A stretch of 63,860 nt of DNA, counting the filler. It is 5 parts of 5 records of this genome, joined end to end, with 100 filler letters (N's around TTAATTAATTAA, not from the genome) between each part and the next. Parts side by side here need not be neighbours in the genome. Positions count along the whole stretch, not along the records: positions 55,217 to 63,860 come from SRR31147125_1028; 4 more parts are not named here. One strand, 5' to 3'. Shown in pieces: positions 1 to 63,860 of this stretch. Under the pieces are notes generated by a model. That model was given only the letters and a program-made list of their open reading frames with translations, did not search any database and was not told where the DNA came from. Position 1 is the first letter of the stretch, and every line of letters starts with the position of its first letter. The translations under genes were made by a program, and so were the position numbers.

Positions 1-33
1 TTGTGCTTTTTTTTGACGAAAGGAAACCATTTT

Positions 34-1689
34 ATGATTGATATCATTAAACATAAAATCAAATATGATTTAGAAAATAAATATACGCATGAAACTTTTG
101 TTGTTGAAACACCGAAGCGAGGACACGCTGATTTAGCAATCCCTTTATTTGGATTAGCAAAATCATGGAAAAAAAGTCCTATGGTTATATTTGATGAACT
201 TCGTGAGGATTTGATGTATGAAGAAATCGATCATATTGAATTTATCGGTGGGTTTTTAAATATATTTTTAAAACGAGAAAACTATGCATCACAGGTCTTA
301 GAAGAATTACAAGTATTTGATCATCTACCTGATCAAAAGGAAACGATTGTGATTGATTATTCTTCACCAAACATCGCAAAGAAATTTTCTGTTGGACATT
401 TAAGATCTACGATGATTGGGAATGCTTTAAAAAACATTTATCAAAAAGCAGGATATAACGTTGTTGGTGTTAATCATTTAGGAGATTGGGGTACACAATT
501 TGGTAAGATGATTGTGGCATATCAACGTCTTGATAAACCTTTAGATTTATCAGTTGATCCCATTAAAAAACTTCAAGACTTATATGTCGGTTTTCATGAA
601 GATGCCAAAGAAAATCCTGAGTTAGAAGATGAAGCAAGAAAAGTCTTTATGGCATTAGAAAATGGCGATGAAACATATTTAAAACTTTGGGAACAATTTA
701 GATCACTTTCTATGCATGAGTTTATGGACATGTATGACACATTAAATGTATCATTTGACTCGTATGAAGGTGAAGCGTTCTATAATGATAAAATGGATGA
801 TGTGGTTCAAGCATTAGAAGAAAAAGGTTTACTTAAGATTGATGATGGTGCAACCATTGTCGACCTTGGTGATGATCTGCCACCTGCATTGATAAAAAGA
901 AGTGATGGAGCTACGCTTTATTTAACAAGAGATTTAGCAGCACTTAAATATCGATATGAAACATATGGTGCTAAAAAAGTATTATATGTTGTTGGTAATG
1001 AACAGCAATTACACTTTAAACAATTGGCTAAGGTTGCTAACATGTTAGAATGGCCTGTTACAATCGAACACATTAACTTTGGACTTGTTTTATTAGATGG
1101 TAAAAAAATGAGTACTAGAGGCGGGAAAACCAAAACATTAGAAGAAGTCATTAAACAAGCGATACATGATGCTAAACTTGCAATCATTGAAAAAAATCCA
1201 TCACTCCAAAACAAAGATGATGTAGCTAAAGCTGTTGGCGTAGGTGCTATTGTCTTTAACGATTTAAAAAATGAAAGACATTTAAATGTGGACTTCAATT
1301 TAGCAAATATGCTTAAATTTGAAGGTCAAACTGGTCCTTATTTACAATATAGTAGTGTTAGAATTGAAAGTATATTAAAAGATCTATCGATTGATCTAAG
1401 TCAATTAGATCCATCTGTTTATGCGAAAGATCATTATTTTGATGTCATTAAACAACTTGATTTATTCCAATCAGTCATTTTAAGAGCAAAAGAACAAAAC
1501 TCACCAAGTGTGATTGCAAAATATGCGATATCACTTGCACAAGCTTTTAATAGTTTTTATGGAAAACAAAGAGTTATCGTTGATGATGTTAAAGCGTTAA
1601 ATACAAATTTATATTTTGTCAAAACCATTCAATTAGTCATTCAAGAATGCCTATCTTTATTAGGTATACAAACACTTAAAGAAATGTAG
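34..1689 (+). CDS. argS: Arginine--tRNA ligase
   Basis: IDYSSPNIAKKFSVGHLRST (HIGH region), NHLGDWGTQFG, KMSTRGG and GQTGPYLQY motifs; ATG at 34 follows an AAGGA RBS. Confidence 0.95.
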   Translation: MIDIIKHKIKYDLENKYTHETFVVETPKRGHADLAIPLFGLAKSWKKSPMVIFDELREDLMYEEIDHIEFIGGFLNIFLKRENYASQVLEELQVFDHLPDQKETIVIDYSSPNIAKKFSVGHLRSTMIGNALKNIYQKAGYNVVGVNHLGDWGTQFGKMIVAYQRLDKPLDLSVDPIKKLQDLYVGFHEDAKENPELEDEARKVFMALENGDETYLKLWEQFRSLSMHEFMDMYDTLNVSFDSYEGEAFYNDKMDDVVQALEEKGLLKIDDGATIVDLGDDLPPALIKRSDGATLYLTRDLAALKYRYETYGAKKVLYVVGNEQQLHFKQLAKVANMLEWPVTIEHINFGLVLLDGKKMSTRGGKTKTLEEVIKQAIHDAKLAIIEKNPSLQNKDDVAKAVGVGAIVFNDLKNERHLNVDFNLANMLKFEGQTGPYLQYSSVRIESILKDLSIDLSQLDPSVYAKDHYFDVIKQLDLFQSVILRAKEQNSPSVIAKYAISLAQAFNSFYGKQRVIVDDVKALNTNLYFVKTIQLVIQECLSLLGIQTLKEM

Positions 1690-1692
1690 AAA

Positions 1693-1720
1693 TAATGGTA
1701 TCCGTTTGGATACCATTTTT
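1693..1720 (+). terminator. Intrinsic terminator after argS
   Basis: AATGGTATCC-GTTT-GGATACCATT hairpin followed by a T-run. Confidence 0.75.
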
Positions 1721-1953
1721 CATATATTAATGATTGAAACTGCCGCATAAATGTGAAAAAACACAATAGCAATATCCCCGCGTGATGACATACGTTATAA
1801 GTAGTATACAGTGTAATAGAAATTGTCAAATATATAACTAATATTTCTAAACCCAATTTCAGTATAAGGATTATCTAATCTCTCTATAATTTGGTCTTTT
1901 TCAATCATGTAGTGATTTTTTGATGCATTGATATTCCTCTTTTCTTTATTAAC

Positions 1954-1982
1954 TTGACATTCTATAAACATTGATTTATAAT
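1954..1982 (+). promoter_or_regulatory. Consensus sigma70/sigmaA promoter
   Basis: TTGACA (1954-59), 17-nt spacer, TATAAT (1977-82). Confidence 0.7.
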
Positions 1983-1987
1983 GATAG

Positions 1988-2039
1988 CAAAGATATGGAA
2001 TAAGACCCATATCACGGGAAGCTGAAGCTTCCTTTTTTT
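1988..2039 (+). ncRNA. Putative ~50-nt small RNA of unknown family
   Basis: Lies between a perfect promoter and a GGAAGC-TGAA-GCTTCC-T7 terminator; has a 5' hairpin GATATGG/CCATATC. Confidence 0.35.
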
Positions 2040-2276
2040 GTTTTGAACGTAAAAGCCATTGTTAGGCCTCTTTTTAATTTTTGTTAGCAATTTATTGCTT
2101 AAGTGATTGCCTTTAGTCAATGGAGAAATTAAAAGAATGACAATCATTTAGGAGAATTAAGAAGAAATATATATAAATAATTGTGATTGATTTATAAATG
2201 TGTTACAATATTAAAGCAATTAAATAAAAAATTCAATAATAATTAGGCTTAAATATGAACAAGGTATTTATTTATA

Positions 2277-2363
2277 CCCCGCGTGATGAAATTGGTAGAC
2301 GTGCCAGACTCAAAATCTGGTGGATGCAAATCCGTGCTGGTTCGAACCCGGCCGCGGGGACCA
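2277..2363 (+). tRNA. tRNA-Leu(CAA)
   Basis: Acceptor stem CCCCGCG/CGCGGGG plus A-CCA, D-loop TTGGTA, anticodon arm CCAGA-CTCAAAA-TCTGG, long variable arm, GGTTCGAAC T-loop. Confidence 0.95.
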
Positions 2364-2375
2364 AATATACACTTA

Positions 2376-2400
2376 AACACTCCATAGTGAGTGTTTTTTT
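2376..2400 (+). terminator. Terminator after tRNA-Leu
   Basis: AAACACTC-CATAGT-GAGTGTTT hairpin plus T-run. Confidence 0.7.
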
Positions 2401-2457
2401 ATATATGTATGCATATATATATGATAAAATAATCTTTGTGGGGAGACTTGGAGGATA

Positions 2458-3495
2458 ATGATGGAAAATATGAGTTTTAGAAAGTTTATCATGACAACCA
2501 TGAATGGTATGGTTTATGGATTGTTCGCAACACTTATTATTGGTGTTGTCATTGGGCAATTAGGAGACTTACTGCATATTGATTTAATTGCAAATACACT
2601 TAAATCTACATTAATGGGTTTAATGGGTGTTGGAATTGGTATAGGTATTGCACTTAGTCTTAAGATGGACGGATTGAAAATGGTTGTTGCATCCGTTGCA
2701 GGTGGTATTGCAACAAGCTTTAAATATGTTTTTGGTACAGGATTGGTATTATCATTAAATAATGATCCTATTACGACTTATCTAGTCGTTGTACTTACTA
2801 TTATGTTTTTAAAATATGTATGGGTTAAAAAAACACCTGTTGATATTGTATTAGTACCCGTGTTAGGCTCACTCGTTGCAGTCGTATTAACGCTTGTTTT
2901 ATCAGGTCCTATTGGATTTGCTTTATCTGGTATCTCTAATGGTATAGAAAGTGCAACAACATTTGCACCACTACCCATGTCAATTGTCTTATCTGTAGTG
3001 ATGGGTATGTTACTTACATCACCGATATCTAGCGCAGCGATTGCGATTGCCATCACGCTTGATGGACTTGCAGGTGCAGCAGCAGTTGTCGGATGTACAG
3101 TGCAAATGATTGGATTTGCGATACAGTCAAGAAAAGATAATAATATAGGTATGGTTTTATCTATTGCATTTGGTACATCAATGCTTCAATTTAAAAACAT
3201 CTTAAAAAAACCAATGATTTGGCTGCCGACTATTATTGCATCAGCAATTCTTGCACCAATTATTGTTTTACCACTTCAAGGTGAAACTTCAAGCATCGGT
3301 GCAGGTATGGGGTCTTCATCATTAGTGGGTCAATTAGAAACACTTGCGGCAATGAATTATAGCTTAAATGCATGGTTAATGGTCATCTTTATGGTTATAG
3401 GTGGGGCTTTAGTTGTCTATGCGATTGACTTAATTTTTAGAAAATATAAACTTATTGTTGACGGAGACCTTGCTGTAAACAATGATATCAACTAA
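2458..3495 (+). CDS. PTS IIC-like membrane protein (PfoR / EIIC_2 family)
   Basis: Polytopic; NGMVYGLFATLIIG, SPISSAAIAI and GTSMLQFKNILKKP motifs; GGAGG RBS. Confidence 0.8.
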   Translation: MMENMSFRKFIMTTMNGMVYGLFATLIIGVVIGQLGDLLHIDLIANTLKSTLMGLMGVGIGIGIALSLKMDGLKMVVASVAGGIATSFKYVFGTGLVLSLNNDPITTYLVVVLTIMFLKYVWVKKTPVDIVLVPVLGSLVAVVLTLVLSGPIGFALSGISNGIESATTFAPLPMSIVLSVVMGMLLTSPISSAAIAIAITLDGLAGAAAVVGCTVQMIGFAIQSRKDNNIGMVLSIAFGTSMLQFKNILKKPMIWLPTIIASAILAPIIVLPLQGETSSIGAGMGSSSLVGQLETLAAMNYSLNAWLMVIFMVIGGALVVYAIDLIFRKYKLIVDGDLAVNNDIN

Positions 3496-3570
3496 TTGAT
3501 TGATAAGATTTATTGATTATGATAAAATATCACTAGATATATATGAGATTTAAAAGAAAAGGGTGGATCT

Positions 3571-4266
3571 ATGAATAATCGCGTTAGTAATGGGATAGTA
3601 GGAAAATTGTTTAGAACACTAGGATTCATATTATTATTAGCATCATCTGTGCTTATACTTAGTGAATTAGTTTTAAATACATCAAATAGTGTTTCAGCAT
3701 TTGCTGAACCTTATGCTCAAATGGTGGATGACTTTGTATCAAACTTAGGTTTTGCTGTTGTTGAATATGCATTGCTAGGATTAATCGTAGGTTTTCTATT
3801 TATTATATGGGCTATTAGAAAAGGAATCGTTTTAAGAGTATTAATTACAGCATTACTTGTTTTTGTACTTGCAGAAGCAGTTGCTAATCAAAGTGCATTA
3901 TTTACAGGTATTGCATTAGTTCAAGTATCATTTTTAGAAAGTGCTGTGAGCTCAGTTGAAACTTATTTAAATGATCTTATTGCATATTCTGATTATGTTG
4001 TACCTGGAGCAAGTTTATTATTAGCATTCTTTTTATGGGTATTATTTGCAAATAAAAAACCAAAAAGATTATCAGTTAATTTGCTTAGAGTAGGCGCTAT
4101 CTTCTTATTATTTGCAATTATAGTTGCTGGACTCCCAGCTATTATTAGCTTAAGTTTTGCAACAGCTAGTTGGTATTTAATTGCTGAATTTGTTTTATAT
4201 GCACTAGCATATGTCTTCTTTATTGTAGGTGGCGTACTTGGTGTATTAGGATTTAGTAGAGGATAA
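3571..4266 (+). CDS. Hypothetical multi-pass membrane protein
   Basis: 231-aa ORF with about 6 hydrophobic segments and an RBS. Confidence 0.7.
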   Translation: MNNRVSNGIVGKLFRTLGFILLLASSVLILSELVLNTSNSVSAFAEPYAQMVDDFVSNLGFAVVEYALLGLIVGFLFIIWAIRKGIVLRVLITALLVFVLAEAVANQSALFTGIALVQVSFLESAVSSVETYLNDLIAYSDYVVPGASLLLAFFLWVLFANKKPKRLSVNLLRVGAIFLLFAIIVAGLPAIISLSFATASWYLIAEFVLYALAYVFFIVGGVLGVLGFSRG

Positions 4267-4297
4267 TTTATAGAATTTAATGACTATGGTATAAAAT

Positions 4298-4331
4298 AAA
4301 TGCGCGCATCATATGATGCACGCATTTTTTA
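4298..4331. terminator. Bidirectional terminator between convergent genes
   Basis: AAATGCGCGCATCATATGATGCACGCATTT palindrome flanked by A/T runs. Confidence 0.7.
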
Positions 4332-4333
4332 TT

Positions 4334-5827
4334 TTACATAATTGATGAGAAACCACGAAGCATAAACTTAAATAAATTGGATATAAAGTTTTTCTTGATG
4401 GTCACATCTAAAACAATGGATTCATCAATCGTTTGGTTGATATCCTTTAACATGCTTTTAATGGTATCTTGATTTTCTAAATATACACTATTTTCAAAGT
4501 GAAGATATAATGATCGAAAATCAAGATTTGCAGTACCGATCATGGCATGTTTTTCATCAGTAATCATCATTTTAGAATGAATAAATCCTCGTTTATAACG
4601 GTGAATGGTAATTCCAAACTTCGCAAGTTCTTCAGCATATGATTCAGTGACCATATAGACAAGTTTCTTATCTGGAATGTATGGGATAATAATATGTATA
4701 TCCACACCTGATTTTGCTGCAACTGTTAATGCAGTTTTTAATTCATTATCGATGATGAGATAAGGTGTAGTAATATAAATTGATTGCCTAGCTTGTGCAA
4801 TCATGGAATAATATACATGTTTATTCGTGAGTTCTTGGTCCATGGGACTATCTGAAAATGCAATTGTGATGTCTTCATGCTTAGAATGATCAAAATCGTG
4901 ATAGATATATTGTTCAAAATCAATATGATGTTTAGGATCTATAAAATTAATGGTACGTATTTCATTATATACAAGTGTTGATACCATGGGGCCTTCTAGC
5001 AAAATACCTGCATCTTTCCAATGACCAAAAGGATGTTCAAGATTAATGTATTCATCACCGATATTTATACCACCAGTATAAGCAACTTTTCCATCAATAA
5101 TAACAATTTTTTGATGATTACGATAATTCATGGCGAAATTCAAGTGAATACGCATCGGATTAAATACATAAGCCTTAATCCCAACTTTTGCTAATTCTTT
5201 TTTATAACGATAAGGTAGTGATGCACTACCAAAATCATCATAGATTAAAAACACTTCAACATCTTCTTTGACTTTTTCAATCAATATATCTAGTATGTCT
5301 TGCCACATCTTACCTTTTTTAATAATAAAAAATTCTAATAAGATATAGTGTTTTGCACTTTTTAGTGATTTCTTCATGGATTCAAACATCGCTTCACCAC
5401 TATTTAAATAGGTAGTTTTTGTGTGATAATCACTATAGTTGTTTGTTTCATATAAATAAGTTGAAATAAGATGATTTTTATCATAGGTCAATTTATCTTT
5501 AAAATATGCATGACGAGCAGTCTCTACATCTTCAAATTGTTTTAATTGTTTTGGATTGATGTTTCTATTTCTATAAAATAAATAAAATATGCCTCCAAAT
5601 AGTGGAAATAATAAAATAGGAATAATCCAAGACAATTTATAAACAGGGTTTTCCTCTTTATAAATGAGATAGAGCACAATGAAAAAAGTAATGGCATTCA
5701 TTATCCATGTGACATAAGGGAAATTGGCAAGATATTCTAAAATCAATAAAAATAATAAAATTTGTAAAAGTAGAAGGATGAGTATAAAAAAAGTTCTACT
5801 TAATATCATTCTAAGTAATTGTTTCAT
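4334..5827 (-). CDS. cls: Cardiolipin synthase
   Basis: Two HKD motifs (HQKIVIID, HSKMMITD), N-terminal TM helices, GTANLDFRS. Confidence 0.92.
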   Translation of the reverse strand: MKQLLRMILSRTFFILILLLLQILLFLLILEYLANFPYVTWIMNAITFFIVLYLIYKEENPVYKLSWIIPILLFPLFGGIFYLFYRNRNINPKQLKQFEDVETARHAYFKDKLTYDKNHLISTYLYETNNYSDYHTKTTYLNSGEAMFESMKKSLKSAKHYILLEFFIIKKGKMWQDILDILIEKVKEDVEVFLIYDDFGSASLPYRYKKELAKVGIKAYVFNPMRIHLNFAMNYRNHQKIVIIDGKVAYTGGINIGDEYINLEHPFGHWKDAGILLEGPMVSTLVYNEIRTINFIDPKHHIDFEQYIYHDFDHSKHEDITIAFSDSPMDQELTNKHVYYSMIAQARQSIYITTPYLIIDNELKTALTVAAKSGVDIHIIIPYIPDKKLVYMVTESYAEELAKFGITIHRYKRGFIHSKMMITDEKHAMIGTANLDFRSLYLHFENSVYLENQDTIKSMLKDINQTIDESIVLDVTIKKNFISNLFKFMLRGFSSIM

Positions 5828-6534
5828 AGGATTTCCTTAGTAAATATATAGTTGTGTGCATCTGAATGTGATTGATCATACTTATATCCATCGATTTCAA
5901 GTGTTTTTACATCGATTTCTGGTGTTTTTAATATGTTTTGGACAATGAGTCCTCTCATACGTTTAGCTTCCATGCTATGGATTTTTAGTGCATTATTTTT
6001 TTGTTGAAAGATCTGAATGGTTATGACTTGGTCCAAATCTTTGACCAATTTACCATATTCATCAGAACATAGATTATAGATGACTTCATCTTTGTGATAA
6101 GTACGTAAGTATTTTTCAATTTTGTCTTTCCAAAATGTATAAAGATTACCTACAGTTTTATTCATCATTTCTAGTCTGTAAAAACTTATATCATCATATG
6201 CATTTAATAGTCCATATAGTCCTGATAGTATATAGAGATGCTTTTCTATGTGATCATGATACTGATCTTCTATCAGGTCAATATTGATATGTCTGTACTG
6301 ATGTCCATGATAGCTATGAATAGCTGCTTGATGGCTTTGACCGAAGTTTTGATAGTATTGATACACTTCATCACTCAGTGCATCAGATAGTTTCATTTTT
6401 TTCTTTAAATCTAATGGCTCAACTGTTTTTAGTTGATTAACCAATTGCTTAGCATCTTTGATAAAAAAGGGTTTTTTACCATAGGAGATATCTGATTTTC
6501 TAAATGTCTTTGCTGGGGAGATTAAAATGATCAT
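5824..6534 (-). CDS. yaaA: YaaA-family peroxide stress protein
   Basis: MIILISPAKT, ILSGLYGLL, YRLEM and AKRMRG motifs. Confidence 0.85.
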   Translation of the reverse strand: MIILISPAKTFRKSDISYGKKPFFIKDAKQLVNQLKTVEPLDLKKKMKLSDALSDEVYQYYQNFGQSHQAAIHSYHGHQYRHINIDLIEDQYHDHIEKHLYILSGLYGLLNAYDDISFYRLEMMNKTVGNLYTFWKDKIEKYLRTYHKDEVIYNLCSDEYGKLVKDLDQVITIQIFQQKNNALKIHSMEAKRMRGLIVQNILKTPEIDVKTLEIDGYKYDQSHSDAHNYIFTKEIL

Positions 6535-6616
6535 CTTACACCATCCTTTAACTGCTATAATTATAACAAAAATTTAAAAAAAATGTTAGAATAGATAAGG
6601 TATAGGAGGTTGTTTT

Positions 6617-8056
6617 ATGAACGATAGAAAATTAACGTTACTCATGGATTTTTATGAACTCACCATGGCAAACGGATATTTTAAAGATAATAAACAAAAT
6701 CAAATCGCTGTATTTGATGTATTTTTTAGAGATATACCTGATCGCGGAGGTTATGCGATATTTGCAGGATTAGAAAAAGTTATTGATTATTTATCAGCAC
6801 TCACATTTAGTGAAGATGAACTTGAATATTTAAAATCTAAAAAAATATTTGATGATGCATTTCTTGATTTTTTAAAGCACTTTAAGTTTAGCAGCGATGT
6901 TTACGCAATTAAAGAAGGTACACCTATTTTTCCACATGAACCCATTCTAACGATTAAAGGGCCTATTATTGATTGTCAACTTGTTGAAACGATGTTATTG
7001 CTGACGATTAATCATCAATCATTGATTGCGACTAAAGCTGCAAGAATTGTAAGAGCTGCACAAGGTAGAGCTGTCTTAGAATTTGGTGCGCGTCGTGCCC
7101 ATGGATATGATGCATCAATTTATGGAGCAAGATCAGCATATATTGCTGGTGCACTTGGCACATCAAATACATATGCTGATTATGCTTATCAAATACCTGC
7201 GCTAGGGACGATGGCACATTCATATGTGCAATCATATGACAGTGAGTATGAAGCATTTTGTGCATACGCAAACACTTATCCAGATAATACTATATTATTA
7301 GTTGATACATATGATACGTTAAAACAAGGCATTCCAAATGCTATAAAAACACATCTAGAAGTGCTAGCACCTAAAGGATATACATTAAAGGGTATTCGTC
7401 TAGATAGTGGAGATTTAACGTATTTAACTAAAAAAGCAAGACATATGTTAGATGAAGCTGGTCTTAAAGATACAAAAATTACAGTATCTAATTCTTTAGA
7501 TGAATATTTAATTAAAGAACTCATTAGTCAAGGTGCACAAATTGATAGTTTTGGTGTTGGTGAGCGTCTTGTTACCGCAAGATCAGAAGCTGTATTTGGT
7601 GGTGTTTTTAAACTTGCTGCAATTGAAAAAGATGGTGAACTTGAACCAAAAATTAAAATTAGTGAGAATGTACAAAAAACGACGATTCCAGGATTTAAAC
7701 AAGTCTATCGTTTCTATGATGAAAATTGTATGGCTATTGCAGATGTACTTACGTTATTCGATGAGAAAATTGATACATCTAAACCATATAAATTATTCCA
7801 TCCACATTTTCCATATAAAAAGAAAATTGTCACAAATTATCAAGTAGAACCTTTAATGGTTCCTATATTTAAAGATGGACAATTAGTCTATGACAAACCA
7901 AGTATAAAAGAGATTAGAGCATATAGTCAGCAATGTATAAAATCTTTATGGCCAGAAGTATTGCGATTAGAAAATCCACATGAATACTATGTTGATTTAT
8001 CACAAGACTTATGGGATTTAAAACAATCACTGATTAATAAATATCGAGGTAAATAA
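6617..8056 (+). CDS. pncB: Nicotinate phosphoribosyltransferase
   Basis: DFYELTM, EFGARRAHG, GTMAHS, LVDTYDT and IRLDSGD motifs. Confidence 0.95.
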   Translation: MNDRKLTLLMDFYELTMANGYFKDNKQNQIAVFDVFFRDIPDRGGYAIFAGLEKVIDYLSALTFSEDELEYLKSKKIFDDAFLDFLKHFKFSSDVYAIKEGTPIFPHEPILTIKGPIIDCQLVETMLLLTINHQSLIATKAARIVRAAQGRAVLEFGARRAHGYDASIYGARSAYIAGALGTSNTYADYAYQIPALGTMAHSYVQSYDSEYEAFCAYANTYPDNTILLVDTYDTLKQGIPNAIKTHLEVLAPKGYTLKGIRLDSGDLTYLTKKARHMLDEAGLKDTKITVSNSLDEYLIKELISQGAQIDSFGVGERLVTARSEAVFGGVFKLAAIEKDGELEPKIKISENVQKTTIPGFKQVYRFYDENCMAIADVLTLFDEKIDTSKPYKLFHPHFPYKKKIVTNYQVEPLMVPIFKDGQLVYDKPSIKEIRAYSQQCIKSLWPEVLRLENPHEYYVDLSQDLWDLKQSLINKYRGK

Positions 8057-8580
8057 TGATACATATCGTTTTATTTGAACCAGAAATTCCACAAAATACG
8101 GGAAATATTATGCGCACATGTGTTGCAATAGGTGCTAAATTGCATTTAATTGAACCCCTTGGGTTTAATATTGATGAAAAAAGATTAAAAAGATCTGCAC
8201 TTGATTATTATGAGCATATTGATTATCAGCTATATGAGGACTATGAGGATTTCATTTCTAAAAATCAAGGAGAGTTTTTCTTTTTAACAAGATATGGTAA
8301 AAAGAAATATGCTGATTTTGATTATCAATCTTTAAATGATGATATTTATCTAATATTTGGTAAAGAATCTTCCGGTATTGATAAAAAAATATTAGCACAT
8401 CACTTAGATCGTTGTTATCGCATTCCAACAACTGATAAAGTCAGATCAATTAATTTAAGTAATTGTGTTGCACTTGTTGGATATGAAGTTTTAAGACAAC
8501 TTGATTATCCTGGTTTATTTACACATGAACCTGAAACACATAAAGGTAAAGATTTTCTTTTACAGTTTTTAGATGATTAA
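8056..8580 (+). CDS. trmL: tRNA (cytidine/uridine-34 2'-O)-methyltransferase
   Basis: EPEIPQNTGNIMRTC, FGKESSG and RSINLSN SPOUT motifs. Confidence 0.92.
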   Translation: MIHIVLFEPEIPQNTGNIMRTCVAIGAKLHLIEPLGFNIDEKRLKRSALDYYEHIDYQLYEDYEDFISKNQGEFFFLTRYGKKKYADFDYQSLNDDIYLIFGKESSGIDKKILAHHLDRCYRIPTTDKVRSINLSNCVALVGYEVLRQLDYPGLFTHEPETHKGKDFLLQFLDD

Positions 8581-8600
8581 GTTAGTAGAAAGAGGGACAT

Positions 8601-9584
8601 ATGAAATATAGAGTATTAGGTAAAACAGGTGTCAAAGTATCAGAGATATCATTAGGTACATGGCAATTAGGTGGTAAATGGGGAGAAGGATTAGACCCAG
8701 ATGTGGCAAGAAAAACATTAGAACAAGCGACCGAATTAGGGATTAATTGTTTTGATACGGCAGATGTTTATCAAAGTCAGCAATCAGAAATAGCCATTGG
8801 AGAGTTTAATCAAACATTAAATGATAAACCATTTGTTATTACAAAAATGGGTAGACAATTAAATCCGCATATCGCAGATGGATATAACGAAGAAAATTTA
8901 AGGGCATTTATTGATGCATCTAGAAAAAGATTAAATGTTGATCAACTCGATATGGTTTTACTTCATTGTCCACCACGTGAAGTCTATGACAGACCTCAAG
9001 TGTTTAAATGGATGGATCAGTTTAAACAAGAAGGGATCATCAAACATTATGGGGTAAGTATAGAAACTGTTGAAGAAGGCATGAAAGCTATGACATACCC
9101 TGGTGTAGAAGCGATTGAAATTATATATAACATGTTTAGGTTAAAACCGGAAGAAGTTTTTCTTAATACAGCAAAAGAGAAAAATGTTGGTGTGATTGTC
9201 CGTGTACCACTTGCAAGTGGATTATTAACGGGTAAATATAATTTAGACACAACATTTGGGAAAAATGATCATAGATATTACAATAGAGATGGTCAAGCCT
9301 TTGATAAAGGTGAAACATTTAGCGGTGTAGATTATGCGTTAGGATTAAAGGCAGTCGAACAGTTAAAAGAAGTTTTTCAAACTGAAGATTTAGCACCGAT
9401 TGCATTAAAATATATTTTGTCGCATGATGCAGTTTCAACTGTTATTCCTGGGGCAAGTAAACCGGCACACATTTTATCAAATGTGAAAGCAACTACATTA
9501 AAAGATTTTAGTCAATCACAAAAGGATGCGGTGAAGTCTATATATGACCAATATATAAAGGCATCTGTCCATCATTTATGGTAA
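8601..9584 (+). CDS. Aldo/keto reductase
   Basis: LGTWQLGG, FDTADVY and PLASGLLTGK motifs. Confidence 0.9.
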   Translation: MKYRVLGKTGVKVSEISLGTWQLGGKWGEGLDPDVARKTLEQATELGINCFDTADVYQSQQSEIAIGEFNQTLNDKPFVITKMGRQLNPHIADGYNEENLRAFIDASRKRLNVDQLDMVLLHCPPREVYDRPQVFKWMDQFKQEGIIKHYGVSIETVEEGMKAMTYPGVEAIEIIYNMFRLKPEEVFLNTAKEKNVGVIVRVPLASGLLTGKYNLDTTFGKNDHRYYNRDGQAFDKGETFSGVDYALGLKAVEQLKEVFQTEDLAPIALKYILSHDAVSTVIPGASKPAHILSNVKATTLKDFSQSQKDAVKSIYDQYIKASVHHLW

Positions 9585-9603
9585 GACTAGGTGAGGTATA
9601 ACA

Positions 9604-10254
9604 ATGAAACTTGATAAAAAACAAACCATAGGTGAAGAAATCGCAAATGCTATTAGTCATGGTGTCATGGCTATCTTTGGACTTGTCGCTATGGTACTGA
9701 TGCTTACTAAAAGTGATACGACGCTAGAAGTGGTAGCATCCATATTATTTGGATTTGGTATGATTAATTTATATACGATGAGTACACTTTATCATGCGTT
9801 TTTTCACCCCACAACGAAGGGTGTATTTAAACGCTTTGATCATTTATCCATCTATATCCTAATAGGTGGTAGTTTTGCACCTGCATTATTACTATTGCCT
9901 GGATTAAGAGAACCAGTGATTGGTAATCTTGATTATGGATGGTTATTGTTTATTGTGCAATGGCTCACAATTATTGTGGGTGTTGTGTTTAAATCGATAT
10001 GGATTAAGAGATTCAAAGTGATTCATGTGATCTTGTATTTGATGATGGGATGGAGTGCACTTGCTTTTATTTCACAGTTATTTGCATTTAGTGAAGAAGC
10101 ATTTTGGCTCATTCTTTTTGGTGGTATTGCATATAGTGTAGGTGTTATATTCTATGCACTTCCTAAAGTGAAGTATTTTCACTTTGTCTGGCATATTTTT
10201 TGTGCCATAGGTACAATTTTACAATTTTTTGCATACTATCTTTATCTTTACTAA
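9604..10254 (+). CDS. Hemolysin III / PAQR-family membrane protein
   Basis: EEIANAISHG, STLYH, DHLSIYILIGG and HFVWHIF motifs. Confidence 0.9.
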   Translation: MKLDKKQTIGEEIANAISHGVMAIFGLVAMVLMLTKSDTTLEVVASILFGFGMINLYTMSTLYHAFFHPTTKGVFKRFDHLSIYILIGGSFAPALLLLPGLREPVIGNLDYGWLLFIVQWLTIIVGVVFKSIWIKRFKVIHVILYLMMGWSALAFISQLFAFSEEAFWLILFGGIAYSVGVIFYALPKVKYFHFVWHIFCAIGTILQFFAYYLYLY

Positions 10255-10328
10255 CATGAATATTTATTCATGTCTTGAATATTGATTAAAAATAGAGTAA
10301 TATAGTATATGGTGAGGAGAGATATCAT

Positions 10329-11018
10329 ATGAAAATAATCGCAGTTAACGCTGGTAGTTCATCATTGAAATTCCAGTTATTAGAAATGCCAGAAGAAAAA
10401 GTTATTACATCTGGTTTAGTAGAACGTATTGGTCATGAAAACGCAGTATTTCAAATTAAAGTAAATGGAGAAAAGGTGACAGTAGAACAACCTATTCTTG
10501 ATCACAAAGTTGCTGTTGATCTGTTGCTAGAAGGTTTAATCAAATACAACATCATTGCATCACTTGATGAAGTTGAAGGTGTTGGACACCGTGTTGTTCA
10601 AGGTGGAGAAATCTTTAAATCATCAACAGTCATCACAGATGAAGTTGTTGAACAAATCGCAAGTCTTAATGATTTAGCACCGCTACATAATCCTGCAAAT
10701 ATAACAGGGATTAAATCATTTAGAACAGCATTACCAAATATTGTACAAGTTGCAGTATTTGATACATCATTTCATGAATCTATGGATGAGCTTGCATACC
10801 TTTATGCAACACCATATGAATGGTATGAAAAACATGGTGTAAGAAAATATGGTTTCCATGGTACATCACATCAATATGTATCAGAGAAAGCTTATGAAAA
10901 ATTAGGAAATAAAGATGCAAAAGTTATCGTATGTCATTTAGGTAATGGGGCATCACTTTGTGCAGTAGATGGTGGTAAATCAGTAGATACATCAATGGGA
11001 CTTACTCCACTTGAAGGT
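10329..11018 (+). CDS. ackA: Acetate kinase (3' end cut by contig end)
   Basis: [30 protein letters not shown] and [11 protein letters not shown] motifs. Confidence 0.95.
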
Positions 11019-11118
11019 NNNNNNNNNNNNNNNNNNNNNNNNNNNNNNNNNNNNNNNNNNNNTTAATTAATTAANNNNNNNNNNNNNNNNNNNNNNNNNN
11101 NNNNNNNNNNNNNNNNNN
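11019..11118. other. Artificial contig linker
   Basis: N-run, TTAATTAATTAA (stops in all six frames), N-run; 100 nt. Confidence 0.98.
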
Positions 11119-14100
11119 GTAGTGGTGGTGGTGGTGGTGGTGGTGGCGGGAGTCCCTTTCGGAACTTCTCACTCGATCTTCGTCGTCGGATCATCACAGC
11201 CTTCTTGCTCGCTTCCACCGCAGCCATAGCGGCTGCCGCCGCGGCCGCTGCGGCCGTTTGTGCGGCCCGAGACTGAGCACGTGGTCGAGATTCGGGTGGT
11301 TTCAACAACGCTTCCGAGTCTCTCGCAGCACGTCCCGATGCACGAAGCGTACCATACGTGCGCTTCTTGAGAGTATGACGAGAGAATCCACTCTTGGTAC
11401 GGTGCGCACTCTTCTTTGCAGTGCCGTCCGGATCCGTTTGGGTGGCAAGTTTCCATGCGATCAGTGCTGCCCCGCGACGGAACCACGTACCAGCCGGAGC
11501 AATACTCTTGAGAGGCACAGAAACCAACACATCCCGCCGTGTGTCATTGAGATACAAAGGAAACACAACGCCCGTGGGCTTTTCCCCTTCTACGGAGGGA
11601 TTGATCCAATGAAGGACACACGACGGGAGGGCGGTCGTTAACTCATACGTCTCCACAAGACCGGCCGACCATCCAGCGCCTTCCAACGACAGACCTTCCA
11701 GGACAAAACTACACTCCGAGTCGGATCCTTCTCCTCCAATTTCCAGTACAGGCTCCAACATCTCCAAGGGCCATCCTTTCGCTTGAGCGACTGCTTGACG
11801 CGAGGCCGTGATAAAGGCTTGTGCTTTGAAAAGCCCTCCCAACCACACCTTCTTGTTCCTGTAGTCCGACTCGGCAGACAAGGTTGCGAGTTTGCGCACA
11901 CGATTGGAGAAATCATCTAGCCAGTCGCCCAGTGGGGTTGTGGGTGGAATCGGATACACCTGCCAGTCACACGGAATAAGACCCTTGGAAAGACTTCTCA
12001 TTAAGGAAGAGGTGTAGCTCGTGGGTTGGGAAGTTCCATCACACGCAAGAGCAACATCTCCCAGATCCATACGAATCTTTTCAAGCAGTCGAGCGCCTGT
12101 ACGCATCTCACGGACAAAGCAACGGAACAGGGGATCTTCCAACTTCTGTGGAGTGCTCTCGGGAAGCTCAAGACTCTCGGGAAGGTCTGTCAACCAATCA
12201 TCAACAAGAAGATCCAACTCTCGCATCCACTTGGGTCGAGTCACTCTGTCCTCAACACCTCCCTTTGACACATCTTCCAAAACTTCACCACCCTCTACAA
12301 CTTGTGCCTGTTGAAGTCGAGTAAGCATCTGGTGTCCTTGAAGGGTTAGAAGCATTCGCTCTGCGTTATCCGGCAATCCAAGCCAACTGGGGCTTTGGGC
12401 GTCGGGGATTTTGATATCCATTCCAGTACATCGTGGACATGGAAGGCGGACGGTCCACAGAGGACTGTCCCACCCTCCTGAGTCAAGAGGGGGGAATTCT
12501 GTCGACACCGCTCCTCGGTGAAGATCTCCTTCAGAAACGAGTCAAGGAATCGGGCGTCAAAGTCGTTGTCAATCTTTCCTCCATAAATCGATACGCCAAG
12601 AAGAGTACGGATTGACACCCAGGGCAGACAGGCGGTCTCCTTCCCACCTTGCCCTTTTGTGGCACGATCCACCCAGCACGAAAGCGTGTCAAGCGCGAAT
12701 CGGAAATCGGCATCGTTGAACTCGTACACCTTCGACCATCCCAGGGGAGCGTAGCGGAGACGATCTTGGATGACAGCATGGAACCATGCCAACAGGAAGA
12801 CCACTTGAGCATGTTGAATGGGTGGGCGTTCGATGCGGTCTGCAGGTGTTGCCGTGAACGCTTTCTCAAGTGATGACTTGAGACCCACAGGGGGTTCAAG
12901 GACAAGAATCGTAGAGCGCACGAGGAGGCCAACAGGAAGCCGAGGATGAATGTCCGAAGTGAGCAAAAGACGGAACCCCTCGTGGAACGCTTTCACATTC
13001 GTCGTTTGCTGTTGCAAGTCTTTCTCTAACTTTGCAATCCACTCGAGAGACATGTGTACATTTCGAAGCATCACCCAACCACCATTTCGCATTCCATGAG
13101 CAATAGCACGTTCCGCAGCAGCGATACTCTCCGAGGAACCCATGGCAAGAGAACAACAGGAACATTTCAACTCTGCGGCCACTTCGTCCACAAGCGAACC
13201 CGGGTCATTTCCAGGTGTGGAGCACAAGAGGACAGGGATATTGGGGGCAATCTCTTTGCTGACAATATCAACAAGTTGGTGGTGAGCCGGGGCCATTTGG
13301 AGAATTCCTTCCCCAAAGTACGTCTCAAGAAAACGTGTAGCTGTCGCTACAAGGCGATCAGGCCGAAGAGCTTTGACAACCAACAGATTCTGGAGTGCGC
13401 GGCCCGGCAGGGACAAGGGTTCACCGGTTTCGGTACGTTGCCACCCGCTCGGAATGCACGTTTCGGCATGGGAACTTTGCAGAAAACGACCCCATTCCAT
13501 GGCATGCCCGCCAATGTGCTTGGCAGTCTCGGCCAAGTGAGGCAGAGACAGAAGAAACTCGTTCATACGTTTCTCCTCTTCGGGAGTGAGCATACCCTCG
13601 GGGATACCGGACCTGGGCGGGGCCTTTGACGGCGATAATCCAACATGACCCTTGATGAGATAGGTCCACTCGTGTTCGTTTGCAGCACTCCCAAGACGAA
13701 TCTGTGCCAAACGAAGGGCCCACATGATACGATCTTCATAGCGAATACTCCGGGCAACACGCACAAAGACCGTTCGGAAGAGTGCACGTGTCAAGATATT
13801 CAGTCGTGCGTTTGCATCAGCCAGCCCATTCAGCTCAGGCGTTTTGTGAAGCACGTCACGGAAGAGAGAGAGGAAGAAATCCAGGGAGAAATGATACAGG
13901 AAATGGACTTCAGGTAACAGCCGTAGTGCAGTGTAGATTTGCGTCCCGTAGCAGGCGATCGGTTGGTACACTGCACTGACACGGGCCAGTTCTTCCATTA
14001 CAGCCTCCGAGTCCGCAATCTTGGATTGGATTTCTTGTGCTTCACTCTTAACTGTCTCCAGTGTGACCACCAGGTTGTTATCCTCCAGCAAATTCCCTTT

Positions 14101-17100
14101 GGACTCGCTGAGAACGGTGAGGAGTTGCTTCTCCAGGTTCCGTAGGCGGACCTTGAAGTCACCCTGCAACTTCAACAAGTTGCTTCTCTTCTCATCTACA
14201 TCAGGACGCTCAGCCTTGAGCACCTGGTGCAAACACTGAGCCTGAAGACTGCTTGCAGTGATGGTGAAGTTGACAAAGGACACGCGAGAACAGAGCGTGG
14301 GAGAGAATTTCGATGTTGGTTCACGGGTCGTGAGGAAGAGACGGAAGGCAGGGGAGAAGTCGATTTCCTTGTTGCCCAGACGGACAACATTACGGCCACC
14401 CGCTCGACAAACGTCTTTGTTGAGCACAGGATTCAGAATGGGATCGAAACTTTCAACATTCTCGATCAACAAGGAGCGTCCAAAACGCAAGGATTGTTCC
14501 AACAACTTGCGGAAGGATTCATCCGCAAAGCTGGTTTTTTGAATGCTTGCCTCTTTGTACTGTTGCACAAGGAATTCGGTGGCTTGTCCCGACGGATCAA
14601 TAACAAGAGGATAGCGAGTGAACCGCCGCAGCAGAATGGCATTCTCCACACAAAGATCATCTGCAGAGAGTCCATTTGCGTGCCAGGCGAGTCGATCATT
14701 GGGGGTGGAAAGATAGTCGACGAGACTCAGATGATCCATGACAGAAATCCCCACACCTGCAAAATGGCGTTTCCACTCGTCAACAAGTCGTTTTCGATAC
14801 ATCTCGTCAAAGAACCCAATATAGGAAAGAAACATGGACGCCAACAACACATCGCCCACAAGGGTCTCACTCTGTAGATCCATGTTCCCCATCTCTTCAA
14901 TCCAACGTTCTCGCTCGGAGGCCAGAGACTGGAGGAGTGCCATAGCTCGTTCCATTTTGGCTTTCACATCGTTCATCTCGTTCTTCGTTGCCTCAATTTC
15001 GGCTATCATGGACGCGTACTCGGTCTTGTACTGTTGAACACGGGCCTCCAGTTCCGGGATCACACCACTCTGCAACTCCTCTTTTCGTTCCTCCAGTGCA
15101 TTCACCTCACCCTCGAGCCGCTCCAACTCATCCCGTGCCGGTTGCAATTGGTTCAACAAACCACCGTACACGAATTGAGCCTTGACCCACGCCACCAGAG
15201 GCCCACAAGCGCGACTGGCCTTGTTAATCGTTTCGAAGTTGAAGTGAGGATTGGAAAGGAACTCTTTTCCAGTTTCTCTCGAAGTTTGGCATCCTTCCAC
15301 AAGTGTTCGGGATCAAAGTCCAAAATGTTGGGAATGAAATCGGGTTTCATCATGACCTTACGAATATCGTCCCACGAAGATGTTCCCTTTCCCATAACAA
15401 GGCAAACAGCTTCCAGGGCCATACGAACGGCCTCGGGAGGGCGTGCCAGAGACCGATACTCATCAATTTGTTTGCGATTGATCATTTCCACAGCTGCCTT
15501 GGCATCCGCCAACTGACGCTCTCCATCTGCCAGCCCCTCCTTCACTTGACGCGCTTGTGCACCTGCCACATTCGACTGACATTCCACTTCATGGGCAATG
15601 GCAATGGCCTCTTCCTTCGTGTGGGATGCTTCCTGCTCATTCTGAATGATCTCTTGAAGCTTGGCATTTGCCGCCGTACAACGAACTTCCAGCTGCGCCT
15701 CGGTACGTTTCAGTCCCTCTTCCAACGCGGTTACTTGGTGTTCCGTTTGCTGCAATTTCTCAAGACCCCTACTGATGTGACTGCGATCATCTTCCAGTTC
15801 GTCGTGTTTTTCTTGCATAACACTGATCAAGTGTTCGACCATATCCATATAATGACGTGGCGTTACGAAGATTGTAGCTCGATTTCGATCGCGTTGCAGG
15901 CGACAAAGGTCACGAACTGTCTTGTGCACATGCACCATGGAATTCACCACGGCATCCCGATACCTTGTAGACGATATCTATCAGAACAAAACAAGAGGAA
16001 GAAGGAGAAAGCGTACCCAAATTCTTCTCCACGAGCCACCCATGTTGGTGGTACATACTCCTCATGCCCAAAGTCCAATACGGCCGTCATCTCATAGCCC
16101 ACTTGGTACAGAACGACATCGGACCAGTCACCAACCCAGTCCACCACACAACGATTGAAGAGTGCCGGGGAGGTGGTAGCCGCCTGGGAGAAGTCGGTAC
16201 TGGTTGGATTCATTGTGAAGACAACATGAAGATTACGTTGAACTTCCTCCACGAAACGTGCGTACAGCTCCTCCTCCGTGTTGAGGATCAACCCTTCACG
16301 GAGAGCAGCTTCTCCACATTCGCGAATCAACGCACGGAAATCATCACCTTCAAACAGTCCAGGAACTTCTCCACTTGCCAACAGCGAGTTCATGGCCTCC
16401 AAGAAAGCCGAAGAAAGAACGTTGCCTTCGTCGAAGATGAACGTTAACCGTTCACCCCGTACGCCTGCACGCTTAACCACCCCACGCAAGTCCTCTTCAA
16501 AATCTTCCACTGTGTAATTCTTGTGTGTCTTGAGTTGGAAGACACTCTGATCGTTCATCCATGCCGTGAATTTGGTAAGAATCGTACGGCCACTCCCACT
16601 GATCCCCATGAGGAGACAGTGGCCAATCGGTTGCTTGACGATCCGATCCACACGAAGCAAGTGATCAAGGAATTGATTGTGAATCACAAGGGTTCCGCTG
16701 AACTCCTCCTCACAGAAGGTCTCTGCCTTGCCTTGTACGAAGTTGCGCAAGTCTTCAATGTCTACCGATTCATAGACCCCTGTAATCCAGGAAGAGAAGA
16801 GGATGGGACGACGCAGTGCATTGGCTGAGAGACCAGGGAAGTGTTTGGTAGCAATTGTGTCCAAGGTGCGGTCCGTCCACTCGCGCTCTTCTTCGGTGAC
16901 CAATCTGTCTTGGAACAATCGCAAACCCTCATAGGCCCACAGACGGATGAGGGTATCACGAGTGAGGTTGGACATTTGACGAATGGCCTCGAACCTAAGA
17001 ATCATACGAAACGGTTAGAGGCAACGAAGCCGAAACTCAAACGGGCAGACGTACATGGCACGCATCCAACGACTCAGTTCACGTGGAGAGTAGACATAGT

Positions 17101-20100
17101 GCGGTTGGACATCCAAGGTGAAACGTTCTTTGGATGCCTCGTACATCTCTACCATCGCAGCCGTTAGTCCTTTCGATTCGCCTTGAAGCCGTGGTTGGAG
17201 TTTCAACAACCCTCGAGACAGCGTTCCATAGATTTGATGCATGGAAGAAGTCCCCGGGTAGTCAACGAGAATCAACGGTGCATGACGTAGGAAACGATGG
17301 GAAAGAGGCACACGCCCTGGATAGGAAGGGGGATTACCCGCTCCCACAAACTGAATCCGTTCAAGTTGAACCCATGTGCGATCCAAGGTGCGCCAAAATC
17401 CACCTCGCTCAACCAATTGACGGACAAGGGCAATCACTCGTTGGGTGCCATATCTGTGTGTACGGAGTGGATTCAGCTTCCTCGTCCTCGTCCTCCTTTT
17501 GAGGAAATACGCACTTATCTGCTTCAGGAAGATTGATTTCGTCACAGAAGACAATCAACCACTTCTGAACCTGTGTGGGTTTGAGAACAAGGCCAGTCGA
17601 AGTCTTGATGTAGCAGCAGTATTGTTCAATCTTCTTCAGTAGTGTTTCTGGAGAGGTGCCGGATGAAAAGCTGAGATTCACCACCTGGTACTGAACACAC
17701 ACACACACACGTCAGTCAAATAAAACCTCCGTTTGGATGCACAACAAACCTCAGGGAAGGCGCGAAGAGTGGCATTAAGAGACATGGTCTTTCCTGAGCC
17801 CGGGGGCCCACAAAGCAGAAGCGGTCGATGCTCGGCCAGCCATGCCCGCATGACTTCCATGTGACGGACAGTGTCCACAGTGGGAATTACAAGGTCGGAA
17901 GACACGACTTGTTCGGGATCCACGTCGATGGACGGTACCTGTTCACTCCACAAAACCCATTCCCCCGTATCAATATTTACATGGTAGTCAATAAGTGGGG
18001 CCCTAGACGGATCGGGTGTGGGGATCGCATCGGTCAAACCACCCACGGTCTTGCCGTAGTCCTCACGATCCCCGAGAGACACAGAACCGGCAAAGCCCCA
18101 GAGGATAGCAAAAAGCAATCGTTTCAAGAGAAACCGGGCTTTGTGATCATGGGTCATGGGAAAACCGGGGTGTCCCACATTGTAGTCATAAATGTCTAGG
18201 ATGGCCTTGTTGACCAATGAGAAGAAGGCCGTGAGATGTTCCATGCGCGTGAAGTCCATCACATGTTCGTATTCTTCACCTGCGAGGCAAAGCGCACGTT
18301 GTACAATCCCCTCCTCATCAAAGTGTGCTTGGAGGATGTCGGCGCACTCTACCTGGAGCGCCACAAGTCCCTGTGTTTCGGCAACTTCTTCCTCTGGGAC
18401 CGTCCTTGCATCTTCCACACGAAGCGGAAGATTGTAAAGACGGTTGATATAGTACTGCAGGATCATGGTTGTGGAGATGATGTCCTCAGAGAACCATACC
18501 ATGCCACAGCGACTGACCGTCGCAGGGGTTGCATAGTTCAGGTCTTGTACCTCGAAGAGGATGCGAACGTTAGGTGGAATTCCAAGCCGCTCGCCGTTCG
18601 GCAGGGTTAGCACTTTGTTGTCGTCCAACACCGAGTTCAAATTCTCAACCCAAACCGAATCCACATCGCCATCAAACACGATCCAGTGCCGCTTCGTCAT
18701 CTCCCCGCGCACATTGTCGAGAATACGACGAAGAATCCCTGTGAACAGGCCATCAGTCCAGTCGCGTGTGACAGAATCCTGCATCCCAAAGCTGTGGCAC
18801 ATATGAGCAGAGGTAACAGAAGTAGTATGCACGTACAGTTCTTCTTTGCTAATGGACTTGGGATCCAGAACGTGCGTCTTCACTTCCACACCCTCCGCAC
18901 GGCCCATAGCCTCCGCAAGGACTTGCCACGCAGTTGTTTTCCCACTAGCCGAAGAACCAACGACCATAATTCCGTGCGCTAGCTGTTGCACTTGGTGAAG
19001 CTGAAGAATCTTCTCTACCCACACCTGCGTTGGCGGCTTGGGGTTAGGAGGGCGAACCCGCACACCACACACACACTCTCTCTCTGTATAGGGAACACAT
19101 ACTCCACCCGGAACCAAATGCCTCTCTGTGGCCACTGCCAACACTTGTTGGTGGAGGCGCTCCATACTGATCCGGTCGAATTCGGCGTCGGGGAAGACGT
19201 CTCGCACGAGTGAATACAGAAGGGGGACATCCTCGGCCACAAGTTTGGGAATCACTGTCTGACAGAAGGACATCACAAGAAGTCCTTGCTCCACAAGTGG
19301 ATCACTTGTTCCGTCTGAAGAGGTGTCCGCCAATTGATGGCGTTTCAGTTGTCCCGAGGAAGAGAGAACTGCTTTCAGGGCACGCAGGCCCCAGTCGTAG
19401 TGGGATTGGGAGGAGAGTTCCGACTCACACAACCCAAAGAGGGGAACGACTTTGCGTGCGAGCGCCTCGGCAGTTCGGAAGCCCTGGCAAAGAATCAGTC
19501 TACTGTGTGTGTGCGGTCTTTGAGGAACAGCATACCTGCGAGAATAACATAACCTCGGCAATCGTCTCGGAGTCGGGTCGAATCATGGCAAAGGGCCGGA
19601 AGAGATTCTTCAGATTATCGGGCAAGTTGCGTCGGCCTGCGTAGCCGGGATTCATTGTTACGAAGATTCCCATGTGTGGATTCAGCGGGACGGATCGTTC
19701 TAGGAGTTCGATTTCTTGTTGATGCCCCTGAAGGCCGAGTTGGATACTTCGAATTTGTTGGGAGACGGCCGACAACATGCGCTCCTCGAGACGATTGAAT
19801 TCATCGAAACAGCCCCACGCCCCTACTTGACACAGACCGACAAAGATACGCGCCATGGATTTGACCTAGTAAGCAGTGTGAGGAACGGAACACGAGGGCA
19901 CGAACAACTACATACGTCGAATGCCTCGTCACAATTGAAAACCAGGACGTATCGACCCAGTTGTCCCCCTAATTGTTTCACAGACTCGGTTTTGCCTGTC
20001 CCTGCAGGCCCATAGGGACTTCCTCCCATTCCCCCATGCAGTGCTTGGGCCATGGTAAGATAGAATCGATCGGTGAGGGATGTTTGCACGAGACGGTCTC

Positions 20101-21037
20101 CAACACCAAGATACTCGAATCCGTAGAAGAAGTCTGCGTTGGCCACAGAGACACGAAGACGGCGTAGTGGATCTCGTTCTCGCTCATTCCAGTAGAATCG
20201 CATGAAGAAGAGCCACTCAAAGTCCTCCGGAGAGGTGATGTTGTGGGCCATCAGCTGGCGAGCAATACCACGGAAGTGAACAGATTCCATGATAAGAAAT
20301 TCACATCTGGCCCGCACACGGGTCAGCACTTTGTCAGAAGGAAGGAAACGCCTACAAACGTACTTCTTTCGCAGAATAGGAGGTAAGTCCTGCAAGACCT
20401 GGTCAGCGAGAAGGTGCAGAAGGGTGTCGATGTTCTGAATGCAGCGGGATACACTGGCGCCATGTGTTCGCAAACACTGCTCAATCTCTTGTGTCCAGAA
20501 CACCTGATATGCCAACACCTGCATACCGCTTGGTGTCATTGCCTTGCACAGACAGATTCACGCTCATGATATCCACAACGCACCACAAGTTGTGCAGGGA
20601 ACTCGTCCATCCAGGCAACCAGTGGGTCGGCGCTCCATTTGCCAACGGCTAGTACCCCTAGCTTCCTTATTGCCGCGTTCAGTGTATCAACAAGTGTGTA
20701 TTGCATCTGATCTTGAACCTTGAAGATGATTGGGGTGTCACTTGCTCGTCGTGCCCCATTCACACTCTCACACACCTTTGTGAGCCATTTGATCACTCCT
20801 GGCGTCTCCGCAATGGAAATGGGAGTCGTAAAGGGAACAACCTCTCCCTCCTTGGAAACCATACGCTGAAGCGTAACACCATCCGGATGGACATCTAGCG
20901 CAGCAAGACCAGCAAACATCTTCTTGAAGTGTTTGGCAACCCTGGTAGGCTCGTTGCCATTGGCAATGATCTCAAGCAGATCTTCGTCTCCGACGAAATA
21001 AAAGCGGGGAAACGCAGATCTCTGTTTCTCGAGATAT
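11119..21037 (-). CDS. Eukaryotic cytoplasmic dynein heavy chain (partial, spliced, two 1-nt frameshifts)
   Basis: Collinear motifs [19 protein letters not shown]1 [40 protein letters not shown]3 [16 protein letters not shown], stalk coiled coils, [21 protein letters not shown] and C-terminal RGAAL; removing the introns joins the reading frames. Confidence 0.95.
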
Positions 21038-21092
21038 CTATTCGACGCAACAGAATGGATTGGTTTCCACACACACACACACACACACACAC
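15964..21092 (-). other. Eleven short spliceosomal GT-AG introns plus one partial intron
   Basis: Introns at 20719-20775, 20519-20583, 20307-20363, 19866-19915, 19484-19535, 19025-19102, 18792-18836, 17691-17749, 17454-17514, 16995-17054 and 15964-16016 (45-78 nt), partial at 21038-21092; each length matches the frame offset between the flanking dynein ORFs. Confidence 0.85.
21068..21092. repeat. (CA)n microsatellite inside a dynein intron at the contig end
   Basis: About 12 CA units running into the linker. Confidence 0.9.
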
Positions 21093-21192
21093 NNNNNNNN
21101 NNNNNNNNNNNNNNNNNNNNNNNNNNNNNNNNNNNNTTAATTAATTAANNNNNNNNNNNNNNNNNNNNNNNNNNNNNNNNNNNNNNNNNNNN
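21093..21192. other. Artificial contig linker
   Basis: N/TTAATTAATTAA/N. Confidence 0.98.
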
Positions 21193-22640
21193 AAAAAGAT
21201 GCAGAACTTTTGAAATCTATTGGCAATGCAGTTAGAACATCGCACTATCCTCAATCAAAACACTTCATTGATGCATGTGATAGGTTAGGCTTACTTGTTT
21301 TTATGGAAGCACCAGGCTGGCAATATGTAGGTGATAATCAGTGGAAAGAAAGTTATAAACAGCAAATGATAGAAATGATTAAGTATTATAAAAATCATCC
21401 GTCTATTATTTTGTGGGGTGTTAGGGTCAATGAGTCTGGTGATGATCATGAACTATATGACCAAACCAATAGATTATCTAAAATGTTTGATGAAAGACAA
21501 ACTGGTGGTGTAAGATGTTTTAGTTTTAGTGAACCACTTGAAGATGTTTATACGTATAATGATTTCTTTCATAATGGTATGAATTACTATTTAAAAGATA
21601 TCGATGAAGTCATTGATCATGACAAACCATATTTAATTACTGAATATAATGGTCACATGTTTCCAACAAAATCATTTGACTCACCCATTAGGTTAATAGA
21701 ACATGCGATGAGACATGCTCACATATTGAACGCTGTGCTAGGAAATGATAGAATTTCAGGTTCTTTCGGTTGGAATATGATTGACTATTATACACACCAG
21801 GAATTTGGCAGTGACGATCATATTTGTTATCATGGTATCTATGATCAATTTAGATTGCCAAAACCAGCTGCGAAATTTTATGAATCGCAATATGCAACTG
21901 AACCATACTTGGAAGTATTGCATAGTGTTAATATTGGTGATTTCGATCAAAGTTATATTGATAAAATTTATATTGCAAGTAACTGTGAGTATATTGAAGT
22001 TTATCAAAATACCCGTTATATTGGTAAATTTAAACCTCGATTTGATATGTTTCCGTATCTTAAACATCCATTATATATCTTAGAAGATTTATACGGTGAT
22101 GCTTATGAAAAACATGGATATGATAACGAAACTGCTAAAAAAGCAAAGGCTATTGCTCATGAAATTGCGCATAGAGGTGGTAAAGATAAAATCACTAAAT
22201 ATGACCATTTCGATCAAAAATTGCTTGATATAGGTTGGGATATGTATGGTAAATACGTAGCAAACTGGGGGTCTAAAATGTTTACTTATACTTTTGTGGG
22301 ACATTATGACAATCAAACAATCACTCAAAAAGTTGGTCCTTATTCATCATATGAATATGACATTAAATTAGATACAAATATTTTGCATCACGATAAAACT
22401 TATGATGCAACTAGAATTGTCATCAAAGCGATAGATGATCTAGGGCAATTGAAACCATATTGTTTTGATGCCATGACTATTGATACTGAAGGACCATTAG
22501 AAATTATTGGTGATAAAGTGTTTAGTTTGATTGGTGGTAAAAGAGCTGTTTGGATAAAATCAACAGGTATTGGAAGTGCCAAAGTTTTCATTTCAAACAA
22601 ACACAAAGAAGTTGTTTTAGATTTACAAATTAAAGGTTAA
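21193..22640 (+). CDS. Glycoside hydrolase family 2 (beta-galactosidase-like), 5' end missing
   Basis: VRTSHYPQS, WGVRVNES (acid/base) and ITEYNGHM (nucleophile) motifs. Confidence 0.9.
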
Positions 22641-22682
22641 AACTAAACAAAGATTTAGTTAACATAAAAAAAGGAGAAAAAA

Positions 22683-23918
22683 ATGAAAAAGAAAATTTTA
22701 TTATCATTGATGGTACTGTTTCTAACTGTGGGTTTATTCGCCTGCGAAAAAGAAGAAGAAGTACAAGAAAAAGATCAAGTTGAGTTAACTGTATGGGCTT
22801 CTGACTTAGATCAAGAAGTTACACAAACAATGTTAGACTCATTTGCACTTGAATATGCTGAAGAAGCAGATTTTACATTTACATTAGGTGCAGTATCTGA
22901 AGCAAATGCTAAGGATGAAGTGTTAACTGATATTGAAGCAGCTGCTGATGTGTTTGCTTTTGCAGATGATCAATTAAATGAATTATACACTGCTGGTGCA
23001 TTATTAGAAGTGCAAGAAAATACAAGCAATGTGATTTCAAGAAATGGTGGAAATGATGCTGGTGTTATTCAAGCAGCTACAATTAATAATAAATTATATG
23101 CTTACCCAATGTCAGCAGATAATGGATATTTCTTATACTATGATAGTTCTGTGTATTCTGAAACAGATGTAGAAACATTGGATGGTATTTTAGCGGCAGC
23201 TGAAGCTGATGGTTCTCAATTTACTATTCAAATAAATAATGCATGGTATTTATATTCATTTTTTCAAGGTGCAGGGTTAACACTAACATATAATGGTGAA
23301 TTAAATGCGACAGATTGGAATAGTGCTGTAGGTGTTAAGGTTGTAGAATCAATTATTGCTATGGCAGAACATCCTGGGTATATTAATGTTGATGATGCTG
23401 GATTTAAAACTGGATTAGCAAATGGTACAATTAGTGCAGGTGTAAATGGTACATGGAATGCACAAGATGCACAAGATGCATTTGGTGATCATTATGCAGC
23501 AACTAAATTACCTACATTTACTCTCGATGGTGAACAAACTCAAATGGCATCATTTGCTGGTTATAAATTAGTTGGTGTAAATGCAACGACCGATGAAGCA
23601 TATTGGTCAATGATGTTATCTGATTGGCTTACAAATGAAGCAAATCAAGTTTTACGTTTTAATGAAAGAGGTATTGGACCATCTAACGTAAATGCTGCTT
23701 CAAGTGATGATGTAGCAGCAAATCCTGCAATTTCAGCTTTATCACAACAAGCACCTTATTCAACAGTTCAATATATTGGTGATGCATTTTGGTCACCAGC
23801 AGAAACATTTGGTAATTTAATTGTTGATGGAACTTTAAGCTCATCTTCATTAGCAACAGCAATTAGTGATGCACTAGATATTTTAGCTGATGGTATAGAA
23901 GCTGCACCGGTAGAATAA
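22683..23918 (+). CDS. Sugar ABC transporter substrate-binding lipoprotein (malto/galacto-oligosaccharide type)
   Basis: Lipobox LFAC; ADVFAFADDQ, LYAYP and GVNGTW motifs. Confidence 0.88.
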   Translation: MKKKILLSLMVLFLTVGLFACEKEEEVQEKDQVELTVWASDLDQEVTQTMLDSFALEYAEEADFTFTLGAVSEANAKDEVLTDIEAAADVFAFADDQLNELYTAGALLEVQENTSNVISRNGGNDAGVIQAATINNKLYAYPMSADNGYFLYYDSSVYSETDVETLDGILAAAEADGSQFTIQINNAWYLYSFFQGAGLTLTYNGELNATDWNSAVGVKVVESIIAMAEHPGYINVDDAGFKTGLANGTISAGVNGTWNAQDAQDAFGDHYAATKLPTFTLDGEQTQMASFAGYKLVGVNATTDEAYWSMMLSDWLTNEANQVLRFNERGIGPSNVNAASSDDVAANPAISALSQQAPYSTVQYIGDAFWSPAETFGNLIVDGTLSSSSLATAISDALDILADGIEAAPVE

Positions 23919-24006
23919 CAATAAAAGAAGAAAAGATATTTAGATGTATAATGGGATTGTACAAGTTACAATCCCTATTCATCTTATTTTTTAAGGAGTT
24001 GACAGC

Positions 24007-25497
24007 ATGAAATTATTAAAGTGCATCGGTGGATTTATTCTAAATATAGCTAAAAATATGAGTCACGGTATTAATAAAATTTGTCATAAGATTAAAGACG
24101 AATGTTTATCGCTATATCGAGGAACGAAAGATAGTGATATCTTTGTTCTTTTAAGCATATTAATCATATCAATTGGATATTTTAGAAGAAAACAATGGAT
24201 TAAAGGTATTATATATACGGCTTTTCAATCTGTATTCATAGTCTTTTTGATTATGATTGGTATTCCGACGTTATCCAAATTTAGTACATTAGGATCTGTA
24301 GCCTGGGAACAATATTATGATCCAGCGATTCGTGATACAGTGACTAATAATTATGATAACTCATTCACTATCTTATTATTTAGTTTATTTACAATACTAT
24401 TTATTTTTATTTACATAGTAGTTTTAATTAACAGTTATAAAAAACAAATATATTTGTTTAATTTAGAAAACAATGGAGAGCATATTCCTTCATTTAAGGA
24501 AGAAATTAAAGAATATTTAGATAAAAAATTTTTTATTACATTATTAGCTTTACCAGTTGTTGGTGTAGTTATATTTACAATTATTCCATTAGTTTTTATG
24601 TTTTTAGTAGCATTTACTAATTATGATTTAGCACATTCCCCACCAATAAATTTATTTACATGGGTTGGATTTAGGAATTTCCAAATATTATTTAATATAG
24701 GGGGAACAAATTCATCATTTGGTTATTCTTTCGGACGTGTTATATCATGGACTGTTATATGGTCATTACTAGCAACTATTACAACTTATATTGGTGGTAT
24801 ACTATTAGCTATCTACATTAATAGCAAATTAACAAAATGGCCTAAATTATGGCGTACGTTATTTGTTATTACAATTGCAGTACCACAGTTTGTTTCTTTA
24901 TTATTAGTAAGAAATTTTTTTGCTACAACAGGTATCGCAAATACTTTAGCAGAACAATGGGGTATATTGGATTTTCTGAAAAATATTGGATTAGTTAAAT
25001 CAAATTTATCATATATTCCGTTTTTAACAGATGAAATATGGTCTAAATCAATGATTATTTTAATTAACTGTTGGATTGGATTTCCATATCTTATGTTAAT
25101 AGCAACTGGTATTTTAATGAATATACCTAAAGAATTATATGAAAGCGCAAAAATTGATGGTGCGAATAAATTTCAATTATTTATTAAAATTACAATGCCA
25201 TATATGTTATTTGTAACTGCACCGTATCTTATCACGCAGTTTATTCAAAACATGAATAATTTTAATGTGATCTATTTATTGACATCAAATAGAGTCACAA
25301 GTGATCAATTACTAGCAAATGTTAGAGCCTCTGACACTGACTTATTGATTACTTGGCTATTTAAATTAACGCAAGAAGAAGGAAACTATAAAATGGCTTC
25401 GACTATTGGTGTTGTTTTATTCCTCGTCACTTCAATACTTACTTTAGTAGCGTTTAATCAAACAATTAAAGGTGATAAGGAGGAAAGATTTCAATGA
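24007..25497 (+). CDS. Carbohydrate ABC permease (MalF/GanP-like)
   Basis: EAA-type motif LYESAKIDGA; AFTNYD; multiple TMs. Confidence 0.9.
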   Translation: MKLLKCIGGFILNIAKNMSHGINKICHKIKDECLSLYRGTKDSDIFVLLSILIISIGYFRRKQWIKGIIYTAFQSVFIVFLIMIGIPTLSKFSTLGSVAWEQYYDPAIRDTVTNNYDNSFTILLFSLFTILFIFIYIVVLINSYKKQIYLFNLENNGEHIPSFKEEIKEYLDKKFFITLLALPVVGVVIFTIIPLVFMFLVAFTNYDLAHSPPINLFTWVGFRNFQILFNIGGTNSSFGYSFGRVISWTVIWSLLATITTYIGGILLAIYINSKLTKWPKLWRTLFVITIAVPQFVSLLLVRNFFATTGIANTLAEQWGILDFLKNIGLVKSNLSYIPFLTDEIWSKSMIILINCWIGFPYLMLIATGILMNIPKELYESAKIDGANKFQLFIKITMPYMLFVTAPYLITQFIQNMNNFNVIYLLTSNRVTSDQLLANVRASDTDLLITWLFKLTQEEGNYKMASTIGVVLFLVTSILTLVAFNQTIKGDKEERFQ

Positions 25498-26357
25498 TAA
25501 AAAACAGAAAATCTCCACGTAAAATTTTAAATATGTCCATACATAATTTTCTATTACTAGTTTTAGCAATTGTTTGGTTAATTCCAATGATATGGTTAGT
25601 AGCAAATTCTTTTTCTACTGAAACTGGTTTAAATTATACAACCTTTTTTCCTGATAAATGGACATTTAACAACTATTATCGACTGTTTTTTGATACTGAT
25701 TCTGTTGCAAATTTTCCTGCTTGGTTTAAAAACACATTAATTGTTGCAATTTTTTCTAGTATAATTTCGAGTTTCTTTGTGCTTATGGTAGCATATGCAT
25801 TTAGTAGAAATAGATTTAAGGCAAGAAAACCTATGATGAACGTAAGTGTTATTCTCGGTTTATTTCCAGGTATACTTTCGATGATTGCAATTTATTTCAT
25901 TTTAAAGAATATTGGATTATTAGATAGTCTAGCAGCACTTGTCATTGTATATTCTGCAGGTAGTGGATTAGGATATTTAGTAGCAAAAGGGTTCTTTGAT
26001 ACAATTCCTAAATCACTTGATGAAGCAGCAACTATTGATGGAGCTACTCAGTGGGATATTTTTTGGAAGATTATTCTTCCGCTATCTAAGCCTATCATTG
26101 TCTATACTACATTATTGTCTTTTATCGCGCCTTGGGTAGATTTTATATTTGCAAGAATTATTATGGCTTCTAATGATTCAACTAAATATACGGTAGCTAT
26201 CGGTCTGTTCTCAATGCTTGATAGGGGATTAATTTCATCTTATTTTTCACTATTCTGTGCAGGCGCTGTAATCGTATCAATTCCAATTGCATTGCTCTTC
26301 ATTATTATGCAAAATTTCTATGTTGAAGGTGTTACTGGTGGAAGTGTTAAAGGTTAG
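25494..26357 (+). CDS. Carbohydrate ABC permease (MalG/GanQ-like)
   Basis: KGFFDTIPKSLDEAATIDGA; C-terminal GGSVKG. Confidence 0.9.
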   Translation: MIKNRKSPRKILNMSIHNFLLLVLAIVWLIPMIWLVANSFSTETGLNYTTFFPDKWTFNNYYRLFFDTDSVANFPAWFKNTLIVAIFSSIISSFFVLMVAYAFSRNRFKARKPMMNVSVILGLFPGILSMIAIYFILKNIGLLDSLAALVIVYSAGSGLGYLVAKGFFDTIPKSLDEAATIDGATQWDIFWKIILPLSKPIIVYTTLLSFIAPWVDFIFARIIMASNDSTKYTVAIGLFSMLDRGLISSYFSLFCAGAVIVSIPIALLFIIMQNFYVEGVTGGSVKG

Positions 26358-26480
26358 TTTTATAGGGTCTCAAAAAATTATATGATAAATTCTAAATAGA
26401 CCTTTCCATATTTGTATGATACTTTGGGTCTTTAAAAAATAAGGTGGTAAAACCGACCTTTCTAAAACTAGGTGGTAGAT

Positions 26481-26511
26481 AAATGGCACTTCAAATGAAG
26501 TGCCATTTTTT
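26481..26511. terminator. Hairpin terminator downstream of the sugar operon
   Basis: AAATGGCACTTCA-AA-TGAAGTGCCATTT plus T-run. Confidence 0.7.
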
Positions 26512-26795
26512 ACTACCATAACTCTTCCTTCTATTTGTTATGTATAAACACATCGTATAAATTCTTGGAAATATATATGTCTTATATATGATTTATTGTG
26601 TATAAAATGTTTGTACTTGTTAAATGTGATAAAGTCGACACTAGCTTTATTTATGGTTAATAACTATATGAAAATGAAGGATTACTTTTTTATTACGAGA
26701 AATAAGCCAATCTAATATCAATTAATATTTTAAAGTTTTTTTATTTTTGATACTTTTGTCATATAATAGATATAAACATTTTATTTGAGGTCGAT

Positions 26796-27503
26796 ATGGG
26801 TACATTAATTAATACAGCTGCAATCATTGTTGCAACAGCGTTAGGTTTATTGTTGAAAAAAGGTTTATCTGAAAAAATACAAAAATCTGTCATCTTCGCG
26901 ATAGGACTCGGACTCTTTGTAGTTTCTATAGGGTGGTTTATCAGTGATTTTATAGTGATAGAAAGTGGTGAACTTTCTACCCGCTTTGATATGCTAATGA
27001 TTATATCTTTAGTTTTGGGGATAGCAATTGGCACATATTTTGATTTAGATGGCAAGATCAATCGTTTTGCTTTAAGCATAGAGAAGAAGTATCAGCTACC
27101 ACCAATTGCTAAAGGTTTTGTGACAGCAACACTTATATTTGGTGTTGGCGCGATGTCTATTACTGGTGCTATTCAAGATGGTGTAGGTGATGGGATGAAT
27201 ATCTTACTCGTTAAGTCTACACTTGATTTTTTCACAGGAATGATACTTGCATCGACATTAGGTATTGGCGTTGGATTTTCAGCAATATTTGTACTCATCT
27301 ACCAAGGAAGTATCACATTGCTTGCATCATTTCTAAGTCAATATGTACCACTTGATATGATTACAGCAGTTTCGATGGTTGGTAATTTAATACTTGTGCC
27401 AATTGCACTTAATTTTATGGACATAACAAAAGTGAAAATTGCAAATTTAATACCTGCGTTATGTATACCTATCATATATTTTATCATCATATCATTCATA
27501 TAA
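26796..27503 (+). CDS. DUF554-family membrane protein
   Basis: MGTLINTAAII, FGVGAMSITGAIQDG and KSTLDF motifs. Confidence 0.85.
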   Translation: MGTLINTAAIIVATALGLLLKKGLSEKIQKSVIFAIGLGLFVVSIGWFISDFIVIESGELSTRFDMLMIISLVLGIAIGTYFDLDGKINRFALSIEKKYQLPPIAKGFVTATLIFGVGAMSITGAIQDGVGDGMNILLVKSTLDFFTGMILASTLGIGVGFSAIFVLIYQGSITLLASFLSQYVPLDMITAVSMVGNLILVPIALNFMDITKVKIANLIPALCIPIIYFIIISFI

Positions 27504-27536
27504 AAAAAAGACCTTTTATATATAAGGTCTTTTTTG
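27504..27536. terminator. Bidirectional terminator
   Basis: AAAAAAGACCTT...AAGGTCTTTTTT between convergent genes. Confidence 0.75.
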
Positions 27537-27554
27537 TTTATTTTAATGTGTGAA

Positions 27555-30539
27555 CTATGCTTCTAGAATGTCGAACCATGAACCATATAAATCATCATAA
27601 TTTTGGTCGAAGACACCGTTATCTGATAATTGATAATTATGGAATTGACTTAAGTTGATATTTCTAATGTTTGTTAATCTTGTAGCTGCAGTGCTATCTT
27701 CAAAAGTAGCACCTTCAACAAGTTTAAAGATTAACTCTCTTTGCATATAAGTGTTTGAATACATAGTTGTTATTGGTGATAAGTAAGTGTTAATTGCATC
27801 TTCAACATCACTTGGAAGTGCAGCACCCTCATCAGTTTCACTTAATACTAAGTAGTATTCAATTTGACTAGCAGTTAATTTTTCTGAATCTTCATTATAT
27901 ACATCTAAGTTAAGATCAACATCAATATAATCTTCATCGTCATCATCATCAGCTTCATAGATTGCACTTGTATGTTCTCCAATTTCATCAACTAAAATGA
28001 AATGGTAACCAAATGATGATTGAATGAGTGATAATTCAGATTCATCTAAACCATCACCATATTGGATTTCATCATAGAAATCAAGGTAAGGATATAATGA
28101 GTCATCATCATCCATATCAACAAGTGTATCATATAAATCAATGGCTCTATCATAGAATACATCATCTAAAACTGATGAGTTTGTAATCATATTAGAACTA
28201 TTAGTAATATCACTTGAAATACTTTCATAAGTCATATAGAAACCTAATTGACGATACTCTGACCAATATAATTCAGGTTGGATATCAATAGCAACGCCAT
28301 TTGCTTCATCACCAAAGCTTCCACGAAGGATTCTACCAGTTTCATTAAATTCAGTTGCTATGTCAGCTAAACCTGATTCAAAGTCAGTATATAATCCAAC
28401 ACGATCATAAACTTCTTCAACTAATGCAAGTAAACCTTCAATAACATCATCTTTAGCATCTACAGTTAATGAATCTAAGTATTCTGTTGGATCATCAGGT
28501 GTTCCATCAGCATCTTGATCAAAATAGATTAATAAGTGAGATACAGTAATAGATTTTTCAAAATCATATTGTAATGCAGCAAGTTCTTCGAATTTTTCAT
28601 AGATTGTTTCGCTATCATCACCATAATGGTTTTCATAATCAGTTAAGTATTGATCTCTTAAGTCTGGATAAACATATAATTCGTTAATGGCTTCTTCGTT
28701 TGAAGTCGCACCGAATGCAACAAGTAAGAATGCTTCTCTACCCATTGAAGCAGGATAACTTGAATAACTATCTGATGAGAAAGCAGTAATGATTTCTTCA
28801 AATTGTTCTTCATAATCATCGTAGTCATCATCGCTTACAGTATATTCATCACTTGCTAATAATACTTTATTAGTTAAGATATCAAATGCTAAGTTAATAC
28901 CATATGCTTTTTCAACTTCAGTATAGAACTCATCTACTGAGATTTCAGTTGTTACGTCATCTACTGTAAGAGAAGCTAATACGTTACCTTCTTTATTATC
29001 ATCTGAACCATCATAACCATAGTTTTGTTCATATAAGATACGTAATGCATTATCATATATATCTAATTCTAAATCATCATATTTATTATTTACAGCAACA
29101 GAGATATAAGAACTAGTTAATTTACTATCAATTAATTCTTCTCTAGCAGTTGCTTTAGCTGCAACAGCTTCAGCAGAATCAGAGAAAATATATTCTTCAT
29201 CATCATCGTCGTCATCAACATCATCAGTATCTTCTACTAAAATACCTTCTTCATCAGCACTGTTATCATCTAATTTAAAGACTAAGTATCTATAATCACC
29301 AAATGTTTGAATTCTTGATGAATATGCTTTTTCTGTGTCAGGGTCTTCAATTAAAGTTTCAGCTGTTAATGTTGAATAGATGTGAGATCTAAGAGAAGTA
29401 TTATAATCAGTTAAATCTTCATATGTATAAGTTGTATCAAATGGATCATCATTTGCATCAACGATAGAACCATCAGTTGATACTGAAATCATTGCTGTTG
29501 GATTTAATACATTATATAGTTCAACAAATTTTTCTTTAATTTGAGCTGTTGTTAATGCTGTATCAGGATAAGCATCTCTAGAAGTTGAGATTGTATATGC
29601 TTTATAGTAATCTTCAAAATCAGATACACTTAATTTTGAACGGTCTGCATAATCAACACCCATTTTACCAAGTAAATCAAGATCTTCTAAAATATCAATA
29701 ATATAACCATAAGTTACAGTATCTGTTAAATCAACGTATCCAGCTTCACCTTGAGCAATACGGATATCAGGTAATTCATACCATAAACCTTTAGAATCAG
29801 ATTTTAATCCAACTTGATATAGTGCAGCATTTGCTTCGTTTAAGTTGATAAAACGTACAACTAATGCTTCGACATCATATTGACCTTCAGTGTTTGATTG
29901 ATAGTATGATACGATATCTTCATCTTCAACATAATAATCACTATCTTCATCATCTACATCTTCTGCAAGTTCATCAGCAGCATATAATCTCTCAGCAACT
30001 GATAACTTGTATGTATCTACGATTACATCGATATCTTCATATCCTGCAAAAGTATCACCTAAGTTGATAAGATCATTATATAAAGCGTCTGTGTCAAGAT
30101 TGTTGTCTAATAAATACATTGAATCAACGAATTGTTCAATGTCCATGATGTAAACGTCGTTATCATCATCATATAAATCTTGTAAATTTTCTTCGTCATC
30201 TGTACCAAAGATGGCAGTATTGACTGTTTCATAGAAGTATTCTAATGTATCTTCATCACCTGATGCTAATTTTGATTCAGCATCTTCAATATAATCACTA
30301 AAAATAATTTCTTCGATCATTGATGATAAGACTGATACACCTTGAATACGGAATTTATCATATAGCTCGACCTCAGATACTGATTCGCCGTCTAATGATA
30401 CGTAAATATTGTCTTCTGATAAGCTACCATATGGTGTTTTCGTGTCACCGCTACAAGCAGCTAATGTGAGCGCTCCTGCAACCACTAATACTAGTGCAGC
30501 AATCCTTCTCATGTTTTTGATTCGATTCATTGTGTTCAC
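27555..30539 (-). CDS. Large, very acidic lipoprotein with PrsA/parvulin-like C-terminal region
   Basis: Lipobox LAAC; VSHLLIY and SSFGYHFI parvulin-like motifs; very D/E-rich. Confidence 0.6.
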   Translation of the reverse strand: MNTMNRIKNMRRIAALVLVVAGALTLAACSGDTKTPYGSLSEDNIYVSLDGESVSEVELYDKFRIQGVSVLSSMIEEIIFSDYIEDAESKLASGDEDTLEYFYETVNTAIFGTDDEENLQDLYDDDNDVYIMDIEQFVDSMYLLDNNLDTDALYNDLINLGDTFAGYEDIDVIVDTYKLSVAERLYAADELAEDVDDEDSDYYVEDEDIVSYYQSNTEGQYDVEALVVRFINLNEANAALYQVGLKSDSKGLWYELPDIRIAQGEAGYVDLTDTVTYGYIIDILEDLDLLGKMGVDYADRSKLSVSDFEDYYKAYTISTSRDAYPDTALTTAQIKEKFVELYNVLNPTAMISVSTDGSIVDANDDPFDTTYTYEDLTDYNTSLRSHIYSTLTAETLIEDPDTEKAYSSRIQTFGDYRYLVFKLDDNSADEEGILVEDTDDVDDDDDDEEYIFSDSAEAVAAKATAREELIDSKLTSSYISVAVNNKYDDLELDIYDNALRILYEQNYGYDGSDDNKEGNVLASLTVDDVTTEISVDEFYTEVEKAYGINLAFDILTNKVLLASDEYTVSDDDYDDYEEQFEEIITAFSSDSYSSYPASMGREAFLLVAFGATSNEEAINELYVYPDLRDQYLTDYENHYGDDSETIYEKFEELAALQYDFEKSITVSHLLIYFDQDADGTPDDPTEYLDSLTVDAKDDVIEGLLALVEEVYDRVGLYTDFESGLADIATEFNETGRILRGSFGDEANGVAIDIQPELYWSEYRQLGFYMTYESISSDITNSSNMITNSSVLDDVFYDRAIDLYDTLVDMDDDDSLYPYLDFYDEIQYGDGLDESELSLIQSSFGYHFILVDEIGEHTSAIYEADDDDDEDYIDVDLNLDVYNEDSEKLTASQIEYYLVLSETDEGAALPSDVEDAINTYLSPITTMYSNTYMQRELIFKLVEGATFEDSTAATRLTNIRNINLSQFHNYQLSDNGVFDQNYDDLYGSWFDILEA

Positions 30540-30661
30540 TCCTTATTTGTATATCATACAAGCAGTTATAATATAGCATTTTTTCATGGGTATTGCAACA
30601 ACTTTCAAGTTTATTTGTTAATATCACATACTTTTATGATAATATAAAAGAAGGTGATGAC

Positions 30662-31426
30662 ATGGAAGTATTTATATTAGCAAGTGGATCTAAGGGAAAT
30701 ATGACCTACTTAAAAGTAGGACATATTAAATGTTTCATTGATGCTGGTATTAGCTATAGAAGAATGAGTAAGAAAATGCTCGAGTATAAAGAGGATATTT
30801 TTGATGTCCCTTATTTGTTGTTAACACATGAACACCATGATCATGTCATGGGACTAAAAGTCATGTTAAAACAAGGATTTTTAAAGAAGATTTTTATGAC
30901 ACAAGGTACATTTGATGGACTACACGATGATGTGAAAGTATTATTGCCTGAGGTTGTGATTCTGCGTTCTCTAAACACATTAATGATTGATGATGTATCA
31001 GTGACACCTTTTGGCATTTCACATGATGCAAATGAACCTGTTGGTTTTATTGTTGAAGCTGAGAAAAAACTAGTTTTACTCTATGATACAGGCTATCTTG
31101 ATCAGGTGTATCATGAATTAATAAGTGGCGCAGATATTTATATTTTAGAAGCAAACCATCATCCTGCGATGCTTATGAATTCACCAAGACCTTTTATGCT
31201 TAAAAAAAGGATTTTATCTGAAAAAGGACATTTATCAAATGATGAAGCGACCTATTTATTAAATAAATGTATTAAACAGGATGCCATATGGATTGCATCA
31301 CATTTATCTGAGGATTGTAATAGTATTTTAGCCATTGAAGAATCTATTGTAAAAGTATTCGATGATCCAACTAAAGTTGAGGTTTATTATGCAACAAAAG
31401 AAGGATTAGGAGGCATTAAAATATGA
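30662..31426 (+). CDS. MBL-fold metallohydrolase (YycJ/WalJ-like)
   Basis: LASGSKGN, THEHHDH, SHDANEP and GHLSN motifs. Confidence 0.88.
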   Translation: MEVFILASGSKGNMTYLKVGHIKCFIDAGISYRRMSKKMLEYKEDIFDVPYLLLTHEHHDHVMGLKVMLKQGFLKKIFMTQGTFDGLHDDVKVLLPEVVILRSLNTLMIDDVSVTPFGISHDANEPVGFIVEAEKKLVLLYDTGYLDQVYHELISGADIYILEANHHPAMLMNSPRPFMLKKRILSEKGHLSNDEATYLLNKCIKQDAIWIASHLSEDCNSILAIEESIVKVFDDPTKVEVYYATKEGLGGIKI

Positions 31427-31866
31427 TTAAACTCATCGTTGTGGGAAAGATGAATCATAAATATTTAAATCAAGGGATTGCATATTATCAAAAGCAAATA
31501 CCTTATAAATTTCAAATCATTGAAGTTAAAGATGGTAAAAACGAATCGGCAAAAATATTAGAAGGGCAGCACATACTTAAACATATCGATCAACATGATT
31601 ATGTGATGGGTCTTGCGATTGCCGGTAAAATGTATACAAGTGAAGATTTTTCAAAAAAAATAGAACATGTCATGATGCATCAACAACATGATATTGTTTT
31701 TATAATTGGTGGGTCTTATGGTTTGTCTGATGAAGTGTATAAAAGATGTCAAGAAACAATATCATTTTCAAAGATGACATTTCCTCATCAACTGATGCGC
31801 CTTGTTTTTGTAGAACAATTATATCGTGCATTTATGATTATGAAAAATCATCCATATCATAAGTAG
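31423..31866 (+). CDS. rlmH: 23S rRNA pseudouridine-1915 N3-methyltransferase
   Basis: FIIGGSYGL, MTFPHQLMRL, EQLYRAF and HPYHK motifs. Confidence 0.93.
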   Translation: MIKLIVVGKMNHKYLNQGIAYYQKQIPYKFQIIEVKDGKNESAKILEGQHILKHIDQHDYVMGLAIAGKMYTSEDFSKKIEHVMMHQQHDIVFIIGGSYGLSDEVYKRCQETISFSKMTFPHQLMRLVFVEQLYRAFMIMKNHPYHK

Positions 31867-31874
31867 GAGGCGCT

Positions 31875-32498
31875 ATGAAATATATATTTTGGGATTTTAA
31901 TGGAACCATTTTAAATGATGCACCATTAACATATAAAATCTTATGTGAAATGCTTGAAGAAGTAGATGGAAAACCAGTGACATTTGATGAGTATCTCATG
32001 ATTTTTGGATTTCCTGTAAAAGACTATTATGCAAAGGTTTATGACTTAAATAAAATAAGTTTTAATGTCTTAGCAAAGAGATTTATAGATCTATATCAAC
32101 CAAGAAGTTTAAGTGCACCATTGCATGAAAATATTATTGAAGTGGTTAAGCATTTTAAAGCATTAGGTTATAAAAATATTGTGTTGTCAGCATCTGAGAT
32201 TAACAACTTAAAAGCACAGTTGAAACATTTCAATATCGATCATTTATTTGATGATATATTAGGAACTTCAGACATTCATGCAACAGGAAAAGTTGATGTC
32301 GCAAAAGCTTACATGACATCACATCACATTCATGGTGATCAAAGTGTGATGATTGGAGATACACTCCATGATGCAGAGATTGCGAAAATATTAGGCGTAA
32401 GACCTATATTGTTTACGAAGGGACATCAACACCCATCAAGACTCAAGACTTTTGAAAATGTAGATACATTGCTAGAACTCATCAATCGTATTAAATAA
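31875..32498 (+). CDS. HAD-family hydrolase
   Basis: WDFNGT and MIGDTLHD motifs. Confidence 0.88.
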   Translation: MKYIFWDFNGTILNDAPLTYKILCEMLEEVDGKPVTFDEYLMIFGFPVKDYYAKVYDLNKISFNVLAKRFIDLYQPRSLSAPLHENIIEVVKHFKALGYKNIVLSASEINNLKAQLKHFNIDHLFDDILGTSDIHATGKVDVAKAYMTSHHIHGDQSVMIGDTLHDAEIAKILGVRPILFTKGHQHPSRLKTFENVDTLLELINRIK

Positions 32499-32559
32499 GT
32501 CAATTTATGATATGATATAAGTACAAGTAATAAATATATGAATTTTAATGGAGAGAAAT

Positions 32560-33414
32560 ATGAAAAAAATAGCAATTCTAACATGCAGTAACGCTGGTTT
32601 AGATTACTTAGATTATCCCCAAGACATAGAGATTTTAAGATCAGTGATACATTTTGGTAATGATGAAAGTTTTAATGATTTTATTGATATGGATGCGAAA
32701 ACTTTCTATGAACGTATAAAAGCGAATCCAGATGATATTCCTAAAACTTCATATGTTGCTTTAGGGCAAATGATCGAAATTTTTGAAAAACTAGAGAAAA
32801 AAGGTTACGAAGAAGCCATTGTTATTACGATTTCTGGAAATCTTTCAGGCTTAAATGAAGCAGTTAAACGTGCAGGTGAAGAAGTTGGATTAAAAGTGAT
32901 TGCTTTTGATTCTAAGACGTTAGCATATGCTGAGGCATTTATGGTACTAGAAGCTCATCGTTTAGCTGAGGCAGGTAAATCTTCTGATGAGATCATTAAA
33001 CATCTAGAATTTATTAGAGATCACAATGAAGTATATTTTGCTGTTGATACACTTCTATATTTAGTAAAAAATGGAAGACTATCTAAATTGCAAGGTACAC
33101 TTGGAACAATGTTACAACTTAAACCTTTATTAACGATTAATAAAGAAGGAAAAGTTGAAACACTTGAAAAAATTAGAACCTCAAAAAAAGCACAAAAACG
33201 TGTTTTAGAAAAATATATCGAGAAAACTAAAGATATGAATTGTATCACCTATATATCACATGCACATGCTGATGATTATGTGACATGGTTTGTTGCTGAA
33301 ATTAAAAAAGTTTTCCCAGAACGTGAAGTTGTGGTTGCATATTTAACACCAGTTGTTGGTGCACATACAGGACCAAAAGCTTTAGGTCTTGGTTATATCG
33401 AAATTAAATCATAA
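32560..33414 (+). CDS. DegV / FakB fatty-acid-binding protein
   Basis: PKTS, ISGNLSG, LVKNGRLS and VGAHTGP motifs. Confidence 0.92.
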   Translation: MKKIAILTCSNAGLDYLDYPQDIEILRSVIHFGNDESFNDFIDMDAKTFYERIKANPDDIPKTSYVALGQMIEIFEKLEKKGYEEAIVITISGNLSGLNEAVKRAGEEVGLKVIAFDSKTLAYAEAFMVLEAHRLAEAGKSSDEIIKHLEFIRDHNEVYFAVDTLLYLVKNGRLSKLQGTLGTMLQLKPLLTINKEGKVETLEKIRTSKKAQKRVLEKYIEKTKDMNCITYISHAHADDYVTWFVAEIKKVFPEREVVVAYLTPVVGAHTGPKALGLGYIEIKS

Positions 33415-33415
33415 A

Positions 33416-33445
33416 AAATGGGACAACTCTATGTTGTCCCTTTTT
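33416..33445. terminator. Bidirectional terminator
   Basis: GGGACAAC-TCTAT-GTTGTCCC with flanking A/T runs. Confidence 0.75.
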
Positions 33446-33446
33446 G

Positions 33447-34415
33447 TTAATATCTTGAATTTTTAGTAATTTTTACGGTCTCATGCTCTTTTGATAATAT
33501 ACCAGATACAGGTATGAGCAAGAATGCTAGCCATGAAATATAGAATAAGCCAAAGAAATGACCTAGTGAGAAGAAGATGATGGTTGCGATAAAAGGCATC
33601 ACAGCAACCCATCTAAATTTACCACTGATAATAATTGCAGTCACTGGAATAAGTAATAGTACTTGCCATCCGTATGCCCATCCCTCAAAGTAAAAACCGA
33701 TAAATAAGAATGCAATGACATATAGAAGTGTAAAGAATCCCATGCTAAATGGTTTATCACCAAGGTTAGTAGATACGCTGATATTTCCAGAAGAAATAGA
33801 TACAACGATTGGTAATAAGAATACTAAATAACTAAGGTGACCAAATTCAGTGTATATTTGGAGATATAAATATGCGACGATTGCTGCAATGATTGATAAG
33901 CCAATTAAATAGCTTTTAGCTGATCGTTTAGTCAATGATCCTGAAAGTGGAACAAATAAGAAAACTAGCCATGCAAATTGTCGTTCTATATCAAACTCTA
34001 AGAGTACAAAGAATGCGATGAGTGCTAAAAATGGGGATAAACCAACAATGACATGTCTTGTTCTACCACTGATCACACCAGACATCGGTATAAGTAAGAA
34101 AATAAGCCAAGTAGGATGCCAAGTCTGTGTTGTTAGTCCAATTAACATAAAAGTGAAAACTGCGATGAATGGTGAAAGTGCAACAAATTTATGTTTATTT
34201 CTATTTTTATATACGTAAGTCAGTGTATCTTTTAAATCTTGATAAACATTTTTTGGTTCACCAAGCAAATCACGAATTTCCTTTTCTGACATTGATTTAT
34301 TAACACCTTCATCATATAAAAGTGTATAATCTGATAATATTTCATCGATATCTTTTTCTGATACATGATGATTTTCAAGTATTTCTCTTAATTCATTTAA
34401 ATAATCATTTTTCAT
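33447..34415 (-). CDS. DUF1700-like membrane protein, partner of PadR
   Basis: N-terminal YLNELRE...EILSDY...LGEPK followed by repeated TM hairpins (WLIFLLIP-type). Confidence 0.7.
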   Translation of the reverse strand: MKNDYLNELREILENHHVSEKDIDEILSDYTLLYDEGVNKSMSEKEIRDLLGEPKNVYQDLKDTLTYVYKNRNKHKFVALSPFIAVFTFMLIGLTTQTWHPTWLIFLLIPMSGVISGRTRHVIVGLSPFLALIAFFVLLEFDIERQFAWLVFLFVPLSGSLTKRSAKSYLIGLSIIAAIVAYLYLQIYTEFGHLSYLVFLLPIVVSISSGNISVSTNLGDKPFSMGFFTLLYVIAFLFIGFYFEGWAYGWQVLLLIPVTAIIISGKFRWVAVMPFIATIIFFSLGHFFGLFYISWLAFLLIPVSGILSKEHETVKITKNSRY

Positions 34416-34729
34416 TGTTTAATTCCTCCTAGTATTTTGTTAACCCCTTGTAAAAACGAAAACCATTCATTTTTGTATACTTGATAAACATCTAATCCCA
34501 CATGTGTCATGGTGTAATATTTTCTTGGTGCACCTTGATTGGTTGATTCATAGTATGTATCAAAATATCCTTGAGCAGTGAGTCTCCTAAGAATGGGATA
34601 AACCGTATTTTCATTGACATCAATGGTATCTGATAATGATTCAATGACTTCAAAACCATACATATCTTTTTGATTAATAAGGCTTAAAACACATAATTCA
34701 ACAATACCTTTTTTGAACTGTGTATTCAT
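34412..34729 (-). CDS. PadR-family transcriptional regulator
   Basis: QFKKGIVELCVL, MYGFE, VYPILRRL and RKYY motifs. Confidence 0.92.
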   Translation of the reverse strand: MNTQFKKGIVELCVLSLINQKDMYGFEVIESLSDTIDVNENTVYPILRRLTAQGYFDTYYESTNQGAPRKYYTMTHVGLDVYQVYKNEWFSFLQGVNKILGGIKQ

Positions 34730-34844
34730 GCTTTCCTCCTTTAGTGTGTATCACACAATACTAATATATCACGTTACTGTGTAAAACACAATACCTAAAA
34801 ATACTTTTTTTGCACAAAATTTATATTTATTAAAATGATACGTC

Positions 34845-34873
34845 TTGTCTTTATAAAAACTTTGTGATACTAT
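34845..34873 (+). promoter_or_regulatory. aro operon promoter
   Basis: TTGTCT, 17-nt spacer, TACTAT with an extended -10 TG. Confidence 0.55.
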
Positions 34874-34900
34874 ACTTACAAGCAAGAAAGGTGATTTACT

Positions 34901-34954
34901 ATGCTTAATTTAATGAAGACTGTTTTTTATTACGAATATTACTATCAAAAATAA
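34901..34954 (+). CDS. Tyr/Phe-rich leader peptide MLNLMKTVFYYEYYYQK (17 aa)
   Basis: AAAGGTGA RBS; 5 Tyr and 1 Phe in 7 consecutive codons; directly upstream of a terminator and aroF. Confidence 0.8.
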   Translation: MLNLMKTVFYYEYYYQK

Positions 34955-35024
34955 AGGATTGCAGGGCATTCCTTTTTGAGTCAGTAAAAACGTAAAAGGA
35001 AACAGCCGACCATAATCAATGATT

Positions 35025-35056
35025 ATCCGTGAGGTTGTTCCTCAGGGATTTTTTTA
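35025..35056 (+). terminator. Attenuator terminator in the aro leader
   Basis: ATCCGTGAGG-TTGTT-CCTCAGGGAT followed by a T-run, just before the aroF RBS. Confidence 0.75.
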
Positions 35057-35076
35057 TTTTAAAGGAGAAGAACATA

Positions 35077-36095
35077 ATGATTATCAAAATGAAAAAAGAA
35101 GCATCTAAAAAACAATACAATCATATCGTTGAATTTTTAGAAGCTAAAGGATTAGAAATTAAAGATGTGAGTAGTGAAATGGTTCAAATATTTGGGATTA
35201 TTGGTGACACATCAGGTATAGAACCACTTGATTTAAAAGCTTTTGATGGGGTTGATGAAGTGACACGTGTTTCAACACCATTTAAAAAGCAAGTAGAAGT
35301 TTTCACCCAGAAGATACAATTATCGAATTAAAAAATGGTATTAAAGTTGGTGGAGATGAGTTTTTAATGATGGCAGGACCTTGTTCTGTTGAATCAGAAG
35401 ATCAAATGAGAACTATCGCTAAAGCATTAAAGAAATCAGGGGTTAAAGTGTTACGTGGTGGCGCATATAAACCAAGAACTTCTCCTTATTCATTCCAAGG
35501 TATGGAATTAGAAGGACTGAAAGTCTTAAGGAAAATTGCAGATGAATTTGATATGTTAGTGGTCACTGAATTAATGAGTGTTGATGTATTAGATGAGTTT
35601 GAGAAATATGTTGATATTATTCAAATAGGTGCTAGAAACATGCAAAACTTCTCGTTGTTAAAAGCAATAGGTAAATCAACTAAACCTATTTTATTAAAAA
35701 GAGGGATGTCAGCAACCATTCAAGAATGGCTTATGTCAGCTGAATATGTCATGGCTTATGGTAATGATGATGTGATGCTTTGTGAAAGAGGTATTCGTAC
35801 ATATGAAACATACACAAGAAACACATTAGATATTAGCTCTGTTTTAGCTGTTAAAGAATTATCGCATTTACCAGTCATAGTCGATCCGAGTCATGCCGCA
35901 GGACGTTGGAACATGATTGAAAATTTATCGCTTGCAAGTCTAGCAGTTGGTGCACATGGATTAATTGTTGAAGTGCATCATGATCCTGAGCATGCGATGA
36001 GTGATGGCGCGCAATCTTTAAAACCTAAAAAATATGATGAAATGATTCATAAATTAGATAAAGTTGCAGCTGTGTTAGATAAAAAAATTGTATGA
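35077..36095 (+). CDS. aroF: DAHP synthase type I-beta with N-terminal regulatory domain (1-nt frameshift near 35285)
   Basis: AGPCSVES, GGAYKPRTSPYSFQG, IGARNMQN and DPSH motifs; one extra A in the A-run gives the expected FKKASRSFHPEDT linker. Confidence 0.9.
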
Positions 36096-36922
36096 CATAC
36101 TTTATTGTAGGATTAGGATTGATAGGTGCATCTTATGCGGAAGGATTGCACTTAAAAGGGCATAAGGTATATGCTTATAATAGAAGTGAAGATAAAGTAA
36201 AAAAAGCAATTGAAGAAGGCATCGTTGAAGCAGATAATGATATGAGTAAGATATCAGATGCTGATGTAATTGTTTTATCACTTTATCCTAAACATAATAT
36301 CGAATTTTTAAATAAATATCGAAATTTATTGAAAAAAGGACAAATGATTACTGATGTCAGTGGTACAAAAGTTTGGATGATTGACGAATTGGTTAAACTT
36401 ATACCCGAAGGTATTAGTTATACATCGCATCACCCAATGGCAGGTAAAGAAGTCAGTGGTTATGATGCGAAAGACTATCGTATATTTGAAGGTGCGAATT
36501 TTGTTATCGTACCATCAAATAAATCTTTAGATACTGATGATGCAATTTTAAGAAGCATTGCCAATGATTTATCATTTGGAAAAATACTAAAAGTAGATGC
36601 TAAAACTCATGATCAATTGATTGCTTTCACATCACAACTTACACATGTGATTGCTGTTGCACTTGTGAACACTGATCAATATCAAGAAACAAAAAAAGCA
36701 ACAGGTGATTCATATCGTGATTTAACGAGAATTGCAAAAATCAATGAACATATGTGGACTGAGTTATTTTTAGAAAATAAACCAGCACTTCTAGAAGTTA
36801 TAGATCATTTTCAAAGTCAATTAAATGATATGAAAGTGATGATAGAAAAAAATGAAAAAGAACAATTGAAACAATACATGAGAGATGCGAAAGAAAAGAG
36901 GGTAAGCTTTGATGAAGATTAA
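36092..36922 (+). CDS. tyrA: Prephenate dehydrogenase
   Basis: GLGLIGAS, HPMAGKE, HDQLIAFTSQLTH and RDLTRIA motifs. Confidence 0.92.
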   Translation: MTYFIVGLGLIGASYAEGLHLKGHKVYAYNRSEDKVKKAIEEGIVEADNDMSKISDADVIVLSLYPKHNIEFLNKYRNLLKKGQMITDVSGTKVWMIDELVKLIPEGISYTSHHPMAGKEVSGYDAKDYRIFEGANFVIVPSNKSLDTDDAILRSIANDLSFGKILKVDAKTHDQLIAFTSQLTHVIAVALVNTDQYQETKKATGDSYRDLTRIAKINEHMWTELFLENKPALLEVIDHFQSQLNDMKVMIEKNEKEQLKQYMRDAKEKRVSFDED

Positions 36923-37913
36923 TATGCCAGACTACGATATTATCGTTGGTCATCAAGAAATGAATCATATGACATCACACATTAAAAAAATATACCCTTA
37001 TGAGCATATTTTTATATTAACGGATAATCATGTTTATGGGCTTTATAAAGACAAAATCAATCAATGGTTTAAATCATTTCATACTGAAATTGTTACAGTT
37101 GAGCCAGGTGAAAAATCTAAATCATACGACGTCTATTTAGAAGCAATTGATAAACTTATATCAAAAGGGATAAAACGTAAACATTTACTCATTGCATTAG
37201 GTGGTGGTGTGATTGGTGATCTTGCAGGATTTATCGCATCAACCTTATATCGTGGTATACCATTTATGCAAATCCCTACATCACTACTTGCGATGGTTGA
37301 TAGTTCAATTGGTGGTAAAGTAGGTATTGATTTAGATAGTGGGAAAAATCTAATTGGTTCTTTTTATCAACCTAAAAAGGTTATTATTGATCCTGATTTT
37401 TTAGATACACTATCAGTTGAAGAATATCATAATGGGATGGCAGAAATGATCAAATCAGGTCTTATTGGCGATTCTTCTCTATATACTTTTTTTAAAACAC
37501 ACGATAAAGTAACAATCAATGAAATTATTCAAACTATTGAAGTGAAAAGAAAAGTTGTTTTAATTGATCCTTATGATCACAAGGAGCGCATGTATTTAAA
37601 TTTCGGTCATTCTTATGGTCATGCGATTGAAAAAGCCACGCACTATGAAGTTTATAAACACGGACAAGCGATTAGTTATGGCATGTTAATTGCACTTGAC
37701 AAAGGGATAGCGTTGAAAATAACACCTCAATATTTATATGAGGAAGTAAAAGAAATACTTTTAAAGTTAGACCTTGTGAAAGAACCTTTATTAGAAGCAA
37801 GAGAATTTGAACAAGAACTTATATATGATAAGAAAAATATGGCTGATGGTTATCATTTTATATTTATAGAAGAAATTGGACAGCCAGTCATAATAAAAAT
37901 TAAGTTAGTGTAA
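36909..37913 (+). CDS. aroB: 3-dehydroquinate synthase
   Basis: GGGVIGDLAGF, PTSLLAMVDSSIGGK and LNFGHSYGHAIE motifs. Confidence 0.93.
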   Translation: MMKINMPDYDIIVGHQEMNHMTSHIKKIYPYEHIFILTDNHVYGLYKDKINQWFKSFHTEIVTVEPGEKSKSYDVYLEAIDKLISKGIKRKHLLIALGGGVIGDLAGFIASTLYRGIPFMQIPTSLLAMVDSSIGGKVGIDLDSGKNLIGSFYQPKKVIIDPDFLDTLSVEEYHNGMAEMIKSGLIGDSSLYTFFKTHDKVTINEIIQTIEVKRKVVLIDPYDHKERMYLNFGHSYGHAIEKATHYEVYKHGQAISYGMLIALDKGIALKITPQYLYEEVKEILLKLDLVKEPLLEAREFEQELIYDKKNMADGYHFIFIEEIGQPVIIKIKLV

Positions 37914-37914
37914 T

Positions 37915-39180
37915 ATGATGGATATAATAATAAAACCAAAATCATTAGGTGGTACGATAGAAGTTATTTCATCTAAATCATTATCACATCGTTATGTGAT
38001 AGCTGCTGCTTTATCAAATGAATCATCAACGATTTCAAATGTATTAAAATCACAAGATTTAATAGCAACCAAAGATGCATTAAGTGCACTTGGAGCAACT
38101 TTTGAAGGTGATAAAGTTCAACCAGCAGATTTAGTCCTACGTCATAAAGAAGTGAATATGCATGAATCTGGTTCTACATTAAGATTTATGATACCTATAT
38201 TAATGCTGCAACAACAAGAAGTGATTGTCAAAGGTATGAATCGTTTAGTCGATAGACCTTTAGATGTTTATGATCAATTGTTTAAAGATAAAAAAGTTGT
38301 GTTTGAACATCTTGATGAAAATCATCAATTACCAGTCTTACTCAAAGGTAAAATTAAAGGTGGACATTATCCACTTCGAGGTGATATTAGTTCACAGTTT
38401 ATCAGTGGATTATTATTTGCATTACCACTGACAGGCAAAGACTCTGTTATTGAACTAACATCACCCCTAGAATCCAAAGGATATGTTGATTTAACACTTG
38501 ATGTGTTAAAGAAATTCGGTATTCATATTTTAAATGTAGATCAATATATTTATATTCGTGGTGGTCAAAAATATCAAGCACATGATGCCGTTGTAGAAGG
38601 CGACTTTTCACAATCAGCATTTTGGTTTGCTGCTGGTGTTATTGGGCGTCAACCGCTTAGATTAAAACATTTAAATCCTCAAAGTTTACAAGGTGATAAA
38701 GCGATTGTGGATATATTGAAATCAATGGGGGCTCATATTACCTATAAAGATGATTGTTATGAAGTTTTACCATCTCAAACACAAGGTGTTAAAATAGACT
38801 TATCACAAGTGCCTGATTTAGGACCCATGCTTATGGGGGTTGCAGCACTATCAGAGGGTGTAACAACATTTGTTAATTTTGAAAGATTACGCATTAAAGA
38901 ATCTGATCGCGTTGAAGCGATGAAAGATGTGTTATCAAGATATGGTGTCGATATGCACATCACTGATCAGGTCATTTCGATTGAAGGTAAGAAACAATTA
39001 AAAGGACATATTGAAATAAATACTTTTAATGATCATAGGATTGCAATGGCTGCATCCGTTTTAGCCATTAGAGCTGATGGGGATGTTGTCATTAAAGATA
39101 GTACATGTATTAATAAATCTTATCCTATATTTTATGATGATTATAAAAAATTAGGTGGTGAAATCATTGAAGTTAAATAA
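37915..39180 (+). CDS. aroA: EPSP synthase
   Basis: SKSLSHR, ESGSTLRF, SSQFISGLL, RIKESDR and NDHRIAM motifs. Confidence 0.95.
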   Translation: MMDIIIKPKSLGGTIEVISSKSLSHRYVIAAALSNESSTISNVLKSQDLIATKDALSALGATFEGDKVQPADLVLRHKEVNMHESGSTLRFMIPILMLQQQEVIVKGMNRLVDRPLDVYDQLFKDKKVVFEHLDENHQLPVLLKGKIKGGHYPLRGDISSQFISGLLFALPLTGKDSVIELTSPLESKGYVDLTLDVLKKFGIHILNVDQYIYIRGGQKYQAHDAVVEGDFSQSAFWFAAGVIGRQPLRLKHLNPQSLQGDKAIVDILKSMGAHITYKDDCYEVLPSQTQGVKIDLSQVPDLGPMLMGVAALSEGVTTFVNFERLRIKESDRVEAMKDVLSRYGVDMHITDQVISIEGKKQLKGHIEINTFNDHRIAMAASVLAIRADGDVVIKDSTCINKSYPIFYDDYKKLGGEIIEVK

Positions 39181-39427
39181 TCTTAGAAAAGAAATTAATC
39201 AAATTGATACACAAATATTAGAATTATTTGAAAAAAGAATGCATGTTGCATCACAAATTGGTGCATATAAAAAAGTTCATGATTTACCAGTGTTAGATCA
39301 ATCAAGAGAAGATGCATTACTTAGCATGATGCTAGAAAAAGTAAATGATCCTGATTTAAAACCTTATTATGAGAAATTCTTAAAACATTTAATGGATCTT
39401 TCTAAGGCTTATCAACATGAAGTATAA
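39155..39427 (+). CDS. Chorismate mutase (AroQ-type)
   Basis: LRKEINQID...KR...IGAYK...PVLDQSRE pattern. Confidence 0.85.
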   Translation: MVKSLKLNNLRKEINQIDTQILELFEKRMHVASQIGAYKKVHDLPVLDQSREDALLSMMLEKVNDPDLKPYYEKFLKHLMDLSKAYQHEV

Positions 39428-40187
39428 ATGTGGATTGATTGGTCATAAAATCTCTTATAGCCTATCACCTGTGATTCATGAACAAATTGCGAAATTTTTA
39501 GATGTTAAGATGACTTATGATTTGATTGATATCTCAAGTGATCGCATATCAGACTATATAGATTTATTAAAAAAGGGCATCTATCAAGGCTTTAATGTTA
39601 CAAAACCGTATAAAGAAGAAGTTATCGCATATATGGATGAATTATCTCCAATTGCAAAAAAATTAAGAGCAGTTAATACCATTTATATGTTGGATGGCAA
39701 AATTTATGGTGATAACACAGATGCTTATGGGTTTGCTTATATGTTAGATTATTATCACATAAAAGTTGATCGTAAACATGTGTTAGTTTTAGGAACTGGT
39801 GGAGCATCAAAAGCCGTCTTTGATGTGCTTCAAAAAAGAGGTGCACATATTAAATTTGCATCAAGAACACCAAAAGGTGAACATGTCATCGGATATAAAG
39901 ATATATATCCAAGTGTATTTGATATATATATCAATGCTACACCGATAGGTACATATCCTCATGTTGAAGATTGTGTGTTATCACAAAATGAAGTGAGTCA
40001 ACAATTGGTTATTGATTTAATATATCGACCTAAACATACAAAATTGATGCAATACGCACAAACATCTTATAATGGATTTATGATGCTTTTAGCCCAAGCT
40101 GTTAAAAGTGAAATGTTATGGTTGAATCATGATATATCAATCCATGATACGATAGATTATTTAATGGAAGTGATCAAATATGAATAG
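39417..40187 (+). CDS. aroE: Shikimate dehydrogenase
   Basis: SLSPVIH, NVTKPYK, AVNT, NTDAYGF, GTGGAS and NATPIG motifs. Confidence 0.92.
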   Translation: MKYKCGLIGHKISYSLSPVIHEQIAKFLDVKMTYDLIDISSDRISDYIDLLKKGIYQGFNVTKPYKEEVIAYMDELSPIAKKLRAVNTIYMLDGKIYGDNTDAYGFAYMLDYYHIKVDRKHVLVLGTGGASKAVFDVLQKRGAHIKFASRTPKGEHVIGYKDIYPSVFDIYINATPIGTYPHVEDCVLSQNEVSQQLVIDLIYRPKHTKLMQYAQTSYNGFMMLLAQAVKSEMLWLNHDISIHDTIDYLMEVIKYE

Positions 40188-41166
40188 TTATGGACAATTA
40201 TTTAGAATAACTTTATATGGTGAATCTCATCAAAAAGCTATAGGTGTCATCATTGATGGTGTAACACCAGGCACACCTATTGATATAGATTTAATTAAGC
40301 ATGATTTAGAACTTAGAAAGCCTAAAGCCATTGGTACGACACCAAGAAAAGAAGATGATGAACCTATGATTACATCGGGTGTATTTAATGGTGTTGCTAC
40401 AGGATCACCCATACACATCATGATTGAAAACAAAAATATTAAATCAAAAGACTATGATCATCTGAAAAAACAACCAAGGCCAGGACATGCTGATTTTGTT
40501 GCAGAACGAAAATATCATGGGTTTCAAGATCATAGAGGTGGTGGACGCTTTTCTGGAAGACTTACAGCAGCATTAGTTGCTGCAGGGTCTATTGCAAAAA
40601 TGATGATTCCTTATACATTTAGTCATGAACTAAAACAAATTGGTGAATTAACGGATATGACAAAAATTGATGCATATCTTACTAAAATCATTGCTGAAGG
40701 TGATTCAGTCGGTGGTATTGTCGAAGTAAATATTAAAGGTGTTGAAGTAGGTTTAGGTGAACCTATGTTTGAAAAACTTGATGCAGAACTTGCAAAAATG
40801 ATGTTTAATATACCAGCGGTAAAAGGATTTGAAATGGGGATTGGTTTTAAAGGTGCTCATTACAAAGGTTCAATGTTTAATGATCTTATGATTGATGGAA
40901 CAGGTAAAACTAAAACGAATCATGCTGGTGGTGTCACAGGGGGTATATCAAATGGAAATGACATTGTATGCCGAGTATTTGTAAAACCAACATCATCCAT
41001 TCAAAAAAATCAAGAAACATATCATTTAGAAAGTCAACAATTAGAAACACTTAAAGTTGGCGGTAGACATGATGTTGCTATCGTAAGAAGAGTAGGCATT
41101 GTTTTAGAAAATGCAGCTGCAATTGTTTTAGCCGATGCTTATTTAAAAAATAAAATTTATCAATAA
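40180..41166 (+). CDS. aroC: Chorismate synthase
   Basis: GESHQ, PRPGHAD, RGGGRFSGR, GGISNG, KPTSSI and GRHD motifs. Confidence 0.95.
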   Translation: MNSYGQLFRITLYGESHQKAIGVIIDGVTPGTPIDIDLIKHDLELRKPKAIGTTPRKEDDEPMITSGVFNGVATGSPIHIMIENKNIKSKDYDHLKKQPRPGHADFVAERKYHGFQDHRGGGRFSGRLTAALVAAGSIAKMMIPYTFSHELKQIGELTDMTKIDAYLTKIIAEGDSVGGIVEVNIKGVEVGLGEPMFEKLDAELAKMMFNIPAVKGFEMGIGFKGAHYKGSMFNDLMIDGTGKTKTNHAGGVTGGISNGNDIVCRVFVKPTSSIQKNQETYHLESQQLETLKVGGRHDVAIVRRVGIVLENAAAIVLADAYLKNKIYQ

Positions 41167-41180
41167 AATGAAATAATAAG

Positions 41181-41212
41181 TAACCTTCTATAAAAAATAG
41201 GAGGTTTTTTTT
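41181..41212 (+). terminator. Terminator of the aro operon
   Basis: AACCTTCTAT...ATAGGAGGTT plus T-run. Confidence 0.7.
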
Positions 41213-41226
41213 ATGTTATATAAAAT

Positions 41227-41240
41227 TGTAAACGTTATCA
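41227..41240. promoter_or_regulatory. cre/LacI-type operator upstream of the hydrogenase operon
   Basis: TGTAAACGTTATCA fits TGWAANCGNTNWCA at all positions. Confidence 0.55.
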
Positions 41241-41338
41241 TATCGTCAAAAACGCAAAATATTTGACATGATATTTAATTATAAAAATTATATGATATAA
41301 TCCAAGTATAAAATACGACTCTACTTAAGGAGAAAAAA

Positions 41339-41848
41339 ATGAATAAAAATGTTGAAATGACACAGGATCAATTAGATTTTTTTTATGCTAAAATTGACCA
41401 ACATTTAAAAAAACCTGGGCCACTCATGCCAACACTGCATGACGCACAGGAAATTTTTGGTTGCATTCCTCTCAAAATTCAAAAAATAATTAGTCAAAAG
41501 CTTCATATGAGTATTGCTAAAATTAATGGCGTTGTTACTTTCTATGGCAATTTTTCAGTAGAACCTAAAGGAAAACACCAAATTCATGTATGTTTAGGAA
41601 CCGCATGCTATGTTAGAGGTTCTAAGAATATTATGGAAACTCTAGAAAATCATTTTCATATTAAAGAAGGGCAGACAACTGCAGATGGTGAAGTATCTAT
41701 TTGTGCGACTAGATGTATTGGTGCATGTGGGTTAGCCCCAGTTTTTTCTGTTGATGGCCATATTTATGGTTCAGCAGATGTTGCCAAAACAAATAAAGTG
41801 ATCCATGATTTAGAGGATGAAGAACATGACACTGCATGCATTGATTAA
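41339..41848 (+). CDS. Hydrogenase 2Fe-2S subunit (NuoE / HndA / HydC-like)
   Basis: GVVTFY, VCLGTACYVRG and RCIGACGLAP motifs. Confidence 0.9.
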   Translation: MNKNVEMTQDQLDFFYAKIDQHLKKPGPLMPTLHDAQEIFGCIPLKIQKIISQKLHMSIAKINGVVTFYGNFSVEPKGKHQIHVCLGTACYVRGSKNIMETLENHFHIKEGQTTADGEVSICATRCIGACGLAPVFSVDGHIYGSADVAKTNKVIHDLEDEEHDTACID

Positions 41849-42206
41849 TCAATTTAAACTTAATCAACTCACTAAACAACCGATACATCAAAAAGAAATC
41901 AGTTATGGATTTTGTTGTGATTTGATGAGTGATGCGCTAATGATTATGCATCAGACAAGTGATGAAATCATTGATCAAACCATTTTAATTACAGGGTTAG
42001 TAACGATGCAATCGATACGTACAGCGGAGATGCTAGATATCGATGTTGTTGTCATAGTCAGGGGGAAAATACCTTCAATAAAAGTGATTGAATTAGCAGA
42101 AAGGCTTAATATTTTAATACTTCAAACTTCATTAACGATGTTTAGTTTAAGCGGTCAATTATTTCAAAAAGGGATTGAAGGTATCTCTTATGAAGAACAA
42201 TGGTAA
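41817..42206 (+). CDS. DRTGG-domain protein
   Basis: CCDLMSDAL, ITGL, RTAEMLD and VRGK motifs. Confidence 0.8.
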   Translation: MKNMTLHALINQFKLNQLTKQPIHQKEISYGFCCDLMSDALMIMHQTSDEIIDQTILITGLVTMQSIRTAEMLDIDVVVIVRGKIPSIKVIELAERLNILILQTSLTMFSLSGQLFQKGIEGISYEEQW

Positions 42207-42640
42207 GTAAACAATATCAGATTATCGCTAGAAATTATGATTTAGCAGGACGTGCTTCATCTGCTGTTAAGCAAGCATTAAAATCGATTCATCTTTCTAG
42301 ACAAGAAATTAAACGTATTTGTTCAGCATCATACGAAGCTGAGATTAATGTAGTTATACATTCAATGGGTGGTTATGTTGATGTCTTTATTGAAAATGAT
42401 TACATCCAATTAAACTTTTACGATGATGGTCCAGGCATTGAAGACATTGAAAAAGCAATGGTGGAAGGTTATTCAACAGCTACACCAGAAGATCATCGAA
42501 ATGGATTTGGAGCTGGATTGGGGTTGTCTAATATTAAAAGATGTGCTGATAAGATGGAACTAGCATCTTCGAGTGAAGGCACAATTTTGAAACTAACTTT
42601 CAATTTTAGAGGTGAAGTATGCACGACATTAGAGAAATAA
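42200..42640 (+). CDS. Anti-sigma / RsbT-like Ser/Thr kinase (HATPase_c)
   Basis: YEAEINVVIH, DDGPGI, GYST and GFGAGLGLSNIK motifs. Confidence 0.85.
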   Translation: MVSKQYQIIARNYDLAGRASSAVKQALKSIHLSRQEIKRICSASYEAEINVVIHSMGGYVDVFIENDYIQLNFYDDGPGIEDIEKAMVEGYSTATPEDHRNGFGAGLGLSNIKRCADKMELASSSEGTILKLTFNFRGEVCTTLEK

Positions 42641-42972
42641 TTAAAGATCCAAGATACCGAAGTGTTTCAAATGAAGATTCACTTCAACATAGATTTAGAT
42701 GTGTTTATGCGTGTGATTTGTTAAGCGCAGTCATTAAGCATGGTATTGATGCACCAATACTCATTACACAAATTAATGCCATTGCTACGCTTGGAGTTGC
42801 TGTGATGATGGATTTACCCGCTATCATAATGACTGAAGGAAAAAAGTTTAATCAAGAAATGATTGAGAAAGCAAATGAAGAAAGCATATGTTTGATTGAA
42901 ACAAATATGACTTCAACGGATGTTATTATCGATTTGAAACAAAAAAATTATTATGAAAAAATATTATTATGA
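42619..42972 (+). CDS. DRTGG-domain protein
   Basis: YACDLLSAV, ILIT and AIIMTEG motifs. Confidence 0.75.
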   Translation: MHDIREIIKDPRYRSVSNEDSLQHRFRCVYACDLLSAVIKHGIDAPILITQINAIATLGVAVMMDLPAIIMTEGKKFNQEMIEKANEESICLIETNMTSTDVIIDLKQKNYYEKILL

Positions 42973-44161
42973 TCTCCATATTCATAGTGTATTATCACCG
43001 TGTGCTGATGAATTGATGACGCCTCAAAATATATTTAACATGGCCATGCTTAAGCATTTAGATATCATTTCAGTTACAGATCATAATAGTTTAAAACAAA
43101 TACCAGTATGCTATGAGCTCTCAAAAAGTTATGATCTGTTGTTTATACCTGGTGTAGAAGTAACCGTTTCTGAAGGTTTTGATATTTTGATATATTTCAA
43201 ACATATGAAAGACACATTACCATTTGATGCATTTCTGTCATCTAGAGTGAAGCATATTCCAAATAATAACCAATATTTAAAACAACAAGAAATCTATGAT
43301 ATAAATGATCATGTTTGTGATATTTACCCTTATTTACTTAATCAGAAACTTGAGATTTCAATGGATGAGCTCATCAAAGCATTGAAATCGTATGAATGCA
43401 TGTATGTATTTGCACATATTGATAGATATTTTGATGAGATACTACCCTACATCTCTAAATATAAACCACATGGTATTGAAACAAGAAAAGCTCTGCATTT
43501 ATTCGATGCAAAACATATGATTAATTCAGATGCGCATCATATTATAGATATTTTAGAAAGAGATAAAAATCATATCACCTTAGATACTTGCACCCTAGAT
43601 GATTTTTTAGGTATTTTTTGCATGGATGATTTTTCATCATATATCTTTGATCTCGTACAAAATGCATTTGCAGCACGTGCAAATCGTATAACCATAAAAA
43701 TCATAAAAAATGATCAATTAAAACTTGTACTTAAAAATAATGGTAAGCATATGCCAAAAACTATAATTAGACAAGTGGTATCTCCTTTTTATACAACAAG
43801 AACAACCAGGAGAATTGGATTAGGCATACCCTTAATGATTTTATTGACACAACAAACACAAGGTACATATCATATACGCTCAAATCAAGTCTTTAACACA
43901 ACATTTATATTTACTTTTAATCATCAACATGTAGACTTTCCTGATGAAGGCGACTATACGAAACTGGTTCGTGATATTTTTATGCATCAAGATTTATCTG
44001 TCTTAAAATTTAGATATAAAGATAAACATATAAAGAAAACACTTAAATTTAAAAAGAGTAAACATCAACTAAGTACAGTCATCAGCGAAATGAATCAACA
44101 CATGAAAAGAATAGAGGATAACGATGAAAACTTTAGAAGATTTAAAAAAATTACGCGATGA
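42953..44161 (+). CDS. PHP-domain phosphoesterase apparently fused to a HATPase_c protein (second domain starts at ATG 43622)
   Basis: DLHIHS, TDHN, PGVE and NSDAH, then DLVQNA...PFYTTRTTRRIGLGIPL. Confidence 0.75.
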   Translation: MKKYYYDLHIHSVLSPCADELMTPQNIFNMAMLKHLDIISVTDHNSLKQIPVCYELSKSYDLLFIPGVEVTVSEGFDILIYFKHMKDTLPFDAFLSSRVKHIPNNNQYLKQQEIYDINDHVCDIYPYLLNQKLEISMDELIKALKSYECMYVFAHIDRYFDEILPYISKYKPHGIETRKALHLFDAKHMINSDAHHIIDILERDKNHITLDTCTLDDFLGIFCMDDFSSYIFDLVQNAFAARANRITIKIIKNDQLKLVLKNNGKHMPKTIIRQVVSPFYTTRTTRRIGLGIPLMILLTQQTQGTYHIRSNQVFNTTFIFTFNHQHVDFPDEGDYTKLVRDIFMHQDLSVLKFRYKDKHIKKTLKFKKSKHQLSTVISEMNQHMKRIEDNDENFRRFKKITR

Positions 44162-44501
44162 ATCACTAAAAAAAATGAATATGCGTTATGTCAAAGATGG
44201 GTTTAGAATCCAAGTGGGGATGGGAACATGTGGCATCGCGTCTGGTGCCAGAACTATATTAAATGAATTTTTACAACAAATCGAAAATCATGAACTTAAA
44301 AATGTGTCAGTCACACAAGTTGGTTGCATGGGAGAATGTGCATACGAACCAATGATAGAACTCATTGACGCATCAAGGCAATCTTATATTTATGCGCAAC
44401 TCACCATTCCAATGGTTCGAGCAATCGTTGAAAAGCATATCATTAACCATCATCCTATAGATAAATGGTTGTTATCAACAAGAAAGAAAGAGGAAAACTG
44501 A
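44124..44501 (+). CDS. Thioredoxin-like 2Fe-2S ferredoxin subunit (HndB / HydD-like)
   Basis: VGMGTCGIASGA and VGCMGECAYEP motifs. Confidence 0.88.
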   Translation: MKTLEDLKKLRDESLKKMNMRYVKDGFRIQVGMGTCGIASGARTILNEFLQQIENHELKNVSVTQVGCMGECAYEPMIELIDASRQSYIYAQLTIPMVRAIVEKHIINHHPIDKWLLSTRKKEEN

Positions 44502-46315
44502 TGTTAGAAAGACTACAATTACTAATCTGTGGTGGCACGGGTTGCATGAGTTCACACTCAAAAGAACTAAAAACTGCATTTGAAAAAAAATTAAAAGCGA
44601 TGGATTTATTTCAAGAAGTAAATATTGTACTCACAGGCTGTTTTGGATTATGCGAAAGAGGACCGGTTGTTATTGTTTATCCAGATGAAACATTTTATGC
44701 TCATGTTAAAGTTGAAGATATTGATGAAATATGTGAAGAGCATATTTTAAAAGGAAGAACAATTAAACGTTTGCTTGTGAAAAATCCTGATGATCGAAAA
44801 AAAATAGCTCAAATGAGTGATTTGAAATTTTATGCTAAGCAAAAAAGAATTGCACTTAGAAATTGTGGAAATATCAATCCACTAGATATTAAAGAATATA
44901 TAGCAAAAGATGGATACTTTGCATTAGGAAATATTTTAAAACACAAGTCACCTGATGAAGTCATTGATGAAATGATTGCATCAGGACTTAGAGGTCGTGG
45001 TGGTGGTGGATTTCCAACAGGATTAAAATGGCAATTTTCAAAACGTGCAACGACACCTCAAAAGTTTGTAATTTGTAATGCTGATGAAGGTGATCCGGGT
45101 GCTTTTATGGATCGCGCTATATTAGAAGGTGATCCACATTCTATATTAGAAGCGATGGCTATATGTGGATATGCAATTGGGTCAAACCAAGGCTATATCT
45201 ATGTTAGAGCTGAATATCCAGTAGCTGTTGAAAGGCTTAATCATGCTATTAAAGAAGCAAATGCATATGGTTTACTAGGAAAAAACATATTCGATTCTAA
45301 TTTTAGTTTTCAAATCGAACTTAGACTTGGTGCTGGTGCATTTGTCTGCGGAGAAGAAACGGCTTTAATTAAGTCGATTGAAGGCTTTAGAGGGATGCCT
45401 AAACTTAAACCTCCTTTTCCTGCAATTAAAGGTTTATGGGATCAATCAAGTAATGTAAACAATGTTGAAACACTCGCAAATGTTCCTGTTATATTTTTAA
45501 AAGGGGCTTCTTGGTTTAAATCAATTGGAACTAAAGATTCACCAGGAACAAAAGTATTTGCGCTTGGTGGAAAGATTAATAATACTGGTTTAGTTGAAGT
45601 GCCGATGGGAACAACTCTTCGAGAAGTTATCTATGATATCGGTGGAGGCATTCCGAATAAAAGAAAATTTAAAGCGGTACAAACGGGTGGACCATCTGGC
45701 GGGTGTATTACAGAAAAAGATCTAGATACACCTATAGAATTTGAAACATTAAAAGCATTAGGATCTATGATGGGATCTGGTGGTATGATTATCATGGATG
45801 AAGATAATTGTATGGTGGATGTTGCAAGATTTTATCTTGATTTTACTGTTGATGAGTCATGTGGAAAGTGTACCCCTTGTCGAGAAGGTACAAAGCAAAT
45901 GTTAGAGATATTGAATCGTATTTGTGATGGTAATGGTACACATAAAGATATTGATGAACTTCAAAGTCTTGGAGAAATGATTCAAAAAACATCATTATGT
46001 GGTCTTGGACAAACTGCACCAAATCCGGTGTTATCAACTCTAAAACATTTTAGAGAAGAATATGAAGCACATGTTAATGAACATGCATGTCCTGCAGGAG
46101 TATGTGCAAATCTTACTAACTTTGTAATTAATGACAATTGTATAGGGTGTACGAAATGTGCAAGAAACTGTCCAGTCAATGCTATTTCTGGTCTACCTAA
46201 ACAATTACATGTGATTGATTTAGATTTATGTATTAAATGTGGAGCATGTAAAAAAGCATGTCCAGTAGGTGCCATTTCAAGTGAACCTAATCAAAGAGGT
46301 ATAGCATATGAATAA
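44501..46315 (+). CDS. NAD(H)/FMN-binding hydrogenase subunit (NuoF / HndC / HydB-like)
   Basis: GLRGRGGGGFPTG, NADEGDPGAFMD, FVCGEETAL, ESCGKCTPCREG and two C-terminal 4Fe-4S motifs. Confidence 0.93.
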   Translation: MLERLQLLICGGTGCMSSHSKELKTAFEKKLKAMDLFQEVNIVLTGCFGLCERGPVVIVYPDETFYAHVKVEDIDEICEEHILKGRTIKRLLVKNPDDRKKIAQMSDLKFYAKQKRIALRNCGNINPLDIKEYIAKDGYFALGNILKHKSPDEVIDEMIASGLRGRGGGGFPTGLKWQFSKRATTPQKFVICNADEGDPGAFMDRAILEGDPHSILEAMAICGYAIGSNQGYIYVRAEYPVAVERLNHAIKEANAYGLLGKNIFDSNFSFQIELRLGAGAFVCGEETALIKSIEGFRGMPKLKPPFPAIKGLWDQSSNVNNVETLANVPVIFLKGASWFKSIGTKDSPGTKVFALGGKINNTGLVEVPMGTTLREVIYDIGGGIPNKRKFKAVQTGGPSGGCITEKDLDTPIEFETLKALGSMMGSGGMIIMDEDNCMVDVARFYLDFTVDESCGKCTPCREGTKQMLEILNRICDGNGTHKDIDELQSLGEMIQKTSLCGLGQTAPNPVLSTLKHFREEYEAHVNEHACPAGVCANLTNFVINDNCIGCTKCARNCPVNAISGLPKQLHVIDLDLCIKCGACKKACPVGAISSEPNQRGIAYE

Positions 46316-48062
46316 AGTAAACATACAAATTAATGACCAACACATAGAAGCCGATGCTTCTCAAACAATCTTAGAAGTTGCACAAGCACATAAAATATAT
46401 ATTCCAAGATTATGTTATTTAAAAGATTTACATGAAGAAGGAAATTGTCGCATATGTTCTATTAAGGTAGAAGGACAACAAAATCTAAAACCAGCATGTA
46501 AAACAAAAGTTGAAGAAGGCATGCGTATTATTACAAATGACCAAGATGTCTATGATTATGTTTCAATGAATTTAGAACTCTTAGCAAAAAGACATCATTT
46601 TGAATGTTTTAAATGTTCAAGAGAAGATAATTGTGAATTTTTAGATTTACTTAGAAGATATTCAGTGGATAATGAGTTTTCACATATGTATGGATTTAAT
46701 CCAGAAGATTATTATTACACGGATTCATCAGGTGTTATTGTTGTTGATAGTAGCAAATGTGTATTGTGCGGAAGATGTGTATCTGCATGTGAAAAACAAT
46801 CAGGTTTAGGTATTATTGATTTTAATGAAAGAGGTGCTAATACATATATAGGTGCAGCACAATTTCATCCTTTAGAAGATGCTGGGTGTATTTATTGTGG
46901 TAAATGTATTCAAGCATGTCCTACAGGTGCATTACGTGAAAAAGATGATATCAAGCAAGTGGAAAGAGCACTACGTGATCGTTCTAAAAAAGTGGTCGTA
47001 CAAGTTGCCCCTTCAGTAAGAGCAGCACTTGGAGAATCATTTGGTTATCCAATTGGGACGAATGTAGAAGGACAAATGTTCACAGCGCTAAAAGCTATGG
47101 GATTCGATGAAATCATGGACACGAATTTTACAGCTGACTTAACCATTATGGAAGAAGGGCATGAATTCTTAAATAGATTGAATCATGGTGGGAAATTACC
47201 ATTATTTACATCTTGTTCTCCAGGATGGGTAAATTATTTAGAATTATACTATCCTGAGATGATTGATCATGTATCTTCATGTAAATCACCACAACAAATG
47301 GCTGGTGCTTTAATTAAAACTTATTATGCAGAAAAAATGAATCTAGATCCTCATGGTATTGTATCAGTATCAATTATGCCATGTATTGCTAAAAAAGCAG
47401 AAGCAAGACGTGATGATATGGGGCGTGATGGTTATCGTGATGTTGATTATGTACTCACCACACGTGAACTTGCAAGAATGATTAAAAGACATGATCTTGA
47501 TTTAAACACATTAGAACCGTCTAAACCTTATGGACAACTCGCAACTTATACCGGGGCGGGTGCGATTTTTGGTGCGACAGGTGGCGTGATGGAAGCAGCA
47601 CTTCGTACAGTATCTGAAATTTTAGAAGAAAAAACAACACCAATTGATTTTAAAATGGTACGTGGAAATACAGATATTAAAGAAGCTACGCTAGATATTA
47701 AAGGTATGAAAATTAATGTTGCTGTCGTACATGGGGGTGTTGCGATTAAAAGATTTTTAGAATCACTTAAAACAACACAAAAAACTTATCATTTTGTAGA
47801 ATTTATGGGATGTAGTGGTGGTTGTATTAATGGTGGAGGGCAACCGATTGTTCCTGCTAAAATATTAGATCAAACAGATGTAAGAAAACTTAGAGCATCA
47901 GTGCTCTATGATATTGATCGTAATAATGAGATTAGAAAATCTCATGAAAATCCATTTGTTCAAAAACTATATCAAGAATTTTTAGAAAAACCAAGTAGTC
48001 ATAAAGCGCATGAACTCCTTCATACGCACTACAAAAAGAGAAGTCCTTATGAAAACATATAA
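46308..48062 (+). CDS. [FeFe]-hydrogenase catalytic subunit, group A (HndD / HydA-like)
   Basis: H-cluster motifs TSCSPGW, MPCIAKKAE and EFMGCSGGCINGGGQP; N-terminal Fe-S domains. Confidence 0.95.
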   Translation: MNKVNIQINDQHIEADASQTILEVAQAHKIYIPRLCYLKDLHEEGNCRICSIKVEGQQNLKPACKTKVEEGMRIITNDQDVYDYVSMNLELLAKRHHFECFKCSREDNCEFLDLLRRYSVDNEFSHMYGFNPEDYYYTDSSGVIVVDSSKCVLCGRCVSACEKQSGLGIIDFNERGANTYIGAAQFHPLEDAGCIYCGKCIQACPTGALREKDDIKQVERALRDRSKKVVVQVAPSVRAALGESFGYPIGTNVEGQMFTALKAMGFDEIMDTNFTADLTIMEEGHEFLNRLNHGGKLPLFTSCSPGWVNYLELYYPEMIDHVSSCKSPQQMAGALIKTYYAEKMNLDPHGIVSVSIMPCIAKKAEARRDDMGRDGYRDVDYVLTTRELARMIKRHDLDLNTLEPSKPYGQLATYTGAGAIFGATGGVMEAALRTVSEILEEKTTPIDFKMVRGNTDIKEATLDIKGMKINVAVVHGGVAIKRFLESLKTTQKTYHFVEFMGCSGGCINGGGQPIVPAKILDQTDVRKLRASVLYDIDRNNEIRKSHENPFVQKLYQEFLEKPSSHKAHELLHTHYKKRSPYENI

Positions 48063-48930
48063 AAAGACCTATGCGATAACTTTATTGTTATTGATATGTT
48101 TATGCCTTAATGGATGTGAAGATGACAGCATTAAGATTATTGCACCATATGGTGCACCATCTTATACAACTTACTTCCTAGAAGGTTATGATGTAGATGT
48201 TGTTGAAGGGGCTGATCCATTGGTTGCAGCATTTTCATCAGATGCATATGATGTGATTATTGCACCAACAAATTTAGGCGCAAAGTTTTACACATCTTCA
48301 GAAAGTTATCAATTACTGGCTAGTGTTGTGTGGGGTAATCTTTATTTGATTAGTGAATCAGAAATCACGTTAGAAACAATGGATCAATTTGAAGTGATTG
48401 CTTTTGGACAAAATCAAACACCAGGTATTATTTTATCTTATATTTTGACCAACTTAAATATCGATGTAGAAGTGAACTATTATAGTGGAGCAAGTGAAGT
48501 GCTATCGTTGTTTTCAGGTGATCCTAGCGATGTATATTTGATTGCTGAACCGCAGTTCTCAATCCTTGAAGAAACTTATGACCTACATAGTATAGACCTA
48601 CAAACATATTATCAAAATGTGAGTGGTTATGATGCTTATCCACAAGCTTCTATTTTCGTTAATCACATGCTTGATGAGGAAACAATAGAAAAACTTCAGC
48701 AAGACTTTAGATTATCTATTGAAAAATTATATAACGAACAATATGCCTCAGAAGTCGCAGCGATGTTATCAGTTCCTCAAACGAGTGTATCATCAATAAT
48801 GAACAGAACACACATAACTTATAAAGAAAGTCAAACAATTATAAATGAGGTTGAAGACTATCTTAAATTATTGAAATCATACAATTCAAAATTAATCGAT
48901 CAAATACCATCAAAAGATTTTTATCGATGA
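48049..48930 (+). CDS. NitT/TauT-type ABC substrate-binding lipoprotein
   Basis: Lipobox LNGC; APYGAP, PTNLGAK, WGNLY and YPQA motifs. Confidence 0.75.
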   Translation: MKTYKKTYAITLLLLICLCLNGCEDDSIKIIAPYGAPSYTTYFLEGYDVDVVEGADPLVAAFSSDAYDVIIAPTNLGAKFYTSSESYQLLASVVWGNLYLISESEITLETMDQFEVIAFGQNQTPGIILSYILTNLNIDVEVNYYSGASEVLSLFSGDPSDVYLIAEPQFSILEETYDLHSIDLQTYYQNVSGYDAYPQASIFVNHMLDEETIEKLQQDFRLSIEKLYNEQYASEVAAMLSVPQTSVSSIMNRTHITYKESQTIINEVEDYLKLLKSYNSKLIDQIPSKDFYR

Positions 48931-48937
48931 GTTTCTC

Positions 48938-49651
48938 ATGAAAAAAATAACATATATATCATCTGCAATAACAATTATCATCGTTTGGTACGTCATATAT
49001 ATAACTATTTCAGAGCCTTTGGTAATGCCAAGGTTGATGCAAGTCATTCAAGCATTTCAAGAAATATTAACATGGGATGGCATGTTGATAATCTCAAAGA
49101 GCTTGTTGCGTTTATTTATTGCTTTTGTAGTTTCATTGTGTTTTGGTGTTATACTTGGGGGATTGAGTGCCAAGTATAAGTGGTTTAAACATTATCAGCA
49201 GCCATTTATTGCAATGTTGCGCACCATACCTGTTATTTCGATTATTGTGATTCTATTTGTCATATTTGGATCAAGTTTATCTGTTTATGTCATTGTGTTT
49301 TTGATGATATTTCCTTTATTTTATCAACAAACACAACATACGATTGAATCAATAGATAAAGATTTGATTGATGTATTAAGGCTTAATGAATCTCATCTGA
49401 TTGAAAGTGTAAAGTTTGTGTATTTTCCAATATTGATGAAGTCGTTGAAAGTTACTTTTTTACAAGCGATTGGCCTTGGTATAAAAGTACTCGTGATGGC
49501 AGAGTATCTCATGCAAACCAATCATTCAATCGGCAAACAATTATATATAGCAAAGATAAATCTTTCTTATGATCTAGTCTACGCTTGGACCCTTATATTG
49601 ATATCTTTAACCATAGCAATAGAAATATTGATTCAAAAGATCCAAAAGTAG
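48938..49651 (+). CDS. NitT/TauT-type ABC permease
   Basis: RTIPVISII and KVLVMAEYL motifs; TM helices. Confidence 0.8.
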   Translation: MKKITYISSAITIIIVWYVIYITISEPLVMPRLMQVIQAFQEILTWDGMLIISKSLLRLFIAFVVSLCFGVILGGLSAKYKWFKHYQQPFIAMLRTIPVISIIVILFVIFGSSLSVYVIVFLMIFPLFYQQTQHTIESIDKDLIDVLRLNESHLIESVKFVYFPILMKSLKVTFLQAIGLGIKVLVMAEYLMQTNHSIGKQLYIAKINLSYDLVYAWTLILISLTIAIEILIQKIQK

Positions 49652-49841
49652 ATAAGAAAAAGATATGCCTAATGTTTTGTACGCTTAAGAAGATATATCC
49701 TTGATATGTAGAAGTCTTTTATCTAGGTAAAAGACTTTTTTTTATTTAATTAACGTAATCGTTTTCGTAACTTTTCGGCTTTATATTGACATTAACTAAA
49801 TATTTACGAAAATAACGCTTACATTTTCGTAAATATTTGCG

Positions 49842-49893
49842 TTGACTCATTAAAAAAGAAGTGATATAATGATGTTGCGAAAACGTTTACGTA
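49842..49893 (+). promoter_or_regulatory. Promoter and LacI-type operator
   Basis: TTGACT, 17-nt spacer, TATAAT with TG; CGAAAACGTTTACG near-palindrome at 49878-91. Confidence 0.65.
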
Positions 49894-49912
49894 TTTATTC
49901 GGGAGAACTATA

Positions 49913-49950
49913 ATGGTTAGAATTAAAGATATCGCATTAAAATGTGGTGT
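49913..49950 (+). CDS. LacI-family regulator, N-terminal fragment
   Basis: MVRIKDIALKCG after a GGGAG RBS; cut by the contig end. Confidence 0.65.
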
Positions 49951-50050
49951 NNNNNNNNNNNNNNNNNNNNNNNNNNNNNNNNNNNNNNNNNNNNTTAATT
50001 AATTAANNNNNNNNNNNNNNNNNNNNNNNNNNNNNNNNNNNNNNNNNNNN
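49951..50050. other. Artificial contig linker
   Basis: N/TTAATTAATTAA/N. Confidence 0.98.
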
Positions 50051-50051
50051 T

Positions 50052-50261
50052 TTTTGTACTATTTCTTCAAATGGTTCAACTTATGGAACTACATTAAGTT
50101 CTGTTACTGCTGATGGTTCAGGTAATTGGACTTTAAATGTAAAAGCAGAAAAAGCAGATAATACAGTTTCAGTAAGAAATTGTATAGTAAGATTAACAGA
50201 TGATAGTGATGCTTCTGTAACAATTGATATTGAAATTGACCAAATGGTTGTTGCAATTTAA
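50052..50261 (+). CDS. C-terminal fragment of a beta-sandwich (BACON-like) phage protein
   Basis: ...WTLNVKAEKADNTVSVRNCIVRLTDDSDASVTIDIEIDQMVVAI*; the N...R...Q pattern resembles BACON domains. Confidence 0.45.
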   Translation, partial: FCTISSNGSTYGTTLSSVTADGSGNWTLNVKAEKADNTVSVRNCIVRLTDDSDASVTIDIEIDQMVVAI

Positions 50262-50271
50262 AATAAAACCT

Positions 50272-50544
50272 ATGATTGAGATACAAGGAATTTGAGAAGT
50301 AATATTAAAGGTATTACCAGTAATAATAACAATATTAATATATTGGTTTGGAGTTGTAAGAACTAATGAAAGACAAAATGTAGAAATATTAAATATGAAA
50401 AATAATATTGATTCAACTTGTAAAAGAATAGACAAATTGGATAATGATAAAGTAGATAAATATTCTATGGATTTATTGATAAATACTTTAAACCGAATAG
50501 ATAATAAAATAGATAAATTACAGGAACAAATTAATAAAAAATAG
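50272..50544 (+). CDS. Holin-like protein (1 TM plus coiled coil), 90 aa, TGA at codon 8
   Basis: MIEIQGI(W)EVILKVLPVIITILIYWFGVV...LNRIDNKIDKLQEQINKK; fills the gap between neighbours exactly. Confidence 0.6.
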
Positions 50545-50546
50545 AA

Positions 50547-53426
50547 ATGACTTGTTTAAATAAAATATTATGGAATGTTTATAGGGGAGATACTATAAAT
50601 GTTCCTTTAATTTATGAATTAATAGACGGTGCTACATACACTATTCAATTGAGAAAAGAATATGATGATACTGAATATATCACTTTAACAATAGAAGATA
50701 CAAATATTGTAATCACTTCTGAACAAAGTGAAAATTTAGTAGAAGGTTCTTATTTAGTAGAATTAGAAGAAACCAATGTAGGAATAGTAACAACTGTTCA
50801 AACTACAAAAGTTTACATTAATGAAGATTCTACTAGAATATATGGTGAAGCTATACCCGATTGAGAAACAAAAGCAGATGTAGTAAGGGCAGAATGACCA
50901 GAAATAGTAGCAGGTTCATTTTATACAAGGTTAGAAGATGGTTCATTAGAACTTTTAACTAGTTCTGGTTCTGTAGATTTAACAGAAGTTACTAATACAA
51001 TAGCACAAGAAGTAACTGATAGAACTAATGCAGATTTAGATTTAGCTGGTACTGGTAGAACAACTGAAACGATTAAACAAAATACAGATAATTTATCTAC
51101 ACATATTGCTGATGAAAATAATCCACATTCTGTAACTAAAATACAAATTGGTTTATCAGATGTTGATAATACAAGCGATATTAATAAACCAGTATCTTCT
51201 GCTGTACAAACGGAATTAAATTTAAAATCAGATTCTACACATAATCACAGTACAGAATATGAACCAATAAATACAAATATTCAGGAACATATTAGTAATA
51301 CTACAGGTAATCCACATTTGGTAACTAAATCAGATATTGGTTTATCAAACGTACCTAATACTGATTTTACAGATGCTGTAGCTGCAAATACTGCCAAAGT
51401 TGGTATAACTACTGAACAAACAAACGATATTACAGCGAATAATGCAAAAATTAGTTATACTGATGCAAGTGATGTAACAGCTAATACAGCAGCCAGACAC
51501 ACACATTCAGAAGGTGAAACAGCAGCTATAACAGGTGCTAATTTACCTTCTGGAACTAATGTATTTGCAACTATGGATGATATTTCAGATTCAGGTAGTG
51601 GTGATATGATGAAATCAGTTTATGATACTGATAATGATGGTAAAGTAAATTCTGCTGATAATTCCGATACTGTAAATAATTTAACTGTAGAAACAGCAGT
51701 ACCAGTAGGTGCAATTTTTACAGATACAATTTATTCACACCCTGCAACACATAGTATGACAGAAGTTTCTGGATTACAAACTGAACTAAATAGTAAAGCA
51801 GAAATTTCAACTACATATACAAAAACAGAAGTAAATAGTGCTTTAGCATTAAAAGAAGATTCATTTACAAAAAGTACAGGATTTAATAAAGATTTTGGAA
51901 CAATAGCAGGTACAGTAGTTGAAGGTAATGATGTAAGATTAAGTGATGATAGAACACCATTAGCACACAATCAAAACATAAGTACAATTAATGGTTTACA
52001 AGCTGAATTAGATGGTAAAGTAGATGATTCACAAGTATTGACAAATGTACCAGCTGGTGCTTTATTTACAGATACAATTTATGATGATACAGCGATACAG
52101 GCAGAAGTAGATTTAAATACTGCTAAAACAGGAATTACTACACAACAGGCTAATAATATTTTAGCTAATAATGCAAAGATTAGCTATACAGATTCTGCTG
52201 CTGTAGGTTTAAATACTACACATAGAACTACAACTACTGGAAATCCACATAATGTAAACAAATCAGATGTAGGTTTAGGTAATGTACAAAATACAGACTT
52301 AACAGCAGATGTAGCAGCCAATACTTTAAAAGTTGGAATTACTACACAACAGGCAGCAGACATAACAGCAAATAATGCTAAAATTTCAGCTACAGGAACA
52401 GAACTAGAACCTGCTGATATTGGTGTAACAGTTCAGGGTTATGATGTTGATACAACTAAACAAGGTGTAATAACATTATCAAGTTTAGGTTTTACAGGTG
52501 ATAATGATTCAAATAATTATACACACCCTGCAAATCATTCACCTAGTATTATTACACAAGATTCTAATAATAGATTTGTAACCGATACAGAAAAAAGTAC
52601 TTGAAATGGTAAACAAGATTCTTTATTAACAAATCAAATTATTGATTGAAGTGTAACAGGCATAGAAGATTTACATATTGATAGAATACCTGCTTTAGGT
52701 TATGAACCTGCAAACAGTAATATTCAATCACATATATCAAATACAAATAATCCACATTCTGTAGATAAAACTGATGTTGGTTTAAGTAATGTTCCAAACA
52801 CCGATTTTACAACACCAGTAGCAGCAAATACTTCACATAAAAATACTACTTCTGGTAATCCACATTCTGTAACTTTATCAGAGTTAGGTTATACAGGTGA
52901 TAGTGATGCTAACAATTATGTACACCCAACAAATCATACTATTTCTGAAATAACTGGATTACAAACTACATTAGATGCTAAAGAATCTTCATTTAGTAAG
53001 AATACAGCATTTAATAAAAACTTTGGTTCTGGTTCAAGTACTGTTTGTGAAGGTGATGATTCACGTTTAAGCGATAATAGAACACCTGTAGATAGTTCTG
53101 TTACATACGTAAAAGTAGATGAAACATTAACCCAACGTTCAACAGATAATGATGGAACTTGGGACTTTTCAGCTAATGGTTTAGTAGATGCTGCAATTAG
53201 TAGTAATACTACAGTTACATTTACTAATTTACAATTAAACAAAGTTTTAAAAGTAAAAGTAGTTGTAACAAATTCAGCAACTATTACACTACCTTCTTAT
53301 GTTAGTATTTTAGATGGTTCAGCAGAAGCAAGTGGTGCAAATGGAACTTATTTCTTCTACTTCGATTGTTGAAAAAGTACAACAACAGAAGAAGTATTAT
53401 TAACAATAAGAAAGGAAGCAGCATAA
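50547..53426 (+). CDS. Phage tail fibre-like protein, 959 aa with five in-frame TGA codons
   Basis: One frame through TGA at 50862, 50895, 52602, 52647 and 53370; NPHxVTKxxxGLxNV repeats; ends in a TAATG overlap with the next gene. Confidence 0.85.
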
Positions 53427-54085
53427 TGATACCAAGTATAGGACAAATGATTCCGAGTAGTGCAGGTGGTTCTCTTATTCCATATTATGTAACAGCTTCA
53501 AATTTATATTCAACAACATTATCTTATGGGTTTGAAGGAACATACCCTACTGGGATTGAAACAGGTGATATATTAATTGGATGTTCTATCTGTTCAACAG
53601 GCACATCGGAAATTAAACCTTCTGGTTTTGATACAGTTAGTTATGAAACTCATTCAAGCTTTACTGTAACTATTTCTAAAAAAATAGCAACTGGTTTAGA
53701 AAGTGGAGATTTTACACTAACTTCGAATTCTGCTCAAATGAATGCATTTGTTATGTATGTATTCAGAGGTGCAACAGCTTCAATCCCTGTTACCAATGAA
53801 GCTTCAAGTAATATAGTAGTTGGGTCTTTAACGACAGTACCTAGCTTTTCAGTATCTAGTAATGGCTCATTAGCTGTAGCAATTATATCAATAGAAGACA
53901 ACCCAACGTGTACTTTAAGTGGTACAGGGTGGGTACAACAATCAAATAAGTCAACTACTACCTATACTGACGGTAGAATAGTTTTGGCTACTAGTGATAT
54001 GTTAACTTCTGGAGCAACATCGGTATTAGAGGCATCTCATTCCGCTGATTATAATACATATACAATATTTACTTTAAATATTTAA
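53426..54085 (+). CDS. Phage tail-associated beta-rich protein (219 aa)
   Basis: ATG coupled to the upstream TAA; S/T-rich; PTGIETGDILI and VFRG segments resemble minor tail proteins. Confidence 0.6.
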   Translation: MIPSIGQMIPSSAGGSLIPYYVTASNLYSTTLSYGFEGTYPTGIETGDILIGCSICSTGTSEIKPSGFDTVSYETHSSFTVTISKKIATGLESGDFTLTSNSAQMNAFVMYVFRGATASIPVTNEASSNIVVGSLTTVPSFSVSSNGSLAVAIISIEDNPTCTLSGTGWVQQSNKSTTTYTDGRIVLATSDMLTSGATSVLEASHSADYNTYTIFTLNI

Positions 54086-54088
54086 AAT

Positions 54089-54583
54089 ATGAAAGCAAAA
54101 ATAATAGACAACAAAATAAAAATTGGATTACCTAGAGTATATAAAGGTATTACTGGTACATATCCGGGTGGTTTTCAATTACAATCAGATGAAATACATA
54201 AACAAGAAGGATTTTATGAGATAGTAGAACCTGTTTATGATAGAGATGTTCAGAAATTAGGTGAACTTTATTGAGATGAAACTAATGAAGTATTTACTTA
54301 TCCTGTAGAAGATATAGTGTTTAATCTGGAAGATTTAAGAGAACAAAAATTAAATCAATTTTCAGATGTTTTAGATGAATTTTCAGTATTGATTACAAGA
54401 TGTAGATTAGTAAGTGGTGATGATAATGAAGGTTTAAATGCAGTAATTGAACAAACTAAAACAATGAGATTAAATACAATAAATGCTATTAATTCTATTG
54501 AAACAGTTAAAAGTATGTTAGCATTTCAAATTAAACCAGATGATGTAGAATTTATGAAATCTTTATTCAATGATTATAAATAA
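54089..54583 (+). CDS. Phage hypothetical protein (possible tail-fibre assembly), 164 aa, TGA at 54272
   Basis: ORFs 54089-54274 and 54317-54583 share a frame and join as LGELY(W)DETNEVFTYPV. Confidence 0.7.
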
Positions 54584-54584
54584 T

Positions 54585-55046
54585 ATGAAAAGATTATGAT
54601 TTAAAATAAAAAAGTTTTTGAAGCAAGTTTACAATCGAATTAAGGAAGGTTCAAAAATTTATATACCAGTTGCAATTGAAGTTGTAGAAGTGGTAAAAAA
54701 GGTACTAGAATCACCTGTAGATGATGTTATAATTTCAGTTGTTGGTTCAATTGTTCCAACATTACCAACTGTAAAAATTAACTATGTAAAAGATAAAATA
54801 GAATCAGCTTTACCTAAATTATTATTAGAATTAAATTTGATTAATACAGCAGTACAGAGTGATGATATAAATGAACAGTTGAAAGAAGTACTTAAAGTAT
54901 TTAAACTTTTACCAGATGAAGTAAAAGCAGAAAAATATCACATTTTAGCCTCTAAATTGCTAGTTATCTTAGGTGATGGTAAAATAAGTTGAAGTGAAGC
55001 AGTAATTTTTACTGAATGGTATTATCAAACATATATAAAGAAATAG
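54585..55046 (+). CDS. Phage hypothetical protein, 153 aa, TGA at 54597 and 54990
   Basis: MKRL(W)FKIKKFLKQ...DGKIS(W)SEAVIFTEWYYQTYIKK*; ATG one base after the upstream stop; terminator follows the TAG. Confidence 0.7.
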
Positions 55047-55056
55047 ATTATAAATC

Positions 55057-55092
55057 AAGGTGTTACATTCATTTGTAATACCTTTTTCTTTA
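55057..55092 (+). terminator. Terminator ending the phage operon
   Basis: AAGGTGTTACA-TTCATT-TGTAATACCTT plus T-run. Confidence 0.7.
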
Positions 55093-55116
55093 TATAAATA
55101 AAAAATACGCTAGTAT

Positions 55117-55216
55117 NNNNNNNNNNNNNNNNNNNNNNNNNNNNNNNNNNNNNNNNNNNNTTAATTAATTAANNNNNNNNNNNNNNNNNNNNNNNNNNNN
55201 NNNNNNNNNNNNNNNN
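55117..55216. other. Artificial contig linker
   Basis: N/TTAATTAATTAA/N. Confidence 0.98.
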
Positions 55217-56159
55217 CATAGCAATTGACTTCAATGTAGAGATGAGCTTTAATGTTGCTGAAATTAAAACCATGCTAGATGAATACGAAGCTGATAAGAA
55301 TGCTGGAATGGATATAGAACTTATGTCAGAGAGCTTATACGACTACACAAGCGGCTATCCATACCTAGTAAGTAAGTTATGCTATGTTATAGATAAAGAT
55401 CTAAATGCTGACTTCTCAAAAGAGGGAATAGAGGCAGCCGTTAAATTAATACTAGAAGAAAATAACACGCTGTATGATGATTTGATTAAAAATATAGAAA
55501 ACAACCAGGAACTATACAACCTTGTAGAAAAGATTATAATTCGTGGAGATAGTATTGACTATGTTCAGACAAATCCTTCTATCTCATTAGGAACAATGTT
55601 TGGAATATTCCGAAAGACAAAAGATAAAAAAGTAAGAATCCATAATAAAATATTTGAAATATTACTCTATAATCATATGATTTCTAAGATAAATGAAAAA
55701 GACAATCAGTTGTCTAGGTATAATTTTAGAGACAACTTTATAAATGAAAATGGAGATATAAATTTAGAGAAGATACTGCTAAAGTTCCAACAATTCATGA
55801 AGGAAAATTATAGCGATAAGGATCAGGACTTTTATGAGCGGCAAGGAAGACTGCTGCTAATAGCATTTATAAAGCCAATTATAAATGGAGTAGGCTTTTA
55901 CTATATAGAGAATCAAGTAAGCTATGAGAAAAGATTAGATATGGTAATTACATATAATAAAAAAGAGTATATCCTTGAATTTAAGGTTTGGTATGGTAAG
56001 GAATACCATGAAGCAGGTTTGGATCAACTAGCAAACTATCTTGAAATTAAAAACCATAGTAAAGGTTATCTAGTTGTGTTCAATTTTAATAAAAGCAAAG
56101 AATACAGCAGTAAATGGCTAAGTAATAAAAATAAGGATATATTTGAAATAATCGTGTAG
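55217..56159 (+). CDS. AAA-like ATPase with C-terminal PD-(D/E)XK domain (5' end missing)
   Basis: IAIDFNVEMSF, YTSGYPYLVS, FIKPIING, RLDMVI...ILEFK and QLANYL motifs. Confidence 0.8.
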
Positions 56160-56282
56160 ATCACGTTTTATCTTAACGGTGAAAACAGGTTAGTTATTCA
56201 TTACTTTTATAAAAATGTAGTAAAAACTGTTAATCTTAAAATAATCCAAAATTATAATTTTGGAGAAGAGGCTAAATTTTTT

Positions 56283-56315
56283 TAAGCGAGATGTTTTAAA
56301 TCATCTCGCTTTTTT
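56283..56315. terminator. Bidirectional terminator
   Basis: AAGCGAGATG...CATCTCGCTT plus T-run, between convergent genes. Confidence 0.7.
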
Positions 56316-56321
56316 ATATAC

Positions 56322-57638
56322 TTAATCGTCGGAAGTTCCATAAAGAAGAGCTTCCAATTCTTTCTCGTATTCATCGTTATCAGGGATAGGATCAACTAAC
56401 AAATTAAAAGGAATTTCAATATTAGGAAAATATGATTTTACAATATTTATAAGTTCTTTAGTGTAATGTTTTCTAGAGAGAGGATTATAAGAACCGATTA
56501 AAGTTTCTGTAATAGAATTAAATGTTTTTTCTATTTCATGCAAAATAGTAAAATTAGTAAAGCCCATCTCACGTCCTATTCCTCTCATAAACTTTAAGAA
56601 AATAAAGTAATCATATGATTCTGATTTAGTTTTCTCATTTAAAATATTTCTGAGAATAGAGGTTGTTGAAATATCTTTACTTTTAGAAATACTAAGTGGA
56701 GTATAATTCTCTTCTAAAATAACAAATTCTCTTAAAATCGCAACAAGGTCATATACGTATAAAGGGGTGTATAGTCCTACTCTACTTAAATATACGTCTC
56801 TTATCTTCAATACACTATTGACATATCCTTTTTCAACGAAATTTTTTATTTTGACCATATAATCTTCTCTTGAGTAAGAAGTGCCGCAACATTTATCAAT
56901 GAAATAATTAAGAGTGATATCTTCGAGGTTAATGGGATACAAGTATTCATAGTCTTGATAATGTTCTAATGGGTCGTTAAAGGAGTCTTTATATTCAGCC
57001 CATAATTGTTTATGTATGTATTTTTCTTCTGCAAACTTTCCTCTGAATTCTAGGCTTTTAATTTTTATTATTGAAAGTTCTTCTAGTGTGTAATGATCTT
57101 CATATTGCTTTAGAGTATAGTTATTTTTTAGTTTTGATTGAAGAATTTTTAAATGTAGTAAGCAATTATCAGCATCAAAACTATGTTCAAGTAGTTTATT
57201 GTAAAGGTGTTGCCAAAATAAATAATGAAATTCGGCAAAAGCTTCAGCAACGTCTTCAATAATAGAATCTATATTTTGTAGTTCGAAATTATTAATTAAG
57301 TTTTGCTTAAACTCTATAATATTATCACTATATTTATTGCTGTTGAAACCATCCGGTGTGGATGGTGTACGAGGCACAATCTCTATGTTTTCCTTGCTTA
57401 GTTTCAATAATATATTGTCCTCATAGTCATGAATAAAGCCAAGAAGGTTCCTATATTTTTCAAACTTAATGTATTCTTTGTCTAAATTAAAGAACTTAAA
57501 AAGAGATACTTCTCTTCTAAGTAAATTTCTTCCAATTATTTTGAAGGCATCTTCTTCTTTGTATGTTTTATAGTCAGATAACTTTCCCTTAGCTAAGTCA
57601 GCATTATATATTTCTCTAATTAAATCTATTTTTTTCAA
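56322..57638 (-). CDS. Hypothetical protein (438 aa)
   Basis: Long ORF in AT-rich DNA; AAGGGGA RBS with TTG start; no family recognised. Confidence 0.7.
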   Translation of the reverse strand: MKKIDLIREIYNADLAKGKLSDYKTYKEEDAFKIIGRNLLRREVSLFKFFNLDKEYIKFEKYRNLLGFIHDYEDNILLKLSKENIEIVPRTPSTPDGFNSNKYSDNIIEFKQNLINNFELQNIDSIIEDVAEAFAEFHYLFWQHLYNKLLEHSFDADNCLLHLKILQSKLKNNYTLKQYEDHYTLEELSIIKIKSLEFRGKFAEEKYIHKQLWAEYKDSFNDPLEHYQDYEYLYPINLEDITLNYFIDKCCGTSYSREDYMVKIKNFVEKGYVNSVLKIRDVYLSRVGLYTPLYVYDLVAILREFVILEENYTPLSISKSKDISTTSILRNILNEKTKSESYDYFIFLKFMRGIGREMGFTNFTILHEIEKTFNSITETLIGSYNPLSRKHYTKELINIVKSYFPNIEIPFNLLVDPIPDNDEYEKELEALLYGTSDD

Positions 57639-57780
57639 TGTAATCCCCTTTCAAAAAAATGCAAAAAAATCGCTCCTATTATAATATAAATTAATGTGTT
57701 AACCTTATATCACTCGAATAGAAGCAGATTTATGATGTAAAAGCATTATAACATATTAAAAAATATTAGGAGGGATTTAA

Positions 57781-58680
57781 ATGGAAAAATATAATGAAAT
57801 GGTGAGTAGAGGATTAGATTTAAATGAATTAAATAATATGGATCTTTTAAATATAGGAGAAATTAATTATTATAATTTATATGATGAAGATCCAGAAGTC
57901 TTTGAAGATATGGAAGATAATTTGGGATGTATTAATGAGGTTAAAGAATTCTTAACTGAAAGAATTAAAAGAATGAGTGCTTTTATAGAAGAGATAGGTA
58001 ATTTAACTGGTGAAATAGAAAGTGATGATAGACTTAAAAAAATACAAAAAGATTGGTTCAATTTAATTGAGTTTAAAATGAATTTAGATGCATTAAATAA
58101 AAAATTTATGAAGTGTAAGATAGAATTAATTTTGAAAAATGTAGTTACCTGGTATATGAAATATGGTCAAGATTTAGAAGAGTTTGAATCACTAGATGAC
58201 TGTATTTATCATTATTTTGAATTTTCAGGAGAAGAAGAGATTTATCAAAAAATAAAGAGCAACCTTTCTTCAATAGAAATAGAAATATTGAATGGAAATA
58301 TTTCAGAGAATGAAAGAATGATCTATTTTATTTTAGATGGCTCTAAAGTAAAGTATGAAAGTACTTTACTACACTATTTTTATTCTCGATTTGAGTTAGA
58401 TAGAGAGATGTATTTACTTTACAAGGATTATTCAAATGAGAATAAAAAGTTTGAGAGAAAACTTCAGGAGGTGTATATTGAATTAAACGACTTATTGTGT
58501 GCTACGCAGCTCGAAGAAAGTTTAATAGAAGAGTATGATAATTTAAAGAAATTTATGGAGCCAAATGAAGTAATAAAAAGAGAAAATCTTATGAAAATAA
58601 AAAGCAGTATACAAGAGTTTGCTACAGATAAAGAAACTTTAGATTTGCTTATTGATATTGAAGAATACCTTGAAGCATAA
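57781..58680 (+). CDS. Hypothetical acidic helical protein (299 aa)
   Basis: GGAGG RBS and long ORF; no family recognised. Confidence 0.7.
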   Translation: MEKYNEMVSRGLDLNELNNMDLLNIGEINYYNLYDEDPEVFEDMEDNLGCINEVKEFLTERIKRMSAFIEEIGNLTGEIESDDRLKKIQKDWFNLIEFKMNLDALNKKFMKCKIELILKNVVTWYMKYGQDLEEFESLDDCIYHYFEFSGEEEIYQKIKSNLSSIEIEILNGNISENERMIYFILDGSKVKYESTLLHYFYSRFELDREMYLLYKDYSNENKKFERKLQEVYIELNDLLCATQLEESLIEEYDNLKKFMEPNEVIKRENLMKIKSSIQEFATDKETLDLLIDIEEYLEA

Positions 58681-58810
58681 TAATGACCACTTGTAAAATA
58701 ATCGATTGTCTCTATGTTTTTGTTGGACTTTAACAGTAAAACAGAGTATAATAAAAACACAATCCAATAATTTGCGGAAAACACCGAAAAATTACGGAAA
58801 AGAGGTTTTT

Positions 58811-59623
58811 ATAATAAAACAAAAGTTCATCCTTTATGATATGAACTACTTCTATGCTCAAGTTGAAATTAGGGATAACCCTGAGTTAAAGAATACCCCT
58901 GTGGCTGTAGCTGGTAAACCTGAGATGCGTGGAGCAATCGTAACAACTTGTAACTATATAGCAAGAGAGAAAGGTGTTCATGCAGGAATGCCAAGTATGG
59001 AAGCGAAAGATCTTTGCCCTAGATTGATCTTTAAAAAGCCTAGAATGGATGTGTACTACCAAATACATAAACAAATATCAAAGATAGTAGAGGAGTACTC
59101 AGACTGTATCGAATATATAGCTCTTGATGAGGCCTATATTGATGTGACAAACACAGAGTGGCTGTTTGGAGGAGCTGATAAGATAGCTTTAGAGATTCAA
59201 AGAAGAATCCTTGAGGAAACTGAGCTGACTTGTAGCGTTGGTGTGGGGTATAACAAGATGACAGCAAAGTTGGCAGCGGACCAAATTAAACCATCAGGTT
59301 TCTTTAATATGGATACTAGGGAAAAGTTTCTTGAAGCTATGTCAGAGAAATCAATAAGAAAAATACCTGGTATAGGTTCTAAGATTGAGTATAGATTAAA
59401 CCGACTGGGAATATTTACAGTAAGAGAACTTCAGAATGCAGATCCATTTAAACTGAAGCAGGAGTTTAAGAAAGTTGCTAGTAACTGGCTTCGGAATGTT
59501 TGCCAAGGCTACTCTAATTACTCTGTCGGTATGTTTCATAGAGAAGGTCAAAAAGGAATAGGAAAATCTGTTACTTTAATGCAAAATACACGAGATTATA
59601 AATGGTTAAAAATATATTTATGA
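58811..59623 (+). pseudogene. dinB: DNA polymerase IV (Y family), C-terminally truncated
   Basis: YDMNYFYAQVE, NYIAREKG, LDEAY, AKLAAD-KP and IPGIG motifs; stops at the start of the little-finger domain; ATA instead of ATG after the GAGG RBS. Confidence 0.75.
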
Positions 59624-59649
59624 TTTAATAATAACTTAAAGAAAGGATA

Positions 59650-60069
59650 TTAATTAAATGCTATCTTAAATATTTCTAGGGCAACTTGAAATTGATTAAT
59701 ATTAATTTTAAAGCCATATTTTTTAGCTTTTAATTCGGGATTCATCCAGTTTGCTGACAAAAATATATAACCAAAACTTTGTGCTAAGTTATAGTGGAAA
59801 TTTTTATATCCTACTATAACTAAATCACCTGGAATGAAAGATCTATTAAAATCTTTTACTGTTTTTTTAGCTTCAGCTCTGGTTAAAGTATAGATTGTCG
59901 ATCCAAAGATCTGTTTTAATTTATTACGCTTATTATAATCATTAGACATAAAAATAAATATATAAGTTTTTTTATATTTTTCGATTATTTCATATAATTC
60001 TTTATATTCATCTTCCTTAATTTTTAAAATTATATCAGCAGGTACTAGAATAGCTTTAATTTTCCCCAA
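59650..60069 (-). CDS. Hypothetical protein with a degenerate HAD-like fold
   Basis: GGAGGA RBS, TTG start; LVIVG...LAQSFGYIFLSANW resembles HAD motif IV region without the Asp residues. Confidence 0.55.
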   Translation of the reverse strand: MGKIKAILVPADIILKIKEDEYKELYEIIEKYKKTYIFIFMSNDYNKRNKLKQIFGSTIYTLTRAEAKKTVKDFNRSFIPGDLVIVGYKNFHYNLAQSFGYIFLSANWMNPELKAKKYGFKININQFQVALEIFKIAFN

Positions 60070-60175
60070 TTTAATCCTCCATTAATTTTTCAATTTTTAT
60101 AATACTTAGTCGAATCTACTTATCTTTTATTTAAAGGGTTGATATAGTAACACTAACAGTTTTTTATTCTCCTTA

Positions 60176-60205
60176 AGATGGGAGAACCTAGTTGTTCTCC
60201 CATCT
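60176..60205 (-). terminator. Hairpin downstream of the peptide gene
   Basis: AGATGGGAGAAC-CTAGTT-GTTCTCCCATCT, perfect 12-bp stem, no clear U-tract. Confidence 0.5.
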
Positions 60206-60253
60206 ACTAGGAATTTAATCATTTATAAGAGCAAAAGGTTGTGACGATCTTTT

Positions 60254-60331
60254 TTAACATGCTCCACATGAAGCCTCCGCAAAAGCTAAAGCAGTAGTTA
60301 GAATAAAAATTAAAAACATTGTCCTTTTCAT
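60254..60331 (-). CDS. Putative secreted signalling-peptide precursor MKRTMFLIFILTTALAFAEASCGAC (25 aa)
   Basis: AAGGAG RBS; basic N-region, hydrophobic core and A-F-A cleavage site; divergent from an HTH-TPR gene. Confidence 0.75.
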   Translation of the reverse strand: MKRTMFLIFILTTALAFAEASCGAC

Positions 60332-60477
60332 AAATATCATCTCCTTAAAATTTTTCTTAATTTTAACGAATTAATAGACAAAAAAAACAAATTATGATAA
60401 TATGATTTAAAGTTAATAAGAAAATGTAATTTTTATTATTAATTTTATCGAATAACTAAAAATTGTGAGGCAAAACA

Positions 60478-61719
60478 TTGGAATTATTAAGTTCAGGAGA
60501 AAAGTTAAAAAAAATAAGAAAAAAACACAAAATTACTCAAAAGGAGTTAGTTAGAGGTATTACTACAACAGCGACATTGTCTTATATTGAAAATAATAAG
60601 TTTAATATAAGTGAGGAATTAGCTTTAAAACTTTGTGAACGGTTAAATGCTTTTAGTGTTGATTCAAAAAATCTTATTGAACCTAAAGAACTTTTTAAAT
60701 CTAAAAAACAACTTGAAGAGGAGTATGTAAATCATTATTTGAAAAAAATAAATAAAATGAAAGTTGAAAAGCTGCACAAAGTGTTAGCTCCTTTTAATGA
60801 TTCTGATAATTATTATCAGAAAAACAGATTATTTTTTGTTGCTGCAGCTTATTTGTTTAAAAAAAATTGGAGTTATAGTCGTAAATTGTTCGAAGAAGTG
60901 GTTGATATTTCAATCTTTAATAATTATAAATTTTCAAATGCTACAATATTATTTCTACAAAGAATCTATATTCAAACTGATTTAAATGCTTGTCAGAATC
61001 TATATAAAAATTATAAACACCATCTTTTGCAGGGGGATTATCCTGTTAAAGGGTTTGTTTTGTACAACTTTGGAGTTACTTTTTTGAGGTTGGAGGAGTA
61101 TAAAACAGCATATTTACTTTTTTATTCTTCACTTCAATTAAAAACTTCAGATAATGTAAATGAATGGGGAATGAATAATTTAGTTCTTTGTCAGCTCAAA
61201 TTAAAAAAATATAATGAAGCTTTAGACTTCTGTTCTAAGCTACTTAATAAAACCTCAAATGATTTTATTAAAAAGAATTGTTATTCTAATCTACTTTCAA
61301 TAGGAATACGAACGAAAGATTCTTTTTTAATCGAAAATAATATTGTTAAACTTGTTAATCATATTGAAAAACTAGAAGAAAGCTTTAAACATCAAGGATA
61401 CTTTTCTATTGCTAAGGGGTACTCCTTTCTTGGTGATAGGTTGAATAGTGGTCGGTTTTTTCTTAAAGAATTACAACTTGGTTATAAAATTAAAAATTCT
61501 CATTTTGACTTTAATGTTTATGAGGTGTGTATAGAAAATCTACTAGAAGTCTATCTTGATCTAGACATAAAGGAATTAAAAAATCTTGAGAAACATATTT
61601 TTGAAATTCCTTATGAAAATTTATCTAAACAACTTCTTTCAAAAATTATTCATAAATATAAAGCTTCGTATCCTTTAGCAGCGTTTAATATATTTTTGAA
61701 AAATTTAATATCTATTTAA
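60478..61719 (+). CDS. XRE-HTH plus TPR transcriptional regulator (RRNPP-like)
   Basis: GEKLKKIRKKHKITQKEL...LSYIENNK HTH; TPR-like helices (LYNFGVTFLRLEEYKTA, NNLVLCQLKLKKYNEA, YFSIAKGYSFLG). Confidence 0.8.
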   Translation: MELLSSGEKLKKIRKKHKITQKELVRGITTTATLSYIENNKFNISEELALKLCERLNAFSVDSKNLIEPKELFKSKKQLEEEYVNHYLKKINKMKVEKLHKVLAPFNDSDNYYQKNRLFFVAAAYLFKKNWSYSRKLFEEVVDISIFNNYKFSNATILFLQRIYIQTDLNACQNLYKNYKHHLLQGDYPVKGFVLYNFGVTFLRLEEYKTAYLLFYSSLQLKTSDNVNEWGMNNLVLCQLKLKKYNEALDFCSKLLNKTSNDFIKKNCYSNLLSIGIRTKDSFLIENNIVKLVNHIEKLEESFKHQGYFSIAKGYSFLGDRLNSGRFFLKELQLGYKIKNSHFDFNVYEVCIENLLEVYLDLDIKELKNLEKHIFEIPYENLSKQLLSKIIHKYKASYPLAAFNIFLKNLISI

Positions 61720-61829
61720 CCTCCTTTTAGTTGAGGAAATTATCTGGTTTGATGTGATAAAATATATGTTATTTTTGTACTTAAGCTTAAAAACGTGGCT
61801 AAAACATCTAAAGAAATTAATAACAAAGA

Positions 61830-61880
61830 AAAAGAGAGGTCAACCTAGAAGTTAAATTCTAGGCCTTGACCTCTTTTTTT
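61830..61880. terminator. Bidirectional terminator between the regulator and the pyrF operon
   Basis: AGAGGTCAA-CCTAGAA...TTCTAGG-CC-TTGACCTCT with flanking A/T runs. Confidence 0.7.
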
Positions 61881-61892
61881 AGTTTAAGTTTA

Positions 61893-62192
61893 TTAGTTTG
61901 TAGACTGAGAATATACAGATATCTGATTATAAAAATCCAATGCTTTCAATTTTCCTTCTTCTTCAGATGAAAAATTATTAAATCGGCATAATCCATTTTT
62001 ATAGAAATGAAAAATTTTTGATTCTTCTTTAACAATTAAGCAATTATCATTTAGAAACATTCCCTTCATGTGTTTTGCTTTAATCATTTCTTCAATGGTT
62101 TTCAAATTAATTTCATTTTTAATTTTCATTACTGTAGTAAATGTTTCTAATTCCGAACAAAATTTTTCAGTTTTAATAAAAGCTAATTCCAT
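61893..62192 (-). CDS. Hypothetical protein (99 aa), possibly TBP-like fold
   Basis: Abuts the pyrF stop; FHFYKNGLCRF...SSEEEG pattern. Confidence 0.6.
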   Translation of the reverse strand: MELAFIKTEKFCSELETFTTVMKIKNEINLKTIEEMIKAKHMKGMFLNDNCLIVKEESKIFHFYKNGLCRFNNFSSEEEGKLKALDFYNQISVYSQSTN

Positions 62193-62855
62193 TTAATTCG
62201 TCTCTTTTTCATTAATAAAGTCAAGAACAGCTTTTCTAGGGTTATCGGCTTGGTAGATAGATCTTCCAATTATTGCATAATTAGCGCCAGCATCAATAAC
62301 TTGCTTAAACTTACCTCCTTGTGCTCCCACGCCACATGAAACAATTATTTTATCATTTCCAATTATTTTCCTCAATTTTTCCACTTCTTCAGGTCGTGTT
62401 CCAGGGGCTTGAATACCAAAACAGTCTAGTAAATTACATAGTTCTGCAAAATTTTGAGAATGCTGTCTAGTAAACTCTAATCCACCCGGATGAGTTAATT
62501 CTGTAACTATTATAATTTTAATTTCATCCTTAGATTTTTCTTTAAGTTCTAAAATGGCATCTGATCCAATAAAACCATGAACCATAATAGCATCTGCACC
62601 AGCTTCTCTAGCTAGATCGATTATTCTATTATTCGTAACAGGAACATCAGCAACCTTTAAATCAGCAACAATAGGTAATTTATATTTTTCTTTAACTTCA
62701 GTAATTATTGAGATTCCTTCTTTTAATATTAAAGGATAATTAAACTTAACTGCATCAATTAAGTCGTGACATTGATCCATAACTTCAAAAGTTGTCTTTC
62801 TATCAGGTGTGTCTAGAGCTAACATAATATTACTATTTTGATTTAATAAATTCAT
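62193..62855 (-). CDS. pyrF: Orotidine-5'-phosphate decarboxylase (archaeal-like)
   Basis: LALD, DLKVADVPVTN, VHGF, GVGAQGG and IIGRSIY motifs; GGAGG RBS before ATG 62855. Confidence 0.85.
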   Translation of the reverse strand: MNLLNQNSNIMLALDTPDRKTTFEVMDQCHDLIDAVKFNYPLILKEGISIITEVKEKYKLPIVADLKVADVPVTNNRIIDLAREAGADAIMVHGFIGSDAILELKEKSKDEIKIIIVTELTHPGGLEFTRQHSQNFAELCNLLDCFGIQAPGTRPEEVEKLRKIIGNDKIIVSCGVGAQGGKFKQVIDAGANYAIIGRSIYQADNPRKAVLDFINEKETN

Positions 62856-62893
62856 TTTTCCTCCTAATTTCAATTTTTATTAATTTAACTTTA

Positions 62894-63379
62894 CTATTTT
62901 TCAATTTTTTCTAACTGTAACTCTTTATGCCCAGTATTTTCATCATATTTTTTATACATTCTTATATTATCACTACAAAGTATAGCTAGTTCAACAGTAG
63001 AAAAAACAGTACATCCTCTTAATAGATGTCCTCCAATACAATTACCAGATAAATCATTTAACGTTAAATGAATATGTATATTCTCTTGAGATATAGTTCC
63101 AGTTCCCCCGCATATTTCATAAATACCTTCTTCTTCAAAATAATCATAAACTAAAACGTTAGTTAGCTTATCTCCTGTTTTTGAACAGTAAGCTCTATAT
63201 TTTTTTGTATTTGCACTTGGAAACCTTAATTTTGATTTTTGAAAACTTCCCACAATACTTAAAATATAACCAGCAGTTATCTGGTGTTTTTCGGCGATTT
63301 CTCTTATTTTTGTTTTGAGATCTGAACCTTTTTCTATTCTTTCCGTTATAATTCTTAAATTTTTACTTTCTAAAGCCAT
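62894..63379 (-). CDS. PPC / DUF296-domain protein
   Basis: RIEKGSDL, YEICGGTGTI, HIHLTL and GGHL motifs. Confidence 0.85.
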   Translation of the reverse strand: MALESKNLRIITERIEKGSDLKTKIREIAEKHQITAGYILSIVGSFQKSKLRFPSANTKKYRAYCSKTGDKLTNVLVYDYFEEEGIYEICGGTGTISQENIHIHLTLNDLSGNCIGGHLLRGCTVFSTVELAILCSDNIRMYKKYDENTGHKELQLEKIEK

Positions 63380-63860
63380 AGATCTTCTCCTCTTGTTTTG
63401 CTTAAATTTTCAAGTACAATTTTTAATATTTGTTTGAATTTCTCTTCTTTAGAATCTAAACCATTAATCACATGGTAATTTTTTATTTCACCCCAAGGTT
63501 TGTTTAGAAAAACATCTCTTACTTTCTTCATTCTATTTATGTCTAATTCTTCTCTTTTTTTAGATTTTCCATCTCTGTTTATAATCCTTTTTATGGCAAC
63601 TTCTATTGGGAGGTCAATAAAGATTGTTATATCTGGAATAGGAGCAAATCTATTAATATTTTTTAACCATTCTATATCATTAATTCCACGGGCTGAAAAA
63701 TAAGCATAGGTTGAAAAAACATACCTATCTGATATAACAATTTCTCCGTCCTCTAACTTAGGTAATATTTCTGTTTGAATATGCCTAAGTCTATCACTTG
63801 CTGCAAATAAAGCTAGTTCCTTGGTAAGAGCTGGTGTTTCTTCAATTTCTTGATTTAAAA
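63370..63860 (-). CDS. tmk: Thymidylate kinase-like protein (5' end cut by window end; absent from the ORF track)
   Basis: Minus-strand translation gives ELALFAASDRLRHIQTEILPKLEDGEIVISDRYVFSTYAYF...PDITIFIDLP. Confidence 0.85.
   Translation of the reverse strand, partial: LNQEIEETPALTKELALFAASDRLRHIQTEILPKLEDGEIVISDRYVFSTYAYFSARGINDIEWLKNINRFAPIPDITIFIDLPIEVAIKRIINRDGKSKKREELDINRMKKVRDVFLNKPWGEIKNYHVINGLDSKEEKFKQILKIVLENLSKTRGEDLWL

Follow-up and report, generated by a model that had tools for sequence, protein, structure and literature searches.

In the window, the 63,860-nucleotide stretch of joined DNA records (filler included) that was analysed here, the operon aroF-tyrA-aroB-aroA-CM-aroE-aroC is preceded by a short leader ORF rich in Tyr codons and by an intrinsic terminator. 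The sequence elements of a classical attenuator are all present, namely the leader ORF, tandem codons for a product of the operon, the terminator and an antiterminator exclusive with it. Judged from sequence comparison and modelled folding, the region probably acts as a classical ribosome-mediated transcription attenuator that would read the supply of charged tRNA-Tyr and control the entire operon. A broader proposal is advanced as a tentative possibility: that a Tyr-only classical attenuator is combined with a five-segment relay (0:C, A:B, B:C, C:D and the terminator) and with a pause built into A:B and its U-run by which the ribosome could keep up, and that it forms the Trp-free, Tyr-specialised end of a widespread class of aromatic aroF leaders, still without a name, in which codon content follows the branch pathways kept.

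Re-reading of the sequence placed the promoter, RBS, 17-codon leader, segments A, B, C and D and the terminator where a preliminary description, made from the letters alone, had located them (Table 1). The A:B pairing was present as described and proved longer than stated; segment A had been given as 34953-58, and the full helix joins 34953-62 with 34966-75. The terminator was likewise retained with a refined span, 35025-35049, and with D at its apex. Transcription would start near 34880, judging from the promoter. The promoter scored 8 of 12 by consensus and was absent from the consensus-scan listing; the pattern TGnTAnnnT was found 15-50 nt 5' of the leader start in all 81 unique leaders assembled below, against 5% of shuffles. 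The terminator scan returned one terminator-like site, at 35030-44, where 0.2 were expected, and the U-tract ends 21 nt 5' of the aroF start. Folding of 34880-35080 gave a z-score of -2.66, with equal stability in 3 of 200 shuffles. Between 34835 and 35095 no difference was listed relative to the contigs of three DNA runs, one of which is possibly the source of the window DNA while the other two represent other strains. The U-run in segment B, a possible polymerase pause site, measured 5 nt in 68, 4 nt in 11 and 3 nt in 2 of the 81 leaders, and the run of 4-5 U after A:B, found in 79 of 81, is at most a candidate pause.

Table 1. Features of the leader region and aro operon in the window (all on the + strand).
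Feature	Position	Details	Basis
Promoter, sigma-70-type	34845..34873	-35 at 34845-50, 17-nt spacer, TG-extended -10 at 34865-73	Sequence
Shine-Dalgarno of leader ORF	34888..34895		Alignment A1 (59 leaders), with conservation of 90% or more in both G columns
Leader ORF	34901..34954	17 codons; five of codons 10-15 (34928-34945) are Tyr, preceded by Phe9	Translation; homologues in family loci
Segment 0	34920..34934	Leader codons 7-11; putative protector helix with C if ribosome-free	MFE, recoding control, swap test
Segment A	34953..34962	Over and just past the stop codon; partner B	Folding
Segment B	34965..34977	Contains 5-U run; partners A or C; 34969-76 in the preliminary description	Folding, alignment
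Segment C	34991..35007	Partners 0, B or D; predicted antiterminator arm; 34994-35007 in the preliminary description	Folding, swap test
Segment D	35033..35042	Terminator apex and loop; predicted target of C	Folding
Intrinsic terminator	35025..35055	Hairpin 35025-35049 and U-tract	Terminator scan
aroF, DAHP synthase	35077..36095	RBS 35061-67	NCBIfam PRK08673, above cut-off
tyrA-like, prephenate dehydrogenase family	36092..36922		PRK08507, E 5e-48, under curated cut-off
aroB, aroA, chorismate mutase, aroE, aroC	36909..41166	Overlapping gene run	Profile matches; aroE slightly below cut-off

The closest named records to the window are an Acholeplasmataceae and a Mariniplasma genome. In the family Acholeplasmataceae, which includes Acholeplasma, an aroF match was obtained in 123 of 172 genomes. 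From these, 90 aroF loci were taken, of which 87 had a start and enough upstream DNA (L211 and L241 were excluded for too little upstream DNA and L248 for lack of a start); the 33 matching genomes outside the sample mostly had aroF at 42-53% identity or truncated. As the preliminary description would require, leader and Tyr run were conserved upstream of related aroF genes: a short Tyr-run ORF was present 140-195 nt 5' of aroF in 82 of the 87 family loci, the window being additional. These 82 and the window form the set of 83 leaders used here, 81 of them unique, and all 83 are followed by a hairpin and U-tract terminator. Loci L238, L245, L246, L249 and L250 were without the leader, a call in L238 having proved false and been counted as a miss. 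L238 belongs to a close relative in which the upstream padR-like gene and the promoter are kept and other hairpins replace the Tyr leader, possibly through leader loss or replacement. In the rest of the order the leader was found in 6 of 20 sampled loci, which brings the order-level set to 89, and the other 14 retain aroF-tyrA without it (L265-L274 and L276-L279; in several of these aroF lies directly behind another gene).

It had been suggested in the preliminary description that such a leader may be undescribed. For the element itself this is not supported, as a uORF that lies before Acholeplasma aroF and carries a promoter, an RBS, a start codon and a terminator is already reported (Brewer et al. 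2021, PMC8632094). In the available part of that account the motif, uORFC-13-1, has 24 representatives from Acholeplasma and environmental DNA, occurs only before aroF, comprises -35 and -10 elements, an RBS, a start codon and a second helix, has an intrinsic terminator next to it, and is proposed to act by attenuation; it is read as Phe-sensing on account of a U-run coding for at least one Phe. Like it, the window element lies upstream of aroF and has a promoter, an RBS and a start codon as well as a second helix and a terminator, and judged by this description it is almost certainly uORFC-13-1. The same part of the account names no Tyr run and no antiterminator and gives no test of the motif, whereas 89 Tyr-dominated leaders and five pairing segments are described here. 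No uORFC-13-1 entry was found in the one supplement of Brewer et al. examined, and their supplementary alignments may show the Tyr run. The mechanism itself is textbook and the element already published as a candidate; what is new is computational, namely the proposed Tyr assignment, the modelled five-segment relay and the wider range. No other description of a Tyr leader attenuator was found in the literature searched, which was mostly without subscription papers. The comparative attenuator surveys of Vitreschak 2004 and Lopatovskaya 2010 may already list Tyr leaders.

The codon content of the leaders indicates which amino acid is likely to be read. In the last ten codons of the 81 unique leaders Tyr accounted for 42.6% of residues against 8.0% expected from base content, while Phe accounted for 4.8% against 9.2% expected. 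The triplet YYY was present in 71 of 81, and Tyr outnumbered Phe in 81 of 83. Trp occurred once among 1143 leader residues, a count that includes the false call L238, and TrpA scored above cut-off in 1 of 172 family genomes. The leader is most likely Tyr-sensing on this evidence. That the same attenuator instead takes Phe, alone or with Tyr, as its effective signal, as Brewer et al. (2021) read uORFC-13-1, appears unlikely. Their cited U-run is consistent with such a signal, Phe stands at codon 2 in 31 of 83 leaders and, in 30 of 81 with the window among them, within the last ten codons, and either Phe at codon 2 or Phe inside the run could explain the published reading. Moreover, in the window a ribosome stalled at Phe9 gives the antiterminator fold just as one stalled at Tyr10 does. 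The operon also feeds Phe synthesis, and pheA is present in 54 of 172 family genomes, not linked to aroF; in the 6 of these 54 pheA loci inspected by eye no pheA leader was evident. Tyr codons in themselves need not mean Tyr sensing, since the aroR-aroF leader of Corynebacterium glutamicum, with the control codons Phe-Tyr-Phe, is responsive to Phe but ignores Tyr (Neshat et al. 2014, in the summary given by PMC11802643). Against a Phe signal, control-region Phe lies below chance and Tyr five times above it, 30 of 83 leaders are free of Phe (it is present in the other 53, including the window with Phe9), and 47 of 83 have none after codon 2. Phe can on codon content be ruled out as the general signal, while a secondary Phe input in some leaders, that of the window included, is possible.

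Tyr-sensing through charged tRNA was also weighed against a translated leader that senses some other cue, be it the decoding speed of Tyr codons through tRNA modification, general translation stress or arrest by the nascent peptide. Runs of Tyr codons in E. coli are sensitive to tRNA-Tyr modification (in the part of PMC13602947 available), Tyr in the leaders is encoded by 253 TAT against 109 TAC codons, and some leaders of actinobacteria, although they carry candidate control codons, turned out not to be attenuators of the classical kind, as stated in excerpts of PMC1262725. Such a cue nevertheless seems highly improbable: outside the Tyr run the peptide is variable, unlike an arrest peptide, and the operon makes Tyr, has tyrA always second and carries a leader whose content matches that of the pathway.

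To a switch made of RNA only, or one bound by a protein, whose TAT/TAC run would be retained for base pairing with the ORF as a by-product, we give even less credence. Pairing between the Tyr run and C is indeed predicted in RNA free of ribosomes. Synonymous variation does not by itself settle the frame either, because a T/C change at the third position of a Tyr codon is silent in the Leu frame too. Arguing for translation, the Shine-Dalgarno, start codon and in-frame stop are kept, the distance from start to run changes by whole codons, and the two alternative frames, with any start codon allowed, stay open in no more than 21 and 8 of the 81 leaders. Nor was a known RNA class, T-box included, matched in Rfam: the 12 matches obtained for the window at E up to 10 all scored far short of the gathering thresholds, and the leaders of 7 relatives gave none. 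A T-box riboswitch was rejected on the absence of both an RF00230 match and the T-box bulge motif.

Folding of the window RNA with a simulated ribosome gave three states. In the untranslated RNA 34920-34 paired with C, A:B was nested within this helix and the terminator folded. With the ribosome stalled at codon 9 or 10, A:B and C:D formed, and with the ribosome at the stop codon B:C formed together with the first pairs of the terminator. The proposed attenuator would work accordingly in three ways. If no ribosome is present, segment 0 would hold C and the terminator would fold. If Tyr is short, the ribosome would stall in the Tyr run and cover 0 while leaving A:B intact, and the free C could then capture the emerging terminator apex D, resulting in read-through. 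If Tyr is plentiful, the ribosome at the stop would melt A, B would take C and the terminator would fold; this state is predicted to run via the A/B relay because C lies about 40 nt past the stop, out of the ribosome's reach. We infer that the leader is translated, that stalling occurs and is timed as required, that the polymerase pauses at A:B and its U-run, and what the ligand is. The preliminary description had already paired a ribosome at the stop with B:C and the terminator, and a Tyr stall with A:B and C:D. This part was supported by conservation and folding; the scheme was incomplete in omitting the 0:C helix. By that scheme an untranslated leader would read through, whereas with the 0:C helix it would terminate.

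The balance between antiterminator and terminator was calculated for all 83 leaders with the ribosome modelled by two footprints, and the paired figures that follow refer to these. With the ribosome at the stop instead of at the first Tyr codon, the terminator gained a median of 3.8 or 5.0 kcal/mol, the shift exceeding 1 kcal in 68 or 80 leaders and running in the opposite direction in 4 or 0. The untranslated RNA differed from the first-Tyr stall by a median of 6.0 or 5.7 toward the terminator, a shift likewise above 1 kcal in 77 or 82 leaders. These shifts follow a second definition of the antiterminator: in a first energy run stop and stall came out alike (median -0.46 and 0.03), C:D there often having taken in B paired with the 3' strand of the terminator, and D was then restricted to the apex. 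Controls were run on 41 of the 81 unique leaders, every second one. Shuffling of A and B reduced the stop-versus-stall shift from 5.1 to -0.07. Shuffling or synonymous recoding of the ORF lowered the untranslated-versus-stall shift, recoding from 5.7 to 1.8, so the residues before the Tyr run (AV, AG, SV, TV) appear to be kept for RNA pairing.

Pairing of C with D was found in 81 of 81 unique leaders and is exclusive with the terminator. In a swap test on 15 representatives of the 89 leaders, native partners paired better than swapped ones for 0:C (-6.4 versus -4.3) and for C:D (-11.3 versus -7.7), both at p<0.0001 in a permutation that ignores relatedness and with C mis-anchored in two of the 15. 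A:B (p=0.008) and B:C (p=0.019) were weaker, B:C being the best partner in 0 of 15 rows, and three control pairs gave p 0.47-0.90. The covariation looked for was weak by alignment column, where 1 of 18 pairs in the main subgroup changes on both sides (score 0.101 versus 0.096 shuffled, 21 of 500 shuffles as high), and this is slight because the helices of the main subgroup are nearly invariant. In divergent subgroups C and D are rewritten together.

Stability by itself would not set the modelled outcome. In an equilibrium test on shortened transcripts stall and stop were separated in only 26-30 of 83 leaders. In the full-length stalled state the terminator was usually still favoured, by a median of +1.2 to +1.3 kcal and by up to +11, and the stalled MFE of the window before D emerges contained B:C, not A:B, the two energies being close. 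As the finished terminator stays most stable under stalling and A:B and B:C are nearly equal, the modelled switch would have to rest on the order of folding, with A:B forming first and C:D forming before the 3' arm of the terminator emerges.

Downstream of the leader the gene order aroF-tyrA-aroB-aroA-CM-aroE-aroC agrees with the aro operon of the preliminary description, and the tyrA-like gene lies immediately 3' of aroF in every one of the 79 leader loci where enough DNA was available. Among the scanned ORFs of the operon (35077-41166) neither a shikimate kinase nor a dehydroquinase was found. In one RNA run reads covered only 35759-36010, within aroF and not the leader. By comparison with L001 the window aroF lies in two frames. 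The contigs of all three DNA runs have one extra A behind 35283, in an A-run, so the frameshift is a one-base assembly error, and a genuine aroF pseudogene was rejected for the same reason. Relative to these contigs the window carries single-base deletions in homopolymer runs at both 35283 and 34804, and further apparent frameshifts or fusions in it may be assembly errors as well. In L082 (G168:C1, near 561278) aroF is also frameshifted shortly after the same junction, by an extra base, which is probably another such error. Divergent from the aro promoter, at 33447-34729 on the minus strand, lie a PadR-family regulator and a membrane protein, an arrangement kept in L001, and the intergenic stretch near 34745-34795 shows conservation both in L001 and in L002. 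The gene run at 41339-48062, judged by motifs in its translations, appears to resemble a multi-subunit NAD-linked [FeFe] hydrogenase and also includes small genes of kinase-like and PHP-like type; the ORF at 42953-44161 within it may be two fused genes.

In terms of the segment logic of E. coli trpL and pheL, segments 0, C and D of the window take the roles of segments 1, 2 and 3, and in architecture the multi-segment his attenuator probably comes closer. The window shares with trpL and pheL, as summarised in PMC11802643, the tandem control codons, the antiterminator and the terminator, along with a protector helix and the predicted termination of an untranslated leader. Unlike in those leaders, the antiterminator arm of the window lies past the reach of the terminating ribosome, would be captured via the nested A:B / B:C relay, and pairs with the apex and loop of the terminator. 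The aroR leader of C. glutamicum, compared by its description in PMC11802643 only, is likewise a leader-peptide attenuator before a DAHP synthase gene and differs in codon content and phylum. Classical leaders in Bacillota-related lineages are not unprecedented, since His leader-peptide attenuators with His codons before the his operon have been predicted in the Bacillus cereus group, Eubacteriales and Erysipelotrichales, in 17 genomes (PMC9413887, in the part available).

Among 130 distant aroF loci, 103 have a leader with at least 6 aromatic residues in twelve, against 14 of 650 shuffles. These leaders are mixed, 95 of the 103 containing Phe, Tyr and Trp, and their peptides are longer than those of Acholeplasmataceae. 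Together with terminators they were observed in L003-L080 and L112-L190, which comprise Syntrophales, Smithella, Clostridium and Tissierella records and metagenome contigs. A T-box motif was present in none of the 103 and in 8 other distant loci. The mixed leaders fall into two RNA types, both unlike the Acholeplasmataceae leader RNA, and a profile search gave no RNA homology with the clostridial and Syntrophales leaders (no match below E 0.3 in those loci). TrpA was found in 2 of 5 outgroup genomes with Trp-less leaders and in 5 of 5 with Trp, the genomes being few and partly incomplete. In L017 the clostridial leader lies about 300 nt 5' of aroF and has an early stop, without the Trp codon of its relatives, and in L014, L015, L020, L021 and L026 two tandem terminator-like hairpins follow the clostridial leader. 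The Acholeplasmatales leader is best seen as a Trp-free, Tyr-weighted version of a common device.

For a candidate motif already in print, the analysis changes the likely ligand from Phe to Tyr and supplies a full proposed switch with named base pairs. Regulation by Tyr is usually ascribed to T-boxes or repressors (PMC1262725, PMC5343134, in the parts available), and no tested example of Tyr-only attenuator specificity was found in the literature searched. A leader with a Tyr run would close a gap in the range of attenuators, the one tested Tyr-codon aroF leader found being one that ignores Tyr, and it has potential use as a compact sensor of Tyr-tRNA. RNA polymerase outruns the ribosome in Bacillus subtilis, while an expressome has been observed in Mycoplasma pneumoniae (PMC9226507, as excerpted). 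The leader would offer a natural probe of transcription-translation coupling in Acholeplasmatales.

Follow-up and report, generated by a model that had tools for sequence, protein, structure and literature searches.

In-frame TGA codons read as tryptophan in late genes of a small tailed phage related to prophages of standard-code Bacteroidota

Introduction

Bacteriophages that translate TGA as tryptophan in standard-code hosts have been documented in the preprint of Borges et al. (10.1101/2021.08.26.457843), whose main text names Agate, Jade and some crAss-like phages and reports a TGA suppressor tRNA in only 35% of code-4 genomes. The same text describes Garnet and Topaz, two TAG-recoded temperate phages of 22-34 kb that are integrated in Bacteroidetes (Prevotella) or Firmicutes using the standard code; table 11 breaks nearly all of the phage genes, the integrase lacks the recoded stop, and GC content goes up at the borders of the prophages. 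A TGA-recoded prophage is not known from the main text of that preprint, and its supplementary tables may list some. In a further group of systems, as outlined in PMC10746230, phages of Mycoplasma and Spiroplasma (code 4) and of Gracilibacteria and Absconditabacteria (code 25) copy the code of their host.

The window analysed here, a stretch of 63,860 nucleotides, is made up of five contigs with N-linkers between them; the feature under study is one separate contig, contig D (50051-55116). As in the Agate, Jade and crAss-like code-4 phages portrayed by Borges et al., TGA aligns with tryptophan, GC content is low, stops are dominated by TAA and TGA is never a stop; there are also kin with and without recoding, and the host predicted from relatives would use the standard code. 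Unlike the code-4 clades named in that text, which are large lytic gut phages (the Agate genomes analysed there are of about 127 kb), the phage described here is small, with a parent contig of 28.8 kb and a relative of about 24 kb, and is linked to prophages whose source, according to record titles only, is environmental metagenome-assembled genomes (MAGs). One of these prophages, G002, resembles Garnet and Topaz, as they are described there, in having genes broken under table 11, an integrase without the recoded stop and a GC rise at its borders; the difference is that Garnet and Topaz recode TAG to glutamine, whereas the lineage of contig D recodes TGA to tryptophan. Dense in-frame TGAs and low GC are also shared with the code-matching phages covered in PMC10746230, but the host of the relatives has release factor 2 (RF2) and TGA stops, and the aligned columns hold tryptophan rather than glycine.

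Assembly and context of contig D

Contig D comprises 5066 bases and is bounded on both sides by N-linkers. A search of sequencing runs for the stretch returned one DNA run, possibly its source, with no RNA run listed. The independent Logan assembly of this sole run was identical at 5066/5066 bases, with no differences; the TGAs are therefore not errors of the assembly studied here, and as the run may be the source sample, the identity is no test of sequencing errors. Comparison with the Logan contigs likewise gave no variants in contig D, contigs being unable to reveal rare ones. In the Logan assembly, contig D lies at the end of its 28.8-kb parent contig, where it takes up positions 23,422-28,487 of 28,785 bp, with 23.4 kb upstream of it.

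Among named phages, contig D has only short tail-fibre repeat matches that cover at most 3% of the query, and its only crAss matches are tail-fibre repeat stretches of 125-133 nt. The relatives that are visible appear from their sequences to be roughly 24-kb tape-measure phages rather than crAss-like ones. Elsewhere in the window, contig C was considered as a prophage carrying the contig D fragment and was rejected, its genes being chromosomal (aroA, DAHP synthase, ABC transport, hydrogenase-like) and uninterrupted when table 11 is applied.

Reading frame and stop usage

The original prediction of nine in-frame TGAs (50293, 50862, 50895, 52602, 52647, 53370, 54272, 54597 and 54990) was borne out at every position (9/9), as was its description of the gene layout. 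When TGA is read as sense, contig D resolves into five tightly packed complete genes, four of which contain the nine TGAs, and one 5'-cut gene. The intergenic gaps are 10, 2, -1, 3 and -14 nt, none of them above 10 nt, the gap of -1 being a TAATG overlap at 53424-28. Each of the six genes ends in TAA or TAG, predominantly TAA, and none in TGA. The 1,590 in-frame codons include nine TGA, five TGG (which, as had been noted, is also used), and no TAA or TAG, while the two off-frames contain 91 and 99 TAA and 80 and 33 TAG. With TGA as sense, the longest open frame extends over 962 codons, against 568 when it is taken as a stop (table 11); across 200 dinucleotide shuffles the longest frame averaged 114 codons, with none above 188. 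Counting TGA as tryptophan raises the content of this residue from 0.37% (TGG only) to 0.92%, compared with 0.57-0.88% in the neighbouring contigs.

The predicted lack of Shine-Dalgarno (SD) motifs at gene starts also held. By a crude regular expression applied to first-start ORFs, SD-like motifs precede none of the five contig D genes, 8/9 genes in contig A, 15/29 in contig C, 5/8 in contig E and 2/26 in G002.

Gene content

All features of contig D lie on the plus strand. The contig start truncates the first gene, of which the last 69 codons remain (50052..50261; stop TAA at 50259-50261); this portion contains no TGA and, in Pfam, gives nothing beyond weak Ig-like hints (E 0.05-0.09). The next gene (50272..50544; stop TAG) encodes a 90-aa protein comprising a single hydrophobic helix and a tail of coiled-coil-like character, for which only weak PHROG matches were found (phrog_739 Rz-like spanin, 6.6e-4). 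Its single TGA, at 50293 (codon 8), finds support in the distance of 10 nt from the preceding stop rather than in homology. There is no in-frame ATG, GTG or TTG between this TGA and the ATG at 50395, so that a table-11 reading would lose the hydrophobic helix.

The largest gene encodes a 959-aa tail fibre with repeated motifs (50547..53426; stop TAA) and contains five TGAs, at 50862, 50895, 52602, 52647 and 53370 (codons 106, 117, 686, 701 and 942). The protein matches PHROG tail, tail-fibre and tail-collar families (3e-22, 8.7e-19 and 1.2e-17) as well as Pfam PTR (2.5e-6), and its homologues number 13,885 representatives at E<=0.001. These similarities identify contig D as phage DNA, as had been proposed. 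The start of the following gene, which encodes a 219-aa protein (53426..54085) and contains no TGA, overlaps the tail-fibre stop; in the ESM Atlas the protein falls among viral hypothetical clusters only (score 0.97, Viruses 82-96%), and its gene has no relative in IMG/VR.

The gene for a 164-aa protein (54089..54583; TGA at 54272, codon 62; stop TAA) is also found downstream of tail-fibre genes in other phages, and it has four protein homologues and 32 DNA loci. The last gene of the late operon encodes a 158-aa protein (54570..55046; TGAs at 54597 and 54990, codons 10 and 141; stop TAG). This protein has 27 homologues and no Pfam or PHROG match. Its AlphaFold2 model is all-helical (pLDDT 68.9) and found no fold match at E<=0.001 in BFVD among the 343 listed at E<=10. 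Downstream lies a terminator-like hairpin (55057..55084) of 11 pairs followed by a T-run. The same hairpin stands 3' of the homologous gene in two related loci, L009 and L010, whose similarity stops just beyond; contig D itself ends 32 nt past the hairpin, where the phage similarity of the relatives ends.

Residues at the TGA columns

Homologues that could be aligned at the TGA columns run across them, with tryptophan or another aromatic residue where the column is conserved and glycine at the unconserved column 701 only. At column 62 of the 164-aa gene, each of the 32 DNA loci encodes an aromatic residue (TTT/TTC in 26, TAT in 3 and TGG in 3), none terminates and none encodes glycine. At column 141 of the 158-aa gene, 26 of the 27 homologues have tryptophan and one has a gap; among the relatives compared at the DNA level (L008-L012), the codon is TGG in L008, L010 and L012 and TGA in L009, as in the window. 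Column 10 of the same protein is more varied (W in 7, L in 8, I in 5, F in 3, M in 1 and a gap in 3 of the 27 homologues). One protein among the matches, P0013, is the product of L010 called in code 4 with tryptophan at a TGA, so that the tryptophan counts from protein matches are not fully independent.

For the tail fibre, the 150 best of the 13,885 representatives were aligned. Column 686 is tryptophan in 173 of 189 aligned stretches; the faecal phage MT836387 has the codon TGG there, and Clostridium phage phiCT19406B has TTT. At column 701, 10 different residues occur in 45 stretches, glycine being the commonest (20, with GGC in MT836387) and tryptophan occurring in two. The TGAs at 50293, 50862 and 50895 have no informative homologues; for the latter two, a search with the tail-fibre N-terminal domain (residues 1-165) gave 743 candidates, none at E<=0.001. 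A regular expression for the tail-fibre tryptophan motif, run against 40 loci and the contig itself, matched in the window only. TGA is a sense codon in contig D and means tryptophan, as originally predicted, and not glycine; the genes of this phage are in code 4, with TAA and TAG as the only stops.

Recoded prophage relatives and their host

What contig D has in common with its only close relatives is the 158-aa gene, at 54-57% identity, together with the terminator, the nucleotide link to the prophage relatives being 68-69% over about 460-510 bp; the other four contig D genes have no counterpart in them. In these relatives, open-frame coverage increases from the standard code to code 4, from 0.66 to 0.84 in L008, from 0.76 to 0.90 in L009 and from 0.81 to 0.89 in L010. 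They are roughly 24-kb phages with a tape-measure-sized gene and a terminase large subunit (TerL) of phrog_9. In G001, which is classed as a provirus, the TerL gene contains four TGAs and matches phrog_9 in a single stretch (1.9e-128), and the portal gene contains two (1.6e-90). At six TerL and portal tryptophan columns, a TGA in G001 is replaced by TGG in L105 or L104, or the reverse, and comparison of L105 with G001 and L104 sets related phages with and without recoding side by side. A TerL search of IMG/VR for fuller relatives returned G001 itself and two 7-kb fragments only.

The three genome_contigs matches of the 158-aa gene all fall in MAGs assigned to Bacteroidetes or Prolixibacteraceae, which, together with the lack of SD motifs, makes the Bacteroidota-type host of the original prediction plausible. 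The G002 prophage, in a Bacteroidetes MAG, is joined to host DNA at both ends, with a jump in GC from 0.30 to 0.43. Its host has prfB, the gene for RF2 (469.7 bits), and uses TGA as the stop of 6/26 genes; ARAGORN found one tRNA-Trp(CCA) in this MAG and no UCA anticodon. Both host MAGs, G002 and G004, have prfB above the cut-off. The serine integrase of the G002 prophage (532 aa) uses TGG twice, has no in-frame TGA and terminates with TGA. The relatives of contig D are prophages that have been recoded while their host keeps the standard code. Chimeric assembly could, in principle, produce such junctions of prophage and host DNA in MAG contigs.

Alternative explanations

Ordinary host matching, in which contig D would come from a phage of a bacterium that itself reads TGA as tryptophan (e.g. 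Mycoplasmatales or Entomoplasmatales) and was swept into the assembly or bin by its low GC, would account for the GC of 0.295 and the TAA-dominated stops, which resemble those of Mollicutes and their phages. The window is moreover a mixed assembly that includes even a eukaryotic contig, and the host of contig D is deduced from relatives. We nevertheless regard this explanation as very unlikely, given that the three genome_contigs matches of the 158-aa gene all come from Bacteroidota MAGs and that a relative is integrated beside genes of a host whose MAG has RF2, ends genes with TGA and shows tRNA-Trp(CCA) as its only tryptophan tRNA. SD-like motifs are absent from the contig D genes, and Mollicutes use SD sites. 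The neighbouring low-GC bacterial contigs, furthermore, use TGA as a stop (in 1/9, 8/29 and 1/8 genes), as had been predicted. The host could instead be the low-GC bacterium to which contigs A and C (perhaps also E) belong; contig D would then be a recoded phage whose host, Firmicutes- or Mollicutes-like, keeps the standard code and uses SD sites. These contigs belong to the same assembly or bin, have a similar GC content (0.28-0.32) and show tetranucleotide correlations of 0.83-0.85 with contig D, and recoded phages of Firmicutes are known from the main text of 10.1101/2021.08.26.457843. The correlation between A and C is 0.988, however, far above that of either with D; SD usage differs sharply (none in D versus 8/9 and 15/29); runs of 14-mers shared between D and the other window contigs are single chance words, with no spacer or att match; and the relatives are in Bacteroidota. 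We therefore consider this host improbable.

Readings in which TGA does not encode tryptophan fare far worse, each having next to no probability in our assessment. That TGA means glycine (code 25), in a phage of Gracilibacteria or Absconditabacteria, would agree with the low GC, with the prevalence of glycine at tail-fibre column 701 and with a glycine at column 141 in L011, a decayed copy of the 158-aa gene that also has a TGA at a non-tryptophan column. Column 701 is merely unconserved, however, and against code 25 stand the absence of glycine at column 62, the dominance of tryptophan at columns 141 and 686, and the TGA/TGG swaps in TerL and portal. The TGAs might alternatively be real stops, whether in a decayed prophage remnant, through assembly errors, or as isolated sites of programmed read-through or selenocysteine insertion; table 11 does leave open frames of 568, 259 and 240 codons, and decayed copies of the 158-aa gene exist (L012, like L011, is one). 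Yet the frame is kept at all nine TGAs without a single TAA or TAG, against 80-99 of each per off-frame (apart from the 33 TAG in one), and the 10- and 14-codon pieces between TGAs cannot be genes. The homologues are continuous across the sites, the second assembly is identical, and positions at tryptophan or aromatic columns misfit selenocysteine.

Discussion

Contig D is in all likelihood the late-gene right-hand end of a small tailed code-4 phage of about 25-29 kb, probably temperate, the host of which is most likely a standard-code member of the Bacteroidota and not the adjacent low-GC, SD-using bacterium. The assignment to a standard-code host is probable by analogy with relatives that share one gene. 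As TGA-to-Trp phages of standard-code hosts were already known, in agreement with the background of the original prediction, its suggestion of an undescribed recoded lineage was too strong: code-4 phages, recoded prophages with a stop-free integrase and recoded genomes in which no suppressor tRNA could be detected have all been described, going by the main text of Borges et al. (10.1101/2021.08.26.457843).

By analogy with the G002 prophage, which is readable nearly from one end to the other, a lysogeny gene (the serine integrase) would be readable in the standard code of the host, and the replication, head, tail and lysis genes would require TGA to be read as tryptophan. These genes could therefore not be translated before a switch of the code, at induction or infection, and recoding may in this way have a regulatory role. 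The relatives of contig D are the TGA counterpart of the TAG-recoded prophages that have been used to argue that recoding separates lysogeny from lysis. G002 is a compact case, with about 24 kb, both junctions visible, its host MAG at hand and no UGA decoder in phage or host, and a small Bacteroidota prophage is more tractable for studying decoding than a 100-500-kb gut phage. For annotation, gene callers using table 11 will fragment contig D as well as the related prophages and may fail to recognise them as phage.

The suggested search for a tRNA-Trp(UCA) or a release factor came back empty in contig D and in its relatives. Contig D contains no tRNA or other RNA, the sole tRNA of the window being a tRNA-Leu(CAA) on contig A; neither in the 5-kb contig D nor in its relatives was a suppressor tRNA, a release factor or a tryptophanyl-tRNA synthetase seen, which leaves the decoding step unsupported. 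The roughly 24-kb composite prophage G002 likewise yielded no tRNA by ARAGORN or, at E<=1, by Rfam, and a PHROG search for code-change machinery among the early genes that the prophages G002 and G001 carry gave no informative match. With a TGA suppressor tRNA in only 35% of the code-4 genomes of Borges et al., as given in the main text (10.1101/2021.08.26.457843), such absence is in line with what is known. It is conceivable, albeit unlikely, that small temperate Bacteroidota phages of the G002 family switch a standard-code cell to UGA as tryptophan without a suppressor tRNA; one possible route would be a TGA-free early protein that blunts RF2 or alters host tRNA-Trp(CCA) to read UGA. Adjoining the G002 integrase there are just two TGA-free genes, which encode proteins of 229 and 186 aa belonging to no known family.

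Contig D is a tightly packed phage fragment under code 4

Contig D (50051-55116; 5,066 bp, GC 0.295), the site of the finding, is a genuine fragment of a phage that uses code 4, in which TGA is read as Trp. All nine in-frame TGAs named in the original prediction read TGA in this contig and, as had been claimed, they are used beside TGG, which occurs five times in frame. There is no in-frame TAA or TAG; the two off-frames hold 91 and 99 TAA and 80 and 33 TAG, respectively. Under table 4, the plus strand carries a gene cut at its 5' end that runs to 50261, followed by genes of 90, 959, 219, 164 and 158 aa. Once the TGAs are read through, the spacings are 10, 2, -1, 3 and -14 nt, in agreement with the expected 10 nt or less, and every gene ends in TAA or TAG. 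With TGA as sense, the longest open frame spans 962 codons, as against 568 under table 11; in 200 dinucleotide shuffles of the contig it averages 114 codons (maximum 188). A second assembly (Logan) of the sole run holding this stretch, a run that is possibly the source sample of contig D, is identical across all 5,066 bases and places them at 23,422-28,487 of a 28,785-bp contig with a depth of 63.5.

The phage assignment was borne out by the 959-aa protein, which matches PHROG tail, tail-collar-fibre and tail-fibre families (3e-22, 8.7e-19, 1.2e-17 and others) as well as Pfam PTR, and has 13,885 matches at E<=0.001 among 1.84 billion representatives. Only viral hypothetical clusters resemble the 219-aa protein, and the 90-aa protein contains a hydrophobic helix and has weak spanin-like matches. 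Neither Pfam nor PHROG gives a family for the 164-aa or the 158-aa protein.

Relatives of contig D are recoded

Close DNA relatives were found for the last gene of contig D (158 aa) only: two IMG/VR loci (L008, L009) and three genome contigs from a "Bacteroidetes bacterium" MAG (L010) and two Prolixibacteraceae MAGs (L011, L012), the latter three being all the genome-contig matches of the scan. The other genes of contig D have no counterpart in these loci, and the link is therefore one terminal module. DNA identity between L009 and L010 is 74-85% up to a hairpin just past the 158-aa gene, after which the likeness stops; the same hairpin lies at 55057-55084 in contig D, which ends 32 nt further on. 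The two Prolixibacteraceae copies look like remnants of related prophages: in L011 (2845-3081) the conserved Trp column reads G, a column that is not Trp reads TGA and the end looks frameshifted, and L012 (9790-9927) retains just the last 46 codons.

The relatives are plainly recoded. Open-frame coverage rises from 0.66 to 0.84 (L008), 0.76 to 0.90 (L009) and 0.81 to 0.89 (L010) on moving from code 11 to code 4. TGA occurs in 13 of 16 ORFs in the left half of G001, an IMG/VR relative classed as a provirus, and in 10 of 15 phage ORFs on contig C65 of G002, a Bacteroidetes MAG with a related prophage. The G001 TerL, with four TGAs and two TGGs, matches phrog_9 in a single stretch (1.9e-128), and its portal protein, with two TGAs, gives a match at 1.6e-90. 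Between G001 and the IMG/VR fragments L104 and L105, the codon switches from TGA to TGG or back at the six Trp columns of TerL and the two of the portal. The TerL of L105 (1-7398) is 79% identical to that of recoded G001, and its eight head genes contain no in-frame TGA and stop exclusively at TAA or TAG. L105 would thus read alike under codes 4 and 11 as a TGA-free member, and recoded and code-11-compatible members stand close together. The Borges et al. preprint (10.1101/2021.08.26.457843) reports the same pairing of recoded and code-11-compatible close relatives for its TGA-recoded Agate phages, which this lineage resembles in that respect.

TGA columns align with tryptophan and other aromatic residues

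When homologues were aligned at the TGA columns, the conserved columns held Trp or aromatic residues and no Gly, the residue expected under code 25. For codon 62 of the 164-aa gene, DNA was compared across 32 related loci, of which 25 are metagenomic and seven come from IMG/VR. The column is an aromatic codon in all 32 (TTT 25, TTC 1, TAT 3, TGG 3), and in none of them is it Gly or the end of the gene. In the tail fibre, whose columns were tallied over the best 150 of the 13,885 representatives, 189 stretches align at column 686, within the motif FVTDTEKSTW, and 173 of them have W there (L 13, I 1, F 1, gap 1); the faecal phage MT836387 has the codon TGG, and Clostridium phage phiCT19406B has TTT. 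Among the same 150, column 942 is W twice and T once, and columns 106 and 117 have only two and three alignments; no homologues of the N-terminal domain were found. Column 701 (52647 in the window) is the only one able to mislead toward code 25: it sits in an unconserved linker, where the residues in the 45 aligned stretches from those 150 are G 20, T 6, E 5, Y 4, W 2 and others, Gly being commonest among the homologous repeats.

Among the 27 homologues aligned for the 158-aa gene, all but one, which has a gap, carry W at column 141; their residues at column 10 are W 7, L 8, I 5, F 3 and M 1 (gap 3). The protein collection includes code-4 predictions, such as P0013, the protein of L010 10001-10462, which has W exactly where the DNA reads TGA; W counts from such matches are not independent evidence, and we therefore inspected the DNA of the relatives directly. 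Column 141 is TGG in L008, L010 and L012, and TGA in L009 and in the window, while the decayed L011 has G; column 150 is TGG throughout except in L012, where it is TGA. Of the six TGA columns with informative homologues, four are Trp/aromatic, one is neutral and the remaining one, column 10 in the 158-aa gene, is W/hydrophobic; none is at odds with Trp, which upholds the prediction that the contexts favour this residue. Counting TGA raises the Trp content of contig D from 0.37% to 0.92%, with neighbouring contigs at 0.57-0.88%.

A related prophage resides in a standard-code host

The G002 prophage is divided between two MAG contigs. On C65, late genes run through the 158-aa gene into host DNA, where GC shifts from ~0.30 to 0.43 and genes for YccF, PAPS reductase, RsmF, a BamB-like protein, an M20 peptidase and serine dehydratase follow. 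C40 begins within TerL and carries early genes and a large serine recombinase, followed by host genes for MatE and a GH127-like protein (GC 0.44). Collinearity with G001 puts the missing piece, TerL plus portal, at ~2.8 kb, and hence the prophage at ~24 kb. The host uses TGA as a stop in 6 of 26 genes on C65, and has a prfB scoring 469.7 bits, above the curated cut-off. On the host loci of all 51 Rfam tRNA hits, which overlap in places, so that a few tRNA genes are counted twice, ARAGORN calls a single tRNA-Trp(CCA) and nothing with a UCA anticodon. A second, distant 158-aa homologue in this MAG (G002:C68:13866-14339; 26% identity, no internal stops) may be part of another prophage.

The 532-aa integrase has TGG at both Trp codons, no in-frame TGA and a TGA stop, and the prophage TGAs start at the replication initiator and continue onward. 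The two genes after the integrase (229 and 186 aa; L075 4474-5723, on C40, minus strand) likewise lack TGA, as does no further gene at the left end; they have no Pfam or PHROG family, the 560-bp gap after them has no detectable RNA, and they are candidates for early functions acting in the standard code.

The proposed tRNA(UCA) did not materialise: no tRNA was found in the 5,066 bp of contig D, nor in G001, a further relative (G003) or the G002 prophage parts (ARAGORN; Rfam at gathering score and at E<=1), and the prophage early genes have no informative family match. The absent decoder is a real gap, but a known kind of gap, and in Borges et al. (10.1101/2021.08.26.457843) just 35% of code-4 genomes carry a TGA suppressor tRNA. 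MAG incompleteness or odd tRNAs may account for it.

Comparison with known recoded phages

Contig D functions like the recoded phages described by Borges et al. and, reportedly, by Ivanova et al.; a phage reading TGA as Trp is already known as a kind, to which contig D adds a member. The relatives of contig D are arranged like the Garnet and Topaz prophages of Borges et al., but those reassign TAG to Gln and these TGA to Trp. A full-text literature search, covering main texts, found no description of TGA-recoded Bacteroidota prophages.

Neighbouring contigs in the window

The five contigs of the 63,860-base window are joined by N-linkers that carry an all-frame stop spacer. Contigs A (1-11018) and C (21193-49950) belong to one low-GC bacterium (tetranucleotide r = 0.988) with chromosomal genes such as cardiolipin synthase, NAPRTase and aroA. 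As predicted, TGA serves them as a stop codon, ending 1 of 9 genes in A and 8 of 29 in C. An SD-like motif precedes 8 of 9 and 15 of 29 of their genes and, consistent with the prediction, none of five in contig D, whose tetranucleotide correlation with A and C is only 0.83-0.85. A word comparison found no spacer-like or att-like words common to D and A or C; were A and C the host, the standard code would still be the host's code.

Contig B (11119-21092; GC 0.52, minus strand) encodes dynein heavy-chain motor domains (AAA_9 1.8e-78, AAA_8 3.3e-53, AAA_6, MT stalk and D6 region) and is eukaryotic DNA; since it stands among bacterial and phage contigs, the assembly is mixed. Contig E (55217-63860; GC 0.28) encodes a PD-(D/E)XK-like protein, a Y-family polymerase (IMS 7.4e-50), a 413-aa HTH protein and OMP decarboxylase, along with several proteins without a family match. 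In tetranucleotide usage it correlates with A and C at only 0.88-0.89, and it is readable under table 11, with SD sites in use.

Follow-up and report, generated by a model that had tools for sequence, protein, structure and literature searches.

The window, by which we mean the whole 63,860-bp stretch of DNA that was analysed, holds a gene for an HTH and TPR regulator and, divergent from it, a small ORF for a signal-peptide-like precursor, and on balance the two probably constitute an RRNPP-type (PlcR/NprR-like) receptor/propeptide cassette. The original prediction had read this locus as a peptide-communication module whose signal is marked out by a CxxC motif. The receptor/propeptide module held up, through its HTH + TPR architecture, a match to PlcR and a pairing with small peptide genes beyond chance, whereas the special part assigned to the CxxC did not. 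For this cassette we infer export, a cleavage site, re-import, binding, an operator and a regulon. The features of the locus are collected in Table 1.

Table 1. Features of the receptor/propeptide locus, in positions of the window
Feature	Position	Strand	Remarks
139-aa gene	59650..60069	-	Own GGAGG, TTG start; same orientation as the peptide gene, downstream of it
Perfect 12-bp hairpin, 6-nt loop	60176-60187 / 60194-60205		48 nt past the peptide stop
Propeptide gene	60254..60331	-	25 codons + stop; translation MKRTMFLIFILTTALAFAEASCGAC
Signal-peptide-like part of propeptide			MKR, TMFLIFILTTALAFA, A-F-A at -3 to -1; predicted exported product EASCGAC
Shine-Dalgarno AAGGAG	60341..60346	-	9 nt ahead of the ATG at 60331
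Divergent intergenic region, 146 bp	60332..60477		Promoter-like hexamers on both strands
17-nt direct repeat (TTAATTTTAWCGAATWA), copy 1	60357..60373	+	26-42 nt upstream of the peptide start
Promoter-like site TAGACA-17-TAATAT with TG	60375-60403	+	Consensus match only
17-nt direct repeat, copy 2	60439..60455	+	23-39 nt upstream of the regulator start
Promoter-like site CTCACA-16-TAAAAT	60469-60442	-	Consensus match only
Receptor/regulator, 413 aa	60478..61719	+	TTG start, GAGG 7 nt upstream
Receptor domains			XRE-type HTH, N-terminal, about residues 7-60; TPR superhelix, C-terminal, about 70-413

The small ORF was recovered by translation as originally predicted, with its AAGGAG ribosome-binding site and its 25 codons, and the precursor has the anatomy claimed for it, a signal peptide ending in A-F-A that leaves seven residues for predicted export. 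Sec-type export of the 25-aa precursor was judged by a heuristic (n-region, core and A-F-A) and not by SignalP; the core of 15 residues is uncharged and hydrophobic, with a mean Kyte–Doolittle value of 2.27 for the h-region. The ORF listing also gives a 28-aa alternative form, and because its ATG at 60340 directly abuts the AAGGAG and the ATG at 60331 sits 9 nt behind it, the form made is probably that of 25 aa. When the entire window was filtered for small ORFs with a signal-peptide-like start and a ribosome-binding site, five passed, three of which lie in the AT-rich bacterial part of 53.8 kb (0.056 per kb). The other two in this part have TTG starts and lie inside genes, and the propeptide ORF alone is both ATG-started and intergenic. 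A lipoprotein reading of the precursor was also considered and set aside, as the E-A-S-C leading up to the first Cys misfits a lipobox. At the locus, the contigs of three DNA runs yielded no more than short pieces and low-complexity matches, none of them spanning the small ORF and none showing a variant; no RNA run was found to contain the locus.

The regulator is an HTH + TPR protein, as had been proposed. HTH_3 is matched over its cutoff (E 1e-7, 32.3 bits against the Pfam cutoff of 23), and the TPR part is recognised through structure profiles and the AF2 model: the Pfam TPR_12, TPR_1 and TPR_2 matches all fall under their cutoffs (E 0.002-0.005), the profile search against solved structures returned consensus TPR proteins at E 1.5e-36, and the model is all-helical, with 23 helices and a pLDDT of 91.6. 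The start is backed by alignment with relatives, and the receptor is intact, covering positions 2-415 of the 420 in the family profile. Neither Pfam nor NCBIfam holds a family that names it. Among the best 60 of 126 structure-profile matches, PlcR (2qfc) is the sole solved structure matched across both HTH and TPR (E 1.8e-4, query 7-247 against chain 7-250), and NprR (4gpk) is absent from these best 60 of 126 (E up to 1). Structural alignment gave Z scores of 17.8 for RapI, 16.3 for NprR (4gpk, over 312 residues at an rmsd of 10.1 Å), 15.7 for the Rap of phage phi105 and 14.2 for PlcR (residues 5-358); these matches do not discriminate, because generic TPR proteins score equally well or better (LGN/Pins, Z 21; OGT, 18). 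Foldseek against the PDB likewise placed generic TPR proteins on top and PlcR at rank 38. A place within one of the described subfamilies (Rap, Rgg, NprR, PlcR, PrgX, AimR and others) is at most tentative.

PlcR has 5 TPRs in a protein of about 285 aa; papR follows it on the same strand, the pro-region of PapR is trimmed, and the active signal is its C-terminal heptapeptide. The window locus resembles PlcR–PapR in its XRE-type HTH fused to TPRs and its adjacent gene for a propeptide, here predicted to be Sec-exported, and differs from it in the 413-aa receptor, the divergent peptide gene and a precursor without a pro-region, with marginal sequence similarity. NprR, at about 420 aa with an HTH and about 9 TPRs, is of the same size class and has an exported heptapeptide signal, as predicted for the window locus, in addition to the structural alignment given above; nprX lies downstream in a shared transcript, and its active peptide comes from within the exported part. 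Rgg receptors have about 285 residues, and some rgg/shp pairs are divergently transcribed, as is the window locus. SHP and XIP precursors have no Sec signal and exit through PptAB (PMC10075063), in contrast to the window precursor with its classical n-h-c signal peptide. The same source gives the RRNPP signature as a propeptide of 10-100 aa, a Sec/SPI signal, a receptor of about 250-500 aa, TPRs and adjacency (PMC10075063). The window locus shows all five of these sequence features, the Sec signal by heuristic, with a propeptide of 25 aa (28 from the alternative ATG), a receptor of 413 aa and a gap of 146 bp.

As judged from sequence, the host is a wall-less Mycoplasmatota bacterium: the ArgRS of the window is 77% identical to that of a 'Mycoplasmatota bacterium', 76% to that of an Acholeplasmataceae MAG and 62% to that of Mariniplasma anaerobium. 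The host thus lies outside the Bacillota and their mobile elements, where the RRNPP hosts so far described are found. An FeFe-hydrogenase gene and a NuoF-like gene are present in the window, and the host probably has an anaerobic lifestyle; the original suggestion of an anaerobe is plausible because of the hydrogenase gene, and transitions between oxic and anoxic conditions are plausible because two sediment-metagenome runs contain identical short contigs. Eight neighbouring ORFs carry no PHROG hallmark, and an origin of the locus from a phage or plasmid was therefore rejected. The exceptions in the PHROG search were weak tail-like matches for the ORF at 51318..52604 and one family without known function.

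No close relative of the window locus was found in the collections searched, where the best identity was 36%. The word-indexed protein search with the receptor gave one match at 29% identity, and a profile query in the same search added nothing further; the receptor protein had no close relative among genome contigs and metagenome contigs, a metagenome scan with alignment A2 recovered only 13 distant loci (24-42% identity, partial lengths), and a viral scan had a single match, confined to the HTH. The receptor family is small and unnamed. Most of the relatives are from Fusobacteria, and profile A1 of the family has matches in 59 of the 187 Fusobacteriales genomes. Fusobacteriales are not descended from Bacilli. 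Mycoplasmatota do derive from Bacilli (PMC10868615). We conclude that the receptor family is probably a new RRNPP-like subfamily outside the classical Firmicutes, whose putative signal at the window locus is unusually minimal and thiol-bearing.

The pairing of receptor and micro-ORF extends beyond the window. After curation, a signal-peptide-like, RBS-led small ORF lies directly beside the receptor in 26 of 58 distinct copies (the uncurated filter for adjacent exported-type ORFs had flagged 30 of 59 rows), where the background rate of the window gives an expectation of about 0.04 such ORFs per 750-bp search zone. By the filters applied, 30 of the 58 copies have no adjacent exported-type ORF, and the pairing is therefore not universal in the family. 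The original prediction proposed looking for micro-ORFs with CxxC tails beside homologues, and of the family peptides only the window's own has a CxxC. In the tree, the window receptor groups with L001 and P0003 (SH-aLRT 95) inside a clade of 13 rows (98), and the divergent layout pointed out in the original prediction is common to all four members of this clade with known context (the window, L001, L004 and L005). In the sister clade, the peptide gene instead lies 11-51 bp downstream of the receptor. The precursors have the same junction, x-F-[A/S] | [D/E/N] (AFA|E, SFA|D, MFA|N, VFS|N, TFA|N), suggesting a common cleavage site.

The genes behind the peptide gene are quite different from locus to locus. 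Behind the peptide gene of L001 come genes for a double-glycine bacteriocin-like peptide (Bacteriocin_IIc, E 0.0018, under the cutoff) and an Rce1-like/CPBP protein (E 2.3e-17), and peptide quorum sensing typically has a bacteriocin-type peptide with a CPBP protein as its output; in both L001 and L004, neighbours of the peptide gene code for exported or antimicrobial-type products. Co-folding of the receptor of the nearest relative (P0060) with its own 41-aa precursor (L001) gave a score of 0.01. The distant Fusobacteriales members L014-L021 have precursors with 2 to 7 tandem units of about 10-19 residues, ending in GGW. Tandemly duplicated Phr-type propeptides occur in Bacillota (PMC11343458), and these repeat precursors resemble them at loci in a diderm phylum, whereas the window precursor has just one unit, of 7 residues.

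The gap between the two divergent genes is exactly the 146 bp originally claimed, counted up to the regulator TTG at 60478. Promoter-like sites are no more numerous in this region than in shuffles. The pattern of the 17-nt repeat has two matches across the window, both in the 146-bp region, a count that is partly circular because the pattern was built from these same two copies; the two direct repeats are candidate operators. The 12-bp hairpin said to follow the small ORF is present and perfect, with the correction that it has no U-run, and it separates the peptide gene from the gene that comes next on the minus strand. The 117 nt around it fold with -26 kcal/mol (z -2.74), a stability reached in none of 200 shuffles, and its arm sequence does not recur within the window. 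Since the minus strand has no U-run after the hairpin and the terminator scan did not call it, a canonical intrinsic terminator was ruled out; it could possibly be a partial terminator or an RNA-stability element. The 139-aa gene beyond it matched nothing in Pfam, NCBIfam or PHROG at the thresholds applied, has only a weak HAD-like lead (ESM Atlas, 0.92), and is a candidate regulated target. No Opp-type genes were found among the window ORFs scanned; these include SBP_bac_8 and BPD_transp_1 proteins, which could not be assigned to Opp.

In the mechanism that we propose, the 25-residue precursor would pass through Sec and be cut after A-F-A, giving EASCGAC directly, with no pro-region to trim. 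At high cell density the peptide would be taken up again by an oligopeptide permease and would bind the concave TPR face of the 413-aa regulator. The bound peptide would then alter the action of the regulator HTH at the shared divergent promoter region, where the two 17-nt repeats are the putative operators, and the outcome would be feedback on the peptide gene together with, probably, control of the 139-aa gene behind the hairpin.

Two of the seven exported residues are cysteines, in C-x-x-C spacing with a serine in front, and S-C-x-x-C is reminiscent of metal-binding loops of the form [T/S]-C-x-x-C and of CxxC motifs with a redox role. With this motif in a heptapeptide, and with sediment contigs from a host that is probably an anaerobe (FeFe hydrogenase, NuoF-like), the cassette could be real and its Cys pair functional, with only the dithiol, only a C4–C7 disulfide ring or only a form that has bound a soft metal through S-C-x-x-C being active, which would couple cell density to redox state or metal. 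We regard this as unlikely: the CxxC occurs in one of the 26 family peptides, the window's own, and the exported part holds Cys in five and none in 21, so that the receptor family has no need of thiols and the idea of the CxxC as a special feature of the signal was not borne out. Thiol-oxidoreductase, metal-transport and metal-resistance genes were also not found among the neighbours scanned. It is similarly doubtful that EASCGAC acts as a switchable pheromone, in which redox (dithiol against a disulfide ring between residues 4 and 7) or a soft metal would gate the receptor. A thiol in an RRNPP signal has a precedent, as the ComR-activating octapeptide contains one cysteine, and the simplest reading of the two cysteines is that they belong to the sequence recognised by the receptor and are free thiols because the habitat is anoxic.

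The other alternatives concern the peptide itself. If it were exported yet no ligand, it would be a regulated product, such as an antimicrobial or metal-scavenging thiol peptide, and the receptor would sense something else, which would suit the frequent TPR-HTH regulators without an adjacent peptide (30/58) and the genes for exported or antimicrobial-type products that neighbour it in L001 and L004. The position, orientation and junction of the micro-ORF are conserved and the downstream genes vary, which fits a cognate pair better and makes the non-ligand reading quite unlikely. A decayed remnant, in which a premature TAA has cut a longer propeptide and left the cassette dead or its signal altered, is very unlikely, given an undamaged Shine-Dalgarno, start codon and signal peptide and a receptor that is intact and full-length. 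It would explain why EASCGAC is the shortest exported part of the 26 peptides (10 to about 85 aa in every relative) and why the next in-frame stop lies 12 codons past the TAA; such an open stretch is, however, unremarkable at 25% GC, and seven residues is a normal length for mature RRNPP signals, which have 5-10. Least probable of all is that the small ORF is a chance, untranslated frame and the regulator an orphan XRE-TPR transcription factor. Short ORFs are many in AT-rich DNA and the locus lacks close relatives in the collections searched, but ORFs of this type are rare in the window, this one has a strong and correctly spaced Shine-Dalgarno, and the same arrangement recurs throughout the context-known members of the clade.

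RRNPP signalling has been described as a trait of Firmicutes and of their phages and plasmids, and the RRNPP_detector survey, as far as its available text goes, scanned only these (PMC10075063). Our full-text literature search found no report of RRNPP systems in Fusobacteriales, only incidental papers, and the structural-phylogeny paper makes no mention of them. According to a 2025 preprint (10.1101/2025.10.09.681396), every RRNPPA sensor characterised responds to a small peptide that is unmodified, so a disulfide- or metal-gated signal would be the first; if true, a single RRNPP-type receptor would inform a wall-less sediment anaerobe both of cell density and of its exposure to oxidants or metals. 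The receptor/propeptide cassette would place the RRNPP architecture in a wall-less Mycoplasmatota bacterium, with its receptor family found in roughly one in three of the sampled Fusobacteriales genomes, and as a signal peptide followed by exactly seven residues it offers a minimal test case. If true, Gram-positive-style peptide signalling would operate across very different envelopes, diderm Fusobacteriales included, and the range of envelopes across which peptides are exported and re-imported may widen.

We read the sequence directly and listed all ORFs, and the peptide ORF, the divergent 413-aa receptor ORF and the gap between them were present as originally described, with 146 bp separating the peptide ORF from the TTG start of the receptor. 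The peptide has a basic n-region (MKR) followed by an uncharged hydrophobic core of 15 residues (mean Kyte–Doolittle 2.27), and A-F-A occupies positions -3 to -1 of the predicted cleavage site, beyond which seven residues remain, EASCGAC. An in-frame ATG at 60340, abutting the AAGGAG motif, is unlikely to serve as the peptide start. A chance filter requiring K or R among residues 1-8, a hydrophobic stretch of 11 uncharged residues and an SD-like motif passed five small ORFs in the full 63,860-bp window; three of these lie in its AT-rich bacterial part (0.056 per kb), where the other two are intragenic with TTG starts.

Features of the cassette and its surroundings
Feature	Position	Strand	Remarks
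Peptide ORF	60254..60331	minus	encodes MKRTMFLIFILTTALAFAEASCGAC
AAGGAG (SD)	complement of 60341-60346	minus	9 nt ahead of ATG at 60331
Receptor ORF	60478..61719	plus	413 aa, HTH+TPR
Hairpin, perfect 12-bp inverted repeat	60176-60187 / 60194-60205		between peptide gene and 139-aa gene
17-nt direct repeat, two copies, 82 bp apart	60357-60373 and 60439-60455		each 23-42 nt upstream of one divergent start codon
139-aa gene	59650..60069	minus	beyond the hairpin

Of the Pfam families, HTH_3 passed its cutoff in the receptor (E 1e-7) and TPR families scored below theirs, and NCBIfam gave only HTH-level antitoxin matches far under cutoff. A HMMER search of 1.84 billion representatives returned 59 proteins at E ≤ 1e-3, of which only ~15 were full-length relatives (24-36% identity); their alignment, A1, was used for AlphaFold2, which predicted an all-helical protein of 23 helices (pLDDT 91.6, pTM 0.80). 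In a profile search of solved-structure sequences, consensus TPR proteins dominated (E 1.5e-36), and PlcR (2qfc) was the sole match among those listed to cover both HTH and TPR (E 1.8e-4, query 7-247, chain 7-250). Foldseek likewise placed generic TPR proteins at the top, with PlcR 3u3w at rank 38. Structural alignment against representatives gave RapI (Z 17.8), NprR (Z 16.3), phage phi105 Rap (Z 15.7), RapH (Z 15.5), pLS20 Rap (Z 15.4) and PlcR (Z 14.2, residues 5-358), interspersed with unrelated TPR proteins at Z 15-21. The fold and architecture are therefore compatible with an RRNPP receptor, as the original prediction had it; the predicted structure by itself does not single out that family among TPR proteins.

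To examine the pairing of receptor and peptide, 65 loci were gathered and receptor ORFs placed by the A1 profile, and the 450 bp before and 300 bp after each receptor were searched for signal-peptide-like, RBS-led small ORFs, with a second, looser inspection of loci left without one. The raw filter gave a hit for 30 of the 59 receptor rows. On curation, locus L002 was dropped as a duplicate of L001, two ambiguous rows, L010 and L009's second receptor, were set aside (the peptide flagged for the latter belongs to the adjoining receptor), the non-credible ORFs of L056 and L061 were dropped, and L014, whose 105-aa precursor had exceeded the length limit, was added. An exported-type micro-ORF thus adjoins 26 of the 58 distinct receptor copies and is absent beside 30, with a chance expectation of ~0.04 per search zone from the window background.

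In a quick maximum-likelihood tree of 69 rows, omitting duplicate L002 and any row that covers less than 330 profile positions, the window receptor groups with L001 and the relative P0003 (SH-aLRT 95) within a 13-row clade (98); its exact place is uncertain because its branch is long (1.12). Divergent micro-ORFs beside the receptor, as the original note proposed to look for, occur in all four rows of this clade with known context. In the sister Fusobacteriales clade and one further clade, the peptide gene instead shares the receptor's strand and follows it at 11-51 bp, and several of the precursors there have tandem units ending in GGW. The precursor junction x-F-[A/S] followed by [D/E/N] recurs across clades.

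Divergent precursors in the clade of the window receptor
Locus	Before predicted cleavage	Exported part	Gap to aligned receptor start
Window	...AFA	EASCGAC	149 bp (146 bp to TTG start)
L001	...SFA	DNNKTGFTINVEIPIWDSVF	130 bp
L004	...MFA	NECGTLSRLF	302 bp
L005	...VFS	NDRGGAL...NDRGGAL	128 bp

Gene content downstream of the peptide gene varies from locus to locus, and a constant receptor/micro-ORF pair with variable cargo is as predicted for a cognate signalling pair. L004 carries a 504-aa Beta_helix protein (E 4.5e-9). L001, the nearest named relative (a Fusobacteriales MAG), has at 3659-4567 (minus strand) a 66-aa bacteriocin-like ORF with a double-glycine leader (Bacteriocin_IIc, E 0.0018, below cutoff) and a Rce1-like/CPBP protein (E 2.3e-17), which suggests that bacteriocin production there is under peptide control. 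Just downstream of the receptor in L014-L018, L020 and L021 (Fusobacteriales), precursors carry 2-7 tandem units, each ~10-19 residues long with GGW at its end (S-S-R-R-x-x-S-G-G-W, for instance, is present five to seven times); these are candidate multi-copy pheromone precursors in a diderm order. According to PMC11343458, tandemly duplicated propeptides are already known in Bacillota. A distant branch of the receptor family, from metagenome contigs (L033, L039, L040, L042, L044; 24-42% identity), likewise has signal-peptide micro-ORFs in divergent orientation, 161-280 bp upstream of the receptor, some with a repeated D-P-x-N-V-E-P unit.

Promoter-like hexamers occur on both strands of the 146-bp intergenic region, with no excess over shuffles. 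We propose the 17-nt direct repeats as candidate operators; the motif was derived from the two copies themselves, and the window holds no third. The hairpin noted behind the peptide gene is a perfect repeat (-26 kcal/mol with its context, 117 nt; z -2.74; 0/200 shuffles as stable) whose arm sequence has no second occurrence in the window, but no U-run follows it on the peptide strand and a terminator scan did not call it. It could restrict read-through into the 139-aa gene, whose product was assigned no family, with a weak HAD-like lead only from ESM Atlas. Convergent with that gene is a 305-aa DinB/IMS-family polymerase ORF (58706-59623) with IMS and HhH domains. Such polymerases are expected to have a C-terminal little-finger domain; no match to one was listed here, so the ORF may be truncated.

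For the window arginyl-tRNA synthetase (1..1689), identity is 99% and 88% with Logan proteins, 77% with a 'Mycoplasmatota bacterium' protein, 76% with an Acholeplasmataceae MAG and 62% with Mariniplasma anaerobium, compared with 37-43% for Fusobacteriales among the matches listed (180/187 genomes matched); the host is therefore a wall-less Mycoplasmatota bacterium. Named receptor relatives come solely from Fusobacteriaceae/Fusobacteriales MAGs, and the family profile matched 59 of 187 Fusobacteriales genomes at E ≤ 1e-10, often in multiple copies. The window also encodes FeFe-hydrogenase and NuoF-like proteins, consistent with an anaerobic host, and identical short contigs from two sediment-metagenome runs (251 nt and 186 nt, zero differences) place the organism in sediment. 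Among RNA runs, none was found to contain the locus. The 11,000-21,100 block, flanked by ordinary AT-rich bacterial genes, has ~50% GC against ~30% for the window, and on its minus strand ORFs 12346..15300 and 17678..19561 have matches to domains of eukaryotic dynein heavy chains (AAA_9, E 1.8e-78; Dynein_heavy, MT stalk, AAA_6, AAA_7); either eukaryotic DNA was joined in by chimeric assembly or the explanation is a more unusual one. GC is lowest at 50,000-62,200 (0.25-0.30), which may be an island also containing the signalling cassette. ORFs 56322..57638, 57781..58680, 53366..54085 and 54618..54992 had no Pfam, NCBIfam or PHROG match, 55242..56159 matched only PD-(D/E)XK (E 6.4e-5), and 51318..52604 gave weak phage-tail-like matches.

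The original prediction also held that the signal might cyclize or bind metal through CGAC and could couple cell density to redox state. Cysteines spaced as S-C-x-x-C are reminiscent of metal-binding and redox motifs, and redox switching is conceivable given the habitat. Cysteine occurs in the predicted exported part of five of 26 family precursors (window, L004, L033, L039, L044), and the window precursor alone has two, and with them a CxxC. Receptor C238 is invariant and the family consensus contains a C-Y-S-N motif; both are conserved irrespective of cysteine in the peptide and so are no argument for thiol chemistry. We regard a cyclic, metal-binding or redox-switchable EASCGAC as unlikely. 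That the ORF is a truncated remnant of a longer propeptide would fit its exported part being the shortest in the family and the 12 further codons open past the TAA, and we hold this to be very improbable.

The cassette is probably a PlcR/NprR-like receptor/propeptide module, a reading supported at the level of genes by the HTH+TPR architecture and the micro-ORF context of relatives, both of which agree with the module first predicted. The steps beyond gene anatomy we infer. The precursor would undergo Sec export and cleavage after AFA, freeing EASCGAC directly without a pro-region; the peptide would be re-imported and bound in the TPR groove, altering HTH action at the shared intergenic region with the two 17-nt repeats as operators.

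The cassette shows all five computable features of the RRNPP signature described in the excerpts of PMC10075063, secretion being judged by heuristic only. That survey, per the same excerpts, covered only complete genomes of Firmicutes and viruses, and neither its text nor that of a structural-phylogeny paper on RRNPPA mentions Fusobacteria, Tenericutes or Mollicutes. Full-text searches pairing RRNPP with Fusobacterium/Fusobacteri* gave only papers whose mentions were judged incidental from titles and abstract starts, the matches listed for Mollicutes-type terms included no RRNPP report, and excerpts for RRNPP with cysteine and disulfide reported no disulfide-bearing signal. According to a 2025 preprint (10.1101/2025.10.09.681396), every RRNPPA sensor characterised so far responds to a small peptide without modification. 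Our data thus suggest a receptor/propeptide family, previously undescribed, that has its centre in Fusobacteriales and one member in a wall-less Mycoplasmatota bacterium, whose precursor is the most minimal seen in the family and whose peptide carries a thiol pair unique within it.
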